Origin: Mustelus asterias
Taxonomy: Eukaryota
Direction of reading: 5' to 3'
Assembly: GCF_964213995.1 (NCBI RefSeq)
Contig: NW_027590121.1
Span: forward strand, 1,488,001 to 1,552,000
DNA length: 64,000 nt
The translations under genes were made by a program, and so were the position numbers. Below the pieces are notes generated by a model. That model made no database searches, was not told the DNA's origin, and saw nothing but the letters and a program-made list of their open reading frames with translations. This document shows, piece after piece, positions 1 through 64,000 of the stretch (positions are counted from its first letter, which is position 1; each line of letters begins with the position of its first letter).

Positions 1-1607
1 CTTCTTACTGTGTTTACCCCAGTCCAGCGCCGGCATCTACACATCTTGTCTAGGTCACAAGAGGAACAGATTGCAAAATCATGAGACATATCTTTATGGC
101 GCAATGCATGCAGTTAACCTCCAAATCTACTTCAGAGCAGCGGTAATGAAAGCTCTTAGATGTAGAGATCATGTAGCCAAATATTACTGTTATATCATCT
201 TCCAGGGCCGTTAACTGAGAATGCCCCAGCAATTCCTAGAACCAAACATTTGATGTGTCAAAGTCTGCTGTAGTTATGAATACTTGGAATGCTCCATCAT
301 AATTTCAACACAGACTCACCTCGTTAAAAAGGCTGTATTATCCGACAGTACCACGCACCACTTCCTGAATCAGTCGCTAATCAGCCATGCTAAACTCTCC
401 CTCAGTGTACCCGAACAGGCGCCGGAATATGGCGACGAGGGGATTTCCACAGTAACTTCACTGCAGTGTTAATATAAGCTTACTTGCTACACTGATGAAT
501 AGACTGAAGCACTGAACTTCTGATCTAACCAATGACAGAAATCGACCAGCGGCAGCAATGTCTCGAAAAGCACAATGGTGTTAGAGTGAACGCAGCAACC
601 GGAAGCTGTGACCGGGGTCACCGCAGACTCAAAGCTGATGGAAGTGCGGAGTTCTCAGCTGCAGTCGCAGGTGATGGAGAGGAAACAGCGACAGCTGAAC
701 CTGCAGCAGTCTGTGACTACCCTGCATCTGCTGACTGCTCAAGTGACTGAGAAAAAATAGTGTCGGACGGGCGCGAATGGATCATAAACAATTGACTCTC
801 CCTGTGGCTCAATGAAAGACATTTCCCAATTGTTCTTCTCACCCCTCATTCCACGTGTTATTTTCCGTTCTCAAGGTCTGACAATGCCTTTTTGAAATTT
901 ACTATTGAATGCTCTTCCCTTATAGTTTGCGGCGCTCTACTCCAGATGGTAACAAATAGCAATGCAATGAATAACATTTTTCGATCCCTGTCCACTTTTC
1001 TGTGAAAATGGGATGACTTGGTCGTTTATTTATCGACCAGGTGCATTGCTGTCTTTGTTCGTTCAAATGAACAGCGAACCGGTCTGAGAGATTTTGGGAC
1101 CTATCTCAATGTCTGGCCCTCTACCACTTCATTAAATATCCCATAACTTACCCGGAATACTGCGCTGTCTAGATAGGTACAGAAAGCTTTCAGATATGGA
1201 GTGACTGTCCCTTAGCACTCCTGACTGGTCTTTCAGAGCGTTCAACTCCGATGGAGTCTGGGAAACTCAATGTCTGTCACTCGTCCCTGCAGCCGAACTT
1301 AGAATGTGTCACAGACTGGAATGGGATTTATCACAGGAAATAGACAAGGATCCTTTTAATATTGATTCACCGAATACCACGATTATTCCAATTTGGAAGC
1401 ACCATGGAACATGCGCTGCCCGGATGACATTTCCACAGAAAATAACCCAATTTAAATGTATTTTATCCGTTCTTTTTTGATTTTAAAGAGTAAACCCAAA
1501 TCGGCAACAGATCTCACTGATCGGGTGACTGTGGCGCGTATCCAAGGGAGAGAGTGATTAAAAGCCCAGCTCTCTGCACAGGCTCCACTTTCTGGATGAT
1601 CGCGGCA

Positions 1608-1646
1608 GGTTTTTGTACGGCCCTGTATGGTATTTGCTACATTGTG
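1608..1646 (-). other. 23-bp-spacer recombination signal sequence (RSS) of the TCR V segment
   Basis: Heptamer CACAATG (1646-1640), 23-nt spacer (1639-1617) and consensus nonamer ACAAAAACC (1616-1608), directly after TGT GCA ATG GAG G. Confidence 0.93.
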
Positions 1647-1919
1647 CCTCCATTGCACAGAAATAGGTGGCGGTGTCTGTCAGCCGAGCTTCACTAACAT
1701 TCATAACGCTGTGGTTCTCTGAGAAAGTATGCCGAGCCGTGATCCTGCCCTGATCGCTGGTGCCGCTCACCAGGTGCTGCACGGTTCTGTCTAGATTTTG
1801 TCTGTACCATTGAAGGACCTTTCCAGCTCCTGTGGTTGAACAGTTCAACGATGCAGTGGCTCCCTCGGTAACAACCACTGACTCCGGAGACTGTGATAGC
1901 TCTTTACTGCCAGCGGCAT
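1647..1919 (-). CDS. T-cell receptor alpha/delta-type V segment, V exon
   Basis: CAG acceptor at 1922-1920. Open frame (Y)AAGSKELSQSPESVVVTEGATASLNCSTTGAGKVLQWYRQNLDRTVQHLVSGTSDQGRITARHTFSENHSVMNVSEARLTDTATYFCAME. Ig V-set Cys/Trp/DxAxYxC, WYRQ, short CDR2 region and CAM end are typical of TRAV/TRDV, unlike VH. Alpha versus delta cannot be decided here. Confidence 0.85.
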
Positions 1920-2091
1920 CTGGGAAGAATATGTACATTTGCAGTAATAGCATATCGTACTATAATGTAGCACAATAAAGTACAATTGTATTCACAATTC
2001 GAGATGATACAATAAAGCTGAGTTCAATTTAACAGAGCCTAACATTGCTGAGGTGTGAAATATTCCTGTCAGAAATAGTGACCACACTTAC

Positions 2092-2149
2092 ACTGAGGGA
2101 ACAGTAAGAAATCCAGGAAAATAATCAACCAAGTGAAGGTCAGAAACAT
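2092..2149 (-). CDS. Leader exon of the TCR V segment (MFLTFTWLIIFLDFLLFPQ)
   Basis: ATG at 2149-2147, 19 hydrophobic codons plus 1 nt, GTAAGT donor at 2091; phase 1 matches the V exon. Confidence 0.88.
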
Positions 2150-2225
2150 GTTGGATCCTATAGACTTGTGAGAAACAGCTGTCAGCGGATCCCAGGCTGA
2201 GAGAAGCTCCTGGGAAAGCAACCCT

Positions 2226-2851
2226 ATTGGATATCAAGCCGAACCCCAAACCAGTTACACAGTGGCGGTGAGAGCCGGGTCGCGGGGACTTGTGATCACA
2301 AAGTGAATCAGTGAAGGAGCTTCAGCATTGATAGTGCGGGGGAGGAGAGTGCGCATGCGACAGAGCATCCGGTATTGTGACGTCAGAACATCCGGCATTC
2401 TGACGTCAGAGCATCCGTGGCATTGGAACCTCATAGAATCATAGAATGCCTACAGTGCAGAAGGAGACCATTCGGCCCATTGAACCCGCACCGACCACAG
2501 CCCCACCCAGGCCCTCTCCCTGTAACCTCACATCTTTACCCCGCGAATCCCTTTGACACGAAGAGGCTTTTCAGCATGGCCAGTCAACCTAACCCGCACA
2601 TCTTTGGACTGTGGGAAGAAACCGGATCACCCAGAGGAACGCAGACACGGGGAGAACACCCAAATTCCAGACAGACAGTGACCCGAGACTGGAATCGAAC
2701 CCGTGTCCCTGGCGCTGTGAGGCAGTTGTGCTAACCATTGTGGCACCATGCCGCCCAACGTCAGACGTCAGAATGCGGAATGTGTGGCGTCAGAATGTGT
2801 GACGTCACCCTATAGCCCATGTGACGTCACTATGTAGTGCGAGTGACGTCA
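2226..2851. promoter_or_regulatory. Putative TCR V upstream regulatory region with CCAAT, NRF1-like and multiple CRE (TGACGTCA) motifs
   Basis: CCAAT on minus at 2230-2226; TGCGCATGCG at about 2350; perfect TGACGTCA at 2378, 2401, 2800, 2822 and 2844, split by a SINE. Confidence 0.5.
2433..2756 (-). mobile_element. tRNA-derived shark SINE (HE1-like)
   Basis: Reverse complement of the GGCGGCATGGTG..GGTTAGCAC..GCCTCACAGCGCCAGGGAC..GGTTCGATTCC head, with (ATTCTATG)n tail; many copies in the window. Confidence 0.8.
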
Positions 2852-3029
2852 GTGGGTCTGGTCTGAGGGTCAGAAACATTTCTCCTGGAGCCGATCTGAA
2901 TATTCAGCCCTGAGTTGATGGGAATTAACAGCTGATCAGAAACATCTCTCCCGAAACTGATGTGAATATCCAGCTCTGAGGTTGCAGAATAAAGATCTAA
3001 TCAGAAGCAGGGAGGTCCTGCGTTCATGT

Positions 3030-3102
3030 CGGTTAGTCGCTCAATGCACAACGCGTCTGATTATGGATCAGAAGATTTCAAGTTCGATTTCTGCCTGGCT
3101 CG
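3030..3102 (+). pseudogene. Decayed tRNA-Arg(ACG)-derived gene
   Basis: CAACGCGTCTGATTATGGATCAGAAGATTTCAAGTTCGATTTCTGCCTGGCTCG aligns to vertebrate tRNA-Arg-ACG; anticodon now reads ATG and the stems are mismatched. Confidence 0.75.
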
Positions 3103-3142
3103 ATGTAAACTTGACGGTAGTTCAAGCTCTCTGTTGATCACA

Positions 3143-3210
3143 GTTTCTGTAATTGTCATCACATTCGCTTCACACGCGAAAGGTCCCCTGTTCGAAACCG
3201 GGCAGATGCA
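3143..3210 (+). pseudogene. Decayed tRNA-Val(CAC)-derived gene
   Basis: ATCACATTCGCTTCACACGCGAAAGGTCCCCTGTTCGAAACCGGGC matches tRNA-Val-CAC; small deletion in the D-arm region; B-box GTTCGAAAC retained. Confidence 0.8.
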
Positions 3211-3269
3211 TTATTAAACTTTCTCAGTTAGGTTGCGGAAAGTCTGCATGATTTCAATTTTTTATGGGC

Positions 3270-3595
3270 CAAATGGTGGCACAATGATTATCACTGATGC
3301 CTCACAGCGCCAGGGACCCGGGTCAATTCCGACATTGGCTCACTGTCTGTGTGGAGTGTGCATGTTCTCCCCGTGTCTGCGTGGGTTTACTCTGAGTGCT
3401 CCGGTTTCCTCCCACAGTCCAAAGATGTGCGGATTGGGTGGATTTGCCATGATAAATTGCCTCTTAGTGTCAGGAGGACTAGCTAGGGTAAATGCATGGA
3501 GTTCAGGGGATAGGGCCTGGGTGGGATTGTTGCCGGTGCAGAATCGATGGGCCGACTGGTCTCCTTCTGCACGATAGGGATTCTATGTTTTCTAT
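3270..3595 (+). mobile_element. tRNA-derived shark SINE (HE1-like)
   Basis: GGTGGCAC..GCCTCACAGCGCCAGGGACCCGGGTCAATTCC head, conserved body and TTCTATG tail. Confidence 0.8.
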
Positions 3596-3795
3596 CTGTA
3601 GGCTGATTTGATGATGGAACTGTCGGTCTGATCATATTCTGCTGTCTGTTTTCTCAGTCACTGCTGGAAACAGATGCGTGACAGTTTGATGCAATGCTTA
3701 TTTCGTTTCCGCTCGGTGTAGGAGAGTGTGTCTGTGGATAATTGGCACTGTGCACATTGATGTAATCAGTATCTGGGAGAATCGGGCAGGTGGGA

Positions 3796-3853
3796 TACTG
3801 GTCATCGAGTGGTGAGGGGTCGGCGCTTTCAGGGTCGCAGACTGGCTTCGATG
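3796..3853 (+). pseudogene. Decayed tRNA-Glu(TTC)-like remnant
   Basis: CTGGT..AGTGGTGAGG..TCGGCGCTTTCA..CGC..GGCTTCGAT resembles tRNA-Glu-TTC. Confidence 0.5.
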
Positions 3854-4317
3854 TACTAAGATTTAATGTTTTTGATTTTAAGAAAAATTGAAATACTTCC
3901 TGATCGAAAACAGCTCTGTCAGAATCAGTGGAGTGAGATTTGTAGTTTTGCTTGCGAGCTGGAAATGTCACATGTGCAACTGGTCAAGAACAAACACAGA
4001 GTGAAGGACAGTGATAGGTTGTAAGGTTCTTCCGATAGAGATCGTGATACAAGGTAACGTCTGGGTGCTAATGGGCCAGATTTAACCGTTTACACTGACA
4101 AAAATATCACGCATTTCTGGATAAAAATTCCCAGGCTAAGAAGAAAACTTCTCACCGAATGAACATTAAACTCTTTCACCTTTATTGATTGCAGTTTTCA
4201 TTCAGACACTGAGGTCAACAAAGCGGGATGGAAAAAGATTCAGTTTGATTGGTGACGCTGCCGGAGGGATGGAGAGCTGGAGTCACCCAGGAAAGCAGCA
4301 AAGTTTAAACATGATGG

Positions 4318-4386
4318 AGCCTAACGTGGGGCTGCAACCAACGATTCTGAAATTACATCTGATATGCTACGACTAAGCTAACCGTC
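4318..4386 (-). pseudogene. Decayed tRNA-Lys(CTT)-like remnant
   Basis: GCCTAACGTGGGGCTGCAACCAACGA..CTGAAATTA..CGACTAAGCTAACCG matches the reverse complement of tRNA-Lys-CTT. Confidence 0.65.
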
Positions 4387-4929
4387 CTCCTGCTGTAGCG
4401 ATGCTTGCACCCTTTCTTAACATACGTGAAGCCAAACGCTGTTTCCATCTGGTGCCTCAGCTTGTTCTGAATTCAAAGTTTACAGTTAACCGATCAATAA
4501 AATCCCCCACCGTTACAATGCATTCCTCTCAGTCAGCAGTAACATCATTCCCGTCTTCTATTTATTTGCTGCACCTCCTTCCAAACATTACAAACTCCTC
4601 TTACATCTTTCACTCTGATCTTTTCTCTGAAACATTTCATGATTAAACTTTTGAACTATTGTGGATAATTTGTGACGCTAAAAAGCTGTTCATTTCCAAG
4701 GGGGAGCTAAAGCACATTGACGCACACAGAGAAACCCAGACACATACACGCACCCAGCGTGACAGAGGCCGAAGGAGAGACAACACACTGAAAACACAAC
4801 CTGGCTCCGTCTCTGTTCCATTTCTGACTACAGGTTCCGTGATGCTTTTGTGAATGAACGGAAATGTGAAACCGCCCGATTGTTTGGGTGGATTTGATTC
4901 AATTCGCTCTGTGGACACAGAGTTAAAAC

Positions 4930-5000
4930 CAGGAATAATCAGAAACGGGAAATCCCAATGGATTCAAACTCCATCACGTTAACCAGCCAGCCACGATGAC
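4930..5000 (-). pseudogene. Decayed tRNA-Ser-like remnant
   Basis: GGGAAATCCCAATGGATTCAAACTCCATCACGTTAACCA..GCCACGA matches the reverse complement of tRNA-Ser(TGA/AGA). Confidence 0.6.
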
Positions 5001-5643
5001 TGGCGCTCTGAGCTATGAAGCCAACCGCATGCCCATTTTAACAGTTACTCTTCTATAATCAGTGGAACGAGCATCAGAGCGAAGATTTTGTGGGTAATAT
5101 TTGATTCATAGGAAATGTCTGAGATGGACAATACGAAGTTCAAAGATGTTAATGGAAAGCGGCAGAATTTGAAATGTGTCAGTTACTTTCAGTGATCACT
5201 GTCTGCCGTGTGTTTGCCGTGTGATTCTTCGTCAGAGCTTATTTCTGATGTTATATGTCTGACTTTTCCAACTCTAGTGCAAGTTCATGCAGCTGGAAGA
5301 TTAATCTTGCTTCGCCCTTCACAGATGCTGTGAGGTGTGTTTGCATTCAATGAAGAATTATAGAAAGTTATTCAGTTCTTGGGTGGAAATCAAACTCGAA
5401 CCACCGTACTGAATCCTGACCACGAAACTTCCAGTGAAGCTGATTTAAGAGATTTGCAATTAGTTGATCATCATCGCTTTAGTCATTGCTTCATTTCAGA
5501 CCACTTTCGCCTGAGACACATTCACTCAATCATGATATCAATTTATGATTCCAGTAAAACGCACCTCTTTCCTTGTGTTCAGATCCAATTATCCCCATAA
5601 ACGGAGCAAATTCAAAATGTTCTACTTAGTTATCGATTGTTAT

Positions 5644-5699
5644 AAACCCCGGGCCCTGGCGGTGAAAATACTGATTCGGCACCAATAGATCACCAGAGA
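5644..5699 (-). pseudogene. Decayed tRNA-Glu(TTC)-like remnant
   Basis: AACCCCGGGCCCTGGCGGTGAAAATACTGATTC..ACCAATAGATCACCAGAGA matches the reverse complement of tRNA-Glu-TTC. Confidence 0.6.
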
Positions 5700-5720
5700 T
5701 GGTTAAATTTTCATTCAATA

Positions 5721-5726
5721 TTTATT
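5721..5726 (-). terminator. Candidate poly(A) signal for membrane IgM mRNA
   Basis: AATAAA on the minus strand about 450 nt after the TM2 stop. Confidence 0.5.
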
Positions 5727-6178
5727 TTAAAAATTCAGAGAATATTTTACAGCGACATTATTTTTTAAAGTTAGAAAAGTGAATTTAACGATCGAGCTTC
5801 ACATTGAGAACACAACACATGCACAGGGAATCTGTCAATATTTGTACATCTGTTACATACACCAGAAAGAGAAAACAGGACCTTAATAGAAAGAGGAATT
5901 AACAAATATGGATAAGGAATGAGAAAAGTTTCTTATTTATACATGATATTTAAACTATGGGGAAACTGTTAACCACAATTACATTATAACAAAAAATGCC
6001 TCGTACTTTTCACTCTGAAAACTGAAATACCGTCTACGATTGTCTCAGTTACAGGTTCAGAATGATAAACTGAGAGAATTTGACTGATAGAGTCACCAAG
6101 AGCAGATATTGTATTTGTGTCATACGGAGATCATAATAATCAGCTGAGGGAAATCTGCAGCATCCAAAATTCAAGCCA

Positions 6179-6187
6179 TCACTTGAT
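6179..6187 (-). CDS. IGHM: IgM TM2 exon coding part (IK*)
   Basis: Polypyrimidine tract and CAG acceptor, then ATC AAG TGA; gives a KIK cytoplasmic tail. Confidence 0.88.
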   Translation of the reverse strand: MK

Positions 6188-6323
6188 CTGTAAAAGAAAG
6201 ATACAATAATGAAGCAGTTGTTTATGATGCGGGATATTAAAGTTAGAGTTTTTAATGGAACATTGAGAGATTTTTCAAGTCCATTCTGTCAGTTTGATAT
6301 GTGAGTGCATTCAATCATCTCAC

Positions 6324-6451
6324 CTTCACCAGAGTGACCGCAGTGCTGTAGAAAATGCTCAGGAAGAACAGGACAATGAATGTGGAAGCCGTTGTCCAGA
6401 TGTTACTGTTATCATCCTCATTGTCTTCAATCCAGATGCGGTCGGTGGAGT
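6324..6451 (-). CDS. IGHM: IgM TM1 exon (DSTDRIWIEDNEDDNSNIWTTASTFIVLFFLSIFYSTAVTLVK)
   Basis: TAG acceptor at 6454-6452, GTGAG donor at 6323; conserved mu transmembrane motif WTTASTFIVLF.LS.FYS..VTL.K. Not in the ORF track. Confidence 0.95.
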
Positions 6452-7279
6452 CTAGGGGACGGAGACCAGGATATGAAATTAGATTACTTTGTTTCTCCAG
6501 GTAATCTTATTGTTATTTTTCTTTTCCCCGTTCTCCTTTTTAAACTGTTCATTTATTCTTGAACTTAATTTTCAATGTATACCTACTCTTAAGCTCAGGA
6601 CACTCAGTAACCGATCTCCGTAACTATTTTCACACCTGATCTTTATTGACATTCCTTGGACAGTCCATGTCAGAAAGCACTGAAGATGTTTTCTTGAAAA
6701 TCAGTTGATTTTTTGACAATTCGGAACTATCCCTTATTGAAGAATATTATCACTGATATCGAGGAACGTTCACTGATCAATGATTGTTTTCACAGATGGT
6801 TACTGATCTGAACACTGTGAATGTTGTTGTTTAAGAGTTGGGATGTAATTTCCGATCTGTGCTTCTTTATGGTGGAAATGTTTAGTAGATCGTGAGCTTA
6901 ATTCAGTTTCTCAACGTATTTATCTGTTCATTGTACATTGGGATAATAAATCTGTGGATATCTCCATTAAAAAATCACGTTTAAATTTTACTTTCATCAT
7001 TTGCCTACCGTTTGTATTGAAGATTTTGCATTTGTGTGCGTGTGCATGAGCATCTCGTGCTCTGCATTAATCTTTGGCTCTGAGTTAATATGTGTTTATG
7101 AGTGTTAATGTACGCGTTCATTTGCCAGTGATTGTTGATTTCTGTAGTTGTGTGTCTGCATCTGTGCGCATATTTTATTCTTTTGTCATTGTGTATATAT
7201 GACTCTATTATTGTGTGAAGTCTATGAATATATATTAATGCCACTCTTAATGCGTGCTATATGTCACTCTAATAATGTT

Positions 7280-7436
7280 TGTTTCCCTTTCTGTGGAGTT
7301 GCCGGCGTTGGACTGGGGTCGGCACAGTAAGTAGTCTCACAACACCCGGTTAAAGTCCAACAGGTTTATTTGGTTGCACGAGCTTTCGGAGCGTTGCCCC
7401 TTCATCAGGTAACGACTTACTGTTTCCCTTTCTGTG
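7280..7436. mobile_element. Short Penelope-derived insertion with a 16-bp direct repeat (TSD-like) and a hammerhead core
   Basis: TGTTTCCCTTTCTGTG at 7280-7295 and 7421-7436 flanks a sequence matching the end of the Penelope piece at 31614-31740. Confidence 0.7.
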
Positions 7437-8441
7437 TGCGTCTGTTTCTCTATGTGTCTGTGTGCACGCCTGTTAACATGTCAGTGTATGTATACACGTG
7501 TTGCCATTCTTTATAACGGTGCGTTTATGTATATTTGTGTTTCGATGTGTGGTAATGTGTGCTATGATGTTCTGTTCTATGAGCATGTTGATGTTTGCGT
7601 CCACATGTTTGTGTGTAAATGTTTTGCTGTCTGTTCTTCTATATGCAGTCTGGTGATTTGTTTCTATGTATTTCCATATATGTTTGTGAATGTGTATAAC
7701 ATTGTGTGTCTTTATATCTATATTCCTATCAGCGTGAACGTGTGCTAATATATATATGTATTTATTTGAGTCAAAGTATGTGCTTGTGTATTTATGTGGG
7801 TCTGCATGCGTGTGTATCTGTCTGTATTGTGTCTATGCATGTATGTGTTTGTGTTTGGGTCTGTACCTACTCACGTATGTGTATGTGTATGTACTTGTGT
7901 GTTTCATGTGTACATGTGTGGTTTGTACATATTTGATTATGTGTGTGTATGTTGTTGTTTTAGTGTCTGTTTGTACAAGAGCGCGTGTCTATGTGTTTGT
8001 ATGTGTGTGTGTGTGTATGTGTGCGTCTGTGTGTGTGTGTGTGCGAGTGAGAGAGAGAGAATGGGTGTGTCCCTATGTATATTTGTGTACGGATGTGTTT
8101 GTGTATGGGTGTATTTTTGTGTGGGTGTATTTGTGTAAGTGTGTATTTCTGTTTGTGCATGTTTTGCCCATGAGTGCATTTGTGTGTGCATTCTTGTTTC
8201 TCTGCATGTGTGTTCGTCTGTGCAAGTATTGAGTGTACCTATGGTGTGTGAAAGTGTATCTGTTGTGTATTTGTGTGTTTCTGTGCCTGTATTTGAATGT
8301 GCCTGTCCCTATTTCTGTATATGTATGTGTGTGGGGGTATGTGCATGCGTTTGTGTGTGTACATTTACATGTGTCTTTCTGCATTTGTGTGCATATGTGT
8401 GAGTATGTGTATTTGTGTGTGTAGTTGTGCATTTGTGTCGA

Positions 8442-8473
<32 letters not shown>

Positions 8474-8560
8474 TGAGTGTGAGTGTGTGTGTGCGCGCTT
8501 ATGTGTGTATTTATAATTGTGACAGTTCTGTGGAGTATTGTCAGTGTGTGTATTTTTTAG
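7437..8560. repeat. Degenerate (TG)n/(TGTA)n microsatellite tract in the CH4-TM1 intron
   Basis: Low-complexity TG-rich sequence. Confidence 0.9.
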
Positions 8561-9613
8561 CTGTTGCTCCAAGTTTCACCGCAATCATTAACTGAAAATG
8601 ATCCAAACAATACGAATAATGGAGCATATTTTCAATGTTTTGCTGTATGAATGTAGTTTATGTGAGTGGCACGGTGATATCAGGAGAACGAATCAAATCA
8701 TTCATTGATGCATCTCGGAAGCATCAGGGACAGAACAGTGAAAACTGGGGAGGATTCAATCATTTGTTTCAATTTGCATTATGGGAAATCACTGCCAGGA
8801 CATGATTAACAGGAACAAGAGTGCAGAAACATTTTTAAATTCTGTTACATAAGTATATATGCATCACATTGATTAAGAAAATGATACTTCAAACTCTGCA
8901 GCAAATAAACCGGAAGCTAATTTGTACTGTTGGCAACTGGGTTCTTCGAGTAGAGAGCTGGTCCCTTCCAAACACGTTACTTGCGAAGAGGGAGGGAGTG
9001 AGCTCATAACTTCCCTCTCTCTACCCGGTGAAGCAATGTGCCTGATGGTTCTAACCACTGACGAGGTGGAGGTGAGTGGATTAAATAATGCCATTCCTCC
9101 TCTTTTCATTGAGGAAGTGGTGGTACATGGGTTAGCTACTGCTCTCCCCTCTCTTTGTTGGGTGAGTAGGAATCTGGTATGTTAACAATTTCACTCTCCC
9201 TCTCTCTCTGATGGGGGATTGTTGCTCCATGTTTCTGTGTGACCCTCACTTCAGTTCCCAGTGGGTGTGGTGCAGCAGCTTAAATATGACATCAATGGTA
9301 AAGGCATGGACAACGAGAGAAGCAGGAACACCGAGATCTAAATGTTGTGTTTGTTTGTCAGAAATGTTGAATTTGTCAGATTTCTCCTCAGTGGGAGGAA
9401 AGTCGGTGAAGATATTTTGCAGAATACTGTAATGAATGTGCTCTACTCTGTCTCTAACCCAGGGTGTATCTGAGCTGGGTGCACTGGTTCAACAAGGCTT
9501 GGGCCCGAGACGTGAAAATACCTGACTCAAACCAAAGATACATAGTGGAAGTAAAATTGAAAACCAATCAATTAAGCAATTGGGTATTTCATTTATCGTT
9601 GGAGGAAAAAGAT

Positions 9614-9628
9614 TTTATTCTTTTTATT
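9614..9628 (-). terminator. Poly(A) signals for secreted IgM mRNA
   Basis: Two AATAAA on the minus strand (9628-9623 and 9619-9614), about 30-40 nt past the secretory stop. Confidence 0.75.
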
Positions 9629-9655
9629 GAAGTTTTTAATGTAATCGAGTGATTC

Positions 9656-10047
9656 TCATTGACATGAATTAACGGTGTCCATCAGTGCAAGGGAAATGTT
9701 CACAAAACTGGGTTTACCGCTGGATTTGTCAACTGTTCTGTTGATGATCTTCAAGGGGATGGCTTCATGTCCCACCACACAGGAGTAAGAAGCGCCGCTG
9801 GACCATTCCTCTGCTGCAATGGATAACAGGCTGTACATGAAGAAGGAGCTATTCCCGCTCTCCGCGACCACCTCGGTGTTCTTATAGTTCCCAGGATTCA
9901 CTGGCTTGTCGTTGACGGTCCACTTGACGAAGATCTCTCGAGGGGAGAAACGTCTCACTAAGCAGCTGAGGGAGACGAATCTCTGAGCGGAGACTTCTTC
10001 TGCCGAGGGCAGGAGGACAGAGACGAACGGTTCCCGCGGATTTGGAT
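9656..10047 (-). CDS. IGHM: IgM CH4 exon plus secretory tailpiece
   Basis: CAG acceptor at 10050-10048; continuous frame (D)[42 protein letters not shown]...[43 protein letters not shown]. Internal G/GTAAA donor at 9718/9717 for TM splicing; tail has the N-glycan site and penultimate Cys. Confidence 0.97.
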
Positions 10048-10540
10048 CTGCAGAAAATGTACAATAAATGTCAATAAACTGGAGAATTCTGGAGACAATG
10101 AAACTGCTGGCTAGATATCAGAAAAATGTGCTTCGTTTCGATTTTCAATGTTTCCATTTTTGACTTCCAGTTTGGAGCAGATGTGAACACAATTATTTTA
10201 TCAAATAACTCAGGGGGCTGGACTGGGAAGTTTCAGAAATTTTACAGCACAGAATCAGGCTATTCGGCCCAACTGATCGGCTTTTCTTTTGGTTTTCATG
10301 CTCCACATCAGGCTCCTCCCTCGTTATTCGATCTAAACCCAATAACATCGCCTTCAGTTCACTTTTCATTCATCAACACATCAAATTTCCCCGTAAAAAT
10401 ATCTACAACTCCCAGTTTTTAGTTAATGGAGTTTCCACTCAGGGGAGACCATTAATGCACTGAATACTGAATATTGACCAGTACACTTACACTGGAAATA
10501 GACACAGTGACGCATTTATTGCTTCAATCTCTCAGCTCAC

Positions 10541-10849
10541 CTGTTTCCTTGTGGATGGATTTTCTTAAAGGAGTCGGCAGATCCTGATGGCTCACCACGC
10601 AGTCAAACACAGCCGCACTCAGCCAGGCTTGTGTCGAGATGTTTAAGTTGCTGACCACGCTGTCAGGATCCGCTCCTGGCTTTTCGGCAATCTCTGATTT
10701 CAAATACTTCCTGTCTCGGATCCAGGACACATTGACTCCATAGGGAGCATGAGAAATGATGCAGGTTAAGGTCACGGTCGCCTCCAATAAGACCTGTTCT
10801 ATTGGCGGGGGCTGTATCGTCACTGTGGTATCAGGGCACTGGGGAGTAT
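10541..10849 (-). CDS. IGHM: IgM CH3 exon
   Basis: 309 nt, CAG acceptor and GTGAG donor, phase 1; (D)[50 protein letters not shown]. Confidence 0.96.
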
Positions 10850-11294
10850 CTGTGAATGAAAAATGAAAATCAACCCTAGTTCCCTCTTCAGAAGCAGGAC
10901 AGCAGTCTTCAGCCTGAAGGAGACGAAGTTGCCTTCGATATATCAACCACTAACTATCACCTTTCAGCCTCTATGGAGGATGGAAAACCAGCCTGCTCTG
11001 TGAAATTATTCTCTTTTTGTTCAAGTATTTTAGCAGCGGTATCATTCTCATGAATCAACATTGCAGTATTCCCCAACAAATATAGCATTCCTGAACTCAG
11101 GAACCAAGTACTGGCAGTTAGTTTATAAGTAGGGTGGATACACTTCCCAATATTTTACCCCTATGCTGTGACCTGTGAAACAGTCCGACACCGACTCTCT
11201 CTCCAAATCTTACCAGCTGTCTCAGGAAAAAGCTGACATCAAGACCAGCTCGCTTACTATGTTACTTTAAAATGGAAGGGAACACTATTTCAAG

Positions 11295-11600
11295 GGGAGG
11301 CAGTGGCATGGTGGTGTTGCCAATGGTCTTGTAACCCAGGGCACGACTCTGGGGACACAGATTCGAATCTCACCACTGCAGATGGTGAAATTTGAATTTA
11401 GTAAAAATCTATCATTAAAAGTCAAATGATCATCATGAAGCCGTTGTTGTAAAAACCCACCTGGTTCACGAATGCCGTTTAGAAAAGTAAATCTGTTGTC
11501 TTTATCTGGCCTGGCATGCATGTGACTCCAGATCCACAGTAACGTGGTTGACACTTAAGTGGCCTCCGGGATGGGCCACAAATGCACATCTCATGAAGGA
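11295..11600 (+). mobile_element. tRNA-headed SINE (DeuSINE/SacSINE1-like); related copy at about 37890-38190
   Basis: Shared core GATGGTGAAATTTGAATT...AAAAACCCA.CTGGTTCAC.AATG.C.TT.AG...GTGACTCCAGA.CCACAG; family name recalled from memory. Confidence 0.55.
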
Positions 11601-11766
11601 ATAACAAAAATTGATGTTGTGATGAAGTTCTGAATGGGGCACTGTCCCAATGCAGCAAACTACATGACAATAACTTAGAAGTTGTTCTATGCTTTGTATT
11701 AACTTTAATAGATCCCTAATTTCGATTAACAGCGGAATAATTTTTTTCTCGGTTTGAGTCTCTTAC

Positions 11767-12078
11767 CCAGAGATCCGCTGATGTTCTGACTCTGAGTGAA
11801 TCCTTGATGAGTGACCTGGCAGGTGTAGACCGCTTTGCTGAACCATTCCTGAGCGGAGACTGTCAACCGACTGCTGGCCGAGAAGTTCCCATTCACTTCA
11901 CAGGCGGGAGAGGTGACAATTCCTGAATTCATGGGTTGCCCATTCTTCAGCCACTCCACCGTCATTGACTTTGGCTGGAAATCAATGATTGAACAGACGA
12001 TGGTTGCAAATTTTCTGCTTGTGATTTCTTCACTGGAACTCACGGTGAGGATAACGGTTGGGGTGATAACGATTGGGC
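11767..12078 (-). CDS. IGHM: IgM CH2 exon
   Basis: 312 nt, AAG acceptor and GTAAG donor; (C)[46 protein letters not shown]...[20 protein letters not shown]. Confidence 0.96.
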
Positions 12079-12184
12079 CTTCAACAAACAAATGTTCAGA
12101 CGTTACTTGAAGATTTAATTGACATCAATTAAAATTAGTTCTTTTATTTAAGCACCATAGCTGCCGATTTGGGAATCATATCCA

Positions 12185-12910
12185 TGGTTTGGTTGAATTG
12201 GCAGGGAAATGGCGAATGGAATTCATCCGTCAAAAGTGCCATACAATGCATTTGGGGAGGGAAAACAAAGCAAGACAATAAACTGGAATGTTAAGAGGGA
12301 TTGAGGAAATGCAAGACCTTAGAGTGCACGTCCACAGGTCCTTGTAGATGGTAGGGCAGCTGGAAAAGTTGATCAAGAAAGCATATCGGATTAGTTCCTC
12401 TGTTATGTGAGATATTGAATGCAAAAACAGTGATACAATGATGGAGCTGTATAAAACCTCGTTTGGCCAAGTTTGGAGGTTGCTGTACAGTTCTGGTCAC
12501 CACAATGCAGGAATAACGAAGTGACTCTGGAGAGAGATGAGGTTTACAAGAATGTTGCCAGGGGCTAAAAATTGCAGCCATGAGGCGAGATTGGACAGGC
12601 AGGGTTTGTTCTCTTTAGGAAAAGAGGAGGCTGAGGCGTGACATAATTGTGGTTCACAAAACAAATAAAGGACGTAGGCAGAAATAATTCATTCCCCAAG
12701 TGGAGGGCTCAATTACCAGGGAGCATGGTCATTTAAAAGGTATCTAGGTCTGCATCTCAAGTGCTTTAAGCTGCAATGCTACGGAGTTGGGGCTGGAAAA
12801 TAGGCTTAACTTGTCTGGCTAGTTTATTTGTTCTCCCTTTTGGCCAGCACAGACATGGCGGGCTAAATGACCTCATTCTGCACAGTATCATTTCTGTTGT
12901 TCTTTGATTC
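12185..12910 (+). mobile_element. Degenerate CR1 LINE 3' fragment in the CH1-CH2 intron
   Basis: Similar to the RT C-terminal region of the CR1 copy at about 58790-59600. Confidence 0.7.
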
Positions 12911-13050
12911 TGAGCAACTTTTCAGTCAGTAGACACTTACCTGGATTTTGCATAATTCAATTTTTCAGAATGCTACAGATCAGTTATAACTAAGGCCTTA
13001 TAGAGTTCAATCACAGCGTTCCTGTCTTGCCCAAGTTCCACAACACTTAC

Positions 13051-13350
13051 ATTGCATTCCAATGCTCTTGACTGAGTCGCTGTGTCGAACCTCACAGTCG
13101 ATTTTGCTGCACTCTCCCACTGACTGGGTGATGGTTAACTGGCTGCTTAGGGTATAGGTTCCCTTCGCGTTTCTCACTGATGGATAAGTCTTAAATCCAG
13201 TGGCGATCAGCTGCCCATTTTTCTTCCAGGTCAGTTTGGAGACATCTGGAGAGTAGTCCATCGCCAAACAGCCGTAGGTGATGGAGCCAGCGGAGTTGTG
13301 TTGCTGACAGGAAGAGACGAGGCTGTAGAGAGTGGGCGGAGACGGTGTCG
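13051..13350 (-). CDS. IGHM: IgM CH1 exon
   Basis: 300 nt, CAG acceptor at 13353-13351, GTAAGT donor; (A)[45 protein letters not shown]...[20 protein letters not shown]...CEVRH, the shark mu CH1 signature. Confidence 0.96.
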
Positions 13351-14329
13351 CTGGGAAGGAATAGTCGATTGAACAAGTTAGACTATTACTTGCGTTTATT
13401 AATTAATCAAACATATTTATACAAGTATGTTTCTATATTAGGTATAGCTCTTGCGGCTAAAGGGATCAATGGATATGGGTAGTCGGCGGGGTCAGGACAT
13501 TGATGAGCCATGATCAAAGTGAATGGTAGAGCAGGGTCAAAGGGCCGAATGGCCTACTCCTGCTTCTATTTTCTATGTTTCTACATCACGATTTGTCTAG
13601 AATTATGAACTTAACTTAATATTTCCCGATTAAGACCTACATACACCTTTCAGCTTCTGTTACTCCTATCATTTGAGAATCGCCATCTTTGTAGAAACTC
13701 ACATCACTGTCTCGACCTCTATCAGGTTGGAAAGACAAAAACATTTTGATGTCATTGTAATGACATACCATTCATTGGATTAACAGAGAAGTGTAAAGAG
13801 TTTCTCCATTACTTCAGGCACTACCTATTTCTCAAACAACAGGACTTTGTGATGAAGAAGTTGTCTCTTCATTCATATCAGCCACTCGCCTGATGAAAGA
13901 GCTCCAAAAGCTCACGATTCCAAATAATCCTGTTGGCGTTCAACCTGGTGTTGTCAGACTCCTTACTGAGCCCACCCCAACCTAGCGTCGGCATATCCAC
14001 ATTGTAGTTTTGGCTATTGCCTGTGTTCAAACGAACTGATGCCCCTTCCTCTCTCCAACTCACAGCCTCTCACTCCACAAAATGAAGATTAGTGACTTTG
14101 CTTCAAAACTACCTTCGGAATGAATACTTACTGAATGACCAGGAAACTCTAAATGTGATTACAAATTCAAATAATTGCAACATTGACTAATTGAAGGGTC
14201 ATACATTAATAGCAAGAGTTGGCCATTCGGGCCCTGACGTCTCCTCCATTATTCACTGAGATTACAGATGATCTGGTTGTGGTGCTAGCTCTATTTTGCA
14301 CATCCTCACTCCGCCCGTCGATCACCCAC

Positions 14330-14930
14330 TCTCTGCCCATTTCCCCCGACTCTCTGCGCTTTTCCCTGGCTCTCTGCTATTCCCTGTGGCTCCTTTCCCC
14401 TTTCACCTGGCTCTCTACACTTCCCTCCAGCTCTGTCCCCTCTCCCCCGGCTCCCTGCCCTTTCCCTCAGCTCCCTACCCTTTCCCCCGGCTCTTTGCCC
14501 GATGTCCCTGCTCCCTATCCACTTTCCCCTTTCCCCTGGCTCTCTGCCCTTTCCCCCTGACTCTCTGCCTTTCCCCTTGACTCTCTGCCCTTTCCTCTGG
14601 GCTATCTTGTCCTTTTCCTCGGCTCTCTGTCCTTTCCCCGGCCTCCCTGCCCTTTATCCTGGCTCTCTCCTCTTTCCCTGATTCTCTGCCCTTTCACCTG
14701 GCTCCCTGCCCTTTCTATTAGCTCTCTGCCCTTTCTTCTGGCTCTCTGCGCTTTCTCCTGACTCTCTGCCCTTTCCCGGCTCTCAGCCCTGTTGCCCGGC
14801 TGTGGGCCCATTCCCCAGGCTCTCTGCCCTTCCCCCCCGGCTCTCTGCCCTTTAACACGCCTCCTGTTCTCCCCGGCTCTTTCCCATTGTCCTTGGCCCT
14901 GAGCCCCCAGGGATTCCCCCCAGCTCTCCA
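14330..14930 (-). repeat. About 20-nt degenerate tandem repeat, G-rich on the IgM sense strand (GGGAAAGGGCAGAGAGCCAG)
   Basis: Plus strand reads (CTGGCTCTCTGCCCTTTCCC)n. Confidence 0.9.
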
Positions 14931-15014
14931 CATTCGCAGGGCAGCTCCCACATTTGAACACCAAACTGCCGCTTAAGATCTTTCTTCTCTCTCGTTGCAG
15001 ACCTCCACACACAG

Positions 15015-16515
15015 GTTTAGCGAGTGTGAGTGAGAGAGTGTGAGTGCGTGCGGGTGAGTGATTGAAGGAGTGAGAGTGGATGAGTGATGGTGTGTGAGTG
15101 ACGGAAGGTGGGTAAGTGAGGGTGAGTGAGTGAAGTTCTTTCAGTGAGGATGAGTGATTGAGGGTGAGTGAGTGAGTGTGGGTGCGGGTGAGAGAGCGTG
15201 AGTAAATGATGGTGTGTGAGAGAGGGTGGGTGAGTGAAGGTGGCTTAATGTGTGAGTGAAGGTGGGTGAGTGAGTGTCGGTAAGAGAGAATGAATGAGGG
15301 TGAGTGAGTGAGGATGCGTGAAGGTTAGTGAAGGTGGGTGAGTGAGAGCGAGTGAATGAGGGTGAGGAGTGAATGTGACTTAGTAAGTGAGGGTGAGAGA
15401 GTGAGTGAGTCAGGGTGTGTTATTGAGGGTGGTGTGTGAGAGTGTGTGAGGGAGAATGAATGCGGATGGGTGGATGAGTGAAGGTGAGTGAGTAAAGGTG
15501 TTTGACTGAGGATGAGTGATTGAGGATCTGTGAGTTAGGGTGGGTGAACGTGAGTGATGGTGAATATGTGAGGGTGTGTGAGTGAATGTAGGTGCGTGAG
15601 TCTCAGTGAGTTTGAATGGGTCAGGTGGCGTACGTGAGAGAGAGAGGGTAATTGAGCTTGAGTGTGTGGGGGTGCGTCTGGGTGAGTGAGGGTGGGTAAG
15701 TGGGGAGAGTGAGTGAGGGTGAGTGAGAGTGATTGAGACTGGATGAGTGAGGGAGGGTAAGTGCGGTGAGTGAGTGAGAGTGATTGAGACTGGATGAGTG
15801 AAGGTGGGTAAGTGGGGTGAGTGAGGGTGAGTGAGAGTGAGTGAGACTGGATAAGTGAGGGTGGATAAGTGGACTGAGTGAGTGAGAGTGAGTGAGACTG
15901 GGTGAGTGAGGGTGGGTTAGTGGGATGAGTGAACGAAGGTGACTATGAGTGTTGGTGAGTGACTGAGGCTCTGAGTGAGTGACTGAGGGTTAGTGAGTGA
16001 GGTTGAGTGAGTGATAGCGTGTGAGTGTGGGTGACTGAGTGACAGTGAGTGAATGAGAGTGTGTGAGGGCGAGTGAGTGTGAGTGAGTGAGTGCTGGTGA
16101 GTGAATGAGGGTGTGAATGTGAGTGAATGAGGGTGAGTGAGTGAGGATGGGTGAGAGTGAGAGAGCGAATGTGTGTGAGTGATTTTGAGTGAGTGAGGGT
16201 GTGAGGGTGAGTGACTCAGGGTGAATGAGGATCAGTGAGTTTCTGAGGTTGAGTGCGTGAAATTGAGTGTGTGAAGTTGAGTGTGTGAGGTTGAGTGTGT
16301 GAAATTGAGTGTGTGAGGGTGGATGAGTGAGCAAGAGTGAGTGAGTTGGGATGAGTGAGTTGGGATGAGTGAGTTGGGATTTGTGAGTGGGGATGAATGA
16401 GTGAGAGTGTGTCAGCGAGGGAAGGTGGGTAAGTGAGGGTGAGTGAGTCAAGTTCTTTGAGTGAGGATGAGAGATTGAGGGTGAGTGAGGAAGTGTGGGT
16501 GAGGGCGAGAGAGTC
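15015..16515 (+). repeat. (GAGT/GAGGGT)n degenerate repeat tract
   Basis: About 1.5 kb of TGAG/GGGTGAGTGA iterations. Confidence 0.9.
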
Positions 16516-17114
16516 AGTGGGCCACCTCCACCTCTTCCTCTCCATCGATCTTTTCCCGATTCTCCACATTGATCAGCTTTCAGTAACACGGATGTGTAAA
16601 TCACCAGGCAGCTGCTTTAATGTCGGTGTCTTTCTTCAAGAAACACGTACCAGTGAACAAATAGTCAGACTGAGGGAGCTGTAGGGAAGCTTACAGCAAA
16701 ACTAGGATGGGTCGCACAGGAATCAACCAGTATTGGGAGCCAGGCGGCCATGGTCTCAGCCAATTCCCTTTTTATTTTTTGGGTTTTTGTGTCCGGTGTA
16801 ACACATGGAAATTCCTACTTCTGACCTCATGTTGGATGGAATGTCACTGTTGAAGCAGTAGAAGATTGTTGGTCCAAGAACAGTCCCCTGCCGACATCCT
16901 GCAGTGAAATCTGAACTTAGATGTTTGACCTCCAACCACCAATACCATGTTGCTTTGTGCTAAGTATGACTCCAAACAGAGAAGAATTTCCCGCCGATTC
17001 TTATTGACTTGAGTTTTACTCGGGCCCCTTGATCCCACCCTCATTCAAATGCTACCGGGGTGGGGGTGGGGGAGGGGGGAGTCGGGGGGGGCGTCGGGGG
17101 GGGGGGGGGGGTGC

Positions 17115-17428
17115 GTTGGCACGGTGGCACAGTGATTAGCGCTGCTGCCTCAGAGTTGGATTCCCGACTTGGGTCACTGTCTGTGTGGAGTTTGCAAGTT
17201 CCCCCCGTGTCTGTTTGGGTTTCCTTAGGGTGCTCCTGTTTCCTCCCACAGTCCAACGATGTATGGGTTCGGTGGATTGGCCGTGCTAAAATTGCCCCTT
17301 AGTGTCAGGGGGACTAGTTAGGGTAAATACATGTGGTTATGGGGATAGGGCTTTGCTGGGATTGCTGTTGGTGCAGACTCGATGGGCTGAATGGCTTCCT
17401 TCTGCACTGTAGCATCCTATGATTCTAC
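17115..17428 (+). mobile_element. tRNA-derived shark SINE, preceded by a poly-G tract (17056-17111)
   Basis: GGCACGGTGGCACAGTGATTAGCGCTGCTGCCTCA head and conserved body. Confidence 0.8.
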
Positions 17429-17469
17429 TCTATGGTGTCAAGGACAGACACTCTGACGTATGTGAGACC

Positions 17470-17530
17470 GAAAGTGTGTGTGTGTGAGAGAGAGAGAGAG
17501 AGCGATAGAGGGAGAGAGAGATAGAGGGAG

Positions 17531-17561
<31 letters not shown>

Positions 17562-18078
17562 ATGTGTGTGTGAGGATTCCTGTGTATGATAGAATGCGTT
17601 TGCACGTGTGTGAGACAGTGGGCTGTGCGTGCAAGAGGGGAGAGTGTGCGTGAGAGAAGGGGTGTGTGAGATAATGTGTGTGTGTGAGACAGAATGTGTG
17701 TTTGAAGAATTATTCTTTGTGTGTGAGAGTGTGTCTCTTCTTGAAAATGTATGTGTGTGGAGGGGCGGGGAGAGTGTGTGTGGGGAGTCTGTGTGAAAGA
17801 GTACTTCTGTGTGTGATGGTGTGTATGTTGATGTGAAAGGGAGTGTGTCTATTTGAGATACACGATGTCTGTGAAAGAGAGTGTGTGTGCCTGAGAGGGA
17901 GGTTATGTGTGAGGGAGAGTGTTGTGTTCATGTGAAAGACAGTGTGTGTGAGAGGGAGTGCCTATTGGAAAGCAAAATAATATGTTCATCAGTGTGTGAC
18001 ACTGTGCATGGGATGGCGTGTGAGTGAGAAAGATGTGTACAATGTGTGTGGATGACAGAAGCAATGTGGGGTGTTTGA

Positions 18079-18123
<45 letters not shown>

Positions 18124-19150
18124 GAGGGGCGGGGAGAGTGTGTGTGAGCGAGAAAAAGTGTGAAACTTAGACAGAGTGGATGCGTGAGTGTGTGTGAGTG
18201 AATTGACTGTTGAGAGAACATGTGTCTGTGATAGGTGGAGTGTTTAAAGAGAGATACATTGTATATACATGTGTGTCCGTGTGTAAGAGACGGAGAGACT
18301 GTGTGCGAGATTGTGTGCGTGTGAAAGGGAGGGTGTTTGTGAGAGACAGTGTTTGAGAGCAAGATTGTGCGTGTGTGAGACAATGTGTAAGGGAGTGAGC
18401 GGGTGAAAGAGAGAGAAATATGTACCTGTGTGAGAGAATGCGTGTGCAAGTGTCCGTATGAGTGAGAGCATGGGAATGTGTGTGAGACGAAGTGAGAGTG
18501 TACGGAAGAGGGAATGTGAGAGGGATAGTGCATGTGTGTGTGTGAGAGAGAGAATGTGTGCGCGAGACTGTGCTTATGTGAGAGACCGTGTCTGTGTGTA
18601 AGAGTGTGTGTTAGAGTGTGTGCATGTTCTATGTTTGTGAGAGTGTTTGTGAGAGAGCCAGTGTGTGAGAGCAAGAATGTAGAGGTGTGAGATAGTGTGC
18701 GCAAGAGAAATAGAAATATGTGCGTGTGTGTGTGTGAGAGAGAGAGATGCGTGTGCAAGAGGAATTGTGAGAGAGCGTGTGAAGAAATGTGAGACAGCTT
18801 GAGCGTGTGTGACAGAGAGTGGAAGAGAGAGAGTCCATGTGAGAGTGCGTGCGCGAGAGTGTGAGACTGTGCTTATGTGAGAGTGTGTGTCTGTGTGTAA
18901 GAGAGAATGGGTGGGTGTGTGGGGATGTGAGCGCTTTTGTGTATGGGGATGTGAGAGATTGATGGAGAGAGCGAGACGATGTATGTATTTGTATTGAGAG
19001 AGTGTATGTGTAACGTGAGAGAGAGAATGTGTATGGGTGTGTAAGAGAGACCGTATGAGAGAGAAAGTAAGTGTGAGTATGTATGTGTGTGTGTGTGCAT
19101 GTGTGAGAGAATATGAGAGTATTTATGTGTGTGAGAGTGTGTGATGTGTA
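17470..19150. repeat. (GT)n/(GA)n compound microsatellite tract
   Basis: Low-complexity GT/GA sequence. Confidence 0.9.
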
Positions 19151-22100
19151 TAAGTCTCTATTTGGCTGATTCAGTCTGGAAAACACACTCACTCCACACA
19201 TACTCACCCATTCACACAGTAAGTGGGAGTGACAAGTGAGCACAATACGGAGCGCGGGCCAAGGGTTGGAAAAACATTTAAATCTTTCGCAATCAGTCGC
19301 AATTGAATAATTCACCCTACTCAATGAGGGAAACCTGTAAAAACTCAAGAAATTTGACACAATCCAGGGCAAAGCCACCCACAAGATTATCCGCCCCCTC
19401 ATTCACCCTATTCTCTCTCTCCATCACTAACAAGCAGTGACAGCAGTGTGTGTTATATACAAGATGCACTGCAGCAACTCACCAAGGCTCCATAGTAAAC
19501 ACTGTCCAAACCCGTTGCCTTTATATCCTAACAGGATAAGGGCAGCAGCCACATATGAAGACTACCACCTGCAAGCTCCCCTCCAAGACACACACCATCC
19601 TGACTTGAAACAATACCTCAGTTCCTTCTGGGTCAAAATCCTGGAACTTCCACCTAACAGCACGGCGGATGCCTGCAGCATATGGATTGCAGTTATTCAA
19701 GGATGCTTCATATCAACACTTTCTCAAGGAACAATTATTGATGATTAAAACTTCTGGCCGAGCAAATGACTCTAAAATGGGTTTAGAAGATTAAAAATAA
19801 GATGCAAATGAATTTGACCCTTCAACTGTCATACCAAACAGGTCATGGACTGCTTTACTACGGAGCACAATCTCACTTTGCATTTGCTCATCGAACATTC
19901 CCAAGGCCGGTACATCACTGGTTAAAAATCATCCAAACCTCCCTCTACAATCTGACGTTTCTGCTCTCTCTGATGGTCACAATATGCTTTAGGGATCTCA
20001 TTTCTGAGACGCCGAGACAAACATCAAGTCAAACTGTCACATTTCTCACAGATACAAGTTTATTGAAGAAATAAATCAAATTTCACTCCCTGAAATACAG
20101 CAGAAGGAACCAGAAGTTTTACAACCAGTCAGGCAGATTCCTGGTCCCAACACAGTGACCACGCGCGCAGAAACAGAACAGACACAAACGGTGCAACAAT
20201 CGATTTCCCAGCAGGTAGGTATGATCAATCTGTCAATTTAATTCAAACTGTTTGATTCTAATTGATCAATGATCAATTTACAACAGAAAATCAATAACCT
20301 CTTTTAAATAAAACTGAAATTCATTTCAAAACTCCTGTCGATTTTTAATTATGTCTCTCTGCCTGTCTCACTTCTCGAAAACTATGTAAAAATGTAATTT
20401 CGCTGAAAATTAGGAATCAAAAATAACAGATTCAGGACAGTTCAATGTCCCCGACAGAGATACAGTGACACAGTAAGGATTAAATAAACCAAGAAACATT
20501 TACATTGAAAATCATTACCTGATTCGATCTAATTTCTTAATTAAATGTAATCAACAAAATATTCGAGGTAAAACACCTTATCGAGCTAAGCATAGCTGAT
20601 AAAAGAAAGGTTTTGTTTCTGAATTCATTTTCGATACAATTAAACATTCTCTGAAACGGATGATACTTTGCACGCCCGTGCATTATTCAAGGTATTTTGT
20701 TTTGAATTAATTAGCACCAATATTATATTTTGTTTTGTTAATTGCCGGTTACTTTTCCTGTTAGCTGATTTGTACTCCCTAATAAAATCAGTTTTCAATC
20801 ATTCAAAACTTTCCCTGCCTCGAACATTGTGAAGTAATTAGGTTCCAATTAAATATTAAACAATAAACTTCAAATTACTGAATGGAAAGATTCAGACATC
20901 TGTAATTCATTTGCTTCAATCGAATAACATTGTCATGTTTTTTCATTTCCACTTTTACTCCAAATGCCTTATTATAACCTGCAAACGTGTTAAGAATGCA
21001 TGTTTCTGACTTTGTATATACTGTAACGGCCTGGCAGTTTGAGGTCAATGAAGCTGCTTCCTAGATTTAATAATTTGGACCATCCATATAATTTAATTAC
21101 TGAACATATTGTTTAAATTAAGAAGTTCTGAATTAAACAATGAAAAACACAATGAGGACAATTGATTCAAATCCTCTGCAACACTGAAACATGATGCACA
21201 AAATAAGTCGAGACTTTTTCTTCAGTATAATATTTAATACTAATTAAACATAATGCTCAAATAGAATCAATTCTTCTATTCTGTCATTTATTCATCCAAT
21301 AATTCTATTCTATGTTCAGCAGTAATGGGAGACAGGATGTTATTATTAAATGCAGAGCAAATATTACTAATATAAAAATATTATAATATTATAAAAAATT
21401 AATTATTTGAATTTCAAATATTAAATTGTAAATCTCTAGCCAGTTTCTGTTGACACCTTACGACAATTCAAACACCATTATATGAACAATTGTTTAGTGT
21501 TAGCGAATTCCACCTGTCAGAAAACTGTGTTCACTCTGTCACATTTATTCAAACTGTGGGATTCTAATTGATCAATTTTCAAACTACAACAACAAAAATC
21601 AATAACTTCTTTTAAATTAAACTGATATTCATTTCAAAATTCCCTTCGACTTTTAACTATTTCTCCCTGTCTATCTCAAATCTCGAAAACTAGGCAAAAA
21701 ATATTTTTTTTTCTGAAAATGTGCACATCAGATATAACCGATCCAGGGTAGTGTAATGTCCCTAACAGAGGTACAGTGACGCAGTAAGAATTGTAATTCA
21801 TGATTTACTTTAATCTGCAAGCATCAGTTAACATGAATAAAATGCTCAAATATATATTTATTTTATTTTTTCCGATACCAGTTTGTTTTATCCTGACAAG
21901 GATGTTTAAACGCAGTTTGTTTTTTTCATTTAGCTAGAAAAAGTGTAACCGCTCAGGATCACCGAGTTGAAACAATACAGAAACAATTGAGAAACACCAA
22001 ACCATTTCACAAATTTTGAGATGAGATTAGTGATTAATTACCTCTGCATCCAGCTACAAATTACTTGGAAGGAATGCTGCGCCTGCACAGAAACAATGTA

Positions 22101-24011
22101 ATAATCGGGCACAAAAATTTCCAAATAGCGTTTTATTGCCAATTATTCTCCAAAACTCATATTTAAGTGAATGCGAACTTCATCGGGGATATAACAATTA
22201 ATGCAAAGTATCTTGTTGAACTGAGCGCTGCTGTGGAAACAGCATGTTATCATTGAAATTGTTTCTGGAATTATCACAAAATATTTCCAGCCGAGAAACC
22301 TTTTTGGTCATGTTAATTGTATGCAAAGCACAGCAGAACTATTAAAGCCGATTAATGCGAAATGATATTAATAGAAAATAATCTTTTGTGAATATGTAGT
22401 TATGTTACCGATTAATAACAGTTTGATTTATATTAATTTTACTATCAAACTTGTTAATGAGAAGTTTGTTTTTGCAGCAACTACTTAGTGTCCGATTGAG
22501 CGTTGTAAGACATGATTTATTTTAATTTCTAAGAGTTAGTTAAAATTTATAAAAATGCTGTAATACCTTTATTTTATTTCTTTCACAACCTGCTTATTTT
22601 CTCCCTACAAGGATTTTCAAACTCATAGATTATTTGCATTTAACCAGAAAACGTGTAACCGCTCAGTGCCACCGAGTTTAAACAATGCAGAAACACCAAA
22701 ACATTTCACACATTTTAAACATTCTTAGTGACCCAACAACAGAACCTCCTCAACAGAAACACACCAAAACACATCAATGAGGGAATGAATCCGTTTCACG
22801 GGGACGCAACTCAATTATCCATTCAACAAAATCAAAAATATGATTGCAAGGAAATCTCAATATTCAATCCGGCAAACCAGCTCGTCACCAAGTATATGAA
22901 TGATTGAACTAAACAGAAATTTGGAATAAGAGCAATAGCATTGCGAGGAGGTGGAATATGTCCAACAAATTAATATTGAAATTTTACCACATTCTATTCA
23001 TATTGGGTCATATTTCAAACAGATTTCAAACATATTAAAATATTAGGTGGGTAAAAGCTGCAGCCGTCAGATGCCACCGAGGTTAAACATGGCATGTATC
23101 CCAAATTATGAATGCAGTGGCAAACTATGTTTTGGACGAGTGGCATAAACCGTGGTTTGGTTTAACCTGCAATTATCAGCTACGATTTAAAAAAATACAA
23201 ATACAATAAAGCCTGCCTGATTTCTGTCTGCAGGCACGCGTCAAGTAGTTTAAAACCCGCAGACTGTTTGTATTCAATCACAAAGTGTGTAACAGCTCAG
23301 TGTCACCGAGTGTAAACAATGCAGAATCTCCGAACCATTTCACAAATTTTACTGATTCAAAGTCACCCAGACAGACAACCTCCTCACCAGAAACACGCAG
23401 CACTGAGGGACTGAACCCCGGCTCATGCAGAAGCAGCTCAATTCTACAAACAGTTGCAACAGAAACAAATTTCACATTGGCAGAAAATCTCAATTTAAAA
23501 TCCAGCCAATCTGACCATCACCAAAGCAACTAATAATTAAAATAAGCACAACAATGAGATAACAAAACCAGATTGTGATTAAGCGGAACATGTTCGCAAC
23601 ATTAAAGTAGAAACTTTAACACATTTTGTTAATATTGGGTTAGATTTCAAACACTTGTGCAGTGGATGGTGCAACTCGCAGCCACGAGATGTCACCGAGA
23701 TTAAACATTGAAGAAACGCCGAACTGTTTAACAAAAGGAAGGCATTTAAAGTAACCCAGCCACACAATGTCCTCAGCAGATAAACAACAAATCACAACAA
23801 GAGACTGAATCACTCAGTGTCACCTTTTGTCAATTAACAGTAGAATTCTATAACCCCCATTTTAAGCAGGATCACATGAAACATTGTAAAGATTTTCAGC
23901 ACAGAATCCACCAAACCACATTACATTGAACGAATGAATTAATAAAATCGAGAAAAAGTATAAAACAAAAACTCAAATAAAACACTGACTAAATAAAGGC
24001 ATGGTTCTTAC

Positions 24012-24059
24012 CTGCAGTCACCGTCACCATGGTCCCTTGTCCCCAGTAGTCCATGGCGT
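24012..24059 (-). CDS. JH segment (AMDYWGQGTMVTVTA)
   Basis: WGQG motif and GTAAG donor at 24011. Upstream RSS: heptamer 24060-24066, 23-nt spacer, nonamer 24090-24098 (ACAATAACC on plus). Confidence 0.97.
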
Positions 24060-24425
24060 CACAGTGTCACATTCTCTAGGCTGGGTCATACAATAACCAT
24101 CTCTGCACAAAATAGACAGAAATCCATCAGTATTTTAAAAATTCACAAGCCAGAGGGAAAGCAAATCACTGCATTTTCATGAAATTATTATTGTACTGGT
24201 GGATACCGTTCGCTCTACATAAATAACCTTAATGTTTTATATTTCATAGAGGATCACATGATCAAGTTATTGAAAACACCAACTGATAATCAAATAGTTA
24301 TCATAAATTTTCCATATTATTTCTCGCTATTTGTGTAGTGCTGGGACATAAATAATACAGCACTGTAAATAATGCTGGATTGGAAAACAGAGCACTGCCC
24401 CAGTCTCGGTCAATTAGTGCTGAGG

Positions 24426-24493
24426 GGTTTTTGTATTGACAGTAACTGCTGTGCCATCCAGTTATCACAGTGAGACACAGCATGACAAATACT
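24426..24493 (-). other. DH2 segment (ATAACTGGATGG, 24465-24454) with 12/12 RSSs
   Basis: 5' RSS: nonamer 24485-24493, 12-nt spacer, heptamer 24466-24472. 3' RSS: CACAGCA 24453-24447, 12-nt spacer, ACAAAAACC 24434-24426. Confidence 0.95.
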
Positions 24494-24793
24494 GTGCCCG
24501 ACTGCTAACTGTTTAATTTCACTGCTGTCTCAAAAATCTGATTCTGCCTCATCCACGAGCGAATGAGTGAGATATTTCAGCTTGTCCTGGTCATTATATT
24601 TATAAAGGGTATCGGAATGCTTTTAAACTCTCTGTGTAGATTTAGCATATCGTTCAACACAGATTTTACGGGAAGATTTTTATACCTTTTCACAAACTAA
24701 TATTGCTTCTGCGCATTATTTCATTGAAGCCTCTTTTACTTTGAAAATCCTGCTGTGGTGCTGATCACCAATTTGAGCGATCTCTTTCCATGA

Positions 24794-24873
24794 GGTTTTT
24801 GTATGAGGATGTCGCTGTGCTCAGCACTGTGACCCACTGCTGTATCACAGTGACAGACACTCGCACAAAAACT
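24794..24873 (-). other. DH1 segment (ATACAGCAGTGGGT, 24845-24832) with 12/22 RSSs
   Basis: 5' RSS: nonamer 24865-24873, 12-nt spacer, heptamer 24846-24852. 3' RSS: CACAGTG 24831-24825, 22-nt spacer, ACAAAAACC 24802-24794. This is the classic shark D1 layout. Confidence 0.95.
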
Positions 24874-25245
24874 GCACTTACTTTCTGTTCAGTACTGCCG
24901 CTCAATATTCACTTCAAATAGACCATTATTCGTGATGTAATTTACACTTAATGCAACAGTTTACAAAACACAATCTAAAAACATCTCCTCCAAGTATCAG
25001 AAATATTAAAACGAGCATTATATCCAGGTGTGTAATTGCTGAAACTGTTAACAGTAAATATAAACAGAGTGAAAAGCTCAGCCCATTATGTCTGTGCGTT
25101 TTCTTGGTTTAATGTTTAATTTTCACTAAGTTGGGTTTGTCAGAAGCAGTTTGTGTTTTGCTTCTGATCACTGTCGTTAGCATTATATTTAAAACAGATA
25201 CTGACCTTCAGGTTATGATGAAAGTTGCTGAATTCCCTCTCGAGC

Positions 25246-25284
25246 TGTTCTTGTTCGGGTCCATCCCTGGTTCCTCTCGCTGTG
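25246..25284 (-). other. 23-RSS of VH
   Basis: CACAGCG (25284-25278), 23-nt spacer, ACAAGAACA (25254-25246). Confidence 0.9.
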
Positions 25285-25589
25285 GTGTCTTGCACAGTAA
25301 TAGATGGCGGTGTCTTCGGTCTTCAGCCTTGTCATCTCCAAAGAGAAGATGTTGGTTGAAGTGTCTTTGGACGCAGTAAATCGATCCTTAATTGCTGGGG
25401 CGTAGTTGTTGCTGGATGAACTATAGTAGCTAACCAGCCACTCCAACCCCTGTCCTGGAACCTGTCGGATCCAGTTCATGACATTGCTGCTAAGATCGAA
25501 GCCGCTGGTTTTACAGGTCAGTGTCAGGGAGCCTCCGGGACGCCCGGTCTCTGCCTCTGGCTGAGTCAACACGACCTGCGTCTGGACAC
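25285..25589 (-). CDS. Immunoglobulin VH exon (shark IgM type)
   Basis: CAG acceptor; (G)[101 protein letters not shown]; no stops. Confidence 0.97.
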
Positions 25590-25721
25590 CTGTAAAAATA
25601 GATCAAAAAACCCGAGGATTAATCCTGGTGTAATGATTTTTGACTCGGGAATATTACAGAGATGGACTAAAACTGAGACAGTATCTTTGGGAGACTTAGA
25701 CAATGAAAAATAACTACTCAC

Positions 25722-25767
25722 CGGATAAGAAAGTCAGCAACAAACTGAGAGAAATCGCCGACCTCAT
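25722..25767 (-). CDS. VH leader exon (MRSAISLSLLLTFLS)
   Basis: 46-nt exon, ATG at 25767, GTGAGT donor at 25721. Confidence 0.95.
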
Positions 25768-25853
25768 CCTTCTGGTAAATTGGGGGAAATGGTTGTGTCT
25801 GGAACTCAGTGAACAAACCAGCTCCCGGACTGTTGGATTCCGGTCCGGTGAGC

Positions 25854-25867
25854 GGTATTTAAATACC
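25854..25867 (-). promoter_or_regulatory. TATA-like box of the VH promoter
   Basis: TATTTAAA inside the palindrome GGTATTTAAATACC, about 90 nt upstream of the ATG. Confidence 0.55.
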
Positions 25868-28800
25868 CGGCAGAAGGGGGCGGCTTTCCAGGCGCCGCCT
25901 GTTGATTCCCTGCTGGAGGCGGCGACTGGATCCAGGTCCCACCTTCCACACCCCCAACAGAATGGACTCCCAGATTTACAATAGGTTAATATTAAAATGG
26001 ACATTTTATCTGTGTCGGGATATTTGTTTGGCTGAATATGTTCATTGTAATGTCTCCATTATTTCTGATGGTGATATTGCAGTTCATCATTTCTTTATTT
26101 AAAATAACTAATTCCATTGTAAATATGGTGATTTTATTACCACGCCCCCAAGAAGAACACAAATCTAAAAATGGTGAAATAACATTTTTGGAATATAAAG
26201 CGACCGTCAGTCTATGTTGCAACAATCCCGGGTCTCTGTCACATTACAATAAGAAAGCATGATTTATCAGAAGAATTTTTACCGATTTCTGTAACTAAAT
26301 GAGGGGGCATGAACAAAGTGATTGTATTTACAGTGCGGATGGCGATCACTGTACAATTTGGGTTCGGAGATGAGAAGAAACTCTCACACAATACAATGTT
26401 TCTCCTTATATTTGTCAAACTACCCCAATCTCGAAGACAGCCCTTTGAAAATAATAAGAATCCCGCCCTCCTGATAATTAAATAGTGAGTTGAGAGAGAA
26501 ACATATAATTAACATCGACTTTTGACAGAGAAGTTAATGAATGGAACGGACAAGGAGATCATTAAAGTTCTCCTTCAGCATCCAGATCATTGCAGGTCAC
26601 TCGATCGGCCACCGGCTGTCTAACATTCGCTGGTATTGCGAACACAAGATATCAGGGCTTTGCGGTACATTGCACAATATCACAAGAATAAATGTTTTAT
26701 CTTCCATTGAATCAGGTTATGAACTGATCATTTCTCCACTCATTGGCAGCTATGATTGGAACTCTTCAATAACAGGAATCAGATTATACTGTACAATAGA
26801 ATAGGGTGTTAATCAGGTACAAGAGACGCTGCTGTTTAATTGCGATACAGAACGTTCAGAATATTCCAGGAATTCCCGCTGTTCATGTCAGTTTTATGCC
26901 GTTCTCTTCATATTCTATTTCGATGCATTTTATGCCATTGCACTGATTTCAATTGACTGGGGAAATGGGACCATCAACATCTCTCTCTCGCATTTCATGA
27001 AGTGGTTAATAAACTGACTTTAAATATTGGAATGACATTTACTTGGAAGTTATACAAATGAAAAAGCATCTGGTCACTTTATTGTTTTGCGATACTATTT
27101 ACTCACATAATGAACAGGCCATTGAATGAAAATATTTGATTAGAATGATTACGATTTAAAATGTGTCTTTCTTGTGGGAATGAAACGTTTATTGTTTAAA
27201 TGGCTGAATCCCATTTTGTCCATTCAGGTTCACACTAATCTGACCCACACAGTATTTGGCAGCAATCCAGCCTGCTGTCAAATGCTCAAAGTTATTGACA
27301 GGAAGCATCTGGGGGTGTTTGTGCAGTAGATCTGTTTCCTCAGTACTGACCGCTTGGCTGCAAGCCAACTTCAAGCCCTTCACATTGTCAATGAGCCCTA
27401 TTTATAAAGAAATCTACCCAGCAACAGTACTGGAGGCAATTTAATATTTTAAGTTGTAAGTCTATATGGATTTTACCCATCTCTCAAGAATGACAATTTA
27501 TGCAGCTTCTCTGACACCCTGTTAGCAACAATGATGATTTTTCCAACACATCAGGATATTGTCATGGATGGATCGAAAGAATTACAGGCAGACTGAGAGA
27601 TGACTCAGGGAGACGTTACATGTTGTAATACATGAACTTGTATGCTTGTGTATTCTTTCCCTATCTCGTTCCATGATTTGTTTGAGTTGTTGGAACGACG
27701 AGTACATTATGCCTGTCCCAAATTCCCTTGAACTGAATGGTTTTCACCAGCTTCCTCCAATTTAAATCGCTGTCCCTGTCCCATCATTGTCCTGGGCCTC
27801 TGGATCACTGGGCCAATTAAGTTAATATTACGTCACCATCTGCGCAAACAATAAATGAATGACTGTCTTGATGCAGGAACGAATGACAGTTGAATGAATG
27901 ATAGTTGAATGAATGACAGTTGGATGGCTGAATATTTTGATTGAGGAATCAGTGAATGGATTGAAAGATGCATTGTTAAATGGTACTGAAAGATGTTGTT
28001 CTACATTCCCATATTTGTACTTGACTGGTCCAAAAATTGAAACAACTCCTTTATCCCATTTCTGTCAGTCTAATAACGTCAATACTTCCAGAGGTTCTGG
28101 GAGAAATCCAACCCTAGTTTCTAGGGAGCTAGCAAGCTGATCCTCACGAAAAGAAGAGGGGATTTTCCTGCAGCACGGATGGTTCATTTCTCTGCTGATG
28201 CTGAATATTCATATCCAAGATCGAAAGAGGGAACATGATTTGGCTGAGGAGGGAGGTTTCTAATATTTGAAACATGTGCAGCAAATCATTCACCATGCCC
28301 TCACCCAAATTAGTGAAGGTAACAGGCTGTAAAATAAATAATGCGGCAACAGATATATTGTGAAACTCACTGGATAACTACAAGTGTTACATTATTTCCC
28401 AAAACTGTGTAAAAATGAATCGGGATTTAAAGATTCAGTAAAATCATATTTGGTGCAGGTAGTTTAATTTGTATGATTACTTTGGAAATCATCACACCAG
28501 TTATGATTCAGGGGTTTAAAGCGCAGAGTCTGCTGGGTAGCTACTCGTGATCCTCGGTCTGTATTCATTCAATTTCCAACTGAATTCTGGGACAGATTTT
28601 ATCCTTGGTGACAAAAAGGTGTCAATAAATGTTAATATCAATAAATTATTCAAAGCAAAGTTGTATAGAAGGAAATACTGGAAACAAACAGAAAATGCTG
28701 GAAAATCTCAGCAGGTCTGACAGCATCTGCGGAGACAGAATAGAGCCAACGTTTCGAGTTTGGATGACGCTTCGGCAGAGTATTCCTCATGCGTTGGAGA

Positions 28801-29639
28801 GATCATCATTGTTTCTAACAAGCTGTCAGAGAAGCTGCATAACTTTCCTGTGAAATGGGAATAGTTCAAATAGATACTGTTTAATTATATGCACTATTTC
28901 GAGCCACACACAAGTTGCATCAATTTACATACCGATCCCGAAAATCATCAACTTCTCCATGCTAACTAACCTAATCAACATCTCAATCGCTAACTATATC
29001 CTAATCCCTTTCCACCTCATCATTTCCCAATGTCATCACCCTCTTCAATTTCCCCCAAATAAAAAAAAAGGGTCATCCCGACTCGAAACTTTGACTCTAT
29101 TCTCTTTCCACAGATGCTATCTGACCTGTTGAGATTTTCGGAATTTATTGCTTTTGTTTCAGTTTCTAGAATCCGCAGTATTTTCCATTTATCAAAATGC
29201 TGAATACAATTGGTGAAATAATTGTTTATCTGTATGAATTGATGTTAATTGGTGAATTGGAACAATCCCGGCTGGATATTCCCCTCCAAGACGCTTATAA
29301 ACCTGACTTGGACATATGTTACCGCTCCTTTACTGTCGCTGGGTCGGAATCCATGAGAACCCTTCCTAACAGCACTGTGGGTGTACCTACACTGCAGATT
29401 GTGCAGCGTTTCAAGAAGGCGGCTAACCACCAGCAACTAGCAATGTGAAACAAATTATAGCTTAGACAGTCGCCCACCTTCCATAAAGTAATTTTAAATA
29501 GACTAACCTTTGTGAATGAATGAGAATTGGTGAATGCATTTATTAAATTGCGAATGGATGGTCATTGGTGAAAATAATTACTATCTTTCTGAACATTTAT
29601 GACATTCTCCTTATTTGCTGGAAGATTTAAGGTTTGTAG

Positions 29640-29940
29640 TTCATTTATTAGTGTCACAAGTAGGCTTACATTAACACTGCAATGAAGTCACTATAAAATC
29701 CCTGAGTCGCCACACTGTAGCGTCTGTTCGGGTACACTGAGGGAGAATATATCCTGGCCAGTACACATTACCAGCATGCCTGTTCGGACTGTGCAGGAAA
29801 CTGGACCACCCAGCAGAAATCCACGCATAAACGGGGAGAATGTACAGACTCCGCACAGACACTGACCCAAGCCGGGAACCAAACCAGTGGCCCTGGCACA
29901 GTGAGGCAACAGAGCTAATCACTGTGCCACCATGGCACCC
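29640..29940 (-). mobile_element. tRNA-derived shark SINE
   Basis: Reverse complement of the SINE head and GTACCCGAACAG..AATAAA-type tail; same subfamily as 50568-50850, 54790-55080, 55810-56080 and 63190-63470. Confidence 0.75.
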
Positions 29941-30549
29941 ACCATTCCATAAGACAGGCATGATTCAAATTTATCACACTTTTTGCAAAGTAAACCGATG
30001 GAAGAGACTGTTACAACTACAGACATATCTCAGTCATAACATCACGGGAAAGATCTTTGCTAGGGTCACACTTGAAATACATCATCTGCTTGCAGACCAG
30101 GTGTTCCTGATATGCAGTGTAGTGATTGTGTTGGAAGATTTACTCCAGCCAACAACTTCTCCATGTTCCAAATATGTCCATATCTTTAACGTACTTTGGC
30201 CAATCTCGCGAAGACATTGAACACCGTCAGCAGGGCAAGGAATACAGGATTTTGGTGATAACTGGCTCTACACCAAAGCTCATAATATCCATTCATGATA
30301 CAAAAACGATAACACACAATGACGAATGGTAGCTTAATGGGCAGCACTTGTGGCAGAACTAACCTTTCAAAAATTGGCCTCCTCAATCATTAGAAGAGGT
30401 GACATATGTAAAGGAAGCCAATCTGAATTGGATGTGTTTATTGTGTGTCCATCATGTAGTGTAAATGGAAGGATGCAAGTGATCATTGTGGAATTAATTT
30501 GTATAAAACACGATGTATTTCACATAACACACGCACACACACCAAGATG

Positions 30550-31520
30550 CTCAATTTGGGTCCCGCACGGAGCACTCGATTCCAGAAATTATTTGGAAAG
30601 AGTCCAAATATTGATTTAAAAACATAAATTAAAAAGGTGAATAGAGAGTGCCTGCCCTTGACATCGACACAGCGTCTGACCGTTTGTGGCATCAAGGACC
30701 CGAGCGAAACTGCAGTCAATGGGAATCAGGGGGAACAGAGTCCACTGCCTGAATCATGCTGAGCACAAAGGAGGATGGTTGTTGATGGTCAATCATGCCA
30801 GTCACACGCATTGCTGCAGGAATTCTTCAGGTAGTGACCTAGCCCCAAGCTTCAGCCTTCATCAAAGTTCAGAAGTGGGATTTTCACAGGTGATTGCACA
30901 AAGTTCCGCACCAGTCGCGACTCCTCAGTTACTGACACAGTCTGTGCCCATATGCAGTAAGACTTAGAAAACATTCAGTCTTTGGCTAATGAATGACAAG
31001 GAACATTAATGCACCACAAGTGGCAGGCAATGACAGTCTCCAATGAGGGAGATTCCAAACCACTCCCCATGACATTAAATGGCATTACCCATCGCTGAAT
31101 TCGCCCACTATCAACATCCTGGGAATTATAATTCGTGAAAATCTGAACGGAGTCAGACGTTTAAATCATGTGGCCACAGGAGCAGGTCAGGCGCTCGGAG
31201 TTCTGCTGTGAACAACGCACCTCCTGAATTCCCAACTCCTATCCATCATCTACAAGGCAAAAGACAGGAGTATGAACAGATATCACAGAACAGTCAAGCA
31301 CAGGAACAGGCCCTTCGGCCCACCAAGTCTGTGCCGACACAGATGATTGAATATTCTCTACTTGCCTGACGTGTGCCACTCAAAAGCTCAATGTCATTCT
31401 GGAGAAAGTAGCTGGCTCGAAGAACACCCCACCCACCAGCTTCCCAAAGCTTGCCGCCACATTCTCAAAGGAATTCATGGTTTGGCAACAAAAGCTGACT
31501 TTCCCAGTGACATCAAAATC
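30550..31520 (+). mobile_element. Degenerate L2/CR1-group LINE RT fragment; paralogous copy at about 49130-50330
   Basis: Remnants ALDI..A.DR.WH and MF.DDCT (ORF 49228-49560). Confidence 0.6.
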
Positions 31521-31613
31521 ACAACAATTTTAAACATACCATATCTCTACCTATATTCAGCTAGCTTCTGCCTCTGTCTGTATTACAGTAGGCTGTGCCT
31601 GGATCATATGTGG

Positions 31614-32300
31614 AGATGCCGGCGTTGGACTGGGGTGAACACAGTAAGAAGTCTCACAACACCAGGTTAAAGTCCAACAGGTTTATTTGGTAGAAAATAC
31701 CATAAGCTTTCGGAGCACTGCTCCTTCGTCAGATGGAGGGGAAATGTGCTCTCAAACAGTGCACAGACACAGAAATCAAGTTACAGAATACTAATAAGAA
31801 TGCGAATCCCTAAAGACAGCCAGGTCTTAAAGGTACAGGCAATGTGGTGGAGGGAGCATTCAACACAGGTTAAAGAGATGTGTATTGTCTCCAGACAGAA
31901 CAGCTAGTGAGATTCTGGAAGCCCAGGAGGCAAGCTATGGGGGTTACTGATAGTGTGACATAAATCCAACATCCCGGTTTAGGCCGTCCTCATGTGTGCA
32001 GAATTTGGCTATCAGTTTCTTCCTGTGGGGGAGCACTTCAGCAGTCACGGGCATTCAGCCTTGGATCTTCAGGTAAGCGTTCTCCAAGGCGGCCTTCACG
32101 ACACACGACAGCGCAGAGTCGCTGAGCAGAAACTGATAGCCAAGTTCTAATTAGTATTCTGTAACTTGATTTCTGTGTCTGTGCACTGTTTGAGAGCACA
32201 TTTCCACTCCATCCGACGAAGGAGCAGTGCTCTGAAAGCTTATGGTATTTGCTACCAAATAAACGTGTTGGACTTTAACCTGGTGTTGTGAGACATCTTA
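31614..32300. mobile_element. Penelope-like element fragment with inverted terminal segments
   Basis: 32021-32147 translates PVGEHFSSHGHSALDLQVSVLQGGLHDTRQRRVAEQKLIAKF (GIY-YIG C-terminus); an inverted piece reads KLIAKFCTHEDGLNRDVGFMSHY; 31640-31795 and 32148-32300 are inverted copies. Confidence 0.8.
31700..31736 (-). ncRNA. Minimal hammerhead ribozyme core (Penelope type)
   Basis: CCAT-CTGACGA-A-GGAGC-AGT-GCTCC-GAAA-GC-TT-ATGG: core motifs, stem II, palindromic stem III and 4-bp stem I. Confidence 0.65.
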
Positions 32301-32689
32301 CGTGGATCATATTCCAGGAGGTCATGTCTAAGCTATTTCCTGCACTTGGCTCAATATCAGGTGTTCGTATATGAGACACAGGCCCTGTTTATATTATAAT
32401 TTCTAAGTTATGGCTGTACTGAGCCATGCTTCCGCTGATCTGACAAGAGGCCGTGTCTCGATTCTTACTGCCTCAGAACATTTGCCACTGCATACTAAAC
32501 TGGAGCAACTGCTTCATGCATGACACATGGTTCTGAGACAGATATTATGCTAATAGTTCATTAGATTTTGATAAACTAGATCCTGTTTGCGTTAATGCTG
32601 CACCAGTCCATGTATTTATTTATTTAAGACTATGTCACGTCTCAGCTATAATTGCATTTTGCAATACCTCCTAATTGCTGCATTGTCCG

Positions 32690-33000
32690 TATCTCAGTGT
32701 GTCTCAGTCTAGGCCCTGTCCCAGTAATTATTACAAATAAACTGGGCTCTGTCTCAGTTTACATCAGTCTAGGTACTGTATCAGTAATCATTACTAATAC
32801 ACTGGACTCTGTCTCAGTTTACATCTGTCACTGTCCTGTATCTATTAGTAATTATTACTAATGCACTTGACTCCGTCTCAGTCTAAAGAAATTTAGGTCC
32901 AGTATCATTAATTACCGGGCTCTGTCTCAGTTTGTATGCCCAACTCCTATGTCCAGTAAAACCGCACTAGACACTGTCTCAGTTTTATTTTCCTCGACAT
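32690..33000. repeat. About 60-bp degenerate tandem repeat; paralogue at about 51110-51470
   Basis: Repeated CTGTCTCAGTTTACATCAGTCTAGG..GTAATTATTACTAAT. Confidence 0.75.
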
Positions 33001-34004
33001 TGTCATATATATTTGTAATGTTTGTTTCATGGGATATGGATGTCACTGAAAAGATCAGCATTTGGCCTTTGACCATCCCCACATGGCACTCGGAACAAAC
33101 CCATTTCTATTTTGCTGGATCAGGACCCCGTTTATGTTAAATTAGAGTCTGTCTCTGTTAATACACTGCTAGACTAGAAATCAGTTTATATTTCACGAGC
33201 CACACTCTCTGGTTAAGTAATATTTGATCCTGACCCTGTACATATTTCACGAGACTGTGTCAGTGTTATGCCTGCACTTAACTTTGCCTCTATTTGAATT
33301 ATGTCTGCATTCCTCCGCGGTTCTACGAGAAGAAGAGATATTATGTTGGATGAAAAACAGTGGTCTCTGGCAGGATTTTGAAACAGGCAGTATTGGATCG
33401 ACAGTATTTGGTCGGTGCGGGCTTCCAGTGCTGAAGGGCCTGCTCCTCTGCAGTAACTTTCCTTGTTCTTTGTTCTGTGTTGACAGTGCATGCTATACAG
33501 GTCTTAGTATCCATTTTCAATGCAGTCAGCAGAAGTAGATTTCAGATAACACTGCTTCTTTTCCAGTGCCAAAGACCTCATAGCGTTCCATGTTTAGGAG
33601 AATGCAGAGAATTGTGTTCCCCTAAACACTTTCCTCATTACTGGCATTGTCCAGTGCAATAAAAACTGAGACCATGTCCAATGCAATATAAACGTGGATA
33701 GGGTCAAATGCAGAAATAAGGCTCCAAATAGCTTAATACAAACAGAGACAGGTCTACATTAATAAAAACCGATACAGCGTCTAGTTTGATATAAGCTGAA
33801 ACATGTTGATGTATAATATAAACAGGGACAAGGTCTAATTTAGTAGAATCAGAGAAAGCACCTCGTTTATTATGTGCAGAGATAGGGTCCACTGCAACAT
33901 AAACCGAGGCATGACCTTATATAATAGAAGCTGACACAGGGTAAATTTACTGTCTAATAAAGAGACTGGTTCAATCCCCATGAAATCTGGAGAGACGGCC
34001 TACT

Positions 34005-34635
34005 GCTCCATCAAAAATTCACAGGACAGGAGCAACATGGGGTTAGCTGTAAAGTTCCCCCTGCATTGCCAAATTTAACACTCCCAAGGCAAGAATAGCA
34101 TGATTTAGATACAAAGTGAACCTCCCTCTCACTATCAAAATCAAACATTCCTGGAAAAGGTAGACTGTCTAGAAACAGAGTGAAACCCCCTCTACAATGT
34201 CTGCTCGAATACAATGAAGGCATACAGACCAGGGACTCACTTCGAGGTAAAACCACTTCTGCATTTTTCCTTCAGAGATTCGGGAGGCAAGTTTGAATTG
34301 GTGTTCGGTAGAGGGGGAAGATCCCTCTACACAGTCCCATAAAATACACCCAGGTCAGGTACAGCAGAGATTAGATACGGATTAAATCTCCCTTTGCAAG
34401 TAATATCAAACATTCAAAGGGCAGGTACGTGAGTTTAGACGCAGAGTAAATATTCCTCTACACCGTCCAGTCAAACAGTCCAAGGGCAGGCATAAATACA
34501 AGGAAAATTTCTTTTGTACTGCCACATCGAATCCTGTTTACGAGGTACAACACAGGTTAGATACAGAGGAAAATGTATAAAATATCCCAAGATCATAGAA
34601 TGTTCAAGAGATCCTTTAGAGTAAATCTCCCTCAC
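34005..34635. repeat. About 60-65-bp degenerate satellite-like repeat; paralogue at about 52390-52670
   Basis: Repeated TTAGATACAGAGT.AA.CTCCCTCTACAC..TCAAACA.TCCCAGG.CAGGTACAGCA. Confidence 0.7.
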
Positions 34636-35370
34636 GGATTCCAATTCATTGCATTGCATTCCTTACAACTCTGGCTGAGAGAACACATTGGGCAACATTG
34701 AATTGAGGTTGTGGAGTGAAGACGATGAACTATCGTGAAGAGACAAGACTCAGAACCAGAAGGAGAAAGCCAGAGACAGAGATGAAACACAGGGAATTTC
34801 CACGAACACATTTTTCGTGTTATTATATTTCGGGATCCTTTCTTAATTCTGAACATAGATATTGTCATGATTTTTTCCCTCATATAATTGCTGAATAAAT
34901 AATGTATAAAAACAACCATTTCTGGAATCCGTTGATCGATTTGCATGTTTGTCTCTATTTCTGTGCTGTGTTGGTGGGGAAATATTTGTTGTGTTTTTGT
35001 CAGTCAACAATCTAATCTGGGATTTCTATTTCTGTGTTTATTTACATAAGCTCCTCACTGTTTACAATGAAATGTTCATGGCAGCAAAAACAGATAAACC
35101 GTCACTTATTCATTAGTTTCAACTCAAAATAGCGATTATTTTAAGAATATTAACAGTTGGTTCAAAATGAATAGAAACATTTTTAACATACATTACACAA
35201 GATGCTCTTTAATTAAATGAATAAATACATTCTATTTAAGAATTTGTTCTGCAAGTTCTGATGTCACAGTAAATAAAATATCTGTGAACAGATTGGTATT
35301 CCACTGAATGTTAATTTGATTGATGATCTAAATTGCTTCAACTAGACAAGTTAAAACAAAGAGAACTGGT

Positions 35371-35434
35371 GTGTGAAATATTCCTGTCACAATTAGTGAG
35401 CAGACTCCCACGAGGGAAGAATAAAAAATCCAGT
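35371..35434 (-). pseudogene. Relic of a TCR V leader exon/intron
   Basis: About 54/64 nt identical to 2053-2116 by manual alignment; encodes LDFLFFP versus LDFLLFP in the intact leader; splice donor destroyed. Confidence 0.75.
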
Positions 35435-36696
35435 GTGGTTATCACTAAGTGATACAAGTAGCATTGCTGCCTCACAGTGACAGGGAAGGGGGTTCGATTC
35501 CAACCTTGGCTGACTGTGTGTGGTTTTTCACATTCTACCATGTCCATGTGAGTTTCCTCCGGGTGCTCCGGTTTCCTTCCACAGTCCAAGGATGTACGGA
35601 TTAGGTGGATTGGTACGATAAATTGCTCCTTTGAGTCCAAGGGTGAGTAACGTAGAATCACAGAATCCCGACAGTGCAGAAGGAGACCATTCGGTCCATC
35701 AAGTCTGCACCAGCTGTCCAGCAGGGCATCATTCCCAGGCCCAAGGTGGATTGGAGATTCTAAATTGCCCCTTCGCGGCCAACGATGTGTAGGTTAGAGT
35801 CATTAGCCTTTGAATATGTGAGGTTGTCGGGGTAGGGTGAAGGCTTGGGCCTGGATAGGATGCGCTGCTGGAAAGCAGCTACAGGCTTGATGGGCCTAAT
35901 GGCCTCCTACTGCGCTACACTGGATTCTATGATTCTATGCTGCTATGATCAGGCAGAGGAATGAATATATTCGCATTAATCTCTCAGCACTTCCAACGTA
36001 TTGCAACTTTCATTTTGGTAGAGCTTACATTTATAGAACGCTTTACCCGACTTCATGTAGTCCCAAAGTTTTTAAAACTCACTAATGTACCTTTGCTGAA
36101 TTTAGTCACCGCTATCATGTTGCTAATACAACAGGTAATGTACGTACAACAAACTCCCACAAACCGAGATGTGATAAATTGCCAGTAAATTTGTGATTTT
36201 GTTTGAAGAATCAGTATTAAGGTAGGATATTGAGGAGAACAGCCTTGCTCTTTAGAATTATATCAATGAGATTTTGCATCCTGTCATTGAATTTAAATGT
36301 GAATCTTGTTCTCTCTCTGCTGATGCACACTGATCTGCTGAGTAGCATTTGTTTTGCTTTAGTTTTAGATTTCCAGAATCGGCAGCACTTTACACTGTTG
36401 TTATTGATCCTCTGGATGTGAGCATCACTGACAAAGCCAATATTTAGTTGTCCCTGCTGAGAAGGCGGGTGTGAACCACCTGGTTGAAACCTGCCCTCTG
36501 GATGATTTTATTATTTGTTTCTCCATAGCAGCTTTGAGACAACTGACTGGCATGCCTGGCAATTTCAGTCGTGGTTAGAAGTCATTTTCATCATAGTAGA
36601 ATTGGAGTCCATGTAGGACAGATAGGGTGAAGATACAAATCTTCGGTTTCCAGTTATTTCCAAAGAGAAGATGTCGTTTAAAGTATAAAATCAAAT

Positions 36697-36890
36697 TATT
36701 GCGGATTCTGGAATTGAACCCAAAAGAGAAAGTGCTGGAAAATCTCAGCAGGCCTGGCAATATCTGAGGAGAGAAAATAGCTGACATTTCGAATGTTTTG
36801 ACAAAGGGTCATCTGGAATCGAAAAGTCAGCTCTTCTCTTTCCTTACAGATGCTGCCAGACTTGCTGAGATTTTCCAGCATTTTCTCTTT
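36697..36890. mobile_element. Palindromic MITE-like/Penelope-derived repeat; related arms at about 28670-28765 and 29070-29185
   Basis: GCTGGAAAATCTCAGCAGG...CTTGCTGAGATTTTCCAGC inverted arms around a degenerate hammerhead-like core (TTGACAAAGGGTCATCTGGAATCGAAA). Confidence 0.65.
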
Positions 36891-36892
36891 CC

Positions 36893-37136
36893 GTTGTTTG
36901 AAGTGTCTTCGGGTGGAGTAAATTGATTCTCAATCCCTGGGGTGGAGGAATTGTAGGTTGACCCAAGACTATCGTACTGAAGAAGACACTGTAACCACTG
37001 TTCGTGGACCTGTCGGACCCAGACCATCCAGTTACTGCCAATATTGAACGCGTTGGCTTTGCAGTCAGTCTCAAAGAGTTTCAGGGGCGCCCACTTTCTG
37101 CCTCTCGCTGACTCAACACAACCTCCGATTCGACAC
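36893..37136 (-). pseudogene. Truncated VH pseudogene
   Basis: VESEVVLSQREAESGRP*NSLRLT/CKANAFNIGSNWMVWVRQVHEQWLQCLLQYDSLGSTYNSSTPGIENQFTPPEDTSNN. Acceptor CAG>CAA, in-frame stop and frameshift; FR3 end and RSS missing; no leader seen. Confidence 0.88.
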
Positions 37137-40100
37137 TTGTAAAAATATCTAAAGTCCTATGAAAATAAAACGCCACGCACTTCGGACATACTCTCTCACC
37201 GTATTCCATCGGGAACAAGATACAAAAGTCTGAGGACACGTATAAACCGACTCAAAAACAATTTATTTCCTGCTGCAATCAGACGTTTGAATGGACCTAC
37301 GTCGCCTTAAGTTCATCTTTCTCTACACCCCAGCTATGACTGCAAAATTACATTATTCACTCTCTCCCTTCCTTCCCTATATACGTTATGCTCTGACTGT
37401 ATAGTGCGCAAGAAACAATAATTTGCACTGTGTACTAATGTATGCGATAATAATAAGTCAAATGAAATCAAATGAAATATATCAAAAACACCAAGGATTA
37501 TTCCTGGTGAATTGATTGCTGACAATGGAACATTCCAGAGACAGACTAACCCGAGGGAGTAACAGTGAGATCCATTGTCATGTCTCTGCTCGTCCAAGAG
37601 GTGAAATTGCATTTGAGCATCTGTTAGAGAAAATAAACAATTTCATTGTAAATTAAGTGCCTTTATTTCTGCACCCCTTCACAAGGGAATGGACATACAC
37701 AGATGACATTACCTTATCAGGGTAAAGCCGTCAGTCTGATTTACAATAATTCTGTGTCTCTGACACATTACAGCGAAAGATAATTCATTAGAAGAATTAT
37801 TATCGATTTATGTAACTTAATGCTGGGATGATTGTGTTTCAGGTGTGGATAGCTATCACTGTAATTTGGGACTGGATATCAGAAGGACGGAAGCAGTGGC
37901 CCAGCGCTATTATTGCGAGACAATTAATCCACAAACTCAACTAATGTTCTCAGGACCCGGCTTCGAATCCCGGAACGGCAGATGGTGGAATTTAAATTCA
38001 GTAAAAACGTCTGGAATTAAGAATCTACTTATGACCATGATATCATTGTCGATTGTGTAAAAACCTATCTGGTTCATTAATGTCCTTTCGAGCAGGAAAT
38101 ATGCCGTCCTTACCTCATCTAACCTACATGTGATTGCAGGGCCACAGCAATGTGTTCAGCTCTCAACTGCCCTCGACAATGGGTGGGCAATAAATATTGA
38201 TCAGCCAGCAGCACCCATATCCATAGAATCCCTGCAGTGCAGAAGGAGCATATCGGGCCCGCACCGACAACGCTCCCAGCCAGGCCCTGTTCCCATCCCT
38301 GCTAATTCACTTGATTCTATGGGACAATTCATCATCGCCAATCAACCTAATCGGCATATCTTTGGACAATGGGAATAAACAGGCAGACAATTGGAGAATG
38401 TGCAGACTACACACAGACAGTGATCCATTCCGGGAATTGAACCACGGTCCCTGATGCTGTGAAGCAGCAATGGTAACCATTATGCTACCGTGCCGCCCAT
38501 GAATAAATTAACAAAATAAACTCCTCATCTGATACAATGTTACACCTTATATTTCCCCAACAGCTCCTTAACCCTGTGAAAATTAACGGTGAAAGAAAAC
38601 TTCTTGACTTACAATTAAGCATTGAGTTGACAGAGAAACATAAAATTGACATTGACTTTTGACAAAGAAGCTAATGAATTAGAACGGACACGGCAATCAG
38701 GAAAGTTCTCCTTCAGCATCCAAATCATGACAGTTCATTTTATTGGCGAGCAGCTGGTATTGGGAACACAAGATATCAGGACTTTGCGGCATAATGCACA
38801 ATATCACAAGAATAAATATTTTATCTTTCACTGAACCAGGTTATGAACTGGTCATTTCTTCACTCATTGGCAGTTATGAGAGGGACTGTTAAATAATTGA
38901 AATCAGATTATGCTGGACAAAAGAACACGTTATACATCAGGTATAAGTTTTTAATGAGGTGCAGAACATTGAGAATATTTCAGAAATCCCTGCTGTTCAA
39001 GGGAGATATATGATTTTCTTTTACTTTTAATTATTTTCATTTTTGTGCCTTTACACTGATCTCATGGGACTGAGGGATTGGGGACATCAGCATAAGTTGT
39101 TCATAAAGAGGCTTTAATTGTTGGAAGGACATTTCTTTGGAAGCTATACAAATGAAATAGCATCAAGTCAATTGACTAGTTTCCGATACCTTTTAATCAC
39201 ATAATGAAAAGTGCATTCATTTAAAATATTTGCTTCGAAGAAAAACCATTTAAAATGTGCCTTCCTTTTGGGAATAAAACATTTATTGTATAACTGACGA
39301 AGTCCCATGTTATCCTTACAGATTCACGTTAATCTGTCCTACGCAGTATTTGGCAACTGTCCAGCCTGCTGCCAAATACCGAAAAATATTTACAGGAAGC
39401 ATCTGAGGGTGTTTGTTCAGTAAATCAAAAACCTGCTTCCTCAGTACTGAACACTTGGCTGCAAGCCAACTTCAAACTCTCAGCATTGTCAATGGGGCCT
39501 ATTTATAAACAAATCTACCCAGCAACAATACTGGAGGCAATTTAATTAGTTTTAAGTTGCAAACATCTATGGATGTTTCCCATTTCTTCGGAAAAGAAAG
39601 TATTCAGCTTCTCTGGCACCTTGGTTAGCAACAATAATGATCTCTCCAACACAACAAAACACTGATGGATGGATATAAAACAAATACCGGCAGATTATGA
39701 GAGTTGATTCAGAGAGGTGATATATTTTATACGAGATAAACATGTATGCTTGTGTTTTCTTTCACTTCCCATGGGACATGAGAATCTCTGGAAAGGCCAA
39801 CATTTATTCCCTTTGCCTAATTTCTCTTGAACTGAGTGGTATGCTAGGGCATCTCAGAAGGCATTGCCCAGTTAGTTATATTGTGTCCGTCTGCAGTCAC
39901 ATCCTGATGAGACCAGGTAGGGATGGCAGATTTCCTTCATTGGGGAATCAGAGAGGTTTATCTGGTCGCTGTCAGTATGTATTCCAGATTTATTGATTGA
40001 ATTCAAATTCCACCAGCTGCCAGGGTCGGATTTAATCTCGTGTCTCCACATCATTGGCCTGGGCTTCTGGATTACTGGTACACTGGCATTAATATTACGC

Positions 40101-40308
40101 CACCATCTACCCAGCAATAAAGGAATACTTGCGTTGATGCAGGGATGAACAATAGTTGGATGCCTGAATGTTTTGCTTGAGAAATCAGAGAGTGGACGGA
40201 TGGATGGGACGATAGCTGGTCCTAACATTTGCTGTTCTACATTCGCATATTTGTGATTTACTACTTCAAAAATCGAAGCAGGTCCTTTATTCCAAGTGTG
40301 TCATTGTA

Positions 40309-42295
40309 TAAGACCATAAGTCCATAAGACATAAGAAATAGGAGCAGAATGAGGCCACTCGGTCCATCGAGCCTGCTCCCGCCATTCAATGATGGCTGAT
40401 ATTTTTCTCATCCATATTCTCTTGCCTTTTCCCCAGAACCACTGATCCTCTTATTAATCACAAAACCATCTATCTCTGTCTTAAAAACACCCAATGACCT
40501 GGCCTCCAACCTTCTACGTCAAGAGATCCACAGATCCACCACACTCTGGCTGAAGAAATTCCTCCTCAGCTCTGTTTTAAATGATCGTCCCTTTAGTCTG
40601 AGGTTGTGCCCTCTGGTTCTGGTTTTTCCTACGAGTGGAAACATCCTTTCCACGCCCACTCTATCCAGGCCGCGCAGTATACTGAAAGATTCAATAAGAT
40701 CTCCCCTCATCTTTCAAAACTCCAACGAGTACAGATCCAGAGGACTCAACCGTTCCTCATACAGCAAGCGCTTCATTCCAGGAATCATTCTTGTGAAACT
40801 CCACTGGACCCTTTCCATGGCCAGCACATCCTTCCTTAGATATGGGGCCCAAAACTGCTCACAATACTCCAAATGGGGTCTGACCAGAGACTTATACAGC
40901 CTCAGAGGTACATACCTGCTCTTGTATTCTAGCCCTCTCGAAATGAATGCTAACATTGCATTTGCCTTCCTAAACCTGAACTTTAACCTTAATAGAATCT
41001 TGAACAATGACTCCCAAGTCCCTTCTTGTTTTTGATTTTATCAGCATTTTCCCATTTAGAAAATAGTCTATGCCTCCATTCCTCCTTCCAATGTGCATAG
41101 CTTCACACTTTTCCAAATTGTATTCCAGCTGCCACATCTTTGCCCACTCTCCTAACCTGTCCAAGTCCTTCTGCAGCCCCCCTGCTTCCTCAGTACTACC
41201 TGTCCCTCTGCATATCTTTGTATCATCTGCAAACTTAGCAACAGTGCCTTCAGTTCCTTCCTCCAAATCGTGAATGCATACTGTGAAAAGTTGTGGTACC
41301 AGCACTGACTCCTGAGGCACACCACTAGTCACCGGCTGCCATCTTGAGAAAGACCCCCTTTATCCCCTCTCTCTGCCTTCTGCCAGTCAACCAATCCTCT
41401 ATCCATGCCAGGATCTTACCCTTAACACCTTGTGCACTTAAAGTATTTAACAGTCTCCTATACGGCACCTTGTCAAAGGCCTTCTGGAAATCTAAATAAA
41501 TCATGTCCACTGGCTCTCATTTATCTAAATTCCTTGTTACCTCCTCAAAGGACTCTAACAGATTTGTCAGATATTACCTCCCCTTGACAAAGCTGTGCTG
41601 ACTCAGTACTACTTTATCATGCACTTCCATGTACTTTGCGATCTCATCTTTAATAATGGAATTTAAAGTCTTGCTAGTGACCGAAGTCAGGCTAACCGGT
41701 CTATAATTTCCCGTCTGCAGCCTCCCTCCCTTCTTAAACAGTGGTGTTGCATTCGCTACTTTCCAGTCCTCTGGTACATTCCCTGCCTCCAGTGATTTCT
41801 GAAAGATCACCACCAATGCCGCCACAATTTCCTCAGCTATCTCTTTTAGAACCCTGGGGTGTAGTCCTTCCGGTCCAGGTGATTTGTCATCTTTCCATTT
41901 CCCCAGAATCTTCTCCTTAGTGATGGCCACTGTGCCCCCTGACTCTCCTGGAGCTCTGGCATTCCACTGGTGTCTTTCACCGTGAAGACTGATGCAAAGT
42001 AATATTCAGTTCCTCTGCCATTGCTTTGTTTCCTATTATTACTTCTCCAGGCTAATTTTCCAGTGGTCCAATGGCAGTTTCTGCGTCTTTCTTATCTTTT
42101 TTAATATTGAAATAAAACTCTCTCTGTCTTATTTTATATTACTAGCTAGCTTTCACTTATATTTCATCTTCTCCCCCCTTATTGCGTTTTTACTGGTCCT
42201 CTGCTCGCTTTTCAATGCGTTCCAATCCTCTGGCTTCTCACTAATCTTTGCCGCTTTGTATGCTTTAACATTTGCTTTAATGCTGTGCTTGACCT
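40309..42295 (-). mobile_element. CR1 LINE, 5'-truncated, disrupted RT
   Basis: ORF pieces KSPGPEG, NYRPVSLTS, YLDFQKAFDKVP, KFADDTK, LVRPHLEYC; (CATAAGA)n tail. Confidence 0.92.
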
Positions 42296-42414
42296 TTACG
42301 CTGTGCTACAACCTTTAGTCCTTCCAGATTTTCTCGGTGAATTCAATCCCCGAGCTATCGGGAACGAATGAACTAAGAGCAGTCTGATTTTTGTTCCGTT
42401 TCCTGATGGTGAAT

Positions 42415-42975
42415 AGAGTCATAGACTTAGAGGTTGACAGCATGGACACAAGCATTTCGGCCCAACTTGTCCATGCCGCCCTTTTTATTAACCACTAAGC
42501 TTGACCCAATTTCACGAGTTTGGCCCATATCCCTCTGTACCCATCCTACCCATGTAACTGTCTAAAACCTTTTAAAAAGACAGAATTGTACCCGCCTCTA
42601 CTACCTCTGGCAGCCTATTCCAGACACCCGCCACCCTCTGTGTGAAACAATATCCCCTCTGAACCATTTTGCATCTCTCCACTCTCATCTTAAATCTATG
42701 CCTTCTCGTTTTAGGCTCCTCAACCTTTGGGAAAATATATTGATTATCTAGCTGAACTATGCACCTCATTGTTTTATAGACATCCATAAGATCCCGCCAA
42801 GCCTCCTACGCTCCGGAGAAAAAGTCCCAGTGTATCCAGCCTCTCCTTATAACTCAAATCATCAAGCCCTCGCAGCATTTTAGTAAATATTTTCTGTACT
42901 CTTTCTAGTTTAATGATATCCGTTCTATCATAGGGTGACCAGAACTGTACACAACATTCCAAGTGAAGCCTCACT
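42415..42975 (-). mobile_element. Older CR1 LINE 3' fragment
   Basis: RLHLECCVQFWSP..LERVQK..FTQRV remnants. Confidence 0.8.
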
Positions 42976-42976
42976 G

Positions 42977-44031
42977 ATAAGAACATAAGAACATAAGAAA
43001 TAGGAGGAGGAGTAGGCCATCTAGCCCCTCGAACCTGCCCCGCCATTCAATAAGATCATGGCTGACCTGAAGTGGATCAGTTCCACTTAACCTCCTGATC
43101 CCTATAACCCCTAAGTACCTTACCGATCAGGAATCCATCTATCCGTGATTCAAACATATTCAACGAGGTAGCCTCCGCCACTTCAGTGGGCAGAGAATTC
43201 CAGAGATTCACCACCCTCTGAGAGAAGAAGTTCCTCCTCAACTCTGTCCTAAACTGACCCCCCTTTATTTTGAGGCTGTGCCCTCTAATTCTAGTTTCCT
43301 TTCTAAGTGGAAAGAATCTCTCCACCTCTACCCTATCCAGCCCCTTCATTATCTTATAGGTCTCTATAAGATCCCCCCTCAGCCTTCTAAATTCGAACGA
43401 ATACAAACCCAACCTGCTGAGTCTCTCCTCATAATCAACACCCCTCATCTCTGGTATCAACGTGGTGAACCTTCTCTGCACTCCCTCCAAGGCCAATATA
43501 TCCTTCCGCAGATAAGGGGACCAATACTGCACACAGTATTCCAATTGCGGCCTCACCAATGCCCTGTACAGATGCAGCAAGACATCTCTGTTTTTATATT
43601 CTATTCCCCTTGCGATATAGGCCAACATCCCATTTGCCTTCTTGATCACCTGTTGCACCTGCAGACTGGGTTTTTGCGTCTCATGCACAAGGACCCCCCA
43701 GGTCCCTCTGCACAGCAGCATGTTGTAATTTCTTTCCATTTAGATAATAATCCAATTTGCTATTATTTCTTCCAAAGTGAATAACCTCCCATTTGTTAAC
43801 GTTATACTCCATCTGCCAGATCCTCGCCCACTCACTCAGCCTGTCCAAATCTCTCTGCAGACCTTCTACGCCCTCCAGACGATTCACTTTTGAACTTATC
43901 TTTGTGTCGTCTGCAAACTTTGTTACCCTACACTCAGTCCCCTCCTCCAGATCGTCTATATAAATGGTAAATAGTTGAGGCTCCAGTACCGATCCCTGCG
44001 GCAGGCCACTAGTTACCATCTGCCAACCAGA
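42977..44031 (-). mobile_element. Younger CR1 LINE 3' fragment
   Basis: SGLPQGSVL, KFADDTK, LVRPQLEYCVQYWSP, FFSQRVVNLWNSLP; (CATAAGAA)n tail. Confidence 0.92.
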
Positions 44032-44262
44032 TGTCTTCAAAATCTTCAAATCCAAGATGGAAAGAGGGATTAGGTTGACGGGGGAGGATTGTAATATTTG
44101 GAACATGTGGCCCTTTCTCGTGCAACAAATCACTCAACATATCTTCACCCAAATTAGTGAAGGTAACAGGCTAAACAAATTAATGAGGCAATTGAAATAC
44201 TGTGAAACTCACTGGACAGCTTCGAGAGGTAAATTACTTTCCAGTACTGTGTAAGTATGCAA

Positions 44263-44580
44263 GGGCGGCACGGTGTCATAGTGGTTAGCCCTGCTGCCTC
44301 ACAACGCCAGGAACCCGGGTTCAATTTCGTCCTCGGGTCACTGTCTGTGTGGAGTTTGTAGTTTCTCTCCGTGTCTGCGTGGATTTCCTCCGGGTACTCT
44401 GGTTTCCTCCTGCAGTCCGAACATGTGCAGGTCAGTTTGATTGGCCATGCTGAATTAACCCTTGTGTCAGGGGTATTAGTAGGGTTAATATGAGGGGTCA
44501 CGGGAATAGGGCCTGGGTAGGATTGAGGTCGGTGCAGATTCGATGGCCTCAATGGTCTCCTTCTGCACTGTAGATTCTTT
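44263..44580 (+). mobile_element. tRNA-derived shark SINE
   Basis: GGGCGGCACGGTGTCATAGTGGTTAGCCCTGCTGCCTCAC head. Confidence 0.8.
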
Positions 44581-46567
44581 GTTATATCAATAATCAAACT
44601 GGATTTTAAGATTTTATAACTTCACATTAAATATCATACATTATATATTACATTAAATACACATACCTTCAGTTATATATTCACTTTAAAAGTGGTTACA
44701 CACTCCAGTTATGTATCAGGGATTTATGTGTGATGAGGTGTTTGATGAGGTGATTACTTGTCAATTAAGCGTAGAGGCTGCTGGGTAGTTGCTCCTTCTC
44801 CTCGGTCTGACTTAATTCAATTTCCCGCTGAATTCTGGGACAGATTGGATTCTTTGGTGACAGAAAGGCCAACGTGACCTCAATAAATTTGAATCCCAAT
44901 AAATTACACGAAATAAACTGCAATTATATTTGTACCAAATAAAATGCTGAAAATAATTTGTGAAATATTTATTTATTTTTGTGGTTTGGAGATTATTAGT
45001 AATATTAGCGCCAGGCAATGACGATCTCCAAAAAGAGAGAATTTACCCATTGCCGCTTGTCACTCAATGATATTACGAGACTGAATCACCCACTATAGTA
45101 ATCGTCGGGGCTACCATTGGCTAATCGCTGAATTGACTAGGTATATAAATGCTCCGGCTGGAATATCAGGTCAGCTTGCTGTGAGTAACCCACCTCATGA
45201 CTCCCCAAACCTGTCCACCACCTACAAACAACAACTCAGGATGTAATAGGCTTCTCTCCACTTGCTTGAATGAGTGCAGCTCAAACAACATTCACGAAGC
45301 TTCATAGCATTCAGGACAGAGCAGCCGGCTTGACTAACATAGCATTTGCAAATGCTCACTCCCTCCACCACCGACAAACAACAGCAGCATTATACACCAT
45401 CCACAAGTTCCACTTCAGGAATTCACCAAGACTCCTTCGGCATCACCTTCCAACCACACGACTGTTACCATTTGGAGCTCCGAAAGCTTGTGTGGCTTTT
45501 GCTACCAAATAAACCTGTTGGGCTTTAACCTGGTGTTGTTAAACTTCTTACTGTGTTTACCCCAGTCCAACGCCGGCATCTCCACATCATGACCATTTGG
45601 AAGAACAGGGGTAAGAGTTACCTGGGAATATCACCTGTAAATTCCGCTCCAAGTCAGTTATATAACTGACTTGGAAAAATATCGCCTTTCCTTCACTGTC
45701 GCTCGATTGTAATCCTGGAACACCCTCTGTAACAGCACTGTGTGAGTACATACACCAGAGGCTTCGCAGCAATTCAAGAAGGCTCCTCACCACCAGTTTA
45801 CTAAAGGCAATTAGGGATCGGCAACAAATGCTGACCTAGCCAGGAACGACCACATCTCTTGAATTAAAACACAAATATATTAATGTTTATGAATGGTTGA
45901 TAACTGGTGAACAAAATTATGCAACTTTGTGAATGGATGGCAATTGGTGAAAATAAATACCAACTTTATGAACATTTATGATCTTCTCTTTCTTGATGGA
46001 AGATAGGATGAGCTCCACAGGGGATGCATGATTCAAAAGCACAACACTACCGGGAAAAAAGCCACCAGAGGACACTGCAACAACGACAGATATATATCTA
46101 TCATTGTCAGTGACACATCTGAAACCATTCATCTGTTTGAAGATCCGGATTATCCTGAAGCAGAAGGTTGTGTTTTTAATGGAAGATTGACTCTGGAAAA
46201 TATCTGCTTTATATGCCCTATGTACTTATCTTTACCTTCGTCAATCTCATCAAGACATTCAACACCGGTAGCAGAGTAGGGACTACCATATTTGGGAAAA
46301 GGTCGCTCTCCATCAAAACTCCTCAGTCTCATTCATGACACAGAAAACGACAACATTAAACCACAATTGGTAGTTTCATGGGCAGCACTTGTAACAGAGC
46401 CAACCTCTCAAAATTTGTCCTTCTCAGTCATCAACAAAGGTGACATATGAAAAAGAAACCATTCTGAAATTGATGTGTTTACTCTGCGTCTATTTTTTAT
46501 TTTAAATGGAAGGACGCCGGTTATCATTGTGAAATTGATTTGTAAACAACATGACGTTTTTCAGAAA

Positions 46568-46570
<3 letters not shown>

Positions 46571-46632
<62 letters not shown>
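46571..46632. repeat. (CA)n microsatellite
   Basis: Perfect CA run of about 30 units. Confidence 0.97.
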
Positions 46633-46633
<1 letters not shown>

Positions 46634-47149
46634 TTTCCTTCAACGTAAGACTCCATCTTTGCTTCCTGGGGGGCTTAAGGGACAATTACCCCAACTATCT
46701 TTCAGATGGAATGAAGAACAAATACATTTTCCCCAGCACCATGTTTGCTGAACTGAACATTAAAGGTCCCATTGTCTCCAACAGCGCCCTGGTCAGCATT
46801 CCTCCTTCTAACCAAAATGAACAAATATACATTACCATGGATTGAGGCACTATGCTTTGATGCTGACCTGGCAACATAGGAACAGAGGAGCAGAAGTTCC
46901 CCTCCAAGCCACTCACCATCCTGACTTGGAAATATGTCGCCGTTCCTTCACAATCTCTGAGTCAAAATCCTTAAATTTCCTCCCTAACGGCATTGTGGAT
47001 CTACCCACAGAACATGTACTGCAGCGATTCAAGAAGGCAACTCACCATCACCTTCTCAAGGGCAACTTGCTCTGGGGAATAAATGCTGACCAGTCAGCGA
47101 CGCCCATGTCCCAAGAATGAATACAAAAAGCAGACGCAAGTCATTCACC

Positions 47150-47960
47150 TTCTCGAACTCGCCCCCCATTCATAAGATCATCGCTGATCTGTCGCCAAAC
47201 TCTATGTACCTGCCCTTGTCCCATATCCCTTGATATCCCTGTTCAATAAAAAAATCGATCTCAGACATAAATTTAATAATTGAACCAGCACCCACTGGCC
47301 TTTGCGGAAGAGAGTTCCTTAAGTCCACCACTCTCTGGGTGTAGAAATACTTTCTATCAACTCTCCTGAACGACTTGGCCCTGTTTTTTTTAAAGATTAT
47401 GGCCCTTTATTCTAGAGCCTTCAACTGGTGGAAAAAAAAAATATCCGCCCTATCCTACGCCGTAAATATTTTGTAGATTTTTGTCAGAACACCCCTCAAC
47501 CTTCTGAATTCGAGAGAAAAAGTCCCAATTTGTCTAATTTCCCCTCGCAACGTAACCCCTGAAGGCCAGATATAATTCTTGTGAACCTGCGTTCAACTCC
47601 TTCCAAAGCCAAAATCTTTCCAAAGGTGTGGTGCCCAAACCTGTGCACAGTTCTCCAGGTGGGCTCTGACCAGGATTTTGCATAATTGCAGCATAACATC
47701 TGCATCGCTATACTCCAGTCCTGTAGATACAAAGGCCAAAATTCCGGTGACCTACTTGACGATTTTCTGCATCAGTTCGTGGCATTTTAAAAAGCTATGC
47801 ACTTGAAGTCCCAAATCTCGCTGAGCATCCACTAAATTTAATTTTGTGCCTTCTAAAAACTACCCTGATCTCTCATTTGGATTATTTGACTTTTTGTGGC
47901 ATTATCTAAGCCATTATGAATATTGTAAATAATTGAGACCTCAAGACAGATTCCTGCGGG
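47150..47960 (-). mobile_element. Degenerate CR1 LINE fragment
   Basis: ILALEGVERRFTRII remnant and CR1-like 3' UTR. Confidence 0.7.
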
Positions 47961-48439
47961 ACACAACTTAACCTGTATTATTCAGCAATGTACATCTAAT
48001 CTATAATTCGTTGCACCTTAAATTTGGGCACTTTCTGCAGAAGGGGATGTGGTCTTATATTTATGAATGTGAATTCTTTGTATATTACTGTCATAAATCA
48101 TACCTGACAGCGATATATTTACAGTAACTGTAATTGCAGAATTTTGCCAGCAGATGGAATTGGCACCTTGATGGTTTACATTACATGAAGAAGGCACTGC
48201 CTCAATAAATACTACACTGGACCCTAACTTTGCAGTTCTGCCACATGCAGTCCTGAATGGTGATGGACATTTAAACAAGTAACTGCAGCAGGAGCCTCAA
48301 ACGAAAAGGAAAAGAAACAAGACTGAAACAATTGCTCCTATGTTCAGGCAGAAGATGTTCCATCTCTGCCTTCCCCTGATGCCCCGAACATCACAGATGC
48401 CAGTCTCCAAGGAGGTCAATTCATTCAACATGCTACGAG

Positions 48440-48712
48440 AGGACACAGGTTTAAGGTGCTGGGGGGTAGGTACAGGGGAAATGTTAGGGGTAAGTTTTTC
48501 ACACAGAGGGTGGTGGGCGACTGGAATCGGCTGCCGTCAGTGGTGGTGGAGGCAAACTCAATAGGGTCTTTTAAGAGACTCCTGGATGTGTACATAGGAC
48601 TTAATAGGATGGAGGGTTACAGGTAGGCCTAAAAGATAGGGATATGTTCGGTACAACTTGTGGGGCTGAAGGGCCTGTTTTGTGCTGTAGTTTTCTATGT
48701 TTCGATGTTTCT
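48440..48712 (+). mobile_element. CR1 3'-end fragment, same subfamily as 59350-59630
   Basis: Near-identical TTTAAGGTGCTGGGG..GGTGGTGGAGGCAAACTC..TTTCTATG tail. Confidence 0.85.
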
Positions 48713-51700
48713 ATAACATTGAGGATAGGAACAGGAGTAGACCATTCAGCCCCTGGAGCCCGCTCCGCCATGCAATATGATCATGATTGATCTGTGGCCT
48801 AACCTTGTGCTGAAAGCATTGGATACTGCAAAGATTATGGATCCTGACAATATTTCAGCAATAATAATAACGGTTTGTGCTCTGGAGCTAGCTGAGCCTT
48901 AGCCAATCTATTCAAGTACAGCTACATCACGGTCACATACACAACAGTGTGAAAATTGGCAGACGTGACCTGTTTCTGAAGGCAGGACAAACCCAACCCG
49001 ACCAATTATCGCCCAATGCGTCCTCACTCGATCAACGTAATGGTAAGTATGAAGGATCATCTAAAAAAAAAATAATATAATAATATCAATACTGCTACAA
49101 CTACAAATAATAGTAATCTGCTCAATGATGCTCTGTTTGGGTCCCACTCGGAGCACTCAGTTCCAGAAATCATTTAAGCTTAGTCCAAATCTAGTGGAAA
49201 TAGCTGCTTGAATGAGGTGAGCTGAGAGTGCCGGCCCTCGACATCAACACAGCACTTGACCGATTGTGGCATCAAGAAGCCCGAGCAAAGCTGCAGTCAA
49301 TGGGGATCCGGGGAAAAAAACATTCCACTGGCTTCAGTCAAACCGAGCACAGAGTAAGATGGCTGTGGCTGTTGAAAGCCAATCATCTCAGTCACAGGGT
49401 ATTTGCTGAAGGAACTCCTCAGGATAGTGCCCTCGGCCTAATATTCACGCTTCAATACAAGCTCGGAAGTGGGATGTTCACTGATGATTGCACGATGTTC
49501 AGCACATTTACAACTTCTCAGATACTGAGGCAGTCCGTGTCCGTAAGCAGAAAGACTTAGAAAACATTCAGGCTTTGGCTGTGAAGTGGCATGTGACATT
49601 CACGCCACCGAGGTGACAGGCAATGACCCTTTCAAGTAAGAGAGATTACAATCATCTCCGCTTGCCATTAATTGAATGACTACAGCTGAAACCCCACTAT
49701 CATCATTCTGGGAATTGCCATTGATGGAAAATTGAACTGGGACAGCCATGTCAATAATATTGCGACAAAAACAGGTCAGAGGCTGGGAATTGTGCGTGGA
49801 GTAACTCACCCCCTGACTTCCCAAACCCTATCCATCATAAAAAGGCAAAAGTCAGGATTGTGATTGAATATTCTCCACTTGCCTGGCGTGTGGTACTGAA
49901 GCAACACCCAAAAAGCTCGAAACCACCCAGCAAAAAGCAGGCGGCTGGAAGAACACCCCACCAACCACTTTAAACATTCACTTTCTGCATCACAGATGTA
50001 CAACTCTAGCCGTGTGAACCATATACAACTTGTATAGCAGCAACATAATCCTTTGGTAGCAACTTCCAAACACATTAACTCTGACACTAAAATGGCAAGG
50101 GCAGCAGATGCAGGAGAATACAATTCCCTGCAAATGCCCATGAAACCCCCACACCGTCTTGACTGGGATCTATATCACTATTTTTTCAGTGTCAATGGAT
50201 GAAAATCTTGCAACTCCCTTCCCATCAGCACTGTATGTGTACTTACTCATATGGAATGCAACGATTTAAGAAGAGGGCTCACCAGCACATTCCCAAAGGA
50301 AAAAATAGAAGTGGCAACAAATCCTACGTTACCAGTGACAGCAAAACCTCATTAAATGATTTTGAACAGGTCATATCTCTGGAACGTTCAACTAGCCCCC
50401 ACGTCTGTTTGTATTTCAACAGGCCATGTCCCAGCCTCATTACAGCATGTCCTGTCTCTGTTAGTTCTCTACTCGGCTCATTATCAGTTGTTCATAAGTG
50501 AAGCCAAAGCCTGTTTACACGATGGTTTCTGAATTATGACTGTGCTGAAATATGTTTCAGTTAATCAGGGCGGCACGGTGGCACAGTGCCAGGGACCCGG
50601 GTTCAATTCCCAACATGGGTGACTGTCTGTGTGGAGTCGGCACGTTTTCCTTATGTCTGCGTGAGTTTTCTCCGGGTGCTCCGGTTTCCACTCACCGTCC
50701 GAAAGAGGTGCTGGTTTGGTGCATTTTGGCCATGTTAAATTCTCCCTCGGTGTACTCAAACAGGCACCGGAGTGTGACCACTCGGGGTTCTTCACAGTAA
50801 CTTCATTGCAGTGTGAATGAAAGCCGACTTATGACACTAATAAATAAGCTTTAAATCTTTAATCTGGGAAGAGACTGTGTCTCAATTCCTACTGCAACAG
50901 AACCTTTATCTGTGACTCCTATACTGGAGCAACATCCGTCTTGCGTTACACAAGTTTCGGTCACTGTCATTACTCTAATGGTTCATTAGATCTAATAAAC
51001 TCGACCCTGTTTTAGTTAATGCTGCACAAGTGCATGTATTTGTTTACTCAACACCGTGCCCTGCCTCTGTTATTATTGCATCATGTGATCATTCTAATTT
51101 GCTGCATTGTCCATATCTCAGTGTCTACCAGTCTAGATCACATATTAGTAATTATTCCCAATGCGCTAGACTCTTTCTGAGTTTATATCAGTCTAAATAT
51201 CGTATCTCTAGTCATTAATAACACACTAAATCCTGTCTCAGTTTTTATCAGTCTAGGTACTGCATCAGTAATGATCATTAACACACTGGACTCTGTCTCA
51301 GTTTATGTCAGTCCAGATTCTGTATCAGTAATTACTGGTAATGCGCTAAGCTCTGCCTCCGTTAATATCGGTTCAGGCCTGTATCAGTAATTGACACGAT
51401 ATGTCTCAGTTTATATCGCGCAAGTAACTGCATTCGGTTAAATTGCACTCGACACCATCTCAGTTTTTCTTGTATTCGTTGATGTCATTCATATTTTTAA
51501 AATATTTATTTCATGGGATGTGGGTGTCTCTGGTAAGGCCAGTATTTCGCCTTTAACTTCCTACAAGGCACTCGGCACGACCTCATTTCTATTTCACTGC
51601 ATCAGGCCTCTGTTTATATTAAAATAGATCCTGTCTCTATTAATACTCCGCTTGACCAGAGCTTAGTTTATGATGCACTAGACCCAATCCCTGGTTATAT

Positions 51701-54700
51701 GACATTTGATCCTGACTCTGTCTATAATTCGCGAGACCAGGTCACTGTTATTACTGCACTATAGTATTCCTCTGTCTGAACTATGGCTACATGAACATTA
51801 CTCAACGGTTCTGTGAGGTAGAGATATAATATAATGCATAAATATGCTGGGCTATAAACATCTGTATTCAGCAGGATCTTGAAACGGAAAATATTGGATC
51901 GACAGTGTATGCTGCGCAGGGTTTGATATCTATTTTCAATGCATCAGCAGAATGAGCTTTCAAATATCACTTCTTCTTTTCCAGTTCCCAAGACTTGTCT
52001 CCATCCGTCAGAGTTGTATCTGTAGGAGGATGCAGAGAATCATGTTCCCATAGCCACTTTTCACATTATTGCGCATTGTCTAGTGCAGTAATAACTGAGT
52101 CCGTGCCCAATATAAAATGAACATGGACATGGTCAAGTGCATCCAGTTTAGTACAGAGACAGGTCTACATTAATAAAAGCAGAGTCATTGTCGATCTCAA
52201 TATGAACAGAGACATGGTGATGTGTAATATAAACAGAGAGAGCATCTAGTTTATTATAAACAGAAAGTACGTCCAGTGTAATGTGAACAGAGACAAAATC
52301 TTCTTTCATATAAACCGAAATAGGGATTAGTTAATTTAACATCAGCAGAGACAGGTCACAGATGAGTGCAATATCGAGACAGGGCCGAGTGTCCCATCAA
52401 ACATTCCAGGTGTAGCATGTGTTTAGGCACCGAATGTAAAGCTCCCTCCACAGTGCAACATTAAACACTCCCAAGCAGGTGTAGCACGGGATCGATAAAA
52501 AGTGAAACTCCATCCACACTATCTCAATCAAGCATTTCCAGCAAATGAAGACTGTTTAGAAACAGTAAAAACCTCTCTACACTGTCCATTGAAACAATTG
52601 GACGCTGGGACAGAAAGGGTTAGGTACAGGGAATGATCAAGATACATATTGGAGAAAAGCTCTCTCTATAGATTGAATTAAATCCATTTAGTTAGAGGCC
52701 TGAAAATAGACCTGAGAGAATACATTTGCTGGAGTTTGACTTGATGTTGTTGAGTAAAGACAATGACCCATCGTGGAGAGACAAAACAAGACACAGAATC
52801 AGAGAGGAGAAAGACAAAGAGAGATAAAGCACATTAAATCGCCGCGTCCTTTTATTTTGTGATTAGAGGGAATCTTTCCTAATTTTGAACATTGATAATC
52901 ATAGCTTGGTTTGTGCATATAACTGATGAAAACATATGCCCAAAAAACAATCACAACTGGAATCCAATGATTGATTTGCATGTTTGTCTCTATTTCTGTG
53001 CTGTGTTGATGGGGAAATATTTGTTGCGTTTTTGTCAATCAATAAATCTAATCTGGGATTTCTATTTCTGTTTTTATTTCCATAAACACCTCACTGGTTA
53101 CAATGAGATGTTCATGGCAGCAAAACCAGATAAACCGTCATTTATTCATTAGTTTCAATTCAAAATAGCGGTTTATTTTAAGTATATTGACAGCAGGTTC
53201 AAAATCAATAGAAACTTCGTGAATACCCATTAGACCAGACGCTATTTAATTCAAATAAAAAAATACCCTCTAATCAAGAATTTGTTCTGAAAGTTCTGAT
53301 GTCAGAATAAATAAAACATGTTTGAAAAGACTGGTATTCCACTGAATGTCAATTTGATTGATGATTTAATCTATTAAAACTAGACACGTTAAAACATCAG
53401 GCAGAGGAGTGACGATAATCGCATTAATCTCAGAGCTTTTAACATATCAATTCTTGCATTTTATAATATTAACATTTGGAAAGGCCTTGCATTTTCATAA
53501 CGCTTTACCTGACGTTAGGTCGTCCCAAACCATTTACAACTCACTGATATATTTTCGCTGAAGTTATTCACTGCTGTAATGTTGGACATACAACAAGGAT
53601 TTGGTGCACAACAAGCTCCCACTAAGCGAGATGTGATAAATGAACAGTAATTTTGTGATTTTAGTTGAAGAATGAGTGGCCAGGATACTGGGCAGAACAG
53701 TCCTGTTGTATCGAATTTTATCAATGAGATTTTACATTCTGTCATCGGCCTGAAATGAGAATCTGTTTCACCCACTGCTAATGCCCACTGACCTGCCTTT
53801 TTTGTTGTATTACTTTTAGATTTCCGGAATTCGCAGTAGTTTGCACTGTTCTATTCATTCTCTGGATATGGGCATCACTGACAAAGTCAGCATTAATTGC
53901 CCATACTGAGAAGGCGGTTGTGAACTACCTTTTTGTAATAATTGCCCTCTGGTCGGTTTTATTTATGTTTGACTTTCTGCAGCAACTTTGAAACACCTGA
54001 ATGGCTGTTTTGTCAATTTCAGAGGCACGTAAGGGTCAGCTTCATCACTGTGGAACTGGAGTCACATGTAGGACAAACAGGCTAAACATAGGTTTTTTTA
54101 TTGATTCGTGGGCCTTGCACATTACTGGCTGGCCAGCATTTGTTGCCCATCTCTAGTTGCCCTTGGAGGGCAGTTGAGAGTCAACCACATTGCTGTGACT
54201 CTGGAGTCACATGTAGGTCAAACAAGGTAAGAACGGCAGATTCCGTTCCCTAAAGGGACATTAGGAAACAAGATGGGTTTTTACAACTATCAACAATGGT
54301 CTCACTGTCATCAATAGATTCTTAATTCCAGCTATTTTTTATTGATTTCAAGTTCCACCATCTGCTCTGGCGGGATTTGAACTCAGGTCCTCAGAACATT
54401 GACTGAACATTAGTGACATAGAAATTAGGAGCCGGAGGAGGCCATTCGAGCCTGATCCACCAGTCTTCATGATCATTGATTAATTTCCTATTTCAAGGCC
54501 ACATTATTGGATTCTGCTCACACCCCCGATACCATTAAAATCTAATCACAAATCAATTTATTTCTTGAATCTATTCAGTGGCATGACATCCGAAGCCTTC
54601 AGTGCTCGAGCACTCCGTATGTTCACTAGTCTCTGAAGTGAAGAAATATTTCCTCATTTCTGTCCTAACTTGGCTACCCTATGTCTTGAGACTGCATCCC

Positions 54701-56290
54701 TGGTTTGATACTACCTAACCAGCGAAAACGTCCTTCCTTCATCTCGCCTGCCCAGCCCTGTTAGAATTCATTTAATTATTCATAAGTTCATTGATTATCA
54801 ATGTCACAAGTAGACTACACTGCAATGAAGTTACTGTGAGAAGGCCCTATGGCCACACTCCAGCGCCTGTTCAGGTACGCTGAGGGAAAATTTAGCATGG
54901 CCAATGCACCGAATCAGCACGTCTTTCGGACTGTGGGAGGAAAAAGGAGCACCTGAAGGAAACCCACGCAGATAATGGGAGAATGTGCAGTCTCTGCACA
55001 GACAGTGACCCAAGTTGGCAATCGACCCCAGGTCCCTGGCATTGTGAGGCAGCCGTGCTAGCCACTGTTCCACTGCATCGCCCTCATTTTTTATGCTTTG
55101 AATGTTGCAATCACAATTTTACGTATTTCAATCAGATCTCCTCTCATCCTTCTAAACTCGAATGAATACATGAGGTGGAGATGCTTGCGTTGCACTAGGG
55201 TGTGCACAGTAAGAAGTCTCGCAACGCCAGGTTAAAGTCCAACATGTTTATTTGGAATCACGAGCTTTCCGAGCGCTGCTCCTTCATCAGATCAGTCAAG
55301 TGAATACAGGCCCAGTCGAAGCAATTTCGCCGTATAGGACAGTCCCACCAATCCGTGTATCAGCTGCACTCGCCAGAGACCCTTTCTTAGGTCGGGAGAT
55401 CAAATCTATACGCATTACTCCAGATGTGGTCTGATGAAGACCAGGCATTACTGCAGTAAGACTTCACTAATTCCGAACTCAAATCTTCTTGCAACGAAGG
55501 CCTTCCCAATTGCTTGCTGTACATACCTCTCCGATTTCATTGTTTGGTGTAAAAGGATACCCAGATCAATTTGTACATCACACTTCCAAATATATATTGT
55601 TTTGTGCTTTACACACGCATATTACTGTACATTTAGCCACGTTGTATTGCATCTGCCACATGTTCACCCATTCACACAACTTGTCCAGATCACATTGAAG
55701 ACCCTTGCATCCTCCTCTCAGCTCACAAGTCACTGCATCTTCCTCATAGCTCACAGTTATGTATCGCCAGCCGCTTAGGACATTTTACATTTGATTTCCT
55801 TATCCAAATCACACGGTGGCACAGCGTCGGGGACCGGGTTCGATTCCCAGCTTGGGGCATTTTCTGTACGGAGTCTGCACGTTCTCCCCGTGCTTATGTG
55901 GATTTCTTCTGCGTGCTCCGGTTTCCTCCAACATCCGAAGGACGTGCAGCTCAGGGACATTGGCCATGCTAACCTCTCCCTCAGTGTACCCGAACAGGCG
56001 CTGGAGTGTGGTGACTCGTGGTTTTTCGCAGTAACTTCATTGCAGTGTTACCGTAAGCCTACATGTGACTAATAAATAATATAAGTTGGGATCCTGAAGT
56101 ACCCCACCAGTCGCTGACTGCCACTCGGAAAAAGACCCATGTATTTCCATTCTCTGTTTCTTATCTGTCAACGAATTCTACACAAATGTCAATACATTAT
56201 TCCCGCTCCCACGTGCTTTAATTTGACCTACTAATATTTTACGAGGAACCGTCTCAAATGTCTTCTGAAAGTGCAAATGCACCACGTACA

Positions 56291-59200
56291 TGCACGCTGA
56301 CATAGGTAGGAAGACGGAAGGGGTAATGAAAAGAGAATATAGGGAGTTAGGTAGACAGTTGGGAAGGAGGAACGCAAAGGTTGTCATCTCAGGATTGCTG
56401 CCTGTGCCAGGGGAAAGTGAGAGCAGGAATGGGGTGAGGTGGAGGATGAATGTGTGGCTGAGGGACTGGAGCGGGGGGGGCAAGGATTCAGTTTCCTGGG
56501 TCATTGGGACCTCTTTAGGGGAAGGTGTGACCTGTACAAAAACGACGGGTGGCACTTGAATCCTAGGGAGACAAATATCCTGGCAGGAAGGTTGGCTAAG
56601 GCTACTGGGGAGACTTTAAACTAGAAAGGTTGGGGGGAGGGAATCGTGATGAGGTGACTGAGAGCGAGGAGGCTAGCGCGCAAATAGAGAAGGATTGTAC
56701 ACAGTGTAAGAGGGAGAATAGACGGGTGATGGAGAAGGGGAGAGCTCAAACCAAAGGTTTGAGATATGTCTATTTTAATGCCAGGAGTGTAGTGAATAAA
56801 GTGGATGAGCTGAGAGTGTGGATCGATGCTTGGAAGTGTGATGTGATGGCCATTACGGAGACTTGGGGACAGGGACAGGACTGGATACTTCAGGTGCCGG
56901 GTTTCAGATGTTTCAGAAAGGACAGACAGGGAGGCAAAAGAGGGGGGTGGGGAGTGGCACTGCTGATCAGGGATAGTGTCAGAGCTGCAGAGAATGTGGA
57001 AGCCGTGGAGGGATTGTCTACGGAGTCTCTGTGGGTGGAAGTTCGGAGCGGGAAGGGGTCGATAACTTTGCTGGGTGTTTTGTACAGGCCGCCCAATAGT
57101 AACAGGGATGTTGAGGAGCAGATAGGGAACAGATCCTGGAGAGATGTAGGAATAACAGGGTTGTCGTGATGGGAGACTTTAATTTCCCAAACATCGATTG
57201 GAATATCCATAGAGTAAGGGGTTTGGATGGGGAGGGGTTTGTTAGATGTGTTCAGGAGGGTTGCCTGACACAGCATGTGGATAAGCCTACAAGAGGAGAG
57301 GCTGTACTCGACCTGGTACTGGCTAATGAGCCAGTACCAGATGTCGGATCTCTCAGTGGGGGAGCATCTTGGGGATAGTGATCATTACTCTATCTCCTTT
57401 ACGCAAGCATTGGAAAGAGATAGGATCAGGCAAGCCAGGAAAGTGTTTATCTGGAGTAAGGGGAAATATGAAGCCATCAGGCAGGAGATTAGATGCGTAA
57501 ATTGGAAGGAGGCGTTCTCGAGGAAAAGTACTGAAGTAAGGTGGCAGATTTTCAAGGAATGTTTGCCTCGAGTTCTGCATGACAACGTTCTGATGAGAGA
57601 GGGAGGTGTTGGTAGGTTACGGGAACCATGGTGCACGAAAGCTGCGCTGAACCTAGTGAGAAAGAAAAGGAAAGCGTACAAAAGCTTCAGAGCGCTAGGC
57701 GATGATAGGGATCTAGATGAGTAGACGGCTTGTCGGAACGAAAGAAATTAGGAGAGCCAGAAGGGGTCACGAGAAGGCCTTGGCAGGTAAGATTAAGGAG
57801 AACCCGAAGGCATTCTATAAATATGTGAAGAGTAAAAGGATGAGATGTGATGGAATAGGAATTATAAAAGGTAAAGGTGAGATAGTCTGTACAGAACCGG
57901 AAGAAATAGCAGAGGTGCTTAATGAATATTTTACCTCGGTATTCACGGTGGAAAAAGACCTGGGTGGTTGTACTACAGGACTGAGGTGGGCTGAAAAGAT
58001 TGAGTATGTGGACATTAAGAAAGAGGATGTGTTGGAAATTTTGAATAGCATCAAGATAGATAAGTCGCCGGGACCGGATGGGATGTACCCCAGGTTACTG
58101 TGGGAGGTGAGGGAAGAGATTGCAGAGCCTCTGGTGATGATCTTTGCGTCGTCGATGGAGACGGGAGAGGTTCTGGAGGATTGGACGATTGCGGATGTGT
58201 CTCCTATATTCAAGGAAGGGAATAGGGATCGCCCAGGAAATTACCGACCGGTGAGTCTAACCTCAGTGGTTGGTAAGTTGATGGAGAAGATCCTGGGGGA
58301 CAGGATTTATGAACATTTAGAGGAATTTCGTATGCTCAAACGTAGTCAGCACGGCCTTGTCAAAGGCAAATCGTGCCTTACAAGACTGGTGGAGTTCGTT
58401 GAAAATGTGACTAAACACATTGACGAAGGAAAAGCGGTAGATGTGGTTTACATGGACTTCAGCAAGGCGTTCGATAAGGTACCCCATGCAAGACTTCTCA
58501 AGAAAGTGAGAGGGCATGGGATGCAAGGGGCAGTTGCCTTGTGGATTCAGAACTGGCTTGCCTGCAGAAGGCAGAGAGTGGTTGTAGACGGGTAATTTTC
58601 TGAATGGAGGTCGGTCACCAGTGGAGTGCCTCAGGGATCTGTTCTGGGACCCTTGCTGTCTGTCATTTTCATAAATGACCTGGATGAGGAAGTGCAGGGA
58701 TGGGTTGGTAAGTTTGCCGACGACACGAAGGTTGGTGGTGTTGTGGATAGGTTGGACGCATGTCAGAAGCTGTAGTGTGACATTGATAGGATGCAAGACT
58801 GGGGAGAGAAGTGGCAGATGGACTTCAAACAGGATAAATGTGTAGTGGTCCATTTTGGCATGTCGAATGGGATGAAGGAGTATAATATCAAGTGTACGAC
58901 TCTTAGCAGTGTAGAGGATCAAAAGACCTTGGGGCCCAGGTCCATAGGACTCTTAAATCGACCTCGCAGGTAGAGGGGGTGGTTAAGAAGGCGTATGGTG
59001 TGCTGGCCTTCATCAATCGAGGGATTGAGTTTAGAAGTCAGGAGATAATAATGCAGCTTTATAAGACCCTCGTCAGACCCCACTTGGAGTACTGTGCTCA
59101 GTTCTAGCCGCCTCATTACAGGAGGGATGTGGAAATGATTGAAAAGGTGCAGAGAAGATTTACAAGGCTGTTGCCTGGATTGGTTGGCATGCCTTATGAG

Positions 59201-59631
59201 GATAGGCTGAGGGAGCTCGGTCTTTTCTCCTTGGAGAGATGAAGGCTGAGAGGTGACCTGAAAGAGGTGTACATGATGTTGAGAGGTATAGATCGGGTGG
59301 ATTCTCGGAGGCTTTTTTCCAGGACTGAAATGGCTGCTCCGAGAGTACACGTGTTTAAGGTGCTGGGGAGTAGGTACAGAGGAGATGTCAGGGGTAGGTT
59401 TTTCACTCAGAGGGTGGTGGGCGAGTGGAATCGGCTGCCATCAGTGGTGGTGGAGGCAAACTCGATAGGGTCTTTTAAGAGACTTCTGGATGAGTACATG
59501 GGACTTAACAGGGTTGAGGGTTATAGATAAGCCTATATATAAGCCTAGGTAGGTAGCGGCATGACCGGCGCAACTTGTGGGCCGAAGGGCCTGTTTGTAC
59601 TGTATTTCTTTCTATGTTTCTATGTTCTATG
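56291..59631 (+). mobile_element. Near-full-length CR1 LINE: partial ORF1 (SGNH/GDSL esterase-like) and ORF2 (APE endonuclease + RT), disrupted
   Basis: ORF1 remnants DIGR..KVVISGLLP and DG.HLN..G; ORF2 motifs YFNARS, AITETW, YRPPN, MGDFNFP, SDH, NYRPVSLTS, YMDFSKAFDKVPH, FADDTK; several frameshifts and stops; (TTCTATG)n tail. Confidence 0.95.
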
Positions 59632-59639
59632 TACCCTGG

Positions 59640-60430
59640 TTCCCTCCCCCCTCCCTCCATCGCCACCCCCCGCCCCGCCCCCCTCACTATTCTATTACTT
59701 ACAGCCTCAGAAAATGCAAGTAGGTTTGTTAAGAATGACATATCTTCCTTAAGCCCATGCTGGCTTCATCAAATTCCGTTAATGCTTTCCAAATATTTTG
59801 CTATCATGTCTTTGATAACAGTCTCTAACATCTTCGCTTATGCTAAAGTCAGGCTGTAATTCAACATTTTTACTCTCCCTTCCTTTGTACATATTGGGAT
59901 TTCATTTGTCACCCTCTAATCTATAGGAACTGATCCAGAGTGTATAGAATTTTAGAGGATGACACCAATGCACCCAATATTTTCAGGGCCATTTCCATTC
60001 ATACTCTGGGATGTAGATTCTCAGGCCTTAGTGATTTATCAGCATTTCACCCCATTAATTTCCCCAGCATGATTTTGCTACTAACACTGGTGTTCTTCAA
60101 TGCCAACTGGCTCTTGGTTCCCTAACATTTCTGGGAGGATATTTGTGTCCCCTTTTGTGAAGATGGAGTCAAACTTTGTGTTCTATTCATCCAACATTTC
60201 TTTGTTCCCCATTATAATTTCCCTGGATTCTGACTGGAAGCTACCTAATTTGTCTTAACTAATCTTTGTCTCTTCAGATATTCAGAGAAGCTTGTACAAT
60301 TAGTTTCTCTGCTTCCTGCCATTATACTTTCATTCTCTCTTTCCCCCCTCGCACATTGTGTCTTCTTTTGTTGAATTTTAAAACATTCCAAACCCTCAGG
60401 CTTGTTGCTTCTTCTGGCAATTTTATATGT
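59640..60430 (-). mobile_element. Older CR1 fragment continuing 55130-56290 (split by the plus-strand CR1)
   Basis: 56178-56290 encodes VVHLHFQKTFETVP (DVVYLDFQKAF-like); the upstream RT portion resumes after 59640. Confidence 0.6.
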
Positions 60431-63400
60431 CTTACAAGTAAGAAGTAAAATTTCCTCTCCTAAAATACATCAGAGAAGAAGACGAACTTTGCCGAAATAT
60501 GATTGTTATTAATTAGACAACGATGTTTGATTCAGCTTAATCAATTAATTGAATTGAAATTCCCCAGTTGCTGGGGTGGAATTTGAACCCTTGCCCGCAG
60601 AGCATTACTTCAACCTTCTGGAATACAAGCTTAATAATAATATTGTATGCTACACCTTGGACTGAAATATCATCACATCCAATAATGGAACAACTGAACA
60701 TTCAGCACTTTGTCACAGGTTGTATCATGAGCTCAGGTACCTGTTGTGGGAATTGAGCACATTACCATTTGACTCAAAAATAATGTTGATTCCACTGGGA
60801 TAAGACTGTTAACCGATCACAGTTTTGTGTTTTGACATAACATTGAGCTCAGTGTGTCTAAACTCTGAGATCTGTGTCCAATATTTCACTGATGCATTTA
60901 ATTGTCAGAAGCAAGTCTTTTCTTAGCCTTGAATCTTAGTCTGACACGATGCCATTGATTACTGAGAATCCATGTGAAAGTTCCATCAATTCCTAAAATG
61001 ACATCGGGAAACATGCGAGGCAGAAGGTCGTATGGAGCTTGACGTTCATCATGCGTGAGCCGCACTCTCAGAATAGCTGCACGCTGCGTTTCTTTCCTTT
61101 AGAACTGAGCAGTTTATGGGAGATTTAGTACAGAAGTTCAAAGTTATGAATGAGCATGTTTTGCTCATTAGGAAGAAAACGCTATCCATTGGCAATAGGG
61201 CCAGTATGTAGAAGACCCTGCTTTATTGGTTATTAATTAACTGAATCAATCCTCTGATTACATGACACTGGTCCATACTTCTATTTATGTTGTACCAGAC
61301 CCAGTCTTTAATGATACGGCAGTGGACCCTGTCTCTCTTTATACTACATTCGGTCGTTTTTCTCGTTATGCTACACTCAGCCATTTCTCTATTTATGCTA
61401 CATCAAGTCCTCTCAATTAGTCCTACAGTGGACCACAGATCTGATTATATTACGTCGGATCCCATCTCTTTTTATATTACACAGGATTTGTCTCTTTACA
61501 TTACATCAGAGCCTGTCTCTGTTAATCCAACATGCGACCATGAATATGTTGCCTGTCGAGATATTATCAATCACGATATATGTGGGTGTGCCTGTCCGAT
61601 ACCAATCATTCTTGTTTGAAACAGTCGGTTTATTTTTTGCTAATATTTATAAGTAGCTGTGAGAAACGCCTAATCACTCTGCTATTGTGTGGGTAATATT
61701 TAGCGTGAACGTTATAACAATTTCTCAGTGATAAACTGGCATTGAGGGACAGGTCAATATGAACAATAGTGCAGTGCTCTTTGCAATATATTTAGGAATC
61801 TCTGTTATGATGCATTTTATTCGTTGTAGATTGTGTTGCACTATGTCAATTTGCTGCAGATTTTAGCGATAAAGATTGTTTCGCCTGTCGTATTTTATTA
61901 ATAGCATTCAACTGATACACTGGCGGTATGAGACCGAATTTTGTACTCGCAATATCGCCAGATGGGCTCCCACAGGCCAATTTTCTAACCAATGGTTAAT
62001 TGTTCATGTTTCAGAGAGAAATAAAACGAAATGGCCGCAGAACAAGTTATGTTTGAATAGAATTTAAATATATATATTTTCTGCAATTTCCATTCTTATC
62101 TTCAAAATTATTTTTCAGTTTGGGATGTGTTAATCTGCCCAGGCCCTAAGCTCTGTTATTCCCTCCCTAAATCTCCTTATCTCACTTTCCTCGTCTAAAT
62201 CAATGCATAAAACTGTCCCTGTATTGATCGTCCTTTTAGTAATCTGTTCAAATATCTCCTTGCTCAAAAACAAGATACTGCGGATGCATGGGATCTGAAA
62301 AATGAACTGCCAGAAACACTCAGCAGATCATTCATCATAAATGGAGTGATATTAGTGCACTTGTCCATCTGTCTCTCTCTCTCTCTCTCTCTCCTCCCTC
62401 AGTCAACACTGCAGTTCATCCTCCGGGATTCATAGCATTAGATCACATTTCGTTATTACTGAATTAGGCTATGATTCCGAGGAACATATTAATGGCCATT
62501 TTTGTTCTCTTGCTTACTATGGTACGACGATGTATATGCTTAAATTTCACTATATATTGAGTTTAGTTTTATTACACTGCCCCTCCTTCTGTTATTACTG
62601 CATTTCACCATGTAATTTTTTTTATTGCACAGGAGTTGTCTCAGTCATGTCTGTACGCCACCATATCTCGTTTTATCTTTCTTTCTGCACTATATAACGC
62701 AACCTGAAGTTTAATTTATTAACGGACTGGGCCTTGATCTATAAGGGCTACAATTAACCCTGTCTCAGTTAGTACTGTACTTGACGATGTTCGCTGCAAT
62801 AACCCATTTGGTGCAGTCGTATACAGTAATGCACTAGGCCATGCCTCTTCATATACTGCATTTGATTCATTTGAATCATTATTGCAATATACCTTGTATC
62901 TGTTTACATTACATTACATGCCGCTTCCTTTATATTACATGAAGACATGCCGTGATATATGCTACAATTAATCATTTCTGAGCTGTTGTTGCTCAGTCAA
63001 TAGTCCACATATGTTACATTAGGTTCCATCTCAGATATTATTTTTGGTAGGTTGTATGTCATGCACTACTGAGTACACCCGTACCTCACGTTGCATTACA
63101 TTAGGTCCGAATAAAATAGCAGGCACTGCCTCAGTTACTAATTTTCTATAAAATGCGTCTGATGGATGGAAAAAGAGGAAGACCAAGCTCGCTGGATGGC
63201 GCAGTGGTTAGCAGTGGTTAGCACTGCTGCCTCACAGTGCTGGGGACTCGAGTTCGATTCCTGGCTTGGTCACTACATGTGTGGAGTTTGTACGTTCTCC
63301 CTGTGTCTGTGTCGGTTTCCTTCCACATTCCAAAGCTGTGCTAGTTAGGTGCATTGGGAATGTCAAATTCTCCCTCAGTGTACCCGAACAGCTGCCAGAG

Positions 63401-64000
63401 TGTGGCGACTGGGGGATTCTCATAGCCGCTTCATTGCAGTGCTAATGCAAGCCGACATGTGACTAATAAATTAACTTTGAATAAATAGATACTAACTTAA
63501 GAAATGAAACGTATTCGTGTGGATGAAACGGGTTGGAAGTATGCATTTAATCTTGTTAATAAATATTACGTGTTGCGCATCATATCTAGTTGCTCTCGTA
63601 TTGTGTGCAATAATTTGTTGAAAGCTTGGGAAGAATCTTGTAACATCCTCTTGTTCAAAGGAAATTGAGGAATACAATAAACGTATGCAACGTTGGACTG
63701 CAAATGGATACTCAGGGACAATTCAGCATGACCACTCCTCCTAACCTGCACATCTTTGGACTGCAGGAGGAAAGCGGTAAACTTGGCGGAAACCCACGCA
63801 CACAATTTGCAAAAACCAGACAGACAGTCACACAAGGCCGAAATGGAGCGTATGCCCATAACAATGTGAGGTACCAGTCATAACTCCTATGTAAATAATT
63901 GCAATTAGTTTTAAGCATTTTATGGTAATTTGTTCAGTATTTACTTGCACATTCTTTGCCTCAGTCAATGCCTAAAGTTAATGGACTGCTCTGGACGCTC

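Follow-up and report, generated by a model that had tools for sequence, protein, structure and literature searches.

Linkage of Ig and TCR genes in sharks has already been published: as presented in part of PMC12227049, the IgH clusters of four elasmobranchs are linked to TCRalpha/delta, with TCR-type V exons located between them. The same portion of that paper mentions TAILV, NARTCR and IgHV-TCRdelta trans-rearrangements in sharks. In a different context, insertions of L2/CR1-type LINEs frequently have short duplications and, where the 5' end is joined, additional templated nucleotides, these extras being described, in the relevant portions of PMC4245944 and PMC4760211, as "several" nucleotides copied from the DNA flanking the junction; moreover, the SINE HE1 with its partner LINE HER1 has been reported from sharks and rays (PMC3747384, in part).

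Here we consider a window of 64,000 nt from the 3.68-Gb genome of Mustelus asterias (G000:C89:1488001–1552000), in which a fragment of a TCR V leader (further on, the relic), fused to a SINE, lies within the DNA of an IgM cluster. As in the elasmobranch complex (PMC12227049, in part), TCRalpha/delta-type V exons are found between IgH clusters, in our case on scaffold C71 and on unplaced contigs, but the complex as described there consists of whole V exons taken from gene models, whereas here a leader fragment is fixed in the IgM duplication unit. An exchange of Ig and TCR sequence, attributed to the closeness of the loci in the same part of PMC12227049, is shared with TAILV, NARTCR and the IgHV-TCRdelta chains; however, in those cases functional Ig-type V are found in TCR chains, while here a germline, non-coding scrap of TCR is found in Ig clusters. 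With the 5' extras of the L2/CR1-clade LINEs, as far as these are covered in the cited portions (PMC4760211, PMC4245944), the insert shares a filler at the truncated 5' end, a short or absent target duplication and microhomology at the joint; unlike them, the filler is 65–95 nt long, originates in a recognizable gene family instead of the DNA directly beside it, and is joined to a SINE. The literature covered, consisting of papers available without subscription, yielded no description of shark IgM clusters that contain a piece of a TCR leader.

Organization of the Window

The IgM cluster is encoded on the minus strand and comprises a VH pseudogene, an intact VH, two D, JH, Cmu1–4 and two TM exons (Table 1), which is the minicluster layout of cartilaginous fish IgM. 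Beyond the TM exons, also on the minus strand, a TCR V-type gene with a split leader, an open exon and an RSS23 is located. Among the 60 best PDB matches of this gene (1608–2149) most are TCR alpha chains, the single top match being an antibody diabody (E 1e-15), and the gene is predicted to encode a TCRalpha/delta-type V domain rather than an Ig one. A representative search with its protein returned for the most part multi-Ig proteins without names, along with an unnamed relative at 76% and an "Ig-like" protein from the elephant shark, and yielded no shark TCR name; a search for longer homologues of the protein gave none, and TCR Calpha was not located by the Pfam model or by the nurse shark primer motif.

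Both JH (24060) and VH (25284) carry 23-spacer signals, the VH signal deviating from the consensus at three positions, and the D spacers are 12/22 in D1 and 12/12 in D2. Use of the downstream TCR V by the cluster of the window in cis was considered and rejected on the geometry of the RSSs: the signals of the TCR V and of D1 face outwards, so a V–D joint would end on the excised circle.

Table 1. Coordinates of the features in the window (position 1 is the first nucleotide of the window)
Feature	Position	Strand	Remarks
TCR Valpha/delta-type gene, intact	1608..2149	-	leader 2149-2092 (58 nt), V exon 1919-1647, 23-spacer RSS 1646-1608
Putative junction of the IgM 3' flank with the TCR V-bearing segment	5693..5694	.	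2-bp microhomology; one assembly copy
D1, D2, JH, Cmu1-4, TM1, TM2 (remaining IgM cluster)	6179..24885	-	
Intact VH	25245..25767, ATG 25767	-	split leader, 23-spacer RSS; 9.6 kb downstream of the relic
Whole insertion, TCR V relic and SINE, 590 bp	35358..35947	.	site empty in the paralogous duplicate
Likely further TCR intron, ~13 nt, to the left junction	35358..35370	-	putative
Core TCR Valpha/delta leader relic	35371..35434	-	leader exon 25 nt, with a 1-nt deletion; intron 39 nt; degenerate splice donor at 35409-35404
Ambiguous joint, 17 nt	35435..35451	.	fits earlier TCR leader codons or, partly, the SINE 5' end
SINE, 5' end short by about 22 nt	35452..35947	+	short tandem tail at the right junction
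Inverted SINE 3' fragment inside the SINE of the insert	35653-35745		
VH pseudogene of duplicate B	about 37150-36890	-	upstream of the relic
Empty paralogous site, duplicate B	53379..53408, junction 53395/53396	+	

The Relic and Its Insert

The resemblance to a TCR V leader that the initial annotation had noticed by eye is reproduced by self-BLAST (2053–2116 vs 35371–35433, 84.4% over 64 columns, same strand, E 1.4e-11), with 54 of 64 positions identical between 35371–35434 and 2053–2116, and the minus-strand translations read as it gave them, LDFLFFP in the relic and LDFLLFP in the leader. The local alignment score of the pair is 92, compared to a mean of 21 and a maximum of 43 in 2000 shuffles. 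The leader exon (2149–2092) is 58 nt long, and the matching span takes in its final 25 nt and continues for 39 nt into the intron; in all, the TCR leader exon/intron piece amounts to 65–95 bp and is non-coding.

Its location between the VH pseudogene and the intact VH places the relic within IgM-cluster DNA. About 590 bp had been noted as absent from the paralogous duplicate, and the insert indeed measures 590 bp (35358–35947), the duplicate aligning on both sides of its empty site (34675–35358 vs 52712–53396, 80%; 35948–36635 vs 53396–54090, 72%). The larger part of the insert is a SINE which may be V-SINE HE1 (partner LINE HER1), an abundant shark SINE of about 320 bp with a short tandem 3' tail. 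V-SINE HE1 is composed of a tRNA-derived head, a V domain and a HER1-derived tail. Measured against four other copies in the window, the SINE is about 22 nt short at its 5' end, and the TCR piece occupies exactly that place. At its right end the insert closes with the SINE tail, and in nine of nine aligned copies the tail repeat continues into the target for 2 nt; no target duplication longer than 1 nt is seen. The left target flank resembles a continuing TCR intron (possible imperfect microhomology, judged by eye). An Rfam scan of the insert gave no match.

The relic lacks what a functional TCR V requires, having no ATG in the leader frame, a 1-nt deletion at the exon end and no V exon; its splice donor is degenerate in the copy of the window and in some others, and intact in most. 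A role as a working leader was rejected as well, since the sole ATG nearby is on the antisense strand of the SINE, is not in frame with the leader and is missing from several of the old copies. Among six deep copies the mean p-distance comes to 0.122 in the relic and 0.163 in the SINE, the two flanks having 0.133 and 0.156, so that over just 90 columns conservation of the relic appears slightly higher than that of the flanks. Decay at about the flank rate is what these distances suggest, and the relic is likely to be without function.

Copies of the Relic in the Genome

The 19-mer common to the relic and the leader has 84 genome matches at no more than one mismatch, compared to one match of the reversed control. 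By their coordinates, 32 of these are TCR V leaders, 48 are relic copies, and four are strays on large chromosomes; in the two strays whose sequence was examined, no further leader homology was seen. Together, leaders and IgM-linked relic copies account for 80 of the 84 matches, where the initial annotation had expected TCR V leaders. The relic matches all 11 TCR V loci of the same family among L056–L066, and also L074, L075 and L036–L039, and none of the seven loci of other V families (L067–L073) aligns with it.

The relic is not private to the window, other IgM clusters having been checked for it: at least 61 loci carry it, distributed over 36 contigs, and 11 of these loci belong to the 20.4-Mb scaffold C71 (the total is a union of several genome searches, and some contigs may be alleles, so it is not a gene count). 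A correctly oriented Cmu4, with the relic upstream of it, is found 22–42 kb away at 53 of the 61 loci; several of the remaining eight are near contig ends or beside rearranged clusters. Hence at least 53 of the 105 tabulated Cmu4 copies bear the relic, the tabulation being based on 112 matches with seven weak or fragmentary rows omitted and 150 of 476 candidates scored. The relic and the SINE are together at the same site in all 38 loci (of 61) inspected by sequence, neither part occurring alone in any of them. The empty B site (see below) is located about 17–22 kb upstream of most relics, and this regularity indicates that A plus B constitutes the amplified unit.

Two relic-bearing clusters, C154:644001–654000 (L113) and C91:2403001–2413000 (L110), have VH, D and JH compressed or partly deleted, with JH about 400 bp from VH, and are possibly germline-joined or deleted clusters. 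Moreover, 32 of the 112 Cmu4 matches are 100% identical in protein with flanks differing by 5–15%, which suggests homogenization of, or strong constraint on, the IgM constant exons.

Order of Events

The region at 26.5–36.6 kb (A) is an old tandem duplicate of that at 38.6–54.1 kb (B), and B runs uninterrupted through the insertion site. In a tree built from the left flanks (400 nt), the filled sites, 39 rows from 38 loci with the window counted twice, form one clade with support 0.955, and the ten empty duplicate-B rows form another with support 0.973. The outgroup, a single cluster of about 77% identity at C71:4.97 Mb, has one unduplicated copy equidistant from A and B, and its site is empty. 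Five divergent clusters were sampled, of which two were informative, the outgroup and one with A, B and the relic, and three had no usable site. With the filled sites in one clade and both the sister and the outgroup sites empty, the order is local duplication, then a single insertion into A, then amplification. The relic is, on sequence comparison, a single old insertion into IgM upstream DNA, multiplied along with the clusters.

Of the two scenarios offered by the initial annotation, capture of a TCR fragment after the local duplication is therefore upheld by the single clade of filled sites and by the empty sites in the sister duplicate and the unduplicated outgroup. The other scenario, an IgM cluster that landed within a TCR V array, was not sustained: on either side the relic is bordered by IgM upstream sequence, which rules out such a landing.

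The Downstream TCR V Gene and the Junction at 5693/5694

The initial annotation had also argued from TCR sequence flanking the IgM cluster on both sides. This argument did not survive, since only two of the 53 relic clusters with a located Cmu4 have a V of this family within 30 kb downstream, and only three of 53 have any listed V family within 35 kb downstream of Cmu4. We infer that the two sides reflect two unrelated events, the downstream TCR V having arrived by a separate and much younger rearrangement.

In the window an intact TCR V follows a complete IgM gene at a distance of 4 kb, and about 480 bp separate the last IgM TM exon from the putative junction between the two. Positions 1–5694 match TCR V segments on C128 (99.7%) and on C1002 and C325 (96–98%), all of which diverge from the window exactly at 5694, and the IgM 3' flanks of C132 and C143 part from it at 5693. 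As no identical twin of either side was found among the matches seen, and no long repeat spans the joint, a real young rearrangement is favored over a misjoin by these alignments. Public contigs from four runs (at most three samples, two studies) contain both parental continuations at 5693/5694; no bridge across it occurs among the public contig pieces listed, beyond which there are 243 more, and contigs cannot show absence. C128 holds both partner segments 48 kb apart, and a joint of the tandem-duplication type is thus compatible with the data. The claim that the relic argues against an assembly artefact stands for the relic itself, with its 61 loci on 36 contigs, and fails for the attachment of the TCR V, as the relic says nothing about this junction.

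TCR-Type V Genes Among IgM Clusters

TCR-type V genes with RSS23 are present among the IgM clusters of C71, near 7.34, 11.12, 12.35 and 19.35–19.42 Mb, and TCRalpha/delta-type V exons are found between IgH clusters also on several unplaced contigs. Out of 68 Cmu4 on contigs with a listed TCR-type V, 11 have one within 50 kb. Long-standing proximity of Ig and TCR genes, which had been deduced from the relic, is likely; it is supported by the TCR-type V genes between the IgM clusters of C71 and by the described part of PMC12227049, the relic adding indirect support only.

Several arrangements of such genes were observed. At C71:7340738, C270:100845 and C128:359999 (L140, L141) a divergent Cmu4 is followed, about 11 kb further downstream, by a TCR-type V of another family with RSS23, on the same strand at all three loci, which makes this a second repeated pairing of IgM with a TCR V. 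The regions of C71 at 11.12, 12.35 and 19.35–19.42 Mb (L036, L037, L144–L146, L153, L155) are small multi-family arrays of TCR-type V, some of them broken, between IgM clusters, and the 11.12 and 12.35 Mb blocks look like mutual duplicates. Finally, at C128:243501–313500 (L104–L107, L078–L080) a TCR V is located 37 kb upstream of a Cmu1–4/TM gene on the same strand; its exon is identical to that of the V of the window, the start codon being changed, and no VH, D or JH was detected between it and the Cmu1–4/TM gene.

Origin of the Insertion

We think it rather probable that the TCR piece was captured once, as a templated filler during retrotransposition of the SINE into IgM upstream DNA, and was then copied with the clusters. 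The SINE 3' tail would have been primed at the target by the partner LINE; during joining of the 5' end, synthesis would have switched to a TCR V leader as the template, probably in a TCR V gene interspersed among the IgM clusters; the switched strand would have re-joined the target via imperfect microhomology; and the captured piece would have been carried along as the IgM clusters multiplied. It is the anatomy of the insert, in which the TCR piece, in antisense orientation, adjoins a SINE truncated at its 5' end and the SINE tail forms the opposite end, that suggests capture during 5'-end joining. As expected of LINE-driven insertion, the insert stops at the 3' tail of the element, shares microhomology with the target there and shows a short target duplication at most; it also has extra sequence at the truncated 5' end, the coupling of relic and SINE suggesting that both originate from the same event. 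By local alignment, a pseudogene type on C71 and C111 is the top-scoring candidate donor for six of ten relic copies, with small margins. Compared to the published 5' extras, a filler this long (65–95 nt), whose source gene does not adjoin it at present, is unusual.

5' transduction would account equally well for one event, an antisense TCR piece and a right end formed by the SINE tail; in that scenario a SINE inserted head-to-head in a TCR V leader, and an antisense read-through transcript from the leader intron was retroposed whole into the IgM upstream region. We consider this unlikely: no donor is seen, the TCR V loci fetched or aligned having uninterrupted leaders, and a genome search with the relic/SINE joint motif revealed no TCR V with a SINE at its leader among the inspected matches, 57 of the 59 matches being at known relic copies or 22–42 kb from Cmu4, and the other two being strays on large chromosomes. 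The event is old, though, and the donor could have been lost. Less probable still is a pair of independent events, templated repair that filled a double-strand break with a TCR fragment and, later but before the expansion of the clusters, insertion of a SINE alongside it. Short templated insertions are a general outcome of break repair, and the joint between the TCR and SINE parts is ambiguous over about 17 nt; but the SINE would have had to land exactly at the edge of the fragment and lose its 5' end there, and the absence of either part alone in the 38 inspected copies argues against a two-step origin.

TCR-type V genes do occur between IgM clusters, with 11 of 68 Cmu4 close to one, and one may ask whether the cluster landed in, or grew from, a TCR V array, the relic being a remnant of a whole neighboring TCR V gene. 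This is highly improbable and largely refuted by the empty ancestral site, the IgM upstream flanks being contiguous in the sister duplicate and the outgroup; besides, no inspected relic copy extends towards a V exon, and the V family of the relic is found within 30 kb downstream in only 2 of 53 clusters. It may also be asked whether the 64-mer belongs to a dispersed repeat or resembles TCR V leaders only by chance. It does adjoin a high-copy SINE, and 4 of the 84 motif matches are on large chromosomes; but the other 80 are TCR V leaders or IgM-linked relics, with one match of the reversed control, the similarity crosses the exon–intron boundary, and its score exceeds the shuffled maximum more than twofold (92 vs 43). 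We give this explanation practically no credence, and the relic is not the dispersed high-copy repeat of which the initial annotation had warned.

Implications

Present on at least 53 of 105 tabulated Cmu4 copies, the relic is a marker of single origin, and as such it orders the expansion of IgM: local duplication of VH, capture of the TCR and SINE sequence, mass amplification. It also sets a minimum relative age for the neighborhood of Ig and TCR genes, as the flanks of its copies differ by up to 17–20%. The relic implies no new function; it is a germline fossil of DNA that moved from a TCR V gene to an Ig cluster, opposite to the described cases of Ig sequence entering TCR. One could go further and suppose that germline traffic from TCR to Ig is recurrent and ongoing, given an old leader on about half of the IgM clusters, a young TCR V junction and a TCR V upstream of Cmu on C128, a generalization that we regard as unlikely. 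If true, recurrent traffic would supply substrates for reverse chimeras, with a TCR V on an IgM constant region, which would be a mirror image of the known IgHV-TCRdelta chains.
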